This document shows positions 1-45,261 of a stretch of 45,261 nt of DNA, in pieces; within the stretch, counting starts at the first letter, position 1; each line of letters begins with the position of its first letter. The DNA comes from a virus (lineage: Duplodnaviria; Caudoviricetes), in the IMG/VR virus record IMGVR_UViG_3300032269_000993, positions 1 to 45,261 of that record. The stretch is one strand, 5' to 3'. The position numbers and the translations under genes are program-made. A model generated the notes under the pieces. It worked only from the letters and a program-made list of their open reading frames with translations. It searched no databases and was not told the origin of the DNA.

Positions 1-123
1 ACATTGTTTAACTGTGTGGTACAAAGGGAGCTTATGGCACCCCATGACTGAGTCTGTGCGTTCCAAGTTGTACAGTCTTCTAAGTAGATTAAGGCACCGC
101 TCACCAATGTAGCCGTTGAAGCA
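1..123. repeat. Terminal direct repeat, left copy (circular assembly overlap)
   Basis: ACATTGTTTAACTG...CCGTTGAAGCA is identical to 45139-45261 and lies inside a continuous reading frame. Confidence 0.97.
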
Positions 124-2435
124 ATGTTGACAGTGGAACGACCATAAACTAGGACTTGACCCGCGGTGTGACTCATTACAAACACGGCGTCGCAGTCAAT
201 AAAAGTCACTGGAACATTTTTAGTTAAGTAAAGGTATATGGCACCACGGCAATTGCGGAAAGTATATGCCTCATTGGTTCCCACAGAGCCGCCGATGTTA
301 ACAGCGGTAGTGAAGTCACAGTTATCAAACTCGTGCCAGTTTTGTATAGCTGCGGTAATGTTAAGGCTTGGACTCGTTGTATATGGTATAAAGGACACGT
401 TTTTGAAGTAGTTGCGTCCGAGATTTCCAGAGTTACATAGATAAGGTATGGGGTTTGCAGCGTTACCAGTTAACGCAATATCCTTGAGCTTTAACCTAGT
501 TCTACCAGAAGGTGCCGTGATTGACCCTGTTATGTTGCAAACTTGGCTACCATCGGCAGCAAAGCCCTCGATTTGTTGGTTGTCTTGGGACTGTGTAAAT
601 GCACCTGTGGCACCATAGCCACCAAGACACTTAATTACCCCAGCTCCCGTTGTATTTGCAAGCGCAGTGGACAATGTAGCATAGGGTACAAGGTAACCAT
701 TGCCCAGTGTATCAGAACCAAAGTTTGCTACTTGAACGTAGCCTTGCGTTGAAACCATTGCCGCTGCGAGCTTGTCACTGGCAATCGAAGTTTCCTCAGG
801 TTTCTTAGTACCTGAGTTTGTACCCATGATACGGTTACCCGTAGCATATGGTGCAAGCTGTGTTGTTCCTATTCCGCTTGGTGTCACTGATAATGTGTTA
901 CCTGTTAAAGTAATCGAAGTACCATCGGCAACAAGGTTCTGGATAATGAAGTAAACTGTGTAATCCGCCACATTGGTACCAAAGATAGCCGTTGTGTTAG
1001 CACCGTTCAAAGCTATTCGGTAGAAATAGTTTGCAAAGGTACCGTAGAGTACACCGAAGACGAAACCATTGCCATCAACGCCAGCGGCGCAGTCGGTGGA
1101 GCGTAGAATACCGCCACCAGCTTGAACAACGTAGACACCGTTCTCCACAGGTGTATTGTTGTTAATCAATGCTAATCTGTCACCAACTGCCAAAGTTCTA
1201 CCATTGATTGTCTGGCCAATGTAACTAGTTGCATTGACGCTTTGGTTCGTAGTTGCTACTGTGGCCACTGATTTTATATTAACTCGTGACAAGGAAACAT
1301 AGTTTTGAACTTGTCCCCACGTCGGAGCCTGGCTTGACAATGTGGCCGCTGCACCAAGACTAACGATGGCCGCTGTTACATTGTTTGCTGAGAAATTACC
1401 AGAGCTGTCACGCTTAACAATGGTACTATTTGTATTCGCTGACGTAGCTGCCAGAGTGTCATTGACACTTGTTGCAACTTGAGCCGCAGTCTTTCCTCCG
1501 ACGCTTGCCACGGTTGCGGATACAAGTCCACTTGCCCCTGATGGCGTGGTCACGTCGCTTTGCAACTGCGTTATTGGTGCAGCTAAGGAGCTTAATGAGG
1601 TTAACAGTGTGCCATAGTTAACAGCATCCTTTGACCCTGCTGCTAGGTTTGTTGGGTTCTTTACAAGAACATTGTAGTTAGAGGAATCTAAGGAACCTGT
1701 TAACGTAGACCCACTTAAATTTGTAAACGTAGCATTCTGAGCAACCACGGAAGTAGCACCAAGACCTACAAAGGCAGCAGAGCCGCCAGCACTTCGCATA
1801 ACTAAGGTATTAGGTGTCGCATTGTTAGTGGCAGCGAGCACAGCGGTCGACGCATTAGCTACGTCAGCGGCAAGAGCGCCACCAACGCTGTTAACTATGG
1901 ACGTTGCAACACCGCTTATTGGGGGTAATGATGTGACGTCACCGTTTAATACGAAGGAACCACCTGGGCTTACATGTGCGTCAACGTATTGCTTTGTTGC
2001 TGCACCTAGGGCATTGGTTGGGTCTGCATTGAGAATTAAGTTACCTGTCATTGTGCCACCAGATAACTTTAGAAACTCTTGAGAGCTTAGCCTTGTAATT
2101 TGTAGCTGGTCATAAAAAGTCGGGTCATTGATACTCATTATCCAATGCGTATATGTAACATCGGCTTCAATGTTGTATGTGTAGAACGTAGCACCGTTGA
2201 AAGTGTATCTCAATGTAACCGTGTTACTTGATGAGTCGGTTCTACGGAACATTAGAGAACCAGATTGCAATAGATTAGCTGGCGTTGGTATTGGTGGCAA
2301 TGTTATTACAATGTTCCCTGAACTTGCGTCGATATCGTAGAAAGTACGATTCCATTGGTCTAATGTGACATCTGCAAGTATTGGATTAGGTGCATAGTAC
2401 ATCGATAAATTGTTAACAACTGATAGATATGCCAT
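1..2435 (-). CDS. Large tail fibre/adhesin, 5' part (continues across the circular join into 45138-43317; ~1418 aa total)
   Basis: ATG at 2435 (MAYLSVVNNLSMYYAPNP...). The frame was open in all segments I translated and matches the frame of ORF 43317..45245. Contains the fibre motifs LKLSGGTMTGNL and AATKQYVD and a beta-helix-like start YVQVANFGSDTLGNG...PYATLSTAL. Absent from the ORF track because it runs off the edge. Confidence 0.85.
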   Translation of the reverse strand, partial: MAYLSVVNNLSMYYAPNPILADVTLDQWNRTFYDIDASSGNIVITLPPIPTPANLLQSGSLMFRRTDSSSNTVTLRYTFNGATFYTYNIEADVTYTHWIMSINDPTFYDQLQITRLSSQEFLKLSGGTMTGNLILNADPTNALGAATKQYVDAHVSPGGSFVLNGDVTSLPPISGVATSIVNSVGGALAADVANASTAVLAATNNATPNTLVMRSAGGSAAFVGLGATSVVAQNATFTNLSGSTLTGSLDSSNYNVLVKNPTNLAAGSKDAVNYGTLLTSLSSLAAPITQLQSDVTTPSGASGLVSATVASVGGKTAAQVATSVNDTLAATSANTNSTIVKRDSSGNFSANNVTAAIVSLGAAATLSSQAPTWGQVQNYVSLSRVNIKSVATVATTNQSVNATSYIGQTINGRTLAVGDRLALINNNTPVENGVYVVQAGGGILRSTDCAAGVDGNGFVFGVLYGTFANYFYRIALNGANTTAIFGTNVADYTVYFIIQNLVADGTSITLTGNTLSVTPSGIGTTQLAPYATGNRIMGTNSGTKKPEETSIASDKLAAAMVSTQGYVQVANFGSDTLGNGYLVPYATLSTALANTTGAGVIKCLGGYGATGAFTQSQDNQQIEGFAADGSQVCNITGSITAPSGRTRLKLKDIALTGNAANPIPYLCNSGNLGRNYFKNVSFIPYTTSPSLNITAAIQNWHEFDNCDFTTAVNIGGSVGTNEAYTFRNCRGAIYLYLTKNVPVTFIDCDAVFVMSHTAGQVLVYGRSTVNIASTATLVSGALIYLEDCTTWNAQTQSWGAISSLCTTQLNN

Positions 2436-2442
2436 ATTGTTT

Positions 2443-3513
2443 TTATCCTATTAGCCAAAATGAATTAGTGAGGGAAATAATACCAGTTAAATATATATTA
2501 TCACCGTTTTTTTGTAGCGTGGTTGACGTTGTCCCATCTCCAAAAGTGTCCCCTGATGTGCAAGAAACCGTTAACACACCCGACGGAGCTAATTTAAATA
2601 TTTGATATATTTTCAATAGATTTGCGGTAGAGGGGTTTAATAACGAAGATAACTTAGGTAACGTTAAAGTTCTATTAACACCAGATACTAAGTTACAAAT
2701 TATTATGGCGTCTGTGGGGAATGCTGTGTAATCTTGGTCTAATATCTCAATAAATTTTTCATAGTCATTTGTTAGTAAAGGATTCTGACCCTCTACATAT
2801 AAAGCGACGTTTATTCTGTCATACCCTGCAATAGCTGGGGCAGATTGACCAGAGTTTTGGTTATAGAATATGTATATATCCCTAGAATAAGTACCTTCTT
2901 CGACTGGAACTAAGTAGCCGTTAACATTGCAGCCTAGCGCAAAGTCATCTCGTCTTGCAAGCCCACCGCCATTTTGTACTACGTAAACAGCACTTTCCAC
3001 GTTGTTAGTCTGTGACCCTGCAAGAATCGAATCACCAGCTGACAAAGTCCAGCCACCAACATTTAGCCCTATGTAATTGGTAGCATTGACGTCTATGTTA
3101 GTTACTGCCGAAGTAGTAGCCGAGAATCTAGCTACTCTAGTTTGATTTAATACATTGGCACTACTTTGCTGAAAATAGAACGTATTTGAACCAGAGTCGC
3201 CATCGTAAACCGATGTAAATTGGTGAACTACGTCAGTACCCACAGGTAACTTTATATTCTGCATTACTCCGTTTATCACTGCCACAACGGTTACTGTGTT
3301 AGCCGCTACGGTGTCTAGTCTTCGTAGGAATATGGAACCCATCTCTAAGGTATTTGACCTTAATGAATTCGGTGGCAATGTAATCGTTATGTTCCCTGAT
3401 GTGGCAATCACATCAAAAAGTTGTCTACGCCAATAGCCAATTGTTGTATTACTCGATATGGCGTTAGGTTGGTAATCGTAGGATAAGTTTTCCGTTATTG
3501 GGTTGTAGCTCAT
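2443..3513 (-). CDS. Tail fibre-related protein, paralog of the large fibre N-terminus
   Basis: Shares the SGNITITLPP...S(I/L)xxRRxD module and the (V/I)xATxYIG..TLxxGD..VYVVQxGGG domain with the 1-2435 product. Confidence 0.7.
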   Translation of the reverse strand: MSYNPITENLSYDYQPNAISSNTTIGYWRRQLFDVIATSGNITITLPPNSLRSNTLEMGSIFLRRLDTVAANTVTVVAVINGVMQNIKLPVGTDVVHQFTSVYDGDSGSNTFYFQQSSANVLNQTRVARFSATTSAVTNIDVNATNYIGLNVGGWTLSAGDSILAGSQTNNVESAVYVVQNGGGLARRDDFALGCNVNGYLVPVEEGTYSRDIYIFYNQNSGQSAPAIAGYDRINVALYVEGQNPLLTNDYEKFIEILDQDYTAFPTDAIIICNLVSGVNRTLTLPKLSSLLNPSTANLLKIYQIFKLAPSGVLTVSCTSGDTFGDGTTSTTLQKNGDNIYLTGIISLTNSFWLIG

Positions 3514-3515
3514 AG

Positions 3516-4142
3516 TTACCCCTTACTCCATAATGTACTTTGAAAGATTGCATACATAGAATAAACACCTTGAGCAGTGACAACCCATGACGTAGAACCA
3601 TCTAGGAATGTGTTACCTGCGGCAAGGTTAATTGTCACGCTGTTAGCTTGTGAACGTTTGACGAATCTAAATAACTGCGTTCTCCCAGCGGTATCAGGGC
3701 TAGATAGCGCAGCAATAGAAGGCATTGTTACAACGATATTCGCAGCCGTAGAGTCAAATTGAGCCGCCGATTGAGATATAGGGAAGTTGTAAGTAGCCGC
3801 AGTAATCGGCACACCTACAAATACACATTGTGTCGCTGTATCTACGTTGGCAATTTGTCTCCAAGTATTCGTCGCTAAACTAGGTTGTATATTGGCTCCC
3901 GTTGTGCGACAAAGCCAAACGCTGTTTGCATAGGTAACGTAACTTACTCCAGTTGTATACGTTGTGGTGCTGTTCCAAGGTGATATACCACCAGCGGCTA
4001 CAACGGCACTATCAACATAGTTCTTTGTTGCTAATCCCTGTGGTGCCGTAGGATTCGGTGCTGTCCATTGTCCTGTAATGTTAACATTGGCGGTAGGGTC
4101 TGCGTCTCCACCACCTAAGAATGCGAAGTTACTGTAAGCCAT
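3516..4142 (-). CDS. Tail fibre-related protein with short carbohydrate-binding-like (WNSTTTY..YVTY..VWLC) motif
   Basis: ATKNYVD fibre motif, CBM5/12-like aromatic pattern and the shared repeat module. Confidence 0.6.
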   Translation of the reverse strand: MAYSNFAFLGGGDADPTANVNITGQWTAPNPTAPQGLATKNYVDSAVVAAGGISPWNSTTTYTTGVSYVTYANSVWLCRTTGANIQPSLATNTWRQIANVDTATQCVFVGVPITAATYNFPISQSAAQFDSTAANIVVTMPSIAALSSPDTAGRTQLFRFVKRSQANSVTINLAAGNTFLDGSTSWVVTAQGVYSMYAIFQSTLWSKG

Positions 4143-4157
4143 TGTTTTTGTCCTTTC

Positions 4158-4544
4158 TTAGTATATGATGAGTCCTTGAATATCCATGTTACCGTTGGCG
4201 CCGCCAGTCTTTGTGAACCTAACTGCTAAGTACTTTGTGGTTACACGGAAACCGCTGTCGACTGTTTGCTTTGTGGTGTTTCCTGCGAATTTTCCAGCGG
4301 TAACAGGATAAGTAAACGCTGGTGACGTTACGAACGTTGAAACCGTTGGGTCATCATTGGATAAAAAAATATCCGCCGATCCTGCTGCGTCCGTAGATGT
4401 AAGGTTTACATCGAGAGACCATGATAGCGGCATATCATAGATTAATAACCCATCGTTTTGCACTGTCTGGGAACCTGCGAGTTTATAGACAAACAACGTA
4501 GGCGTTGCTACTAGAATGCTTCCTTGAAATTCTTTAGCTCTCAT
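4158..4544 (-). CDS. Hypothetical beta-rich virion protein
   Basis: AGGAG RBS; position in the fibre cluster. Confidence 0.55.
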   Translation of the reverse strand: MRAKEFQGSILVATPTLFVYKLAGSQTVQNDGLLIYDMPLSWSLDVNLTSTDAAGSADIFLSNDDPTVSTFVTSPAFTYPVTAGKFAGNTTKQTVDSGFRVTTKYLAVRFTKTGGANGNMDIQGLIIY

Positions 4545-4594
4545 GGAATCTCCTTGAGTTATTATGTTACTAAATTAAAACTAAACTACAATAC

Positions 4595-5455
4595 TTAAAA
4601 TTGGGTTGTCACAGTTACTTCGGATATTCGTCCTATCCTGATATAATTTGCCACATCGGTAACAGTGGTCTGCGCTTTATTATTGCATTGGACTTTGATA
4701 TCATCAACAACAAATTCCAATGTATCACCTGCGTTCATATTTCTTACAAATTCCGTAGTTATCGATGTGAATCTAAGGTTGTCTACAGGTGAGACACCAT
4801 ATCTTTGGTTTCTATATTGTTGACTGTATCTCAAACTTTGTGCGTATGCCATTATACATGAATTTGCATTCTTATACGTGGGGTTATTTGCGGTGTTTAC
4901 TACGTGCTTTGTATACAAGTTAAAAATAGTCCAAACACCGTAAATATCGTAAGCTGAGAAATCATAATTACTCATGTCTAATGTTAACCTAACGTTAAAC
5001 TTAAATATATTACTATTTGCTACGGTAAAAACACCTGTTGCGCTGTTCAGTGTTATCCCCGCTGCGGTGGAAAACTGCGTGTTGTCAGAATAAGCCTGGA
5101 TTGTGGTTCCGTTAGTATAGTTAATAACGTTTAACGGGTTATTCATAACTCCCCGAAGATACGCAGTTGACCCAGAACTTGGGAACGTGGGGGCACCGCC
5201 AGACGTCGGAAACAGGAGGTTATAGATAAACGTTGAGTATGTATCAAAATATTGGAACCATACTCCAGTGTTGTAGGCTTCATTGTTAACCCAGTCCATT
5301 CTAGGTATCTCACCGCCACCTGTAGTTGGGTCATAGATCCAACCTATCTGCCTCTTAGCATTACTAGGAGAAGCTTTGACAGCCGATGGTGACGTTGCCC
5401 ACGTTGGAAACGTTGTAGACGTTGGTTTCGTTGGAAATGTATCTTTTACTGCCAT
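4595..5455 (-). CDS. Tail fibre/receptor-binding protein paralog 3 (baseplate-anchor N-terminus, C1q-like C-terminus)
   Basis: PTWAT...KRQIGW...GEIPRMDWVNNEAYNTGVWFQYF N-terminus shared with the two upstream genes. Confidence 0.7.
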   Translation of the reverse strand: MAVKDTFPTKPTSTTFPTWATSPSAVKASPSNAKRQIGWIYDPTTGGGEIPRMDWVNNEAYNTGVWFQYFDTYSTFIYNLLFPTSGGAPTFPSSGSTAYLRGVMNNPLNVINYTNGTTIQAYSDNTQFSTAAGITLNSATGVFTVANSNIFKFNVRLTLDMSNYDFSAYDIYGVWTIFNLYTKHVVNTANNPTYKNANSCIMAYAQSLRYSQQYRNQRYGVSPVDNLRFTSITTEFVRNMNAGDTLEFVVDDIKVQCNNKAQTTVTDVANYIRIGRISEVTVTTQF

Positions 5456-5456
5456 A

Positions 5457-6329
5457 TTACACCAAGTTCCAGTATATGTTACAGGTTACAGGGGAAGAAT
5501 TTGACCCATAACTAATGGGGCAAAGACTCAGATCCGCAGGTGTCACTCGATTATTGTAATCAGTGAACCCATAGTTTACATTGTTTATCGAAATAGTTAA
5601 AACGTCACCTGATAAACAGTAAACTACATCCTGAAACTTAACTTGCCTTAGTGGATTACGATACTGTGAAGTATCATTATTCACATTTATATCCCAGTCA
5701 ACTTGCCCTTGTGATTGTATCCCAGATACCTTGACACCATTTTTAAACAATGAAACATTTATGTTATTACTTCCACCACCGACACCATTTCGTGCCCCAG
5801 GTGGGTACTGCCCACTCGGCCAGACTACCTTGTAGTATAACCTATTGTTCGTAGTCACGTTAAGAGCACCTTGAATGTTCACTTCATAGTACCCATCGGC
5901 TGGGCAAGTAAATTGTCCCGTAGTGGTATTGTAGGGATTCGTAGTTATTGTCGAGGGGTACCTTGATAAAGCGACGGTATCCATGACCATAGTGTTCTCT
6001 GAGTTAGGTGATACTATAGATTTTACTCCGGAGCTTATAAGACTTACAAAGCTTGAAAAATACGAATCCCCTGATTGCGCTGTGTTGAAGAAAGCATTTA
6101 TATACAATGCAACATTGTTAAAATACTGGCACCATTGACCCACTAGGTTCTTGTTAAAGTTTTCATATTGATATGGGAAACGCTCTCCCATCTTTGTAGA
6201 TGACGCATTGGCATATTCTATCCCAACGTTCCTTTTAGCGTCACCTGGGTCTTTTTTATCTGTGTTTCCTGTGGTCACAGCCCAATCAGGTAAATCGTTA
6301 GTCGGTGCCGCAGGTGGTGAAAAAGCCAT
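5457..6329 (-). CDS. Tail fibre/receptor-binding protein paralog 2
   Basis: PDWAV..KKDPGDAKR..GERFPYQYENF..GQWCQYF; C1q-like GQFTCPADGYYEV. Confidence 0.7.
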   Translation of the reverse strand: MAFSPPAAPTNDLPDWAVTTGNTDKKDPGDAKRNVGIEYANASSTKMGERFPYQYENFNKNLVGQWCQYFNNVALYINAFFNTAQSGDSYFSSFVSLISSGVKSIVSPNSENTMVMDTVALSRYPSTITTNPYNTTTGQFTCPADGYYEVNIQGALNVTTNNRLYYKVVWPSGQYPPGARNGVGGGSNNINVSLFKNGVKVSGIQSQGQVDWDINVNNDTSQYRNPLRQVKFQDVVYCLSGDVLTISINNVNYGFTDYNNRVTPADLSLCPISYGSNSSPVTCNIYWNLV

Positions 6330-6347
6330 AGTATTATTGTCTCCTTG

Positions 6348-7166
6348 TTATGAACCCGTCACATATTGATACTTGTCCCAGATTACGATTAAACTAGAGT
6401 TATTTGCTAATATTGTAGCTGTTTGGTTAAACACTTGTAATATAGGTGTTTCATAGTTTCTATTTACCCCGTTTGTTGCGTAGAATCTCACTGAATCACC
6501 CCTCATAAGACTAACAGTAGTACTAAAAACATGGTTGTGGTAGCAAACCCCAGCGGTAGTATCCGATAAAGGGTCAGGTACCCAAGATACAGTCGAACCC
6601 GTAGAAAACGCTGTTTCTCTGCTTATTGCTGGTGCGTTAACTCCAAAGGATAAGTTTTTTACTAGATAGACGTTGGTAACTGGCCTCTGAATATCACTGG
6701 TTCCTTGATTGTTTATTTTGATATTTATATTGCCCTTAAATGTGTAAACACCTGATATAGGAGCGATGAAATCCGTACCATCAAATACATTTAAGTTTGA
6801 GGAATTTATAACTGTGGTACTCATTCTAATCAATGCACTTACCGTCGCTGAATTTAACAACGTTAAAAATGAGTCAGGGCTAGCCGGTACATTTTGGTCT
6901 AACGAAGGTGTCGCTTTCATTAGTGCAAAGCTAAAATAACCAATGTTTAAAAGGTTCCCTAGGAAACTATTTACTGAGGCGAAGTAGGTTGCCCAGATAC
7001 CTGTGTTATATGCTTCATTGTTAACCCACTCCATTGTTGGGTATTCACCGAATCCAGTTGTGGTATTGTAAGCCCAGCCTGCGGCACGCTTTGTCGCTCC
7101 TGGGTCTATCTTTGCCCCGTTGGTTGCCCAGACGGGTAGTATGCTTGGTGCTACTGGGAAAGCCAT
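6348..7166 (-). CDS. Tail fibre/receptor-binding protein paralog 1 (start moved to ATG 7166)
   Basis: MAFPVAPSILPVWAT start matches the paralogs and has an AAAGGA RBS; C1q-like FIAPISGVYTF; follows the baseplate wedge genes. Confidence 0.7.
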   Translation of the reverse strand: MAFPVAPSILPVWATNGAKIDPGATKRAAGWAYNTTTGFGEYPTMEWVNNEAYNTGIWATYFASVNSFLGNLLNIGYFSFALMKATPSLDQNVPASPDSFLTLLNSATVSALIRMSTTVINSSNLNVFDGTDFIAPISGVYTFKGNINIKINNQGTSDIQRPVTNVYLVKNLSFGVNAPAISRETAFSTGSTVSWVPDPLSDTTAGVCYHNHVFSTTVSLMRGDSVRFYATNGVNRNYETPILQVFNQTATILANNSSLIVIWDKYQYVTGS

Positions 7167-7182
7167 AGTTACTCTGTCCTTT

Positions 7183-7857
7183 CTAGGTAGTCGTTGTCTT
7201 GTAGAAACCACCAGCAACGGGGTTGTTTCGTGGGTCTAGGTAAGACAATCCAGCACCGTCCGCACTGACGCTTTGGTCTGGTTTTCCTAACTGATAATAC
7301 TTGATAACGGAAGAATTTACAGTAAGTTGAATACCTATAGCCTTAAGTTTAAATAGGTCATAGACAAACTGAGTATACGCTGGAGTCGTAGGGTCTAGGG
7401 CAATGGTTACGTTGAGTGACGCATTACCAGACTCTTGGAACAATGCATTTGTAAACTGAGAGCCGTAACCATTGGCTACGTAGTAATTGTAAAAATCCCT
7501 TATTGTACCGCGTGACGTCACAAATACGATTCTGTTAGCAATGGCACTACGTAGCGTAGAATCGGAGGCCGTAGACGAATATGTTTGTGTCAAGTAGTTA
7601 GCCATGATTTTTAAATAGTCACCAGAGGAACCCGAAGGTATCGTAGTACTATTCACACTGTTATAGTTTACTGCGTTTACAAGGGAGCGAATAATATCAT
7701 AGTATTGCTGTTTCTGTGTAGCTATGGCTGTCATTATTCCCATGAAACTAGGCATATTTTGGTACACGCTGGGTAACTGAGTTTTCAAATCTGCTATGAA
7801 ATCCTTTGCAGGTAATTGTGTCAAAGCACCTGCGGGGAATTGCTGTGGTGTTATCAT
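7183..7857 (-). CDS. Baseplate wedge protein (DUF2612-like)
   Basis: Directly after baseplate J; GDYLKIMA / DSTLRSAIANRI / SRGTI pattern. Confidence 0.6.
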   Translation of the reverse strand: MITPQQFPAGALTQLPAKDFIADLKTQLPSVYQNMPSFMGIMTAIATQKQQYYDIIRSLVNAVNYNSVNSTTIPSGSSGDYLKIMANYLTQTYSSTASDSTLRSAIANRIVFVTSRGTIRDFYNYYVANGYGSQFTNALFQESGNASLNVTIALDPTTPAYTQFVYDLFKLKAIGIQLTVNSSVIKYYQLGKPDQSVSADGAGLSYLDPRNNPVAGGFYKTTTT

Positions 7858-9161
7858 AGTATGTCCTTGTTTATCGCAGTAAAAGCAAAGTCTGCGTCTG
7901 CTAGATTATATGTAAACCCTATTTCACGTCTTAAGTAAACTAAGTCAGTTCTACCGCCAGCCCCGTAGGTAATAAAGTTAAAGGATCTGAGGTCGACGAC
8001 ACCAAGATACGTAGCTTGGATAAGCGTAGTTAACTCAGTAATAGTGTACATTAAATCCGTAGGTAACGTCTTTGACCTGAAGTAATTGTTCACAAGGGCT
8101 AACACAGACGCTTTTAATCCAGGTAACGTATTTAGTGGAAACACTTGGCCGTTGTAACCTGCGTCATTAGGGTTAACATTGTAGATGAAATCAAGTTTAA
8201 CACCAACACGGCGTAACTGAATTGGGTTTAATGTTACAACACCAGTGTAACCGCCGTACGGTGTTTGCACTGTAAAATCAGTAGCTCCAATGTTAGTACC
8301 TTGTCCATAGGTATTTGTCCCTGCTGGGTGGTAGTTATACACTGTTTGAGCAATGGATTGAAGATTCAGGTCATTGATATCAAAGTTATTACCAGCGGCT
8401 CCATTGGTTGGGTATTCTAGGTAAACTGTGCAACCTCGCTGGTTAGGTGATGTGTTAATTGTTTCAGCGACAAAGACGGAACGAAGTGCTGCAATGTTTA
8501 AGTTAAGTATTGACTTCTCAAGACCATAGTAAGTTTGTCCTGATACGTTGAGGTAGTATTTACGTCTCGCTGCAAACTGTGAGTCACTTTCCCTTGCGGT
8601 TCCTAGTGACGTTGCTGCCGAGTTAGTAACGTTAGTAACATAGCCACCAAGGCTACTAGCGATGTTCAAGGCACCTGCGGCTACTGAGTTAATAATATCC
8701 GTAGAATATACGATGATAGAATAAGTTCCGCTGGCATTATATGTGTAACTTTGATTCGGCGTGTACACTGGCGACGGTGTTATTGACGCAGTTGTCACAG
8801 CCCACGTAGCAGGAATTGTTAACGATGTAATCGTTGGAGTACCTCCACCAGGTGCTAAGTTAACTGTAAACGTAACCACAGCGGTACTTGGTATCAACCC
8901 CCTACGGTTAAGGTTTAGTATCGAGGAAGCCAAGATATCTAATCCTAGTCCGCTTGCTGTGTTTGCATTAAGTGAGTTCCAAAGAACTTGTAGAGCTTGT
9001 TGAATTTGATAATCAAATACCGCAGTAATCTGCGATATCACATATGCTGGGCTATCTGCGCTCGTTGCGTCACTGAACGTCGGTAAAAAGGCTGTTTGGT
9101 AATTAGTTTGTATTGTATTTAGCGAGTCTATGATTATACCGTAATTACTGTCAAATTGCAT
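7854..9161 (-). CDS. Baseplate J-like protein
   Basis: NTASGLGLD, VTNVTNSAA..GTARESDSQFAARR motifs typical of baseplate J. Confidence 0.85.
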   Translation of the reverse strand: MQFDSNYGIIIDSLNTIQTNYQTAFLPTFSDATSADSPAYVISQITAVFDYQIQQALQVLWNSLNANTASGLGLDILASSILNLNRRGLIPSTAVVTFTVNLAPGGGTPTITSLTIPATWAVTTASITPSPVYTPNQSYTYNASGTYSIIVYSTDIINSVAAGALNIASSLGGYVTNVTNSAATSLGTARESDSQFAARRKYYLNVSGQTYYGLEKSILNLNIAALRSVFVAETINTSPNQRGCTVYLEYPTNGAAGNNFDINDLNLQSIAQTVYNYHPAGTNTYGQGTNIGATDFTVQTPYGGYTGVVTLNPIQLRRVGVKLDFIYNVNPNDAGYNGQVFPLNTLPGLKASVLALVNNYFRSKTLPTDLMYTITELTTLIQATYLGVVDLRSFNFITYGAGGRTDLVYLRREIGFTYNLADADFAFTAINKDIL

Positions 9162-9162
9162 G

Positions 9163-9522
9163 CTATAACCTCACCGTAATTGCCTGACCTATTTTTGTCT
9201 TAGCTGTTAACGTTGTTGAATAGTACCGTGTAGCAGGAGAAAAAGCACTATCAACTACTTCAACCGTAGATACATTGTTTACCTTAAGAGCTTCGTCGGC
9301 ATAGATTTGACTTACGATATCTGGGTTATCGGCGTTACTTACAACTAGCTCCATAGGTATCCCAAAGTCGGGGTCTGCTTTCCATTCATCCTTGAGTGTA
9401 GATAGCCTTATTTGTAACTTAGATTGAACTATATTTGCGTCGCTGGTTTCATAGGAGTTCAATACATCGAAGTAAGTAGACCCATCGATATTTGTTTTTG
9501 TTACTACTTTTAACTCTGTCAT
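9163..9522 (-). CDS. Baseplate gp25/W-like wedge protein
   Basis: Q.LQIRL..LKDEW..DPDFGIP motif; synteny. Confidence 0.7.
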   Translation of the reverse strand: MTELKVVTKTNIDGSTYFDVLNSYETSDANIVQSKLQIRLSTLKDEWKADPDFGIPMELVVSNADNPDIVSQIYADEALKVNNVSTVEVVDSAFSPATRYYSTTLTAKTKIGQAITVRL

Positions 9523-10205
9523 GGCTGAGACCCTTTAAACGTTGTGAACTTTGTTTGCGTGGTAGTCATTTGTGTAACAAAGGTATTTGCGGCCGTAGTA
9601 ACCTGAACTTGATACGCTGGACTTACTGCGGAACCACCAGCACCAGGAGTCCAAGTAAATGTAGGCACACTACCCGCAGTTACTAAGGAATTAGCAAAGG
9701 TACCCATGTTGGTTGCCATTGTAATTAGTTCCTGCATTAACTTTATACCCATGCTCATGAATTCCATACCAGAACTTTGTAACGCTGGAGCCTGAGAAAA
9801 TTTTTGCATACATGGAATAAAAACGCAGGCATTAACGTTATGTAAGCTTCCTGACTCAGGAGCCGCAGGAATAGGAGATGACGAAGTTAACCATGAGTAT
9901 ATCTCTCTGTCTACCCAGATGACTAGTCCAACGTCACCTGGAACTATGCTAGCACTGATTGCGTGGGTTGACCCAGCCAATTGAAACACAGGGACACTTA
10001 GTAACTTGGGATACGTAGTAAACCCTGTGTTCTTGTCAAAGTATTTCACAGAGGGCTGAATATCAACGCAACTTTTGTTAGTCGCTGATACATTGACAAC
10101 TGTGGCTATGGACGCTGAGGGGGTTGAGTTTTGTTCATCGAATAAGTATCTCTTGAACTGCTCAAAGCTATCAGGTAAAAATGGGTTTATATCAGGAGTT
10201 TCCAT
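9519..10205 (-). CDS. Baseplate spike (Gp138-like N-terminal OB fold)
   Basis: VDIQP...PKLLSVPV...IVPGDVGLVIWVDREI pattern. Confidence 0.75.
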   Translation of the reverse strand: METPDINPFLPDSFEQFKRYLFDEQNSTPSASIATVVNVSATNKSCVDIQPSVKYFDKNTGFTTYPKLLSVPVFQLAGSTHAISASIVPGDVGLVIWVDREIYSWLTSSSPIPAAPESGSLHNVNACVFIPCMQKFSQAPALQSSGMEFMSMGIKLMQELITMATNMGTFANSLVTAGSVPTFTWTPGAGGSAVSPAYQVQVTTAANTFVTQMTTTQTKFTTFKGSQP

Positions 10206-10434
10206 TTGCTAAAACCTTTTGTAATTTGTCATGAAGCATATCAACGATTACTTTAACTTCATTTATTTCTTGGTCTGTCTTAAAGAATCCTGTGCTTTTC
10301 ATTGCTAACAAATACATTAGATAATCAGCACGTCTAGCTTCAATGGTCGCTGGGTTCGGTGCATACTGTTTAAATGCTTCTATGTTCTGTATTGCGTCTA
10401 CCATTGTGTTGATGTTTCTATTGTCCAATAACAT
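10192..10434 (-). CDS. Hypothetical protein inserted in the baseplate module
   Basis: Tightly packed ORF, translationally coupled. Confidence 0.55.
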   Translation of the reverse strand: MLLDNRNINTMVDAIQNIEAFKQYAPNPATIEARRADYLMYLLAMKSTGFFKTDQEINEVKVIVDMLHDKLQKVLANGNS

Positions 10435-10435
10435 T

Positions 10436-11398
10436 CTAAGCCCCTTTCGGATACAATTTTAAAGTAGTAAGCCAATCCCCGTTTCTATAGTCTCCGCTGT
10501 ATTTAATGCCGTAAACCTTGTATGACTTGTTGTTGTACTCGTAGAACTCTGTGTTCTTTATCATCACTGTTTCCGTAGGTGAAAATCTCCTAAGTAAAAC
10601 AGAGACCGTAATAAACGGGTTATTCTTATTTAACGATTTTTGAGAAAAATAGTCCACTGGGAGTAACTGAGGGCTTATGCCTTCTGCCCTAATATTTCCT
10701 ACCATTCCCGAAGTAGGGGTTATCACTTTAAGTAATCCTGTGTTTACTTCGATACTATTGTATATGTTACTTGTTATATAAATTCCATCGGAGTACTGAG
10801 AAAATTGACAAGCGTTGTCAGCGCATAACTCTGTTAATATGGTTTGCACTGATTTATTTGTTACTGAAAAAGGTGCAGTGTAAACTTTGGTCAAAAGCTC
10901 ACCGCCAATGATATTAATGGTACCATTGTAAAAAGTCTGAAGATACGAAGATATCGCAGTGCCCGATGTACCACTAGGAAAAGTGAACGAAGGTCTAGGG
11001 TAATTAAGATTAAATATTGCGTCACAGGCTACTACTTCGGTTACTAGTTCCGTGCCTACTCTGTAAGTATTGGTGTTGAACACAAGTCCCTGAAATATGA
11101 CTTCTGCGCTTGCTGAGTTATCAATACCTTCGTTAGGTTGATACCACGTCAAGAATCGAAACCCCCGTTTAGAACCAACTCCCGCAAAGTTTGCTACGGT
11201 ATCAGGGTTAAGTTGATAGAATTGAAACGTTGCAGTATTGAAACATTGTAGCCCTATGTTGTATTCAAATTGTACTTGTTCACCACCATTAATCGTTAGA
11301 TTAGGTAAGTCAACGAGAGCCCCGCCTACGATGTTAAAGAATTCTACTCGATACTTTCTATTTAATTGTGCAGTGGTTAAGTTTAGTGACGTTACCAT
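10436..11398 (-). CDS. Baseplate hub protein
   Basis: RKYRV.., YQLNPDT, IFQG.V, TPTSGMVG, YKV..IKYSGD..NGDW pattern; synteny. Confidence 0.75.
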   Translation of the reverse strand: MVTSLNLTTAQLNRKYRVEFFNIVGGALVDLPNLTINGGEQVQFEYNIGLQCFNTATFQFYQLNPDTVANFAGVGSKRGFRFLTWYQPNEGIDNSASAEVIFQGLVFNTNTYRVGTELVTEVVACDAIFNLNYPRPSFTFPSGTSGTAISSYLQTFYNGTINIIGGELLTKVYTAPFSVTNKSVQTILTELCADNACQFSQYSDGIYITSNIYNSIEVNTGLLKVITPTSGMVGNIRAEGISPQLLPVDYFSQKSLNKNNPFITVSVLLRRFSPTETVMIKNTEFYEYNNKSYKVYGIKYSGDYRNGDWLTTLKLYPKGA

Positions 11399-11401
11399 GT
11401 G

Positions 11402-11818
11402 TTACCTCGCAATACAGTATAAATTCACCCCTGCGTTAATAGTATCAAAATTCACCTGTGTCACTGTGCGCCCTGAGTTATTTACAAAGAAAAACTTGTA
11501 AGGGAACCCATTGTCTACATCGTTTATGTAGCTATCTAGGACACATTTGAAAGAACCAAAGTACACTGTCTTTCTATCAACGCTGTAGCAACTAATGTAA
11601 CAGACGTTGGACAATAAAGTAGGGTCATTGGTCAAATAGTAATCTGGGGAAAGTTCCACAGTGTTTAAGTTAAAGTAGACTACATAGGAAACCCCAGCTA
11701 CTTGGATTACCACTTCTTTCTCTGTTATTCCTGTGGGGAAAGTCAAAGGTATGTAGTAAGCAGATTTTCCCGTAGTGTTAGCCTGTGAGGTCGATGTAAG
11801 CGGCGGTGCTATACTCAC
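11402..11818 (-). CDS. Baseplate protein (plug-like)
   Basis: Position between tube initiator and hub. Confidence 0.5.
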   Translation of the reverse strand: MSIAPPLTSTSQANTTGKSAYYIPLTFPTGITEKEVVIQVAGVSYVVYFNLNTVELSPDYYLTNDPTLLSNVCYISCYSVDRKTVYFGSFKCVLDSYINDVDNGFPYKFFFVNNSGRTVTQVNFDTINAGVNLYCIAR

Positions 11819-12408
11819 GTCGGTATACTCCCTGAATAAGGTTGAGCATTTGAGAACGAAGCGCTGCTTTGTCCCGTTGTTGTGACTATGTTAATTTGTT
11901 TCAGGGAAAGTTGAAACCTTATTGCAGTCTTACCTATGGCATTGTTCCTAGGGATAACTAGTTCTTCTATGGCCATGTTATCAAGTTTAAGGTAGCTTTT
12001 ACCAAAGAGTAACCCAGTGGTCACAGTAAGCCCTACCTTTGCTTCATAGGCGTCAATAAGTAACTGGGTAGCACTACCTAGCTGACTAAAGTTTAAGTGT
12101 CCTAAGATTAACGAAGGTGTCATACTTGTAAGGTACCCAGTTAAATTTAACATCTTAGGTAACTTTATAATAGCGTCGGTAACGCTGACACCATTTTGAA
12201 CGGGGTTCTCTGTTATTTTGTTTCTTAGTATCAATGCTTCTTCGACTGAGGCACTCATACCATTGGAGTAATTGATACCAGAGTTACCAGCGGCCGTAAG
12301 TTCCAGAGGGTTCGTTGGTGTTACATCGTAACCAGTGAAATAGATTCCTAGCTTTGTTGTTGGCGTATACCACCAAGATAAATAGAATGACGAAATATCA
12401 GCGGCCAC
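11815..12408 (-). CDS. Tail tube initiator / Dit-like baseplate protein
   Basis: ITENPVQNGVSVTDAII.LP..LNLTG and LTVTTG...NMAI motifs; follows tape measure. Confidence 0.75.
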   Translation of the reverse strand: MAADISSFYLSWWYTPTTKLGIYFTGYDVTPTNPLELTAAGNSGINYSNGMSASVEEALILRNKITENPVQNGVSVTDAIIKLPKMLNLTGYLTSMTPSLILGHLNFSQLGSATQLLIDAYEAKVGLTVTTGLLFGKSYLKLDNMAIEELVIPRNNAIGKTAIRFQLSLKQINIVTTTGQSSASFSNAQPYSGSIPT

Positions 12409-12409
12409 A

Positions 12410-13624
12410 TTAGCCTCCTACTTTAGCCCTAGAGGCGTTTTGATTGTTTTTATATTGACTCATTGGTGTCGGTGTAACTGCATTGATTACAGAGTTACCT
12501 ATCTTACCTAATGTATTTAGAGCACCACCAGCCGTGTCAGCAACGGTATCAGAGAGCGAAGTTTTCCCCGTAACAAGGTCACTTAGTCCAGAGACACTAT
12601 TGGCAACCAGTGTGACCGCTTGTGCCTTGACGTCCATGTATTTAATAACACCTTGAGTAGCTAACGATGTACTTAGTGCTTTGTCAATGGCAGCCTGCAT
12701 TTTCTGTGTGGCTCCCTTGAACTCAACGAAAGCGCTTCGCCATTCGTCGCCACTTTGCATACCACCACGTACGCCTGATACTTGGTCTGCCATGTTTGCA
12801 ACGTTAGCGCTACCTATGTGATTTAGACCATATTGCAAGTTCTCGCTGATACCTAGACCACTTTTAACCGTTGAAGCTAAGCCAGCGGGTAAACTTTGTG
12901 TTGCTTTGTTTAACTGCGCATTCAAGTCATACGCTGTGGCCATTGGGTCATACTTAGCTTTTCTTTGTATCTCCATGGGATTGATACCTAGAGCCATGAA
13001 CATCATAGCCTTTTGGTCACTCATACCAAAGAGAAGCTCTTGCTGCAAAGATTTACCTGCGGCTACAACTTCCTGCAACGAGGTACCCGCCAATTGGGCT
13101 TGGTTACTCAATTTATATATTTGGTCTACTGACCTACCTGTTGCCTGTGAAAGTTTGTGTAGGTCAAGTTCTCTCTCAAATTTATCGGCCATTTTGTTTT
13201 GCAATGATTCCATTAGGGATACTATGCCTGCAACGAGACCTGAGACAGCTAAACCCACAGCGGCACCAATGGCACCCCCTGTCATAGTTCCACCGCCAAC
13301 GGCCATGGTTTTAGCTACGGACTCAGCATTGTCTCCTAGGTCTTTGTCAGCGGCTTTCTTACCATACTTATTCATATAGTCTTGACGAAGCACCGTGTAA
13401 ATTTGTTTTAAGTAACCTTCGGAACGATTCAACGTTTTCAACACAGGGCTTTGGCCAGAATCAGTAGCCATTGAACTTTGGGAGCTGCTTCCAGTTATTT
13501 GTTCCCTAGACTTCATTCCATCTGATTTAAGCTGAGTTACCTTTTTCTTTATCTCTTGGTATTCAGTGTCATCTACTTTCAGGGATACCTTGACCAATAA
13601 TTCGTCTAATTCGCTAGCCATCAT
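12410..13624 (-). CDS. Tape measure protein (short, 404 aa)
   Basis: ELDELLVKVSLKVD N-terminus, helical with a Gly/Ala hydrophobic stretch; follows the tail chaperones. Confidence 0.75.
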   Translation of the reverse strand: MMASELDELLVKVSLKVDDTEYQEIKKKVTQLKSDGMKSREQITGSSSQSSMATDSGQSPVLKTLNRSEGYLKQIYTVLRQDYMNKYGKKAADKDLGDNAESVAKTMAVGGGTMTGGAIGAAVGLAVSGLVAGIVSLMESLQNKMADKFERELDLHKLSQATGRSVDQIYKLSNQAQLAGTSLQEVVAAGKSLQQELLFGMSDQKAMMFMALGINPMEIQRKAKYDPMATAYDLNAQLNKATQSLPAGLASTVKSGLGISENLQYGLNHIGSANVANMADQVSGVRGGMQSGDEWRSAFVEFKGATQKMQAAIDKALSTSLATQGVIKYMDVKAQAVTLVANSVSGLSDLVTGKTSLSDTVADTAGGALNTLGKIGNSVINAVTPTPMSQYKNNQNASRAKVGG

Positions 13625-13871
13625 TTACCTCGGTTACTGTGTTAATGTAGGTCATGTAGTCAACGAGTGTCCAATGATTCATGATATCCTTGTAGTGACC
13701 CATACCCCTAGCACTTAACATCATTGCTACTTTCGAAATATCCATAGTGATTTTCTTTTTACTGGTTCCGTTTCCTTCGATTTCTTTGGATTCTCTGGCT
13801 CTATTTCTTGCGCTACGGAACGAACTCCAATCGCCAGAAGAGTCATGACTTCTCTGGCACGTGAAAAAAAA
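13614..13871 (-). CDS. -1 frameshift extension of the tail chaperone (gpT-like)
   Basis: GGT TTT TTT TCA at 13873-13862; the -1 frame is open (FTCQRS...HYKDIMNHWTLVDYMTYINTVTEVNDG) to TAG at 13616-13614, overlapping the tape measure start. Confidence 0.75.
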   Translation of the reverse strand, partial: FFFTCQRSHDSSGDWSSFRSARNRARESKEIEGNGTSKKKITMDISKVAMMLSARGMGHYKDIMNHWTLVDYMTYINTVTEVNDG

Positions 13872-14188
13872 CCAAAGTTAAACTCAAGGAACTTCCCAAG
13901 CAATGGAACAAAGTCATGGTAGTTGTCTTCAATATCCTCAAGCTCTAAGGCTCTGGGTTTCCCATTACTTCCTGTTATTGTTACATATTCACAAAGTGTT
14001 TGTTGTAAAAAATCGATATCATGGGGCTTAAGGTCTAAGAAGAAACTAAATTCTCCTAAGCTAATCTTTGTCATCGAGTTCATAACAAAGGGTAACAATT
14101 TGTTCGCAGTAGACAGGTTTACTCGTCTAAATGTTGCGGTTAGCTCACCTATACGGCAAGTCTTAATATCATTGGAATCTACGGTCAT
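13727..14188 (-). CDS. Tail assembly chaperone (gpG-like)
   Basis: Between tube and tape measure; LEFNFGFF followed by a slippery T8 run. Confidence 0.75.
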   Translation of the reverse strand: MTVDSNDIKTCRIGELTATFRRVNLSTANKLLPFVMNSMTKISLGEFSFFLDLKPHDIDFLQQTLCEYVTITGSNGKPRALELEDIEDNYHDFVPLLGKFLEFNFGFFSRAREVMTLLAIGVRSVAQEIEPENPKKSKETEPVKRKSLWIFRK

Positions 14189-14232
14189 ATCAAGTCCTTT
14201 CTCATTGTGTCCTTTCCTATGCTAATTTAGTA

Positions 14233-14261
14233 TTGACTATGGGACAAGGTAAAACTAAGAT
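14233..14261 (+). promoter_or_regulatory. Sigma70-type promoter for the 14322 gene
   Basis: TTGACT-17 nt-TAAGAT, followed by hairpin GTGAGCTAGG/CCTAGTTCAC (14268-14300). Confidence 0.6.
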
Positions 14262-14321
14262 AACTGTGTGAGCTAGGTTTCTTGTCCTTTCCTAGTTCAC
14301 GCTCCAAGATACAAGGACTCT

Positions 14322-14759
14322 ATGATGACAACCCCCATTGCAGTACAAAGATTATTCCTCGAATTACGTGGCAACTTCGCTAACGTTAAAATTAATATAG
14401 TCCAAGTTAAAACTGTATTCTGCAACTCCTTTGAAATCGAGTTAAATTTACCTCGTGGACAAAGTTACGCAGAGGACGTATTTGACTACATTTACAATGT
14501 ATTTGACAACCAACGAGCCTTTGAGTCTAAGGAACTGTTTGCAGCGTTCACAAGGGAGATTCGTAACTGGGACTACAAGTACGTCGTTGAGGTCACAGAC
14601 CTAATTAAACAAGGTTATCAAAGTTTACTTACCATTGGTATTGAGTACTTCTCAAGGTCACTTGGTATCAAACACCCCGATGCTAACTATGCTCACAGGG
14701 TGATGGAACGTGACAAGAAGCAACTGAGAGAACGATTACTCAAGATGAGTGGCCACTGA
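14322..14759 (+). CDS. Hypothetical protein, counter-oriented moron in the tail module
   Basis: 145-aa ORF with AAGGA RBS and its own promoter; fills an otherwise empty gap. Confidence 0.7.
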   Translation: MMTTPIAVQRLFLELRGNFANVKINIVQVKTVFCNSFEIELNLPRGQSYAEDVFDYIYNVFDNQRAFESKELFAAFTREIRNWDYKYVVEVTDLIKQGYQSLLTIGIEYFSRSLGIKHPDANYAHRVMERDKKQLRERLLKMSGH

Positions 14760-15070
14760 AACCTACTGTGAAAGTCCCCACCTCCTTTCTCCAAAAGTGC
14801 TCTTTTTTATTTTTTTATTTTTTATATTAAATATATAGAAATAGTCACAGTATTTTAGAAGACGAGTAAAATAGCGGGTTTTACCTCTACAATGACTGTG
14901 AACCCACTGTGAGCCTGTTTTTGTTATTCAATATTATCAAGGTTAAATAAAATTGGTATTTTGATAAGAACTGTGAAGTGACTGTAAAACTTGTCTGACA
15001 ATAAAGCTACCCTGTCACAGGATTGATAACATTGAACAAGTATAGCTTTAATAAAATGATAAAAGCTGTT
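14760..15070. repeat. Origin-like element copy A (ACTGTGA repeats and AT tract)
   Basis: ACTGTGA/TCACAGT at 14765, 14845, 14895, 14906, 14970 plus variants; T-rich tract 14801-14840; homologous to 27600-27900. Confidence 0.7.
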
Positions 15071-15073
15071 ACC

Positions 15074-15499
15074 TTAAGCTCTGATAACATTGTGAAGAAA
15101 CAACTGATACGTTCTAACCATATCTGCGGTGTTATTGGAGTAGTTATCTTGGCTATGGCGTATAAAGTGTGAATTCGCAGACGCCGATGTGTCCGATGGG
15201 TCACTGATATTCACTGATGAAAATGGTACATAGAGACCACTAGTTTGAAACAATATTGCAGCGGCACGAAGTAACTTGTAACTAGGGTTATCATAGTAAA
15301 CTCTTATTGTCGCAGTAGCAGTGTTATTTGAGGTCATAGTAGCATGTACTTCGCCATCAGAGCCACTTTCTACGCTAGCAATATCTGCGTTAGGGTTGAT
15401 ATCAAGGTAAGTGCCACCAGCGTAACCAGAGACAATGACGCCCCCTACTGTGATTACGTGGTTCTGTGGGGAAAATGGAGGTCTTGATACGTTAGCCAT
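15074..15499 (-). CDS. Tail tube protein (DUF3277-like)
   Basis: FSPQN..ITVGG..VSGYAGGTYLDI...GSDGE pattern; follows sheath. Confidence 0.8.
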   Translation of the reverse strand: MANVSRPPFSPQNHVITVGGVIVSGYAGGTYLDINPNADIASVESGSDGEVHATMTSNNTATATIRVYYDNPSYKLLRAAAILFQTSGLYVPFSSVNISDPSDTSASANSHFIRHSQDNYSNNTADMVRTYQLFLHNVIRA

Positions 15500-15511
15500 A
15501 GTAGTTATCCT

Positions 15512-16699
15512 TTATATACTAATGTTACAGTTAACTGCGAGTCTTTGAATTCTGGACAAGTAGGTTAAGTTTGCAGACAGACTTTGATAAATTCTGTTAG
15601 CTACGTCTTGAACTGGTACCTGTGACTTGTTTAGGTAAATAATATCTGAGTTCTTAAATGGCAAAATAACTTTGTTTAACACAGCCTTATTTAGGGAACC
15701 CTTGAACGCTGCCACAAGTAACTGAATACCTGAGTCATCATAAAGTAAGCCACCAAGTGGTTGCTGGTTAACAAGTACATTGGCCAAGTCAGCTTGGACA
15801 GTTAACTGAATATAGTCGGCTCCTACGATTTGGTCTAAGTAAACTTGGGTCGCTGCTTTAGATGAGGACGCGTATCCATATTGAACTAAGGCTAATCCAG
15901 CGTTACCAAATAACGGGTAAACATTGTTATTCGTAGGAATTAAGCCCACAGTGGTACCAGGAATACCCATAGCAGACGTGGTGATTGTAGAGTCTCCTGG
16001 AATACTTTGTAACTGCATACCTGAGATAGACTTTAACCCTATGGACGATGTAAACAAGTTCGTGAAGTATGCACCCATGCTCGCAGCGGCTAAGGACACA
16101 GGTTGCGATGTAGACCCTGCAATCGGCGTTAAATTCTGTGCATGGTTAAAGATGTAAAGGTCATTGGAACCTCCAGCCGTTTGAATCGTAGCCGCAATGG
16201 TACCACTGTCAGCAACGTCCATAAACATTTTCTTAGGGTTAACTAAGGCACGTTGTGAAACAAGAGCAGCAGACCAACCATTGGCCTGAGTAACCTGAGT
16301 AGCTGTGATTGCGTCGGCTACATAGAAGGCATAGGGTATATTGTTACTATTGAATATAGTCTGTAACGCTGTTACGTAGTTGGTCAAAGTAGGGTCAAGG
16401 CACGATACAACTAAGTTAGTCGGTGTCGGTAACTGTGCAAAGAATACGCTAGCAGCATTTAGTAACCATTGATAACGATTATCTTGCAACGCTGTACCAG
16501 TTATTTTGGAACTAAAGTCTGCGGATATCTGAGCATACGATGTGTAAGTATATGTTAAATTAGTACCCCAAGCCGCAGGTTTTGACGCTGGTGGGAATAC
16601 ACCAATTATCATGCAACCATTGAAGCTTGGTGCTTGGTTTACTGTGGTATTCACAAGTACATTGACTTGCGATAACCATGATAAATTCACTGAACTCAT
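15512..16699 (-). CDS. Tail sheath protein (DUF3383-like)
   Basis: AASVFFAQ.P.P, YLDQIVGADYIQ, YDDSGIQLL motifs. Confidence 0.85.
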   Translation of the reverse strand: MSSVNLSWLSQVNVLVNTTVNQAPSFNGCMIIGVFPPASKPAAWGTNLTYTYTSYAQISADFSSKITGTALQDNRYQWLLNAASVFFAQLPTPTNLVVSCLDPTLTNYVTALQTIFNSNNIPYAFYVADAITATQVTQANGWSAALVSQRALVNPKKMFMDVADSGTIAATIQTAGGSNDLYIFNHAQNLTPIAGSTSQPVSLAAASMGAYFTNLFTSSIGLKSISGMQLQSIPGDSTITTSAMGIPGTTVGLIPTNNNVYPLFGNAGLALVQYGYASSSKAATQVYLDQIVGADYIQLTVQADLANVLVNQQPLGGLLYDDSGIQLLVAAFKGSLNKAVLNKVILPFKNSDIIYLNKSQVPVQDVANRIYQSLSANLTYLSRIQRLAVNCNISI

Positions 16700-16710
16700 T
16701 GAGTCGTCTC

Positions 16711-17601
16711 CTATTGAATGCTAAGGCTCCAAGCGACTTTGTTAATCGTTGTTGCCGTTGAATCTGTTAACTCTGTTATGAAGCTAAAATCTATAGTGCA
16801 ATCAGCGTGGAATATACTCCTATTCTCATATAGTTCCTCGTACACTGTGTTTGTTGACCCTGTGCTACTTAGATATGCTAATTTGTTACTGGCAGAGATG
16901 TAAGGGGAATTAGTTATCTTGATTAAAAATGTTTCCAGTAAGGACAAAGCTTCTATTTTATCGTAGGCATAGAACCCATAGTTTACTTTAAGTACGTGGG
17001 ATTTACTGTAAGCCATTGCTTGGCGAGTGTCGTCATAGTATTTGTAATTAGTGTTATCCACGTTATCAATGCCAACTATGTTAACTACGCAATAAGGGAA
17101 CAAAGGTCTAAGTTCTTGTTGAAATGCCCATAGCGCTGTCAGTCCCGTAGTATCCTTTGCAAGCTTAACTAGGTTAAACAGTGGGGCAAATTGTGAATCA
17201 AACTGTGGATATGGTATCGAAATAGCCGTACCGTTGTAAGTTATTCTATTGTCCCTACATAGTATTGTTTCAATGTGGTTGGTTGACAATACCGTGAAAG
17301 CTTTGTAATTAAGGTCTGTGACAATTTTGTACACAAGGTTATCATTGATAATATAGTTAGACAAAGATACCCCTGTTACATCAGCGGATATATCGTAATC
17401 TGTGTATACACTGATATAGTCCGAGTAGTGTGTACCTTCCTTCATAAATTTGAGACCAGACTTAGCCAGTGGCTGCACAGACGCCCAGATAGAACTTAGC
17501 GTATACGATGGTAATATTGCGTAACCATTGTCATCATAGGTGACCATTTGTCCACCAAAGGATACAAGGGTTACAGGTTTCAAAAAGTCTGCGCTAATCA
17601 T
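16711..17601 (-). CDS. Head-closure plus tail-terminator fusion protein
   Basis: N-half ASVQP..L..MKEG...VYT (head-closure-like); C-half QQ.LRP.FPYCVVNI...YENR (neck/tail-terminator-like). Confidence 0.55.
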   Translation of the reverse strand: MISADFLKPVTLVSFGGQMVTYDDNGYAILPSYTLSSIWASVQPLAKSGLKFMKEGTHYSDYISVYTDYDISADVTGVSLSNYIINDNLVYKIVTDLNYKAFTVLSTNHIETILCRDNRITYNGTAISIPYPQFDSQFAPLFNLVKLAKDTTGLTALWAFQQELRPLFPYCVVNIVGIDNVDNTNYKYYDDTRQAMAYSKSHVLKVNYGFYAYDKIEALSLLETFLIKITNSPYISASNKLAYLSSTGSTNTVYEELYENRSIFHADCTIDFSFITELTDSTATTINKVAWSLSIQ

Positions 17602-18061
17602 TAGACTGCACCTTATACGTTATTGCGTTAATCATTTGACCACTGTCAACCAACGGTTTCGATGACCCTTTTCGAATAACAGTTAACGGAGAGTTCGCAG
17701 GTGAAATACCCGCTGCGATTTCCTCCTTAATTAATCCAACGATATACGTTCCAAGTAATGGATGAAAATGCTCAGGGGACTTAAGTAAAATCTGCTTCGC
17801 TTTGTCTAAGATATCTCTGCGTCTCTTTGTGAAAGTACCGCGGATAAAAGGTCTGCTTGGTGTTCTCTCAGTACCCTTTTCGTTCCAGTTGGCTACTTCA
17901 CCCACAGTGATTGACTTAGAAACAGAGAAGCGTTGTTTACCTTGAGTCTTAACATTTGCAGGTACGACACGCACGAGCTTCTTTTGCTCACCTTCGGAAC
18001 CATGAATCCCGATGGTTATTGATTTACCTTCTAATTGTTTCAGCGTGTCCAATAAACTCAA
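17594..18061 (-). CDS. Neck/tail-completion protein
   Basis: VANWNEKGT..PSRPFIR and PANSPLT..RKGSSKPLVDSGQMINAITY motifs. Confidence 0.8.
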   Translation of the reverse strand: MSLLDTLKQLEGKSITIGIHGSEGEQKKLVRVVPANVKTQGKQRFSVSKSITVGEVANWNEKGTERTPSRPFIRGTFTKRRRDILDKAKQILLKSPEHFHPLLGTYIVGLIKEEIAAGISPANSPLTVIRKGSSKPLVDSGQMINAITYKVQSND

Positions 18062-18465
18062 AGATACGTACCCCCTGCGCTAACAAAGCCACCATAGAGA
18101 ATAGCTAAGCGTCTTTGTAAACTTAGATACATGCGACCATACTTTGTGGTTTTAAACTCTTCCTCGAACATGTTGTTACCTGGTGACACCGCAAAGCTAC
18201 GAGACACCGCAGCCGTAGAATCAGAGCTAACAACGGCACCAGAGGTACTTACTACAGGGAGTTCCATGTAATACAGGTAGTGACCAAGTAAACTCATGAA
18301 TCCATTAGTATACAATGTTCCCCAGTCCGTAGGTTCGATGATACCTTTGGCTTGGATATCATCAATCCAGAATTGTATACGAGGTGCAGTGAGGTACGAT
18401 ATAAGCTTGTCCCCCAAGAAATACGACTGCACATCGGCCACAGTTGGGGGAATATTAACTGCCAT
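18058..18465 (-). CDS. Head-tail adaptor (DUF4054-like)
   Basis: LLGHYL, VSRSF, TTKYGRMYL motifs. Confidence 0.75.
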   Translation of the reverse strand: MAVNIPPTVADVQSYFLGDKLISYLTAPRIQFWIDDIQAKGIIEPTDWGTLYTNGFMSLLGHYLYYMELPVVSTSGAVVSSDSTAAVSRSFAVSPGNNMFEEEFKTTKYGRMYLSLQRRLAILYGGFVSAGGTYL

Positions 18466-19559
18466 TAACCAATACCAGAGATTGAGTAAACAGCTTCAGG
18501 GATTTTAACAGTTAATCCAGCTGTTACGTTTTGGTATGGTAAGAAGTAAGCCACTTTGGTTGCATCGTAGCTTTGTGGCAATGCTTCAATGATTCTTGAT
18601 GTAGATAACTCAAGGTGCATTGGGTCATTGTAGTACGCAATCATTGTATTCGCTGGAATCGCTGGGATACCTGCAATTCTGAATCCACGGTCTGTTAAGT
18701 AATCAACCACAGAGCGACCTTGTAAGTCAGAGAATGTTCTGTTCAATAACTTAAGGTTAAGGAGAGATACTAAGAGACAGAAAGGGGCTGGCTCAAATAC
18801 ACCTTTTGTATTGTCAATAATCTTAGAATTGATTCTTACGATATCGTCCACAATTGCTCTACCAGTTGTTGCATTAGCCCACACCACAGTTGTAGTAATG
18901 GAGCTATTGATTGCGCTGTTTTGCAATAAACCTTTTTCTTCTGGTAAGGAACCATTAGCATTGAATAATGCAAAGTTTTGCTCAAGTAAACCTAAGTCAC
19001 GTGCAACACGGTTAGAAAACATTTGTTGCAACGGAAGGTTATGAGCCGCAGCTACTTCGAGGTCATAGAGACTTAGATAGAAGCCTTCACGAGATATCTT
19101 GATAGGTCTACGTAATACTTGAGTAGAACCTTTGATGATTCTCATCTCACTTGGATCTTCCCACTCTTTACCAGACCCAGCGTTGCCAGTGTTATCAATA
19201 CCCGACGCAGAGAATAATTGTGGTACATAGACTTTCTCAGTAGCACTGACACCAGTGTACTCAAAGAAAATCTTTTCACTTGGAAAGTTTGCAAAGCTCT
19301 TGCGTAACCATGATTGCTCAACAACTTGCTCAACGATACGTTTATCTAAGTCAATCGCCATTTCATAGGTTTGTAGCACACTGTTGGCGTCAAAGCGCTT
19401 TGTACTGCGTCCATTGGTGATTGGTTTGTCCCATAGTTGACTCGCCATACCTAAGATTAAATCGTCATACGCTGTCTCACGACGGTTATCATTGAGGAAC
19501 TGAGACAACTTCGGCTCTTGGTTAATTAATGCTTGTTTCTGTAATAAACTTAAACTCAT
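18465..19559 (-). CDS. Major capsid protein (DUF2184-like HK97 fold)
   Basis: 364 aa after scaffold and decoration genes; YLSLYDLEVA, GLLQN, GLTVKIPEAV pattern. Confidence 0.75.
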   Translation of the reverse strand: MSLSLLQKQALINQEPKLSQFLNDNRRETAYDDLILGMASQLWDKPITNGRSTKRFDANSVLQTYEMAIDLDKRIVEQVVEQSWLRKSFANFPSEKIFFEYTGVSATEKVYVPQLFSASGIDNTGNAGSGKEWEDPSEMRIIKGSTQVLRRPIKISREGFYLSLYDLEVAAAHNLPLQQMFSNRVARDLGLLEQNFALFNANGSLPEEKGLLQNSAINSSITTTVVWANATTGRAIVDDIVRINSKIIDNTKGVFEPAPFCLLVSLLNLKLLNRTFSDLQGRSVVDYLTDRGFRIAGIPAIPANTMIAYYNDPMHLELSTSRIIEALPQSYDATKVAYFLPYQNVTAGLTVKIPEAVYSISGIG

Positions 19560-19582
19560 TTCTAATTACTCCTTTTTTAGTA

Positions 19583-20101
19583 TTAGCCTACTCTCACTAT
19601 AGCAATTCCACCTGCTGGAGCTGCTGACGCATAGAACCATGTAGGGTGAGCACCCGCTGTCGCTGTATCTGCACTTGCTCTGAATGACCCTAGTTGGTTG
19701 TTCGCAGGTACCGACGCACTCGCTGCAAAGCGAATAAACACTTGTTGTCCTGAACTAACTGCCTCTTCGACCTTAACCGCAATAGTACCAATTTCTAATC
19801 CTGTAATAGATTTACCTGGGCTTGCTCTATCTGTATCTGTGGCTACCCAGTTACCATTGCTATCGTAAGCGAAAGAACTAACTCTCATACCTACCATTGA
19901 AACAAACATGCGATTAGATATATCCCCAGAGGCCACAGGTAACTTAAACCCACCAGACGCAGAGTCCAATTTCATTGCGATACCAAATGGTATGGATAAC
20001 GTAGCTTCTGTGTTAACGTTTGTTAACATAGAGTATGGATTTGAGTCAGCAATCGCACCTACAATGTAATTAGCTGGCTGAATATTTTGCATATATGGCA
20101 T
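19583..20101 (-). CDS. Capsid decoration/cement protein
   Basis: IPFG.A..., GTIAVKVEEAV..GQ.VFIR pattern; position before the capsid gene. Confidence 0.7.
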   Translation of the reverse strand: MPYMQNIQPANYIVGAIADSNPYSMLTNVNTEATLSIPFGIAMKLDSASGGFKLPVASGDISNRMFVSMVGMRVSSFAYDSNGNWVATDTDRASPGKSITGLEIGTIAVKVEEAVSSGQQVFIRFAASASVPANNQLGSFRASADTATAGAHPTWFYASAAPAGGIAIVRVG

Positions 20102-20106
20102 AGTAA

Positions 20107-21195
20107 CTATCTCCCTTTACCGTTGATTAGTGAGTTAACGTGACTGTTTCTATCGTATGCTGACCATTGTAAATTACTTTCGGAACTGTCACCCTTGTAC
20201 TCTTTCTTTATTGAATAGTTAGACAGAGAATTAAGCAATGGGTCTTTTTCCTTGCTATCAGATTTTTTTGTTTTCTCAGCCTCAATGCTATCCATACGAG
20301 TACTTAGGTTATCCAGTTTAGAAATCAATGATTTGATTAGCTCATTGGTTTCTGTCATTGCAGCGTCTCCTTTCTTTTTGCGGTCTTTTTTCTTTGCGTC
20401 CTTTTTCTCTTTTTCCTTAGATTCTTCCTCGTCAGAGTCTTCTTTGGATTCATCGGAACTGTCTTCCTTAGATTCTTCGTCGTCTGAGTCTTCTTTCTCA
20501 GCTTCGTAGCCCTCTTCGTACTCTTCGTCCTTCTTTTTCTTATCCTTCTTCTTTGCGTCTTTCTTCTCAGATTCGTCTACCATTCCTTTGTCTGCCTTTC
20601 TTGCTGATTCTTCGGTTATTTCACCCGCTGAATTGGTACTCATATCAGCGTCAGTTTTGTATACCATTGCACTATCTCCCTTTTTTACTATTGAACATAT
20701 TGAACCACCACGTGCCGCAGGGACACAGGCTAAATGATTATAAACAATATCAGTCTGTTTCTTCGTGTACTGAATACCCTCGTGAACGCCTACTTCGTCC
20801 ACAAGCTTACAATCGTACCCCATTGACCACTCCTTAATCTCACCGTTTTCTACGGCATTGATAAGCGTGGGGTCGGTTATAATAATTGAATCTACCTTAA
20901 CTACATCTAGCTTTTCTTTTTTGGCAGAGTAACCTTGACTACCCAGAAACCCTTTTATATATTGAGCCGTAGTTGACGGTGTCAACAAATCTGGTGGATG
21001 ATTCCAAGTAACAGGTAGTGCCCTTAGTGTATCTAAGCTTTCTTGTTTCATTACTTCGTTGTGAGGACGTAGCTCATTGCCTGTATCGTAAACAAAAATG
21101 CCTGTGCGGGTAACGATTCCAGCGACGTCTAAGTACCCTTGTGGTGTTCGTTTAAACGTTTCTATTTTAAAGTTTGAGTCATACCTAGCGACCAT
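20107..21195 (-). CDS. Prohead protease/scaffold (DUF2213-like)
   Basis: TPQGYL, RTGIFVY, PVTWNHP, EWSMGY, NHLACV..ARGG; D/E/K low-complexity C-terminus. Confidence 0.9.
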   Translation of the reverse strand: MVARYDSNFKIETFKRTPQGYLDVAGIVTRTGIFVYDTGNELRPHNEVMKQESLDTLRALPVTWNHPPDLLTPSTTAQYIKGFLGSQGYSAKKEKLDVVKVDSIIITDPTLINAVENGEIKEWSMGYDCKLVDEVGVHEGIQYTKKQTDIVYNHLACVPAARGGSICSIVKKGDSAMVYKTDADMSTNSAGEITEESARKADKGMVDESEKKDAKKKDKKKKDEEYEEGYEAEKEDSDDEESKEDSSDESKEDSDEEESKEKEKKDAKKKDRKKKGDAAMTETNELIKSLISKLDNLSTRMDSIEAEKTKKSDSKEKDPLLNSLSNYSIKKEYKGDSSESNLQWSAYDRNSHVNSLINGKGR

Positions 21196-21212
21196 GTTTT
21201 TACCTCTTACCT

Positions 21213-21242
21213 AGTATTCCAATGACTCGCTCAATTAGTCAA
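21213..21242 (-). promoter_or_regulatory. Putative promoter for the head/tail operon
   Basis: TTGACT-18 nt (ending TGG)-AATACT upstream of the 21195 start. Confidence 0.45.
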
Positions 21243-21253
21243 CAAAAATCTTA

Positions 21254-21961
21254 TTAAACTAGGGGTATAAGCACACAACGGCAATTATAGTCATTGTACT
21301 CTTTGGGAAGGTTCTTTATATCGAACACTTTGCCCTCTAGTTTACGATGTGAATCTCTGACTCGCTCGTCACCGCTGGTTTGCCATTTGCACTGAGTAAC
21401 ACCGATACTTTGAGCCTCAGCTAGCGTTAAGTCTCTGTTCAAATTGTTTATCTCAGTCCTAGACCAAGTGTCAGTGAACTTATACTTAGGCTTAGTATAC
21501 TTTGCTTCAAAGAGCTTATCTTTGTTCTCTGAGTTAAACAGTGCACTTGCTCTGAAATCATCAAGTTGTTGTTTCCTCTTGTCCCACTCAGCTTCCAAAG
21601 TATCCCGTAGCTTTTCCCTTGTACCTGTTTCAAAGGACACGAGGCGATCTACCATTGAGGTACTTGGTATCTTTTTGTCAAAGTTATCCAAGGTTTTCTT
21701 TAATGAATCCTCGGCTACTTTGTTCAATATATCGTAGCTTATCTTTGTGAGGAATACATCAACAATGTTATCGTAGACCTTGGGAATCTTAAGAACCCTT
21801 GGTTTACTGAGTAAATCAAGTAACACTGCATTCGTTGATTTCCAGAAGGTATTTAGTACACTGCGCAACCAACGAGAGAAGCGCAACTCATTTGCCTTTG
21901 GAAACCTTATTGCTTGGCTTACCTTTATCATTGGCTTCTTTGTCTTCTTTTTCATCGCCAT
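21254..21961 (-). CDS. Head morphogenesis protein (MuF/SPP1 gp7-like)
   Basis: RTE..., WQTSGDERVRDSH..LEGKVF, YNCRC motifs. Confidence 0.9.
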   Translation of the reverse strand: MAMKKKTKKPMIKVSQAIRFPKANELRFSRWLRSVLNTFWKSTNAVLLDLLSKPRVLKIPKVYDNIVDVFLTKISYDILNKVAEDSLKKTLDNFDKKIPSTSMVDRLVSFETGTREKLRDTLEAEWDKRKQQLDDFRASALFNSENKDKLFEAKYTKPKYKFTDTWSRTEINNLNRDLTLAEAQSIGVTQCKWQTSGDERVRDSHRKLEGKVFDIKNLPKEYNDYNCRCVLIPLV

Positions 21962-23387
21962 CTGGTTCTCCCTTGTCCACTAAGTCCACTAAGTCCACAC
22001 TGTCAGCCCTTTGAATATCAGGGTACATCTTGACTAAGAAATCTGAGCAATCGTACCCTTGACCTTCTAAGGAAACTATACCACTTGCATACGAAGCGAA
22101 AACCGCTGACTCCTCAGTTTGCGTAGGAGCCTCATGGTGTTCGTAACTTACTTCGTAATCCTCTGGCATTTTAAGTCCGTCAGTGTTCTCAAAGACCCTC
22201 ATAAAGTATTCGATAATCGGAGTTAGCTTGTCTCCTCTCTCGGAATCAATGAACCCTTGAAACGTTGTTTTCTCTGTTCTCCCAGTGGTCTGACCTGTGG
22301 AACCTTCGTTAAACAACACATCATGGGGTATATCGGTATCAAGGCAAAGGCGCTCCTTTGTCTCTCTGATTAACTCAGATATCCCAGTAAGTGTTGGTGT
22401 GTAGTACTCAAATTCCTCAGTTGAGTCTATGGCACTGATATTGTGTAAACTGCGCCCTTTGTTCTTAGCAGCCAAAGCAGCCGCTAGTTTACTGCGTTGT
22501 TCTGGGTTAGTTAAGGCCGCTGATAACCCTTGTATCTTATGAACTGGCATAGGTACTTTGGCTAGCAACGTGGCAAGGTTATCCATGACTGCGCTGTAGT
22601 TACGTGCGGCGTTCTCAATGTTACGAATATACGTGTCATGGAAATGAAGGTTACTGCGGAATGTGAACGGCATCAATTTGACCCCATAGAAGCCAAGTAA
22701 CCTTGATTTATGTATTTTCTGAGAACCCATTTGAGGGAGCGCAGATACTTCTTTCATGTACTCTTTGCGGCTAGTGCTGTCATTGAGGTCAAATTTATTC
22801 GCTGTAAGGGGTTGCTGAACCACGTAGTAACTTATTGGATTGAACTCAAAGTCTAGTTCCTCTGGGTACGCTGCAAGAAAGTAGCGGTTAATCAGGTTCA
22901 CATCGTCAAGCTGGTGAACTTCGCTAGCACTAAGTGGCTCGCTGTAATCTGTGCTTCCATTGGCTCTTATGATTAAGAACGAGTGACCGTGGATATAGCC
23001 CGATGTAGCTAAGTCCTTAAGTTTCTTCCATAGCCTATATTTCTTTGTGAACAAACGTTTAAACTTGGCATTGTATTCCAAGTCCTCGGACTTTATTTCA
23101 AAGGAGTCTTTGAACATATATTTTACAAGGAGACGAATGATTCTGTTAATCGTAGGGTCACAGGTGTATAGATTCTCAACCTGAGGAAAAGAATACTGTG
23201 TAAACGGTTTAATCTTTGTCATTTCGTTTACGTCGGACTGAGTCCCTTGGCCTGTGAGTAAGTTGTAATATATTGAGTCACTGCGGCTAACACGGTTACG
23301 AAGCTCTTCGATTTCGCTGTTAAGCTCTGCAACTTTGCTCGCATGGTAACTGTCATTTCTTTGTTTCTTTGGTTTTCTATGGCTCAT
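21888..23387 (-). CDS. Portal protein (DUF1073-like)
   Basis: 499 aa before MuF; IHKSRLL.F.G, TDIPHDVLF motifs. Confidence 0.85.
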   Translation of the reverse strand: MSHRKPKKQRNDSYHASKVAELNSEIEELRNRVSRSDSIYYNLLTGQGTQSDVNEMTKIKPFTQYSFPQVENLYTCDPTINRIIRLLVKYMFKDSFEIKSEDLEYNAKFKRLFTKKYRLWKKLKDLATSGYIHGHSFLIIRANGSTDYSEPLSASEVHQLDDVNLINRYFLAAYPEELDFEFNPISYYVVQQPLTANKFDLNDSTSRKEYMKEVSALPQMGSQKIHKSRLLGFYGVKLMPFTFRSNLHFHDTYIRNIENAARNYSAVMDNLATLLAKVPMPVHKIQGLSAALTNPEQRSKLAAALAAKNKGRSLHNISAIDSTEEFEYYTPTLTGISELIRETKERLCLDTDIPHDVLFNEGSTGQTTGRTEKTTFQGFIDSERGDKLTPIIEYFMRVFENTDGLKMPEDYEVSYEHHEAPTQTEESAVFASYASGIVSLEGQGYDCSDFLVKMYPDIQRADSVDLVDLVDKGEPDGDEKEDKEANDKGKPSNKVSKGK

Positions 23388-23405
23388 AATTTCCCCCTGT
23401 TTGCA

Positions 23406-23433
23406 ACGATAACATGCAGTGGAAAGTAATCAA
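23406..23433 (-). promoter_or_regulatory. Putative portal promoter
   Basis: TTGATT-16 nt (ending TGT)-TATCGT, divergent from the 23457 promoter. Confidence 0.35.
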
Positions 23434-23456
23434 AGGAAAAAACTAGGTCACGTTGG

Positions 23457-23485
23457 TTTACAAGGGATTCAATGCATGGCATAGT
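23457..23485 (+). promoter_or_regulatory. Promoter P1 of a three-member family
   Basis: TTTACA-17 nt-CATAGT; shares GGATTC..TGGCATAGTAACTA with the 36647 promoter. Confidence 0.6.
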
Positions 23486-23533
23486 AACTATGTGGCCAAC
23501 GGTTGGCTACCAAGAGTCTGGGAGGACTAAGTT

Positions 23534-23701
23534 ATGTGTCTAAGTTTCATGAAGTCATTGTTAGTGTTGTTAATGGTGTTATCCGTGGTTTCCTTTGTTG
23601 GTCTTATTACCGCAGAGGTTCTAGGTATCGTAGGGTTGACGTTATTCCTAGCTACTGCGGTTCCCTTTGTGTTGTGTTTCATTATTTACTTGGCAATCTA
23701 A
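23534..23701 (+). CDS. Small two-TM membrane protein (55 aa, not in the ORF track)
   Basis: GGAGG RBS; MCLSFMKSLLVLLMVLSVVSFVGLITAEVLGIVGLTLFLATAVPFVLCFIIYLAI. Confidence 0.65.
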   Translation: MCLSFMKSLLVLLMVLSVVSFVGLITAEVLGIVGLTLFLATAVPFVLCFIIYLAI

Positions 23702-23816
23702 GGTCTGGGAGGACAAAGTAATGAATATTTTGGCTACGATGTAGGTAAAGTGTTAAACACATATTAAAAGTTGTGTATTAATTCGATTGATTATTTAACA
23801 AATAAAGGAGATATTT

Positions 23817-24533
23817 ATGTCACAGTTAGTTAAGTTAGAGTCGATTGCTGGTAATAATGTAGTTGCAACCACTAGTTTGAAGATTGCAGAGGTGTTTGAA
23901 AAGAACCATTTTGACGTAATTAAGTTAATAGAAATAGAGATAAACAAAGGATTATTCGGTGCCAGAAATTTTTCTGTCTCCTCTTATAAAAGTGAACAGA
24001 ACAAAGAAATCAAGATGTATTTACTCGATGAGAGATTTACAACTTTCCTCACAATGGGATTCACAGGAGACCGAGCAGACCAATGGAAGCTTCAGTACAT
24101 AGACGCATTTAACGCAATGAAAGATGAGATACATAAGAAAAAAGAATTAACCACTGGGGGTGTGTTCAAGGATTTCCATAGTATCGCTGAGGTTCTAGGG
24201 TTAAGCAAGGAACAAGCTGCTATCCATGCAAACCATGCCACAAGGAAGAAGACAGGAGACGATGTTCTAGCTCTCATGGAGTACAAAGTAATCACTGGGA
24301 CTAGGTATCAAAGTTTAACAAAGTGGCTAGAAGGCGCTGGGATATCTGCGGTAAAGGGTAACAAAGTATTAAGTGATAAAGGTTACCTAGTGAAAGACTT
24401 AAGTAATCAATGGACACTGACAAAGCTAGGTGAAACTATCGGTCACTTAGTTACACAGGAAGCTGGAGGTAAGATGAGACAAAGCATCGAGTGGTCAGAG
24501 GAAGTAGTCAATGTAATCTTAGGGGGCAAGTAA
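23817..24533 (+). CDS. rha: Rha-family regulator with antirepressor (KilA-C-like) C-terminus
   Basis: TTSLKIAEVFEKNHFDVI, SSYK..QNK..KMYLL, LTMGFTG..A.QWKLQYIDAFNAM. Confidence 0.9.
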   Translation: MSQLVKLESIAGNNVVATTSLKIAEVFEKNHFDVIKLIEIEINKGLFGARNFSVSSYKSEQNKEIKMYLLDERFTTFLTMGFTGDRADQWKLQYIDAFNAMKDEIHKKKELTTGGVFKDFHSIAEVLGLSKEQAAIHANHATRKKTGDDVLALMEYKVITGTRYQSLTKWLEGAGISAVKGNKVLSDKGYLVKDLSNQWTLTKLGETIGHLVTQEAGGKMRQSIEWSEEVVNVILGGK

Positions 24534-24793
24534 TGAAGTATATCAGCGTAATCTTAGTACCACGTAACAGGGAAGTCATATTACCGGTGGACAATATTAA
24601 GTTACTTAGACCTACGAACCATTGGGGCTTTCACCACACTGTCTTTTTGCGCAATGGTGATATGTTCGATGTATCAATCACTCAATGCTACAATGGTTCA
24701 ATGGTTCCGTTGAAAGACCCTGACTCAGCGTTGCAGCGACTAATCGAGAAACTAAGGAGGCAATACCATGACTCAGAGATACTACTTGAATGA
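24533..24793 (+). CDS. Hypothetical protein (start moved to ATG 24533)
   Basis: TAATG coupling to rha; GGGGG RBS. Confidence 0.6.
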   Translation: MKYISVILVPRNREVILPVDNIKLLRPTNHWGFHHTVFLRNGDMFDVSITQCYNGSMVPLKDPDSALQRLIEKLRRQYHDSEILLE

Positions 24794-25034
24794 CAGAGAA
24801 CTAAGTGTAATGTTCTATGACCATGTGACTAGGGAACTAGGACACTCAGTAGACCAAGGTGAATATGACAAGCTTACTGAGATGTTCTTTGATGAGTGGC
24901 TAGAGATGTGTGTGGAGACTAAGTTACTTGACCACGATGGGACACATTTCTACTTTGAACAAGGTGTCCCTGATGATGTATCTAGGACACAGTTACAAAG
25001 GTACTTGCGCAGTGAACACACTAGGGGAGGCTAA
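24768..25034 (+). CDS. Hypothetical protein, paralog of 33528..33752
   Basis: AGGAG RBS; Y.L....MF...EY...F.EWL pattern. Confidence 0.65.
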   Translation: MTQRYYLNDRELSVMFYDHVTRELGHSVDQGEYDKLTEMFFDEWLEMCVETKLLDHDGTHFYFEQGVPDDVSRTQLQRYLRSEHTRGG

Positions 25035-25037
25035 GTT

Positions 25038-25226
25038 ATGTGTATCTTGGTTACGATGGAGCAAGTTAATAGTGGTGATAACAAAGTAGCGGCGATTACT
25101 AGTTTGAAGATTGCAGAGTTTACAGGTAAAGCTCACAGTGACGTTTTATTCAGTATTAATGAGCTAATTCTGGCAGGGGAATTTTCCCCCGCCAACTTTG
25201 TTAAGGGGGAGTACAAACCCTACTGA
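25038..25226 (+). pseudogene. Truncated second Rha N-terminus
   Basis: ITSLKIAEFTGKAHSDVL; 21-bp identity to rha (25098-25118 vs 23871-23891); stops after 62 codons. Confidence 0.6.
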
Positions 25227-25301
25227 TATTTATAACTATGTATTGACTCAGAGGTCAAAAGCTTACTTAGAAACATAATCAAAGAAATTAAGAGGTTAAA
25301 C

Positions 25302-25481
25302 ATGATTGAGCCAATGTATTTAGTATCCGCAGCGTACCTTGTAATCGGAGTGTCTTTTCTATCCTATGTAACAGTGAGCAAAGTGGGAGAAGGGTACAGC
25401 GGTATTCTTTGGCACAGGGTAATCATTGCAGCGTTGTTCTGGCCATTGTTCATGTTCTATTTACTAGTTATCAGAGAGTGA
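25302..25481 (+). CDS. Small two-TM membrane protein (59 aa, YLxxG...WP family)
   Basis: GAGG RBS; MIEPMYLVSAAYLVIGVSF...IIAALFWPLFMFYLLVIRE. Confidence 0.6.
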   Translation: MIEPMYLVSAAYLVIGVSFLSYVTVSKVGEGYSGILWHRVIIAALFWPLFMFYLLVIRE

Positions 25482-27030
25482 ATGTATCACCGAATACAGA
25501 GTCTTCCTTAGCAACTTCCTTACCACTATAAAAGTCAGCAATGGCTCCTAAGTCCGCAGCGTAATACTTGTCATAGGCAAATATGCAACCAAGCGTCAAA
25601 GCGTCTGTGGCGTCATCGTTCTTACCAAAGGGAAAGTTAGCCATGCACTTGAGTAAAGGTTCTTGCCATTCTTCGACACCTTCGACAATCTCAGATTCCG
25701 TTGGTTGAAGTATGTAAACTTTACCCCTGTTCATCATTGCCTTAAGTGGCTGTGCCCTAGTTATCTTAGAACCATTCTGCCTAAGTAGCTCAGGGTTTTT
25801 ACCTTGTACACCTGGTAACTTCTTTAACATTTCCCCATAGTGCTCACCACCGACACCAGGGTCTAGAGGAAACACAGGCACGCAGTCCCAACCATCGGCT
25901 TTACTTGTTTCATCAATGAGCACGTCGTTAGCGTCAACAAGGCCACGTTGTCCTACCATGTCCACGATAACAATGAAATCTTTGAACACTGCGAACTTAA
26001 CACCCCTTGTCCAATCTCGCTTCAAGGTATCCTCGGCTATTTGTCCCCTACGTTCACCAACGCCAGCTAAGTCCCAACTTCTCACGTAACAGCGTGCAGT
26101 GTGGGCAATACTATCAAAGTGCTTACGTGTCATAGGTTTCAGCGTATCTAAGTTGAAGAAGCCACCGTTCATAGCCTGAGGGTCTTGCATCATTTGGGCA
26201 TTGAATGTGTAGGGGTCATTGCTTTTCATTGCAAGCAGCGTTTCCGTTGATATACGCTGTGGGAATATGGATTCACCATCAATTAACGCTGGTATCTTTA
26301 GATGGACATATTTGTAGTCACTTTGGTTAAGCACAGCGCCGCTAAGGTCTTCAGGGTGAACACGTTGCTGAAATATGATTAGTGGTACTTTGTTCATATT
26401 GTTTCTGCGTGTAATAAAGGTGTTCCAAAGCTTATCAGCGACACCTTGGCGCCTTGTTTCATAGAATGTATCGCTGATTTTATTAGGGTCATCGAATATA
26501 AGGTCTCCACCGAAAGGAGTAGCTGTTAAGTCCCCTGCACCAAAACCCGTTGCCACACCGTATATCGTTGTTGCTAAGAACTCACCACGTTGAGCCGTAG
26601 TCCATATACCTGTGGAGTCTTTGCGCATGTTGGAACTAAGCCCACAAACGTTCTTAAGTACATCTTTGACTTCACGGCTAAACTTGTGACTTAGGTCTTT
26701 GGAGTAGGACACGTAGAAAAACTTAGCTGCACCGTTCATTACGTAGCACCAAGCCACATAAAGCGTAACTATCAAAGTTTTACCGAAACGAGGGGCAATG
26801 TTGATTACTACGATGAAAGTATCATCGGGTAATTGACGCAATGCACACTTGGTTAACAAATCACATAGAGCTTTGTGGTGCACTGTGACAATGAACTCAG
26901 TGTTATACAGTGCAAAGAAAGTCTCTTTAACAAAGGATAATAGGTCACGATATTCCCTAGGTTTCTCCATTGACGCATGGTAACGAAGTGCTTTCTCCAG
27001 AATCTTTGAGTTAATTGACGTTGGTTTCAT
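25471..27030 (-). CDS. terL: Terminase large subunit
   Basis: Walker A INIAPRFGKT, Walker B LIFDDP, FQQRVHPEDLSG, nuclease SWDLA and KNDDATDA. Confidence 0.95.
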   Translation of the reverse strand: MKPTSINSKILEKALRYHASMEKPREYRDLLSFVKETFFALYNTEFIVTVHHKALCDLLTKCALRQLPDDTFIVVINIAPRFGKTLIVTLYVAWCYVMNGAAKFFYVSYSKDLSHKFSREVKDVLKNVCGLSSNMRKDSTGIWTTAQRGEFLATTIYGVATGFGAGDLTATPFGGDLIFDDPNKISDTFYETRRQGVADKLWNTFITRRNNMNKVPLIIFQQRVHPEDLSGAVLNQSDYKYVHLKIPALIDGESIFPQRISTETLLAMKSNDPYTFNAQMMQDPQAMNGGFFNLDTLKPMTRKHFDSIAHTARCYVRSWDLAGVGERRGQIAEDTLKRDWTRGVKFAVFKDFIVIVDMVGQRGLVDANDVLIDETSKADGWDCVPVFPLDPGVGGEHYGEMLKKLPGVQGKNPELLRQNGSKITRAQPLKAMMNRGKVYILQPTESEIVEGVEEWQEPLLKCMANFPFGKNDDATDALTLGCIFAYDKYYAADLGAIADFYSGKEVAKEDSVFGDTFTL

Positions 27031-27563
27031 GGTTTACCTCGTTTACTTAGAAACTCTGCATCTGTGGGGCTCATGTTCATTGCTATCTTTGTAGTCTCTA
27101 GCTCCACTTTGTCCCTGTGTGCCCTGCGGTTATGCTTCAATGATTTCTCTGTTAACTCTAGTTTGCGTTCCTCTACATTGGCACGTTGTTTAGATAGTTC
27201 ACGCTGTAACTGTGTAGTCGCTAAGTGTTCATCGTAACCAAAGCGGCTTTGGCACACGTAACGCAGTGCACTGAAAGTTACATTGCTCACATCAGGCATT
27301 GCCCCTGTGGCTATCTGCATTAACACTGTGTTTATTGATAACTGTGCTCTTGCTTTACCAAGCTCCACAGCCTCAATGATTCTATTGTTAATAAACGAAG
27401 CATGTAGAAATGCCCTGATATCAACGTGAAGCAATGTGGCCATTGTCCTAGGATCTAAGATACCTACGAAAGCGTAGTTCTCAATAAGTTCGATATCATT
27501 GTCACTTGGTTTCCAAGCACTTTGTTCAAAGAGTTCTGTAATCGATGTGGTCATAGTAATCAT
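27027..27563 (-). CDS. Putative terminase small subunit
   Basis: Overlaps the terL start; EAVELGKARA helical pattern. Confidence 0.65.
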   Translation of the reverse strand: MITMTTSITELFEQSAWKPSDNDIELIENYAFVGILDPRTMATLLHVDIRAFLHASFINNRIIEAVELGKARAQLSINTVLMQIATGAMPDVSNVTFSALRYVCQSRFGYDEHLATTQLQRELSKQRANVEERKLELTEKSLKHNRRAHRDKVELETTKIAMNMSPTDAEFLSKRGKP

Positions 27564-27599
27564 CTCCCTTAGTTAACCTTAGTTTTATTGGATAAATAA

Positions 27600-28005
27600 G
27601 GCAACTGTGATTTCACAGTCGAGGTTCGATGACCCAAAAGGTGTCTTCTTATTTTTTTTATTTTTTTATAATATATATAGTAATAGTCACAGTGTATGAG
27701 AAAACCTTGGTACCAAAGGAAAAGGCACTGTGCAGCAACTGTGAACCACTGTGAACCCATCAGATTTCCCTTTGTTTACGTAGTATTCTTTTTACAGTGA
27801 TTTCCCTGTCTCTGTGAACTCCACTGTAACAGCTGGCAGACAATAATTACATAGTGTCACAGGATTGATAACATTGAACATCTTAGTCCTTGGTAATTTG
27901 ATAACATTTTGATAAAGTAACAGAGCTTCCTTGTCACAGTTAAAACCCTTGGTGCCAAAGAACTTAGTCCTACTACTTGACACACAATGAACTATGTGTC
28001 ACAGT
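27600..28005. repeat. Origin-like element copy B at the strand switch
   Basis: About 11 ACTGTGA/TCACAGT-like heptamers, AT tract 27648-27685, 26-bp identity with copy A; upstream of HTH, helicase and polymerase. Confidence 0.75.
27977..28005 (+). promoter_or_regulatory. Promoter with embedded inverted repeat (operator)
   Basis: TTGACA-17 nt-CACAGT; TGACACA-N10-TGTGTCA. Confidence 0.55.
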
Positions 28006-28026
28006 ATATTTAAGGAGGAAGGAACT

Positions 28027-28419
28027 ATGAACACAGAAATGGAGTTACATGAGCTCGCAGGTGTCATTGGTATCAGTGTTAGAACATTGTACCGAGCACT
28101 TCGTAAAGCCGATGTTCGCATTGATTACAAGGTTAGTCATAGAGGTAAGCGTAAATCAGTGGTCACAGTTAACGATGTGGTCATATCACACATAAAGGAG
28201 GCACTATGTAAACGCAGCTTTAGACCAAAGCGTCTTGATAACTTGGTTGGTTTGTTCTATATCGTTAAGGATGGATTGACACTAAGAGAATTTAAGATTG
28301 CTGTGAACGATGTAGTCAGCATAACAGAGACAAGCTGTTTCAATGGTCTGTTTACGTACACAATGATAACTTGGGATAACACAGTCTACGAAGTAACAAC
28401 TAGGGAGAAATTGAAATGA
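28027..28419 (+). CDS. HTH DNA-binding protein (start moved to ATG 28027)
   Basis: LHELAGVIGISVRTLYRAL helix-turn-helix; AGGAGG/AAGGA RBS. Confidence 0.75.
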   Translation: MNTEMELHELAGVIGISVRTLYRALRKADVRIDYKVSHRGKRKSVVTVNDVVISHIKEALCKRSFRPKRLDNLVGLFYIVKDGLTLREFKIAVNDVVSITETSCFNGLFTYTMITWDNTVYEVTTREKLK

Positions 28420-28643
28420 GTAAGTTTATACATGTAACTGAGTCAGATGGCACAGAGTTTGCACTATCCGTTAATAACATAGTAAGTATTGAACCACAGT
28501 TTGAACCTAGCAACCCTGAGTTAATTGTAGAAGGTAGGTTTATTATAAGAGTAAGCTTTTACGGTAAAACTCATAGGTTAGACAATGTGCAGTTAGCAGC
28601 ATATTTCGAAAATATAGATGATGTAATGGAATTTATTAAATAA
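28416..28643 (+). CDS. Hypothetical protein
   Basis: ATGA overlap with the upstream gene. Confidence 0.65.
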   Translation: MSKFIHVTESDGTEFALSVNNIVSIEPQFEPSNPELIVEGRFIIRVSFYGKTHRLDNVQLAAYFENIDDVMEFIK

Positions 28644-28693
28644 AAAACCCCCATTGTTCGCGCAATGAGGATTCAAAAAATGAGGACTATAGT
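28642..28693 (-). ncRNA. Putative antisense sRNA over the helicase RBS
   Basis: Minus promoter TTGCGG(28728-23)-17 nt-TACTAT(28705-00); terminator CCUCAUUG/CAAUGGGG + U6. Confidence 0.5.
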
Positions 28694-28695
28694 AC

Positions 28696-30234
28696 ATGAA
28701 TAGTAACATGCTAGCGGACTTTCCGCAATCTAAAAAGTATTCTTTTTTCCTAAGAAACGGTGAGCTTAAGGTAAATAATGTAATCTCTGGTAAGTCAGGC
28801 TCACTGACCGCAGCGGTTATGAATGAACTTAAGAATGAGTGGAAATTGCACGAAGATATCCTTGCACAAGAGATATCAAGGATACGCCATAGCCTAATTG
28901 CCGTTGAGAATGAGAAAGAGAAGGCTAATCTTAAAGAGATTTCTAAGCACACAGATAACACAATGATGACTAAGGATGAGATGAAACAGTACTATGAGTC
29001 CTGTTACTACTTCATGACTAAGTCCATGGGTGATGGTTGGCTCATTGACCTTGAGAATCATAAATTTACAATGATTGACAAGAGTGCCATAGCCGATGTG
29101 ATTGAAGATAAGGACGAGAACAAGGCTTACTGGAAATCAAGGTATTTCATTGGTAAACGTGAATACAATCCACATAAGCACTCAATACTATACGATGTGG
29201 TCGATGGTAACATTACATATAAAGCAATGAATACTTATTACTTGCCAACATGGAAGAAAGAGTATCCAAAGCCACCTGTGCAACTAGACCCTTTGTTAGT
29301 TAAGTTCTTTAAGCACTTGTTTCCAGAGCGTGATTGTCAACTCTACATCATGGACTGGATAGCGAACTCTATGTTCACTCGTAACATGTGCTACTTGATA
29401 CTCATTGGTGAGAAACGTGTAGGCAAAGGTCTCTTGGTTGATATGATTTCCCGTGTACATCGTAGGGAAAACGTGCAAACAAGGTCATCTGAGCAAGCCT
29501 ACGACTTGTATGATGGTGACTTAGCATTCACGACCGTTGTGAGCTTTGATGAAATAACCATTTGCAATAGTAAGCAATACAATTACTTAAAGACTTTTGC
29601 CAATGATTACAAGAACTATCGAGCCATGCACTCAGAGAGTTTTACTGCAAACAATTACGCAAACGTTATTATTACTTTGAACAAAGAGTCGTCCATATCA
29701 GCACTAGACACACAAGACGGGAGGTTATCAGTGCCAAAGTTAACAAGTAAGAAATTAGTTGAGTCATTCACAGAGGAAGAAAGAAAGAGATTATGGACAG
29801 ACGACAGCTTGATTGAGAACCTGGTTGCTTACTGTTTCCATAGTAAACCAACTCGTGATATGGCCGTGAGACACGTCAACTTAGAAGAACTTGAGAAGGT
29901 CACGACTCTTGCAATGCCTAACTATATGGCCGAATTTCTAGAAATTTGCCGTGAACTTATGCTCAAAGAGTTCAAGAATTTAGACGGGGCACTAAAAGCA
30001 TATAATGATTCAGGTAACAAGAACTTTAAGTTTGTAATACCTACAAACATAGTGTCAAAGGCTATCGTGCGCTGTGAAGACCATAAGAACCCTGATTTAC
30101 GTAGTATCTCACAGAACAAGTTACATAAGTTCTTTGTGAATCACCCTGAATCAGGGAAAACTATGCGCCAGACTTCGGAGACTAAGTATAAGATTTTGAC
30201 AAACAATGATTTACTGGGTATTGCTACAAAATAA
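28696..30234 (+). CDS. SF3-type helicase / primase-helicase (DUF5906-like)
   Basis: Walker A LIGEKRVGKG, Walker B VSFDEI, motif C NVIITLN, arginine finger DGRL. Confidence 0.85.
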   Translation: MNSNMLADFPQSKKYSFFLRNGELKVNNVISGKSGSLTAAVMNELKNEWKLHEDILAQEISRIRHSLIAVENEKEKANLKEISKHTDNTMMTKDEMKQYYESCYYFMTKSMGDGWLIDLENHKFTMIDKSAIADVIEDKDENKAYWKSRYFIGKREYNPHKHSILYDVVDGNITYKAMNTYYLPTWKKEYPKPPVQLDPLLVKFFKHLFPERDCQLYIMDWIANSMFTRNMCYLILIGEKRVGKGLLVDMISRVHRRENVQTRSSEQAYDLYDGDLAFTTVVSFDEITICNSKQYNYLKTFANDYKNYRAMHSESFTANNYANVIITLNKESSISALDTQDGRLSVPKLTSKKLVESFTEEERKRLWTDDSLIENLVAYCFHSKPTRDMAVRHVNLEELEKVTTLAMPNYMAEFLEICRELMLKEFKNLDGALKAYNDSGNKNFKFVIPTNIVSKAIVRCEDHKNPDLRSISQNKLHKFFVNHPESGKTMRQTSETKYKILTNNDLLGIATK

Positions 30235-30298
30235 AAAACCGCAGGGGATGACTGCGGTTCACCGATTAGAGTGTGGGAGGAGTTACTCTGTTTGGCTT
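30233..30298 (-). ncRNA. Putative antisense sRNA in the helicase-polymerase gap
   Basis: Minus promoter TTGTTT(30333-28)-17 nt-TATTGT(30310-05); hairpin AACCGCAG/CTGCGGTT with the U-run on the minus strand. Confidence 0.4.
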
Positions 30299-30353
30299 AT
30301 ATCAACAATAGGTGTCATCAGGAAAAAAAACAATAGATAAAAAGGACTAGGTT

Positions 30354-32252
30354 ATGAAAAACTTTACAAATGTTTACATTGATATGGAGTATAGAAAAAA
30401 CGACGTTACAGGAACCTTTAAACTGATATGTGTGTCTTTAGAAGTAGATGAGTTGGTAACATCATTTGATTTGAGACACGATGACAAAGATTTTAAAGAT
30501 TTTATTAATAAGTTAAGTAATCCATTATTTATAGCGTACAACGTAGCAGGTGCAGAGGGTCAGGCGTTAACTCAGATAATGGGTCACAAATGGATGTTGA
30601 AAACGAACTGGATTGACTTATGGGTAGAATTTAAGCAGTATTCTTTAACACATCCCGATTATATGAATCAAAAGAACGGTATAACTACGGCTTTGGATAC
30701 CTTTGAGATACCATATAACGCTGATAAAGAGGGAACCCGTGAGATTATCTTAGGTAACGATGAGTACACAGACGCTCAGATGGCTCAGATTATCAAGTAC
30801 TGTGAAGCCGATGTTCTATCTTTGAGACCATTAGCACGTAAGTTGTTCATTATTGGCCAAGATTACGGTGTAACCCTTGATGATATGATTGAACGTGGTC
30901 GCTATTGTCGCAACGTTGGCGTATCTCAGTTCTGTTCACGTGGTTTCCCAATGGACAAAGAGTTAACAAAGGCTGTCTTTAATAATCGTCAGAAGCTGCG
31001 CAATGCACTTAGTGCTCAATGTAACGAAGTGACAGGGTTCAAGATATACAAAGAAAATACTAAGGGTCGTGGTGAACACAAAGTCTTTACACATTATAGC
31101 TTTAGCTTCAGCGAATTCGCTGAATACCTTGAGTCTAAGGGTCTGCTACATACTTGGAAACGCACAGAGGCTGGTAGACTTTGCATGGAAGAGGACTATG
31201 TAGACGAAATGGTCAGCGGTTACAAGACAATCATCGAGCCTGTGTACTTAGCACGCAATACATTGAAGCAATTGAACTCCACAGACCTCAGCGCAATCAT
31301 GGATGACGATGGATACATTAGACCTGATTATTGGGTATTTCATCAAAAGACTTCAAGGACAAGTCCTAAGCCAGCCAAAGGGTTCATAATGAATCTATGC
31401 CCTTGGTTACGTATGCTATGCAGACCAGCGCCAGGACGTGCCCTTGTTACCATAGACTTTAAGTCCCAAGAGGTCTTAGTAGCTGCGGCGTTAGCTAAAG
31501 ATTACTCAATGCTCGAAGATTACTTGACCGATATTTACCTTGGTCAAGGTAAGAAGACTGGGTTTATTCCTAAGGAAGCTACAAAGAAGTCACATAAAAC
31601 AATGCGCGACGGATTTAAGCCCGTGGTCTTAGGTACTAGTTTTGGAATGCAAGCGAAGTCATTGTCAATACATTTTTACAACTTCTGGAAAGATCTTGGT
31701 ATCGAGAAAGACCTAGGTGACTGCGAGTCCGACGCTCGTGAGTTTCTTTACAATCACAAGGAGTCGTATGCAGCGTACTATGATTTCATTGCTGACACGC
31801 TGTATTCTATGAAAGACAACGGATACATAGAGACTGTGGACGCTTGGAAGTACTTTTATTCCCGTGGTATGCGTGAGAACTCGGTTAAGAATCTTAAAAT
31901 GCAAGGTAACGGTGCAGCAATGACTCGTCGGGCTAGTAACTATTGTATCGAGGACTACAATGTTTGGGTTATCCCACTGCACGACGCTGTTTACTTTGAA
32001 TGCGCAGAGTCCGAAGCTGTAGAGTTAGCCAAAAAAGTCAGCGCTGCAATGGTTCAAGCGAGCATTGATACCTTGGGTGAAGAGTTCGGTAAGCACATGG
32101 GTACAGCGACACAGATATTCACGCACACTATGCCTTACTATGATAAACGTGGTGAGACAATGTATCGCCGAGTAACTAAGGAACTAGGTTTCCCTTGTCC
32201 CGAGGAATTTACGAAGCCACCAGAGATTGAGAACATCCACAACCCAGCGTAA
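30354..32252 (+). CDS. polA: DNA polymerase family A with 3'-5' exonuclease
   Basis: Exo I YIDMEY, Exo III YCEADV, motif A IDFKSQE, motif B RDGFKPVVLGTSFG, motif C LHDAV. Confidence 0.93.
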   Translation: MKNFTNVYIDMEYRKNDVTGTFKLICVSLEVDELVTSFDLRHDDKDFKDFINKLSNPLFIAYNVAGAEGQALTQIMGHKWMLKTNWIDLWVEFKQYSLTHPDYMNQKNGITTALDTFEIPYNADKEGTREIILGNDEYTDAQMAQIIKYCEADVLSLRPLARKLFIIGQDYGVTLDDMIERGRYCRNVGVSQFCSRGFPMDKELTKAVFNNRQKLRNALSAQCNEVTGFKIYKENTKGRGEHKVFTHYSFSFSEFAEYLESKGLLHTWKRTEAGRLCMEEDYVDEMVSGYKTIIEPVYLARNTLKQLNSTDLSAIMDDDGYIRPDYWVFHQKTSRTSPKPAKGFIMNLCPWLRMLCRPAPGRALVTIDFKSQEVLVAAALAKDYSMLEDYLTDIYLGQGKKTGFIPKEATKKSHKTMRDGFKPVVLGTSFGMQAKSLSIHFYNFWKDLGIEKDLGDCESDAREFLYNHKESYAAYYDFIADTLYSMKDNGYIETVDAWKYFYSRGMRENSVKNLKMQGNGAAMTRRASNYCIEDYNVWVIPLHDAVYFECAESEAVELAKKVSAAMVQASIDTLGEEFGKHMGTATQIFTHTMPYYDKRGETMYRRVTKELGFPCPEEFTKPPEIENIHNPA

Positions 32253-32270
32253 CAACTGGGTTTTTCTTTG
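32241..32270 (+). terminator. Intrinsic terminator after the polymerase
   Basis: AACCCAG-8 nt-CTGGGTT followed by TTTCTTT. Confidence 0.65.
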
Positions 32271-32295
32271 TGACAAAAATTCTTTGACCCGTCGC

Positions 32296-32324
32296 TTGAC
32301 TTTGGATGCCACGAGTGGCATCCT
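32296..32324 (+). promoter_or_regulatory. Promoter P2 with palindrome
   Basis: TTGACT-17 nt-CATCCT; GGATGCCA-CGAG-TGGCATCC overlaps the spacer and -10. Confidence 0.65.
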
Positions 32325-32330
32325 TAGAAC

Positions 32331-32520
32331 AGGAAGAGTGATAGCTCTGACAGCAACGAGAGTCTAGGGGAAGCAGCGAACGGTGCCTCTAGGAGTACAA
32401 GGGAACCCAACTACATAGGGTTTGACCATATAGCAGTGAGACCTGCTTCAAGTTGAATTGATTTCAACGATGACAACGTAAACAACGTAAAGTAGTTCCT
32501 GTGGTGCGGTTTCACCACGT
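32331..32520 (+). ncRNA. Structured leader RNA copy 1
   Basis: Series of hairpins homologous to 36682-36860. Confidence 0.6.
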
Positions 32521-32593
32521 TAAAACATAAACACATCGGGACAAAATACATAGTTTCCATTGTCACTTTGCAATTAATACTAGGAGACACAAT

Positions 32594-32929
32594 ATGACAG
32601 TAGAATTTAGAATCATTGAGATTGTTGGAGAATACGAAGGTGACGAGTACGAAGAAACATATCAAGTGTTAAAAGATGGCTTTGAATCTAAGAAATCTGC
32701 CAGTGAGTACGCAGTAGCTAATTACCAAAGTAAACAATACTTTATACGTGGTGACAAACTAAAGTACCTGACAAAGCAACAAGAACTAGCTTACAAATTA
32801 CAGAAAGAACTAAAAGAATTGTTATACTTAAAACCAGGCGACAACGATGTACGTAGAGATATTACTGCGAATCAAAATAGATTAGATAAACTTAGTAAAC
32901 AAATAGAAAAAGAAATCAGAGGACAATAA
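32594..32929 (+). CDS. Hypothetical protein
   Basis: AGGAG RBS; first gene after the leader RNA. Confidence 0.7.
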   Translation: MTVEFRIIEIVGEYEGDEYEETYQVLKDGFESKKSASEYAVANYQSKQYFIRGDKLKYLTKQQELAYKLQKELKELLYLKPGDNDVRRDITANQNRLDKLSKQIEKEIRGQ

Positions 32930-33150
32930 TGAAACACATTTACATGTACGAATACAAAGCAGCGTTGAGCGATGGCACGGATATAACAATGAGGTCTGTG
33001 AATCTTAGTGTATTCAGAGCCTTAGTTAAACGTTATGACAAGAAATCAAGTATTACAAAGATAACTATGACTCTTGCATTCACTGGTGACAATGACACAG
33101 GGTTTGGCATTGAAGAATACAACAAAGTAATCTGGGAGGTAGCAAAATGA
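32929..33150 (+). CDS. Hypothetical protein
   Basis: Coupled ORF with GAGG RBS. Confidence 0.65.
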   Translation: MKHIYMYEYKAALSDGTDITMRSVNLSVFRALVKRYDKKSSITKITMTLAFTGDNDTGFGIEEYNKVIWEVAK

Positions 33151-33374
33151 TGACAGAATCTGGAATCATTGATATTGAAAAGCTTTGTGTCGGGGATAGT
33201 TTATACTACGTTGGAAAATACAAAGTAAGAGGTAGACATTATAAAGTTATTGATATTTGTAAGCGTACTGAAACTGTAACACTGTCTAAATGGAAAGGAA
33301 AAAGGGAAATGAAAATAACCTTTGACCTACTAATAGCAATTTTTATAACTATTGAAAAAGGACAAGGATGGTAA
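33147..33374 (+). CDS. Hypothetical protein
   Basis: GGAGG RBS, ATGA overlap. Confidence 0.6.
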   Translation: MMTESGIIDIEKLCVGDSLYYVGKYKVRGRHYKVIDICKRTETVTLSKWKGKREMKITFDLLIAIFITIEKGQGW

Positions 33375-33376
33375 CT

Positions 33377-33544
33377 ATGACACGACGTATACTACTTGAA
33401 CCACAAGACACCGTTAAGATTGATGGCAAAGATTACAGAGTTTGTGACCACATGTTCGAAGGTGATACAACGGTTACAATATTAGTCAAAGGGAAAGGAG
33501 CAGTAACTATAGGAAAGGAGATACTCGATGAAAGTGTTGAATAG
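33377..33544 (+). CDS. Hypothetical protein (55 aa, not in the track)
   Basis: MTRRILLEPQDTVKIDGKDYRV...; fills the gap with AAGGA RBS. Confidence 0.55.
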   Translation: MTRRILLEPQDTVKIDGKDYRVCDHMFEGDTTVTILVKGKGAVTIGKEILDESVE

Positions 33545-33752
33545 TTTCTATTTGACCACAGATGATGTAGCAGATATGTTTCAGCGTTACTTAGAAGACA
33601 TCGGTGCCGCTGACTTAGAAAACGAAGTGGAATACAGCGAATTTGAGAAAACATTTCAAGAGTGGCTAGGAAACATGGAAGCCAATGAGTTGATTCTTTG
33701 GTCTCCACGTGAACAATGTTACTACGTAAAGAAGGAGAACTTAGAACTATGA
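33528..33752 (+). CDS. Hypothetical protein, paralog of 24768..25034
   Basis: AGGAG RBS; shared motif pattern. Confidence 0.65.
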   Translation: MKVLNSFYLTTDDVADMFQRYLEDIGAADLENEVEYSEFEKTFQEWLGNMEANELILWSPREQCYYVKKENLEL

Positions 33753-34039
33753 AAACAGCATGGGAAATATTGAGAGAAGAAAGCATTGCGGCGATGGGCT
33801 TGTCACGAGGTAAAGACGAAGCCCTAGGGGCTGCGTATCAAAAATACTTAGACACAAAGGAAGAAATAAACTCAAAAATACTGAGAGATAACCCAGAATT
33901 AGATGTGAACAACAAAAAACTTTTAAAATTAGCCTCTATGGGCTTTGGTTACCTTGTTACAACAGACGATTTACTTAAAATAAAGGACTTAGAAAATGAA
34001 AATAGTAATAACAATGTTGCTCAGTCTAACAATAGTTAG
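33749..34039 (+). CDS. Hypothetical protein (start moved to ATG 33749)
   Basis: AGGAG RBS, ATGA overlap. Confidence 0.6.
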   Translation: MKTAWEILREESIAAMGLSRGKDEALGAAYQKYLDTKEEINSKILRDNPELDVNNKKLLKLASMGFGYLVTTDDLLKIKDLENENSNNNVAQSNNS

Positions 34040-34463
34040 TTGTGGCGCAAACAGAGGAAATCAGTTCAAAGACCCAGAGTTAACCAATGTGATTATGCAA
34101 GCTGCGAATGACTTAGAGTCACGCAGTTTCAACACATCAAAGATTTGGACTAACGTTGATAGCTGGGAATTTAGTAACGACGCTTACACTGGTGAAAATG
34201 GTCGCTGTGACCATGCAAACAGTGATATAGAGTTTAACCTCACCCAAGCTGACCAAGGAAACCACGTAACGATTAATCGGGAAATGTGGAATACCTTGAA
34301 TATCTGGGAGCGCAAAGAGCTTTTGATTCATGAGCTGGCACATTGTGCCTATGGAATTGAACACAGTAAATATGGACTTATGAACCCAGAGTTAATATTG
34401 ATAAAGAATCAACAAGGATACGACAATATTTTAGACAACTTTGTATATGGAGTAAAACAATGA
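33996..34463 (+). CDS. Lipoprotein zinc metallopeptidase (zincin)
   Basis: Signal and lipobox [16 protein letters not shown]; [12 protein letters not shown] and Met-turn-like GLMNP. Confidence 0.8.
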
Positions 34464-34906
34464 GTTCTGGGTGTAAATATAAAGAAGTGATATTACCCAA
34501 AAGGAAAAGAATTACCCTAATTGCTCATGACAACAAAAAGAAAGAATTATTAGATTGGTCCGTATCACACAGGGATAAACTAGTTGAACATGAATTATAT
34601 GCTACAAGTACAACAGGTAGGTTGATAGAAACAGAGACTGGTCTTAAAGTTACTTGCTTCCAAAGTGGGCCATTAGGTGGGGATATGCAAGTGGGTTCTC
34701 ATATAGTAGAAGGGAAATTAGACCTTATTGTTTTTTTCTGGGACCCTTTAACTAATCAACCTCATGACCCAGACGTTAAAGCGTTATTAAGAATTGCTGT
34801 TGTTTGGAATGTACCCCTAGCATGTAATCTGTCATCCGCCGATTTCTTAATTAGTTCACTATATTTTTCAAGTGAATATAAAAAACAAATGAAGGAGATA
34901 AAATGA
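34460..34906 (+). CDS. mgsA: Methylglyoxal synthase
   Basis: [50 protein letters not shown] all present. Confidence 0.95.
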
Positions 34907-35184
34907 CTAACAATTTTAAACACGTAGATATCAACACAAAGATTTACAACGGTAATGCCGTAGTCGTAGAGTTCACCTATCGTGACGTTATCTACACAAA
35001 CGGCGTGGAACTTTCCGAAGTAATCAGGGCAAACATGATACCGCAGACCTTTGTTTTCAAGCGCCTAGTTGAGCCTTTTGTTCATGTGAGCGGCATAAAG
35101 TACACAATGGATCAGTTGCACGAGTTTAACACAGTGGTTTGTAACAAAGTGGCGGCGATAGCGTCGTTTCCAAAGGAGGTGTGA
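34903..35184 (+). CDS. Hypothetical protein
   Basis: AGGAG RBS, ATGA overlap. Confidence 0.65.
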
Positions 35185-35459
35185 TAATGTGCCATAATTT
35201 AATAAGCGATTTAGAACTCAATGATTACATCATTGACTACGCTGGTAAAATGTTCAAGGTTAACGATAAGCGCATAGTGGCCGATGGTTCCGAAGTGGTT
35301 CTTGCTCTCGAAGAAGTTACGAAAGCAAAGAGACCCAACACACTGGAACGGGGATTTTACCTAAGTGGTCGCTGGTTCACATCATTATACGAAGAAAAGA
35401 ATCATCCAAGGGATATCAAGGAAATAATCAAAGGAAGCGAGGTGAGCTATGGCTTTTGA
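35181..35459 (+). CDS. Hypothetical protein
   Basis: AGGAGG RBS. Confidence 0.65.
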   Translation: MIMCHNLISDLELNDYIIDYAGKMFKVNDKRIVADGSEVVLALEEVTKAKRPNTLERGFYLSGRWFTSLYEEKNHPRDIKEIIKGSEVSYGF

Positions 35460-35778
35460 AACCAAGTTTGACGTTGACGGCTATGAACCAATTTACAACC
35501 AACTAAGTTTACATATGAAAAAAGTATACTTGAACTTTGTACTTAAGCACCGGGGTGGCGTTGGTAGACCATCAGACAATGTTCAATTTGACCGTGAGTT
35601 ACATTTTTACAATGAGTGTAAGCGTGAGCTTGTTGCAATTACACGTAGAATCGAGTATCGTACGTGGTCATGTAACGAGGTGACCTATGATAGACAACGT
35701 GACCTAGCGGCTTTGCACCGACACTTTAGGTTTACGTTGAGCTTTTTGTTTAACCATAACGTTGGGGAGGATAGATAA
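35449..35778 (+). CDS. Hypothetical protein
   Basis: GAGGTG RBS. Confidence 0.65.
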   Translation: MAFETKFDVDGYEPIYNQLSLHMKKVYLNFVLKHRGGVGRPSDNVQFDRELHFYNECKRELVAITRRIEYRTWSCNEVTYDRQRDLAALHRHFRFTLSFLFNHNVGEDR

Positions 35779-35780
35779 CA

Positions 35781-35939
35781 ATGGATTTAGGTGACTTACA
35801 CAATAGTATCATTGATTTACTCGAAGACTTTGAGAAACACTATCCAGAGGATTACAAAGGTGACGCAGAATACACAAGTTTTGTAATGGCCGCTGATTAC
35901 TTTTTAAAATGGGGACACTGGGAGGACAAAGACGAATGA
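35781..35939 (+). CDS. Hypothetical acidic protein (52 aa, not in the track)
   Basis: GGAGG RBS; MDLGDLHNSIIDLLEDFEKHY... Confidence 0.55.
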   Translation: MDLGDLHNSIIDLLEDFEKHYPEDYKGDAEYTSFVMAADYFLKWGHWEDKDE

Positions 35940-36082
35940 CAAGGCAAGAGCGCAAAGAACTCTATGCAAAATGGGACAAGGTTACATTAGATGACCTTGT
36001 TGCCATGGACGAGGAAACATACGGTAGATATAGGGTCTACGTAGCTAAGAAACGCAGAAAAGCAAAGGAAACTAAGAAATGA
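35936..36082 (+). CDS. Hypothetical basic protein (48 aa, not in the track)
   Basis: GGAGG RBS; ATGA overlaps at both ends. Confidence 0.55.
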   Translation: MTRQERKELYAKWDKVTLDDLVAMDEETYGRYRVYVAKKRRKAKETKK

Positions 36083-36480
36083 AAGCAGGAGATACAGTAA
36101 AAATTATTAGAGTTGGTTCAAATTTACCACAAGAGCTACTTCACTCTCATGTAGAAATTGTCGGATTAACTATTAGTGGTTACGTTATTATGGCACCTAA
36201 TTCCGTTTGTTGGCATGCCGTTAATTGTGAACACTCATACAATAGTGCACATGGTATTTTAATCAAGGAACTTGAAGAACCAAGTGATATAGTACCAATT
36301 TTAGAGACGGAAGAGTTAACCCAAGTAGAAAAACGCATCATTAGATGTAGTGTGTGTAACAGCAGGGAGAATGTAACTGCAATAAAATTAGGTGCCAGTG
36401 TAAACGGAAACTCCTTTACCAACGTCATAAGACTTTGTCGCCATTGCAGACAAAAGTTATCCGAGGAGCTTAAGAAATGA
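36079..36480 (+). CDS. Hypothetical protein with C-terminal zinc ribbon
   Basis: CSVC...LCRHC. Confidence 0.65.
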   Translation: MKAGDTVKIIRVGSNLPQELLHSHVEIVGLTISGYVIMAPNSVCWHAVNCEHSYNSAHGILIKELEEPSDIVPILETEELTQVEKRIIRCSVCNSRENVTAIKLGASVNGNSFTNVIRLCRHCRQKLSEELKK

Positions 36481-36650
36481 AGTTAGACGGTCGTACCAAA
36501 GCAGGCAAAGCAGCCAAGGAATCGGCGAGACAACGTCGCAACGAGTACCACAGAAACTATAGAGCGTCGATGACTGAGAGACAATGGAACAAAGTACTAG
36601 AGAGACAACGAGAATATAGAGCACGAAAAAAACTTGGCACCGTCGCTTGA
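36477..36650 (+). CDS. Small arginine-rich protein (57 aa, not in the track)
   Basis: GAGGAG RBS, ATGA overlap; MKLDGRTKAGKAAKESARQRRNEYHRNYRASMTERQWNKVLERQREYRARKKLGTVA. Confidence 0.65.
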   Translation: MKLDGRTKAGKAAKESARQRRNEYHRNYRASMTERQWNKVLERQREYRARKKLGTVA

Positions 36651-36675
36651 CTTTGGATTCCATCGGTGGCATAGT
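36647..36675 (+). promoter_or_regulatory. Promoter P3
   Basis: TTGACT-17 nt-CATAGT; CCGTCGCTTGACTTTGGAT is identical to P2. Confidence 0.7.
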
Positions 36676-36681
36676 AACTAT

Positions 36682-36860
36682 ATGGAAGCAATAGCAACCA
36701 TAGCACCGAGAGGAACCTAGAAACGAGCGACACTGCGCTAGGTTACGTCCATGGGAACCCAACGATACTGGGTTTGACCTGAGCCTGAGAGAACTAGGCA
36801 CAATAAAGCATACATTGCTTTCATTGGAAACGCTGTTTACATAGTGTAAGCACCGTTTCA
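36682..36860 (+). ncRNA. Structured leader RNA copy 2
   Basis: Homologous to 32331-32520 with conserved blocks and re-paired stems. Confidence 0.6.
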
Positions 36861-36869
36861 TCTGGGAGG

Positions 36870-37145
36870 ATGAGGATGATGACAACACAGTTCGATGACC
36901 TCGTTGAATACAGCGTAAAAGCTGCGACGTTCAACGAGTACGAGGTACAGCGAGAATCACAGTTCTTAGCTAACCTCGTCGATTTTAGATTAGACGAAGC
37001 TCACACGTTACCGCTGGAGCGCCTCGGTGACGCTTTTCGCCGCATACGTGACCACAAGATGAAGATTGACCTTTGCTACGACCGATTCTTAACTATTCTG
37101 GAACAACAAATTAGGGAGAGGAAACTTAACAATGAAACCAAATGA
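36870..37145 (+). CDS. Hypothetical protein
   Basis: GGAGG RBS; first gene after leader copy 2 (start probably 36876 or 36879). Confidence 0.65.
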   Translation: MRMMTTQFDDLVEYSVKAATFNEYEVQRESQFLANLVDFRLDEAHTLPLERLGDAFRRIRDHKMKIDLCYDRFLTILEQQIRERKLNNETK

Positions 37146-37452
37146 AGTATTAGATGGTTACTTAAATGACAAGAAATTTCAGGTATGTGACAGTAGTGCC
37201 GCTGGGGAACTTTCCAATATTTGGAGAGACGTAGACGTATCATCGTTACATTTAGATACGGTTAGGGGTTTGTGTAAGTACAACAGGATTAGGTTGAAAC
37301 CTGAGCCATATAAAAAAGAGTACATTGTAGAATTTGATGCCAAAGCTGACTATAGTATAGATGGGAGCGGGTATGAAATTCTGTTGGATATTTTCCCTAG
37401 GACAGTAAACAAAACTTACAAAGTAACCATTGAGGAGATTACAAATGACTAA
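37132..37452 (+). CDS. Hypothetical protein
   Basis: GAGG RBS. Confidence 0.65.
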   Translation: MKPNEVLDGYLNDKKFQVCDSSAAGELSNIWRDVDVSSLHLDTVRGLCKYNRIRLKPEPYKKEYIVEFDAKADYSIDGSGYEILLDIFPRTVNKTYKVTIEEITND

Positions 37453-37648
37453 GCAACAAAGATTAGAACAATATTACAGAGTGTTCTCAGTACCTACGCT
37501 ACAAAAGTCCAAAGAATACTACATCGCTGAAATCGAAGATATGATGGAATCACACAGTCTCAGAGATAAGAAAGCAGTCTTAGATAACATGACCAGTCGC
37601 TTAACTGCGATACAGAGCGTCATAGAATCGAAGTTACGCAATGCTTGA
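37445..37648 (+). CDS. Hypothetical protein (start moved to ATG 37445)
   Basis: GAGGAG RBS. Confidence 0.6.
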   Translation: MTKQQRLEQYYRVFSVPTLQKSKEYYIAEIEDMMESHSLRDKKAVLDNMTSRLTAIQSVIESKLRNA

Positions 37649-37718
37649 ATACATCGGTTTCGCAGTTCTATGTTTCATCGTTTACAAAGCAGCTAAACAA
37701 CTAAATGAAAGGAAATGA
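37641..37718 (+). CDS. Tiny single-TM peptide (25 aa)
   Basis: MLEYIGFAVLCFIVYKAAKQLNERK; overlaps both neighbours. Confidence 0.4.
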   Translation: MLEYIGFAVLCFIVYKAAKQLNERK

Positions 37719-37897
37719 ATATGAAAACTTACTTCACTAAAGAAACTGTAGTTATCAATGGAGAAACTTTTAATGAATTACGTCTTAACTGTGATGACAC
37801 TTTAATTGGCTACGTGTTAGTAGAAAAGAGTAAACAAGAAGGAAAAAAATTAGGTAACAAAATTAGTAATTTCTTTTCTAAAATATTTTCTAAGTAA
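37715..37897 (+). CDS. Hypothetical protein
   Basis: AAAGGA RBS. Confidence 0.55.
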   Translation: MNMKTYFTKETVVINGETFNELRLNCDDTLIGYVLVEKSKQEGKKLGNKISNFFSKIFSK

Positions 37898-37948
37898 AAC
37901 CAGTTATAGATTTAACAAATTAAACATTTTAATAAAAAGGATAACATT

Positions 37949-38458
37949 ATGACAACTTTTGGAACATTTGCACCTATCGCTACTCAATCTGCAAACAACA
38001 AAGTATTCGCTGGCCGTGACAACAATCAAATCGGTGATGTTTTCATGGGAATCTTTGCTGGAGTTCGCTTATCCAAAGCTGGTAAAGAAATCTACGTTTT
38101 CATTGATGAAACTGACAACGTTGAAACATTGATTTTCAACTGCCAATCACTGCAACAAGGTTTAGTCAATGCAGGCGCTAACATTGGTAGCCGTGTGGCG
38201 ATTCAGCTAGCGAGTCGCTTTGAATCGTCCGCTAAGTCTCGTTGTGGTGCAGGGAAAACAATTGTTCAGTACCAAGTCCAATGTGACCCTGAGTTTGTCG
38301 CAGATGACGAAGTTAAGCAAGCTATCGCAGTAATCATGGGCTCATCGGCTCCAGCCGCGAAACCTGCGGCACCTGCAAAACCTGCTGGCTTTGGTTCCTT
38401 TGCTAAACCTGCCGCTTCGGCACCTGCTGCACAATCTAAGAAGCCTAGTCCATTTTAA
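37949..38458 (+). CDS. Putative single-stranded DNA-binding protein
   Basis: OB-fold-sized beta domain, flexible A/P/K tail ending PF, next to the exonuclease. Confidence 0.5.
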   Translation: MTTFGTFAPIATQSANNKVFAGRDNNQIGDVFMGIFAGVRLSKAGKEIYVFIDETDNVETLIFNCQSLQQGLVNAGANIGSRVAIQLASRFESSAKSRCGAGKTIVQYQVQCDPEFVADDEVKQAIAVIMGSSAPAAKPAAPAKPAGFGSFAKPAASAPAAQSKKPSPF

Positions 38459-38478
38459 TCTAGGCAATTCACTGGGAG

Positions 38479-39570
38479 GTGATACTAATGATTCTACAAA
38501 GCAACGCTAACTTGATAACGTCACCATATGACGATGACCCAACGAACCGCTGGATACCTTGGCTTACCAATGCTCAGCACCACAGTATGAAGGCGGTCTC
38601 TGCATCTAAAATTAAAGATTGGCTCAAGATGAGCGACAAAGCTTGGCACTCTAAGCATATCTTAGGAATACGTGGCAAAGATGACGAAGCAGGACAAAAG
38701 AAAGCCTTTGCACTTGGTACCATTATTCACATGGCAGTTTTGGAGCCTGAGAAATTTGAAACCAACGTAATCGTTTGTGACTTAGACCAACGTACCAATG
38801 CTTACAAAGATTGGATTAATGAACAATTTGGTATCTGGGTTCCAGAGTTTAACCCATTCCCACAGTTACCAGAGGCACAGCAAGAAGTTGTCGACGGTGC
38901 CATTGTTCCCGATGTGGTTCCAGAGCCTACAAAGAAACCAGCGAAAAAGCCAACTAAGAAAGACTTAGAACCTAAGGGTACTTGGTTATTGAAACAAGGT
39001 AAAAACGGTGAGTATTACAAAGGTGATGACGAGTTCTTTGTTGTAACGCCTCGTGAAATGGCTATGTTTCGCAGAATGCAGAAAAACGTTGAAGCTCATA
39101 AGCTTGCTAATCAATTGATTCGCAACGGTACTCCAGAGTTAAGCGGTGTTGCTCGTGACCCTGAGACTGGGCTTTACATGAATATTCGAGGTGACTGCAA
39201 AGGCGACGGTTATTTCATTGATGTGAAGACCACAGGGTCTTGTAGTTACTCTGATATCAAGTACGCCATGGAGTCCTACAACTACCCTATCCAACATGTT
39301 CACTATTTGGAAACAGCAAATCTCATTGACGGTGCTGGAGCCTATGAGAACTTTGCCTACCTATTCATATCCAAAGAAGAGCCATACGAAGTGGTCTTAG
39401 TTAAACTAGACCCACTGACACTTGGCAAAGCAGCGAAAGCCCGTCGTAATGCGTTAAGGCGCATAGCGCAATGTGAAGCTAGTGGTCGCTGGGGTAGCGT
39501 TGACGACGGTATCAGCGGTGCGATGGTGATGGAACTTAGTAAATGGTATGACCAGAAATTCAAACAATAA
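38479..39570 (+). CDS. RecE/exonuclease VIII-like PD-(D/E)XK nuclease (DUF3799-like)
   Basis: YH-like/VSAS, GTIIHMAVLEP, E.S, RGD, IDVKTT, Y.IQ..HY, FISKEEPY. Confidence 0.85.
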   Translation: MILMILQSNANLITSPYDDDPTNRWIPWLTNAQHHSMKAVSASKIKDWLKMSDKAWHSKHILGIRGKDDEAGQKKAFALGTIIHMAVLEPEKFETNVIVCDLDQRTNAYKDWINEQFGIWVPEFNPFPQLPEAQQEVVDGAIVPDVVPEPTKKPAKKPTKKDLEPKGTWLLKQGKNGEYYKGDDEFFVVTPREMAMFRRMQKNVEAHKLANQLIRNGTPELSGVARDPETGLYMNIRGDCKGDGYFIDVKTTGSCSYSDIKYAMESYNYPIQHVHYLETANLIDGAGAYENFAYLFISKEEPYEVVLVKLDPLTLGKAAKARRNALRRIAQCEASGRWGSVDDGISGAMVMELSKWYDQKFKQ

Positions 39571-39581
39571 AGGATTAACCA

Positions 39582-39806
39582 ATGAAACTTAATAAAATTG
39601 AAAAAGAGTTATTTGTTAACAGCGAACACAGTGCAGACTTTGATAACGCTGACCTCATGATATTCTGCGCTGACTTTGGTGAGGCGTTAACGATAGCATG
39701 TTCACCTAGATACGAGCCAGTAAGTAATACTCTGCAACTCAAAGTAGACTTGAAACCATACCTCGCTGAGTACTTTAAGAAACATTACCCACAGATTAAG
39801 GAGTAG
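39582..39806 (+). CDS. Hypothetical protein
   Basis: AAGGA RBS. Confidence 0.6.
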   Translation: MKLNKIEKELFVNSEHSADFDNADLMIFCADFGEALTIACSPRYEPVSNTLQLKVDLKPYLAEYFKKHYPQIKE

Positions 39807-39808
39807 CA

Positions 39809-40102
39809 ATGAAAAATCTCAATGGTCGACCGAAAGTCGAAACGTGTAACCACATGATTATAAATCTTCGTGGGTTTCTTACAATCAATGAAATCGTTTC
39901 TCGCACTGGTTATGACAAAAGCTTAGTGTGCAAAGTAATCAATGCAGGGTTTTACCCGTTCAAGATTATTAAAGTTGGCAGTCGCTATGAAAAACTAGTG
40001 GCACTGTATCCATATCTCAAAGGCAAGGAGTTCCCCGAAGACCTATTTCAATCTTGGTTGAAAGGAGACGATGATGGACAGATGCACAAGGTCAGCAATT
40101 AA
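39809..40102 (+). CDS. Putative HTH DNA-binding protein
   Basis: GRPK motif then LTINEIVSRTGYDKSLVCKVI. Confidence 0.6.
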   Translation: MKNLNGRPKVETCNHMIINLRGFLTINEIVSRTGYDKSLVCKVINAGFYPFKIIKVGSRYEKLVALYPYLKGKEFPEDLFQSWLKGDDDGQMHKVSN

Positions 40103-40469
40103 CCGAGCCATACGTAACACCTTTCGACAATCCGAAGTTTACGCAGAGGTCAAGGAAGCTGCGTACTCTAAGGAAAAGGGTGTTCGTGGTGGTAAACGTT
40201 GGGACTGCGCACATTGTAAACAATCGGCCGCTAAGGTTGAAGTCGACCACGTCGAGCCTGTGGTACCTCTTGGTATAAACAGCTACGAACTGAGTATCCA
40301 AGAATACTATAATCGAGTACATTGTTGCCCTCGCAGCAATTTACAAGTCCTGTGTGTACCCTGCCACAACGAGAAAAGTAAACTTGAGAACATTGAGCGC
40401 AAGAAACTTTTGAAGAAACGAGTCAAAGATGAACAAAATCAACAAAGGAAGGCAATGCTAAAAACATGA
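40071..40469 (+). CDS. HNH endonuclease
   Basis: CAHC..VEVDHVEP...NLQVLCVPCHNEK. Confidence 0.9.
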   Translation: MMDRCTRSAINRAIRNTFRQSEVYAEVKEAAYSKEKGVRGGKRWDCAHCKQSAAKVEVDHVEPVVPLGINSYELSIQEYYNRVHCCPRSNLQVLCVPCHNEKSKLENIERKKLLKKRVKDEQNQQRKAMLKT

Positions 40470-40699
40470 GTAAACAATATCTCGTTGAATTTGAACAGAC
40501 CGACGGCACTTTGTGGTCTAAAACCATTGAAGCTAAGGGTAGAAGTGCCGCAGAAAACCTCGCAGAGAGCCTCCTAGACACAGTGTTTTTCAGTGGTCGC
40601 AGTGAACGAAGTTACTTTTACACATTGACCGAGGTTGGCACAGATAAACGTAGAGTCATTAAGGCAATGAATGTAATGGCTCCTAGGAAACCATTTTAA
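40466..40699 (+). CDS. Hypothetical protein
   Basis: ATGA overlap. Confidence 0.6.
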   Translation: MSKQYLVEFEQTDGTLWSKTIEAKGRSAAENLAESLLDTVFFSGRSERSYFYTLTEVGTDKRRVIKAMNVMAPRKPF

Positions 40700-40712
40700 C
40701 TTGGGAGAGGTC

Positions 40713-41087
40713 ATGACAACGAACCCAAAGGACTTAATCGGGGTAACAAAGCCACAGTTAAACTTAGTACCACCGAGTAGCAAAATCTATGAGGCATTGG
40801 CTCTTCAGGATGGAGCTAGCAAGTACGGGGCTTACAACTGGAGAGCAAACAAAGTACAGCTTTCAATATATATTGCTGCATTACAGAGACATGTTGACCA
40901 GTTTTGGGACGGTGAAGACTGCGCCCAAGATTCTGGAGTTCATCACTTAGCACATGCTAAGGCTTGTTTAGGCATTATTATTGACTGCATAGAAACAGGA
41001 AACCTAATTGACGATAGACCACCAAAGGGCACAGCTTCAGCATTAATAACTAAAAACACAAAGAAAAAGGACAAAACCAATGTGTAA
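40713..41087 (+). CDS. dATP/dGTP diphosphohydrolase N-terminal-like protein (DUF5664)
   Basis: KPQLNLVP, GASKYGAYNWR, AALQRH, GED..QDSGVHHLAHA. Confidence 0.85.
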   Translation: MTTNPKDLIGVTKPQLNLVPPSSKIYEALALQDGASKYGAYNWRANKVQLSIYIAALQRHVDQFWDGEDCAQDSGVHHLAHAKACLGIIIDCIETGNLIDDRPPKGTASALITKNTKKKDKTNV

Positions 41088-41307
41088 CTTATTCCAAATT
41101 GACCCTAATTTATCTCAGCACAAACTACGTAAAGAAGTATACAAAGAAACAACGAAAATGAGGAAATGCTTGCAGTGTGACAAAAAATTCTTAAGCCTCT
41201 TTGCAGGTCATAGAAAATGCATGAAATGCAAACATAGTAAAGCAGCGAAACGAGCAAAGCTTCAAACTTGGTCAATTTGGTCACACAGTATCTTTGAGGA
41301 GGGTTAA
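41080..41307 (+). CDS. Small zinc-finger protein
   Basis: RKCLQCDKKF.S...HRKCMKC. Confidence 0.65.
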   Translation: MCNLFQIDPNLSQHKLRKEVYKETTKMRKCLQCDKKFLSLFAGHRKCMKCKHSKAAKRAKLQTWSIWSHSIFEEG

Positions 41308-41309
41308 CA

Positions 41310-41489
41310 ATGTTGCCTTACTAACTGTTCCTTGGTCTCATAGCTTTCTTAATTTCAGTGTTCAAGTGTCACGAAGTCATGGAGACATCGGACTACTTCT
41401 TTGTCTTGGGTCTTTGTTTACTAATATGGCCTGTAATCTTAGTTCACGCAGTTTACTTAATAATCTTTGGCGTAAAGGAGAACGATTAA
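41310..41489 (+). pseudogene. Small two-TM membrane protein gene with in-frame TAA at codon 5
   Basis: GGAGG RBS; MLPY*LFLGLIAFLISV...GLCLLIWPVILVHAVYLIIFGVKEND, similar to 41491 and 25302. Confidence 0.55.
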
Positions 41490-41490
41490 T

Positions 41491-41709
41491 ATGTTATCAA
41501 CTTACCTCTTAATTGGTGCAGTTTATATATTTGCTTATTTAATTTCCCAAAAAGATATAATTATTAAATCTATTAAAAAAGGAGTCCATGGAATAACTTG
41601 GTTAGAAGCAACTATAGGGGTACTACTTGCACTTATTTTTACTATCCCTGTCTGGCCTGCTTTCGCAATTCTTCATGTATACGATTTATTTAAGAAGTTT
41701 CGCTCTTAA
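41491..41709 (+). CDS. Small two-TM membrane protein, possible holin
   Basis: Two hydrophobic segments, basic C-terminus, directly upstream of the endolysin. Confidence 0.6.
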   Translation: MLSTYLLIGAVYIFAYLISQKDIIIKSIKKGVHGITWLEATIGVLLALIFTIPVWPAFAILHVYDLFKKFRS

Positions 41710-41730
41710 CATTATTACAAAGGAGACTAC

Positions 41731-42198
41731 GTGTCAAAGTTAAAATGTAACAGCGCAGGCAAAGCAATCATGAAATCCAGCGAAGGTTGGGAACCAAAGG
41801 CTTACTATGCAACCCCAGAGGAACAGAAACGAGGTCTGCTTAGCATAGGATACGGGTTCACGTATTACGCCGACGGTTCAAAGATTCAAGCAGGTGATAC
41901 AATGACACGAAGCGAAGGTGACAAGTTATTCGATGAACACATTGTCCCAGCGTTCGAAGACAAAGTTAGAAACTTAGTAACCATTGAAATCAACGAGAAC
42001 AGATTCAGCGCACTTGTGTCACTTTGTTACAATATTGGCAGCGGTAACCTGAAAACATCGACACTGCTTCGCTTAGTTAACAGCGGTGACTTTGAAGCCG
42101 CAGCAGACGAGTTCTCAAAGTGGAACAAACAAAACAAACGTGTTCTACGTGGATTAACTGAACGTAGAGCCAAAGAAAGGGAGTTATTTTTATCATGA
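41731..42198 (+). CDS. Endolysin, GH24 lysozyme
   Basis: SEG...AY...SIGYG, ALVSLCYNIG, STLLR..N.GD...AADEF.KWNK...L.GLTERR..E..LF. Confidence 0.92.
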   Translation: MSKLKCNSAGKAIMKSSEGWEPKAYYATPEEQKRGLLSIGYGFTYYADGSKIQAGDTMTRSEGDKLFDEHIVPAFEDKVRNLVTIEINENRFSALVSLCYNIGSGNLKTSTLLRLVNSGDFEAAADEFSKWNKQNKRVLRGLTERRAKERELFLS

Positions 42199-42392
42199 GT
42201 AAATTTACCAAACCAACTAAAGAAATGTGTGACAAAGCAGCGTTTTTACTTAGATTCGGTGACTGCATTACGGATGAACGATTCAGTATAATGACGTTGC
42301 CTCAAATTTCAGATGACTTGTTAAACAACATGAATTATCAATTTGTTGATTGGATCATTAAAAATGTTGAGTTAAGAAAAGGAGTTAATTAA
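42195..42392 (+). CDS. Hypothetical protein
   Basis: ATGA overlap with the lysin. Confidence 0.55.
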   Translation: MSKFTKPTKEMCDKAAFLLRFGDCITDERFSIMTLPQISDDLLNNMNYQFVDWIIKNVELRKGVN

Positions 42393-42396
42393 CGCT

Positions 42397-42888
42397 TTGA
42401 ACAAAAAAATTGAGTACTTAGTGCTCGCATTCATTGGGGTTGTAATCTGTGATAAACTCATATTTCCAAGCAAACCTGTTACAGAGATTAAGTATGTTAC
42501 AAAGACCGAGGTTAAAACTGAGGTTCATACGGTTTACGTTGGGACAAAGAAAAACAACGTTGCTACGAAAACAGTTTCAGAGAAGCTTGATTCTCATGGT
42601 TCCGTAGTAGAACGTACCACAACGAATACAGTAGACCTCTCAGTAACCAACCTAAATCTAGGTGTTGATACAAAGATTCATAGTAATACAGAATTAAGCT
42701 ACGCTAGCAGTGAATACAGACAATCGTGGTTAATCGGTGTTAGCGTTGTGAACATTGTAAACCCAGTTAGCCTAGATAACGTAAGTTTACAATTTGGCTA
42801 TAGACCCGTAGGGAATTTGTGGGTCATAGGTTCTACTACGATTAGTTTGAGGCCTGTTGTCTCTCTCGGAGTGGCTTTAGTTCTTTGA
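42397..42888 (+). CDS. Membrane-anchored protein, spanin candidate
   Basis: N-terminal TM, T/K/V-rich linker, C-terminal amphipathic beta strands; last gene of the lysis region. Confidence 0.55.
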   Translation: MNKKIEYLVLAFIGVVICDKLIFPSKPVTEIKYVTKTEVKTEVHTVYVGTKKNNVATKTVSEKLDSHGSVVERTTTNTVDLSVTNLNLGVDTKIHSNTELSYASSEYRQSWLIGVSVVNIVNPVSLDNVSLQFGYRPVGNLWVIGSTTISLRPVVSLGVALVL

Positions 42889-43195
42889 CCGCTTGGGTTA
42901 ACTCAGCCACATTGTTACTAAGCCTTCCCATATCCTCCCTCATATCCTTCCTTACGTCTTGTGCAAAGACAAAAATCCCATATAAAATAGGTAGAACTAT
43001 TAATAATATTGCTATAAGCGGTGCATTCTTACCTTCAAGTAACCTAGCTAGCAAGTTAATGTTGCTTTGCGTCATCATGACGTTCGCCTGTGTTACTGGT
43101 TGAGTATCTACGACTTCGCTACGCCTTACATACTTCCTCTTTGGCCTGCCTTGTGCCTCCGATTTCCTTTTTTTAGTAACTACGTGACCTGCCAT
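42842..43195 (-). CDS. Single-TM coiled-coil protein, possible holin-like (start uncertain)
   Basis: GGAGG before ATG 43195; TM APLIAILLIVLPILYGIFVFA followed by coiled coil; last gene after the fibre. Confidence 0.5.
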   Translation of the reverse strand: MAGHVVTKKRKSEAQGRPKRKYVRRSEVVDTQPVTQANVMMTQSNINLLARLLEGKNAPLIAILLIVLPILYGIFVFAQDVRKDMREDMGRLSNNVAELTQAVKELKPLRERQQASN

Positions 43196-43316
43196 GACAA
43201 CCAGCCTCCCATACTCCTTATTACCCCCCTCATCAGTATCCATCGCATACAACCTTCCTTTCCTAGGCATTGTTTTCCCTAGTCTCATCTTAGGAAGGTC
43301 TGGCAAACCTATCAAC

Positions 43317-45138
43317 TCATATTATTCTTGTAATCTGTACCCTACCTGCGTATCCAGCGCTCATCCCAATACCCCCTGCATTCAACGTCAACGTCGCACC
43401 GCTGTTCTGGTAAATACCTATAATAAACCCTTCGCCACTGGCCAACGAGAACGTTGCAGACGATGATTGAACACCTCCGTCACCACCACCAAATGGCACA
43501 GACGTAACCATAGCTACTCGGTTAAACGTAGAATTTCTTTGAATCCACGCATAACGTTGACCTGAGCTATTAGGTGTCCATGATACTTGGTATGACACTG
43601 TGATTGTCATAGCTGACCCAGTATTATTTGTAAACGTGTTATTCCCTGTTACAGTAATACCTACGTTACTTGGGTTAACAGCTAACTCAGTATCAGCGGT
43701 ATCAAATAATGCAATGGCACCAGCTCCAGAGGAAATATTTTGCCCTGTACTTTGGCGTAGGGCTAACACTGAACCAGTAACCGATGTATTAGCTATCGTC
43801 GAATACTGTAACCCACTGCCAGAGCCGTTTACTGTGAGAACCTGACCAGCGGAACCTAGTGACGGTAGGTTGCTAGGAATTCCTTGACCAAGTTTTACGC
43901 TGAATGACGCAGCGGTCAGACCGTCAGAACCAGTAACACCTAATATTTGTCCAAACATCTCTAGGTAATCGCCTACCGCACAAGTTACGTTAAAAACGTG
44001 AGTGTTGGAACCTGACCCGTATGTAGGCGTTACTGGTTGCCAGTTACTGGTAACAGCGACACCGTTTTTTAATAACCAGCAACCAGTACTACCGATACTC
44101 GTCCAGTCTATAGACCTGAAATAACAGCTCACTTCATATACGCCTGCAACTTGAATGTTTACTCTTGAAGGGTTTGTGGTGCCGCTGTGCATTCCCATAG
44201 GGTCATAGGTGGTGTACCCTTGCGCAGAACTAGAAAACGGAATTACTGCACCTGAATTTGTTATTGTCGCTACGTTGGTTCCTGCCATAGATAGAAGACA
44301 AATAGCTCCAGTAAACGTAGACGCAGAGGACTGAGCTAACTCAGCAACAAGCGCGGAGTTACCATAGGAAATTGTTCTACATGTTGCAGACCCCGATGTT
44401 AACAATTGAACACTAGCTGCACCGTTAACAGTGTGACCCGATGGAGCCAGTAATCTCACTGTGTACTGTGAATTACTATCAATACGAATAATCTTTGTAG
44501 AACCTACTCCATAGGAAGCTTGTGGTAACGTGATATCAATGTTAGACGTTGCAGACACAGTAAACAAAGAACCATGATACGTCATAACCAAGTTACTTGT
44601 AATCATGTTATCAAAAGGTATCGCTTGGTACTGTGGCCTTGAATCAGATTCCACGAACCAAACGTTACCACCGCTCTTTGTAACAGCATTAATCTGTATA
44701 CTGTTAGCACCTTGCAAATAGTAGGTACTATAACCTACGGGAGTACGGTGAAATTGGTCAGTCGTACCACTGTTACAGTTAATCAGAACAGCGTTACCAT
44801 TCATAACATCGGTACGATTAATTGTGTAGCGTTTGTTAAGAAGTGACGTAGACACACTGGCAATCGGAGGTAAATTGATAACCACTGACCCTGCACTTGC
44901 GTCAACGTTGACAACGGTTTGACTTAGTGTCAAAGGATACGGTGAGTTTGCGTTGGTTATTGTTACCGCAGTATCTACGCCAACATCTTTCGTAGCTGCA
45001 CTAGGTAATACCGAAGTTAACAGCGTACCATCATCAGCGATACCGCTTACGTAGTAATTCGCTGCGGCGGTACTTGGAACAACTGGGGTTTTCAATGTGG
45101 TTAAGGCTGCAATGCTATCATTAACTGCCTTACGAGAC
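43317..45138 (-). CDS. Large tail fibre/adhesin, 3' part (repeat modules and two C1q/jelly-roll-like domains)
   Basis: ORF track; VDASAGSVVINLP-type modules and SRVNIQVAGVYEV C1q-like strand; in frame with 1-2435. Confidence 0.85.
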
Positions 45139-45261
45139 ACATTGTTTAACTGTGTGGTACAAAGGGAGCTTATGGCACCCCATGACTGAGTCTGTGCGTT
45201 CCAAGTTGTACAGTCTTCTAAGTAGATTAAGGCACCGCTCACCAATGTAGCCGTTGAAGCA
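45139..45261. repeat. Terminal direct repeat, right copy (123 bp)
   Basis: Identical to 1-123. Confidence 0.97.

Follow-up and report, generated by a model that had tools for sequence, protein, structure and literature searches.

Two predicted early promoters of a 45-kb myovirus each head a conserved, covarying RNA of predicted new fold

The virus record and its early transcription units

The window, that is the whole stretch of DNA which was analysed (45,261 nt), is a complete virus record with direct terminal repeats. By PHROG matches the minus strand carries a structural arm of myovirus type and a primase and a PolA-type polymerase lie at 28.7-32.3 kb, and from 32.6 kb there is a plus-strand series of short ORFs to which PHROG assigned no function. 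No RNA polymerase was found in the 75 ORFs scanned in the window, and the search for tRNA and tmRNA genes gave none. The best named protein matches were 25% for the polymerase, 30% for the terminase, 44% for the endolysin and up to 59% for the methylglyoxal synthase; the capsid had no named match and the host was not assignable from the protein matches of the window. The methylglyoxal-synthase-like gene belongs to the early unit (34460-34906, Pfam MGS, the above identity being to bacterial mgsA) and no homologue of it was detected in the relatives searched.

Two long intergenic gaps begin with predicted promoters of sigma70 type, and each promoter is followed by a leader with an RNA core which is called type A here (Table 1). 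The repeat of the promoter in both gaps with 17-nt spacers, as given by the original prediction made from the letters alone, was found in its places, and the promoter layout is identical in all eight type-A copies described below. The promoter is however not simply duplicated, as was claimed there, since a third one of the same class heads a short unit and has no structured RNA behind it; it serves as an internal control. It was also claimed that each leader heads a run of small genes, which is right for unit 1, whereas unit 2 also has an exonuclease and an endolysin. The -35 box of promoter 2 overlaps the stop codon of an arginine-rich 57-aa ORF (36477-36650), for which no homologue was detected in the relatives searched.

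A palindrome spans the spacer and the -10 box of these promoters and may be an operator. It is present in the relatives G001, G002 (two sites) and G003 and absent at the promoters of G004, G005 and G006, and one more site in the window was found at 20086. Candidate regulators for such an operator are the products of ORF 27994-28419, which is HTH-like, and of ORF 23817-24533, which is Rha-like.

Table 1. Features of the window and the type-B modules of related phages (G and L numbers are our handles for phage records and contigs; promoters are predicted from sequence)
Feature	Position	Strand	Remarks
Third promoter of the same class	23457..23485	+	No structured RNA behind; internal control
Intrinsic-terminator-like hairpin and U-tract	32241..32270	+	Closes DNA polymerase unit, insulates promoter 1; conserved in G001-G003
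Promoter 1	32296..32324	+	-35 TTGACT 32296-32301, 17-nt spacer, TG extension, -10 CATCCT 32319-32324
Palindrome across spacer and -10 box	32306..32321		May be an operator; further sites at 23467 and 36657
Type-A core, copy 1	32332..32447	+	P1, AGYA..CGAGAG linker, P2, H-type pseudoknot, P3, P4
P1, 5'-terminal hairpin	32332..32348	+	(G/A)AUA loop; double changes in 4/5 pairs; 87% paired
Invariant CGAGAG linker and P2	32352..32393	+	(A/U)GCG(A/C) loop pentamer; double changes in 7/7 pairs of P2; 100% paired
Pseudoknot and P3	32394..32427	+	32394-32396 pairs with 32410-32412 in P3 loop; P3 32401-32427
P4 hairpin	32432..32447	+	UGAGAC loop in copy 1; double changes in 4/5 pairs; 82.5% paired
Modules C and D	32452..32518	+	C at 32452-32473, a hairpin ending CAACGATGA; D at 32501-32518, a GTGG..CCAC hairpin; both retained at core swap
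RBS and early unit 1	32583..36650	+	15 short ORFs, mostly without family matches
57-aa basic ORF	35909..36082	+	Homologues in G002, G003, G005
Promoter 2	36647..36675	+	-35 TTGACT, 17-nt spacer, TG extension, -10 CATAGT
Type-A core, copy 2	36684..36799	+	49% identical to copy 1
Two hairpins behind copy 2	36805..36859	+	Kept in G002 copy b; second weakly terminator-like, just before RBS
RBS and unit 2	36864..42888	+	Small ORFs, exonuclease VIII-like, HNH, endolysin
Type-B module, G003	L123:12700-12850
Type-B modules, G005	L273:5958-6085, 7076-7200, 8581-8700

Copies, fold and covariation of the type-A RNA

Homologues were collected from polymerase relatives and from pattern scans of viral contigs and thereafter with a covariance model. 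Eight distinct type-A copies were obtained from six of the eight phage records searched, namely G000 (two), G001, G002 (two), G004, G005 and G006, with pairwise identities of 46-92%; contig L120 has the same sequence as the window and does not enter the count. The covariance-model search gave no copy in G003 or in G007 (polymerase identity 44%, 96% complete), nor was there one in 21 kb of a Silvanigrella phage. Outside the records searched, some 30 further polymerase relatives with 41-55% identity are present in contigs of Logan, ENA and JGI. Within the genome, copy 1 and copy 2 find each other by blastn at E 3e-7. An HMM which was built from the copies of G004, G005 and G006 only recovers the two window copies at E 6e-17 and 1e-12, the next match being at 0.23, and the G006 copy, which was absent from the training set of the covariance model, is scored by that model at 88.8 bits (E 4.9e-22). 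The loose first viral pattern, from 10 of the 64 parts of the set, gave one true new member among at least 119 loci, and later viral scans scored with the HMM or the model gave no copies beyond the eight. The pattern scans of metagenomes and genomes gave 65 and 24 matches, of which 0/89 score with the model, and these patterns were too strict to show absence because they required letters which the G006 copy does not have. Matches to P3 only (16-18 bits) were discarded as chance.

The core is about 116-120 nt long and its first GG lies 7-8 nt past the -10 box in every copy, so the RNA would form the 5' end of the transcript. The leaders span 200-320 nt up to the RBS, and the core is without a U-tract terminator. 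First genes behind the leaders differ between the phages, which suggests that the RNA serves the promoter rather than one gene. The G005 copy is 75% identical to copy b of G002, and G005 is a 159-kb myovirus whose polymerase is a different one and which encodes ribonucleotide reductase, NAD salvage functions and a GroEL (best named match 26%); such identity between unrelated phages points to transfer of the module between them.

In the alignment of eight rows the four helices are 92.5% paired and both-sided changes are seen in 17 of the 25 pairs, with the reservation that this alignment was fitted to the tested structure, of which RNAalifold gives back 24 pairs. The helix score was reached by 0/500 shuffles, and slid controls drop to 29-55%. 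The plus strand is taken as the folded strand since G-U cells exceed A-C cells in its stems by 16 to 3. Folding energy of copy 1 is no better than that of its shuffles (z -0.20) and that of copy 2 is modestly better (z -2.36), so the support for the fold comes from covariation and not from energy.

Among the unpaired columns there is one extra helix of 3 bp, formed by the 3 nt after P2 and the P3 loop, besides one weaker alternative register. All 24 of its cells are paired, and two independent double changes occur, in G004 and in copy 2 of the window, where 36746-36748 pairs with 36762-36764 through a compensatory C-G. As controls, 4/500 shuffles and 0/2000 column permutations reached such pairing, and its strands, joined by 4, 1 and 5 nt, follow one another as in an H-type pseudoknot. 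P3 is constant in length and contains a GA bulge. The linker and P2 together may have a T-loop-like layout. Altogether 34 columns are invariant and 23 of them are unpaired in the nested fold, these being the AUA of the P1 loop, AGYA, CGAGAG, the two bulged P3 nucleotides GA and adenines in loops. Such unpaired conservation along with the fixed length of P3 would indicate a tertiary fold that offers a binding surface, beyond a mere stable hairpin.

The collinear blocks and the three stems named in the original prediction were found in both gaps, and the covariation among homologues, which had been proposed as a check, is borne out by the double changes in the helices and in the pseudoknot; the P1 hairpin and the pseudoknot themselves were absent from that description. 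Its list of conserved blocks is to be shortened, as CTAG and CTAGG are not conserved letters and the helix there is free in sequence. The word TGAGA in P4 is kept in some copies, is absent in copy a of G002 and is shifted in others. Taken together, the comparison of sequences supports the statement that two predicted early promoters each head a conserved, covarying RNA without a match in Rfam.

Downstream modules and the exchange of the core

Two further hairpins follow each core. They were described as unrelated between the two copies, and they do differ, but each is conserved at the orthologous place in the relatives. Consensus folding of modules C and D on a plain MAFFT alignment gave weak structure support. 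These modules are common to the 45-kb phages and G005 (window 32452-32530 and its orthologues), and the tail of module C (CGATAAG in G005), taken with the later GTGG, looks like what follows boxA in rRNA leaders of the order to which G011 belongs, a likeness that may be due to chance.

In G003, a close relative whose polymerase is 79% identical, another module, named type B, stands in place of the core between an unaltered promoter and unaltered modules C and D. Type B consists of a 5' hairpin and then AGTTAYTTGACAA in four of four copies, with more hairpins behind; no Rfam match to it was found and it is a second undescribed element. Three of these copies are in G005, where seven near-identical sigma70-type promoters were found in 13 kb (L273:3800-17900), spaced 0.6-1.5 kb apart with 1-4 genes each. 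Five of these promoters have mosaic leaders of 220-350 nt which are built from shuffled modules, one with type A, three with type B and one with a third type (leader at 3806). At its predicted 5' end every long leader, be it type A, type B or the third type of G005, forms a hairpin.

The word of type B was compared with boxA words from 114 rRNA loci of five bacterial groups (178 matches), a reference which may not be that of the phage host. The commonest boxA-like 11-mer in these loci is GTTCTTTGACA (24 matches), and the type-B word agrees with it at 10/11 positions in G005 and 9/11 in G003. Position 4 is C in 159/178 of the rRNA matches and A in 4, and it is A in all four type-B copies; the C4A mutation inactivates boxA in E. 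coli assays (PMC5725501). Inside the type-A leaders the best boxA matches had 3-4 mismatches in 7/8 leaders, searched with query motifs which were later compared with PMC13753749. One word with a single mismatch lies near the start codon of copy a in G002, outside the core. That the type-A slot can hold a boxA-like module hints at control of elongation, and could equally be explained by a decoy; the swap shows a shared slot and not a shared function.

Some other features of these phages were recorded. A putative lipoprotein or metallopeptidase ORF is common to the 45-kb phages and G005 (window 33996-34463; L289:8389-8832) and is a further sign of a shared gene pool or host. An AT-rich, origin-like block of nested TAGTAC/GTACTA inverted repeats lies ahead of the first early promoter of G005 (L127:300-510). 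In G006 the first gene behind the leader encodes a pentapeptide-repeat protein (L280:990-1350).

Comparison with known RNAs and possible function

The put RNA of HK022 is about 70 nt long, with two stems and a triplex, occurs behind two early promoters, binds the zinc-binding domain of beta' and allows read-through without added factors (PMC9378689). Type A is like it in that each of two early promoters is followed by a copy, the copies being related yet diverged, in its cis position in the nascent RNA, in a bulged compact fold and in that no dedicated protein is evident. It is unlike put in its size of about 116 nt and in its four helices with an H-type pseudoknot; moreover the put phages are lambdoid with terminators before their early genes, whereas the present ones are myoviruses in which no strong terminators were found. 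As in lambda nut with N and in the rrn boxB-boxA leader (PMC3177189, PMC5725501, PMC13753749), there is a promoter-proximal RNA signal and a small basic ORF, and the type-B substitute has the layout of a hairpin followed by a boxA-like word, which is the layout of the rRNA leader (PMC13753749). Type A itself is without boxA, however, type B has the A at position 4, and for the basic ORF 35909-36082 no match to an N family or a structure was found, nor a homologue in two type-A phages.

The double T-loop of the T-box Stem I apex, RNase P and the L1 stalk is similar in that a GAGA-containing pentamer lies 5' of a short helix whose loop has a second pentamer (PMC3664808). The consensus AGNNA...UGNNA is found in one of eight copies (G004), while six read CGAGA...AGCGA and G006 has AGCGC in its loop, and the enclosing Stem I, specifier loop and antiterminator of T-boxes are absent here. 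EAR and conAn of Bacillus are likewise RNAs which give processive antitermination, alone or with protein, but EAR is a part of the eps operon and conAn is found on conjugative elements, which are rich in intrinsic terminators (PMC7858274, PMC8191782). By these features type A appears to be none of put, nut, T-box or EAR. T-box membership was rejected on finding no Rfam T-box match, no terminator or antiterminator and no amino-acid or synthetase gene downstream, and membership in EAR or conAn on the position at +1 of phage early promoters with no Rfam or sequence match.

The original prediction did not recognise the RNA as one of a known family, and the search of Rfam 15 which was proposed for checking this agrees, giving no gathering-level match in the window and, at E up to 10, only chance matches far below threshold. 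A blastn search of 50,697 phage records with the two leaders, which is not a direct alignment with put, gave only chance matches of 19-31 nt, and named phages and plasmids also gave only chance matches. Type A was undescribed in the literature where it was searched, and a search of supplementary data of Fremin et al. 2023 (PMC10690425) gave no match; it may be among the 8,495 unnamed candidates of that work. As judged from sequence, type A is a genuine RNA element whose predicted fold is new. It takes a position of a known kind, and its function is putative.

For this function the likeliest single reading, to which we give somewhat less than even confidence, is a putative put-like cis-acting signal for anti-pausing or antitermination on host RNA polymerase; it is favoured by the swap of types A and B along with the +1 position. 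The host sigma70/sigmaA holoenzyme would start transcription at the early promoter, and the nascent RNA would fold into the P2-pseudoknot core on leaving the polymerase. Through the invariant unpaired surface which the CGAGAG linker, the P2 loop, the GA bulge and the A-rich pseudoknot loop would form, it may then bind the elongation complex or else a Nus factor, and the complex so modified would overcome, in cis, pausing or Rho-dependent termination over 4-10 kb of short genes. In favour of it, there appears to be one copy per early promoter, by analogy with putL of HK022, and the promoter at 23457 with its short unit is without type A. Against it stand the difference of the fold from the two-stem put, the A at boxA position 4 of type B, and the lack of strong intrinsic terminators in 32.45-43.3 kb, where a relaxed scan gave two weak matches versus 0-3 in six shuffles. 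One of the two, the hairpin 36827-36859, lies just before the second RBS and is also kept in G002. There would accordingly be nothing but Rho or pausing to counter, and in G005 the short, close-set units would have little need of processivity. The put- or nut-like antitermination of the original prediction is therefore retained as the likeliest reading, with indirect support from the boxA-like swap, although type A differs from put in size and fold and its core is without a boxA. Since the core has no terminator behind it, the stand-alone sRNA which that prediction also offered is less probable.

The 57-aa basic ORF could be an RNA-binding partner, and is taken as a lead only. Its homologue is the first gene after copy a in G002; it was not detected in G004 or G006 and gave no PDB match at E 10 and no relevant Pfam match.

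Several other explanations have to be weighed against the put-like signal. The hairpin and pseudoknot might stabilise the 5' end, protecting early mRNA from 5'-dependent decay, including that by a host shut-off nuclease, or leaving a stable processed fragment. We consider this somewhat unlikely, even though pseudoknots can block exonucleases, all long leader types open with a hairpin, the repeated use on short G005 units fits protection per transcript and no terminators are needed; a plain hairpin suffices for 5' protection, and neither the 23 invariant unpaired positions nor the boxA-like word of the substitute module would be explained. A decoy acting in trans, which the strongest early promoters would produce in large amounts, is unlikely as well. 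It could be a tRNA-elbow binder based on a double T-loop, or a mimic titrating a host defence or Nus protein, with type B as a NusB decoy. Phage RNA mimics reportedly exist, the five different mosaic leaders of G005 look like RNA cargo, and the module moves between unrelated phages, as the 75% identity mentioned above indicates. The CGAGA lying 5' of a 7-8 bp helix with an (A/U)GCGA loop also resembles the T-box Stem I apex (PMC3664808), but the AGNNA...UGNNA pair is confined to G004, no terminator would release a discrete sRNA and a decoy has no need of the strict +1 position.

The H-type pseudoknot with its invariant G-rich stem and GA bulge would suit a new class of riboswitch-like sensor or of small self-cleaving ribozyme, and the copy-2 type has its weak terminator-like hairpin just before the RBS. 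Such a class is nevertheless improbable, as there is no Rfam match at the gathering or E-value level, the genes downstream are unrelated between copies, the copy-1 type has no expression platform, and besides the pseudoknot and one weaker register the unpaired columns hold no alternative helix of at least 3 bp. That the element acts as DNA, be it as a single-stranded structure, an origin or an array of operators, or that it arose by chance duplication, is highly improbable; the -35-like word TTGAC occurs in both module types and the promoter spacer is palindromic, but the internal TTGAC has no -10 box behind it, and the excess of G-U over A-C cells and the double changes in helices and pseudoknot speak for RNA. 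A leader peptide was rejected, the longest closed ORFs being of 8-31 codons and different between copies (the G005 leader was partly covered).

Extending the put-like signal, one may think of 5' RNA modules that are mobile and interchangeable and reprogramme the host transcription complex, namely a protein-free type-A antiterminator and a boxA variant that recruits or sequesters Nus factors, exchanged within one slot and traded between 45-kb and 159-kb myoviruses. This wider proposal is doubtful as a whole; if true, type A would correspond in its role to HK022 put, with an unrelated structure and beyond the lambdoid phages. Few RNA-only processive antiterminators are described (PMC8191782). 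The natural compensatory variants and the natural swap partner offer a ready test of whether a fold other than put modifies the polymerase. Should type A be a stabiliser or a decoy instead, it would still be a new phage RNA fold moving between unrelated phages, and a portable 5' module of 120 nt could serve expression work.

Two minor observations were made outside the leaders. A second diverged pair of intergenic repeats, 12.8 kb apart (14804-15062 and 27646-27904), has a T-rich tract and many CTGTGA/TCACAG words and is possibly an origin or operator array. The DNA polymerase gene is interrupted in G002 (L122:2516-5146) and G003 (L123:10001-12616), and the insert of G002, with its HNH ORF 3986-4495, is probably a group I intron with a homing endonuclease.
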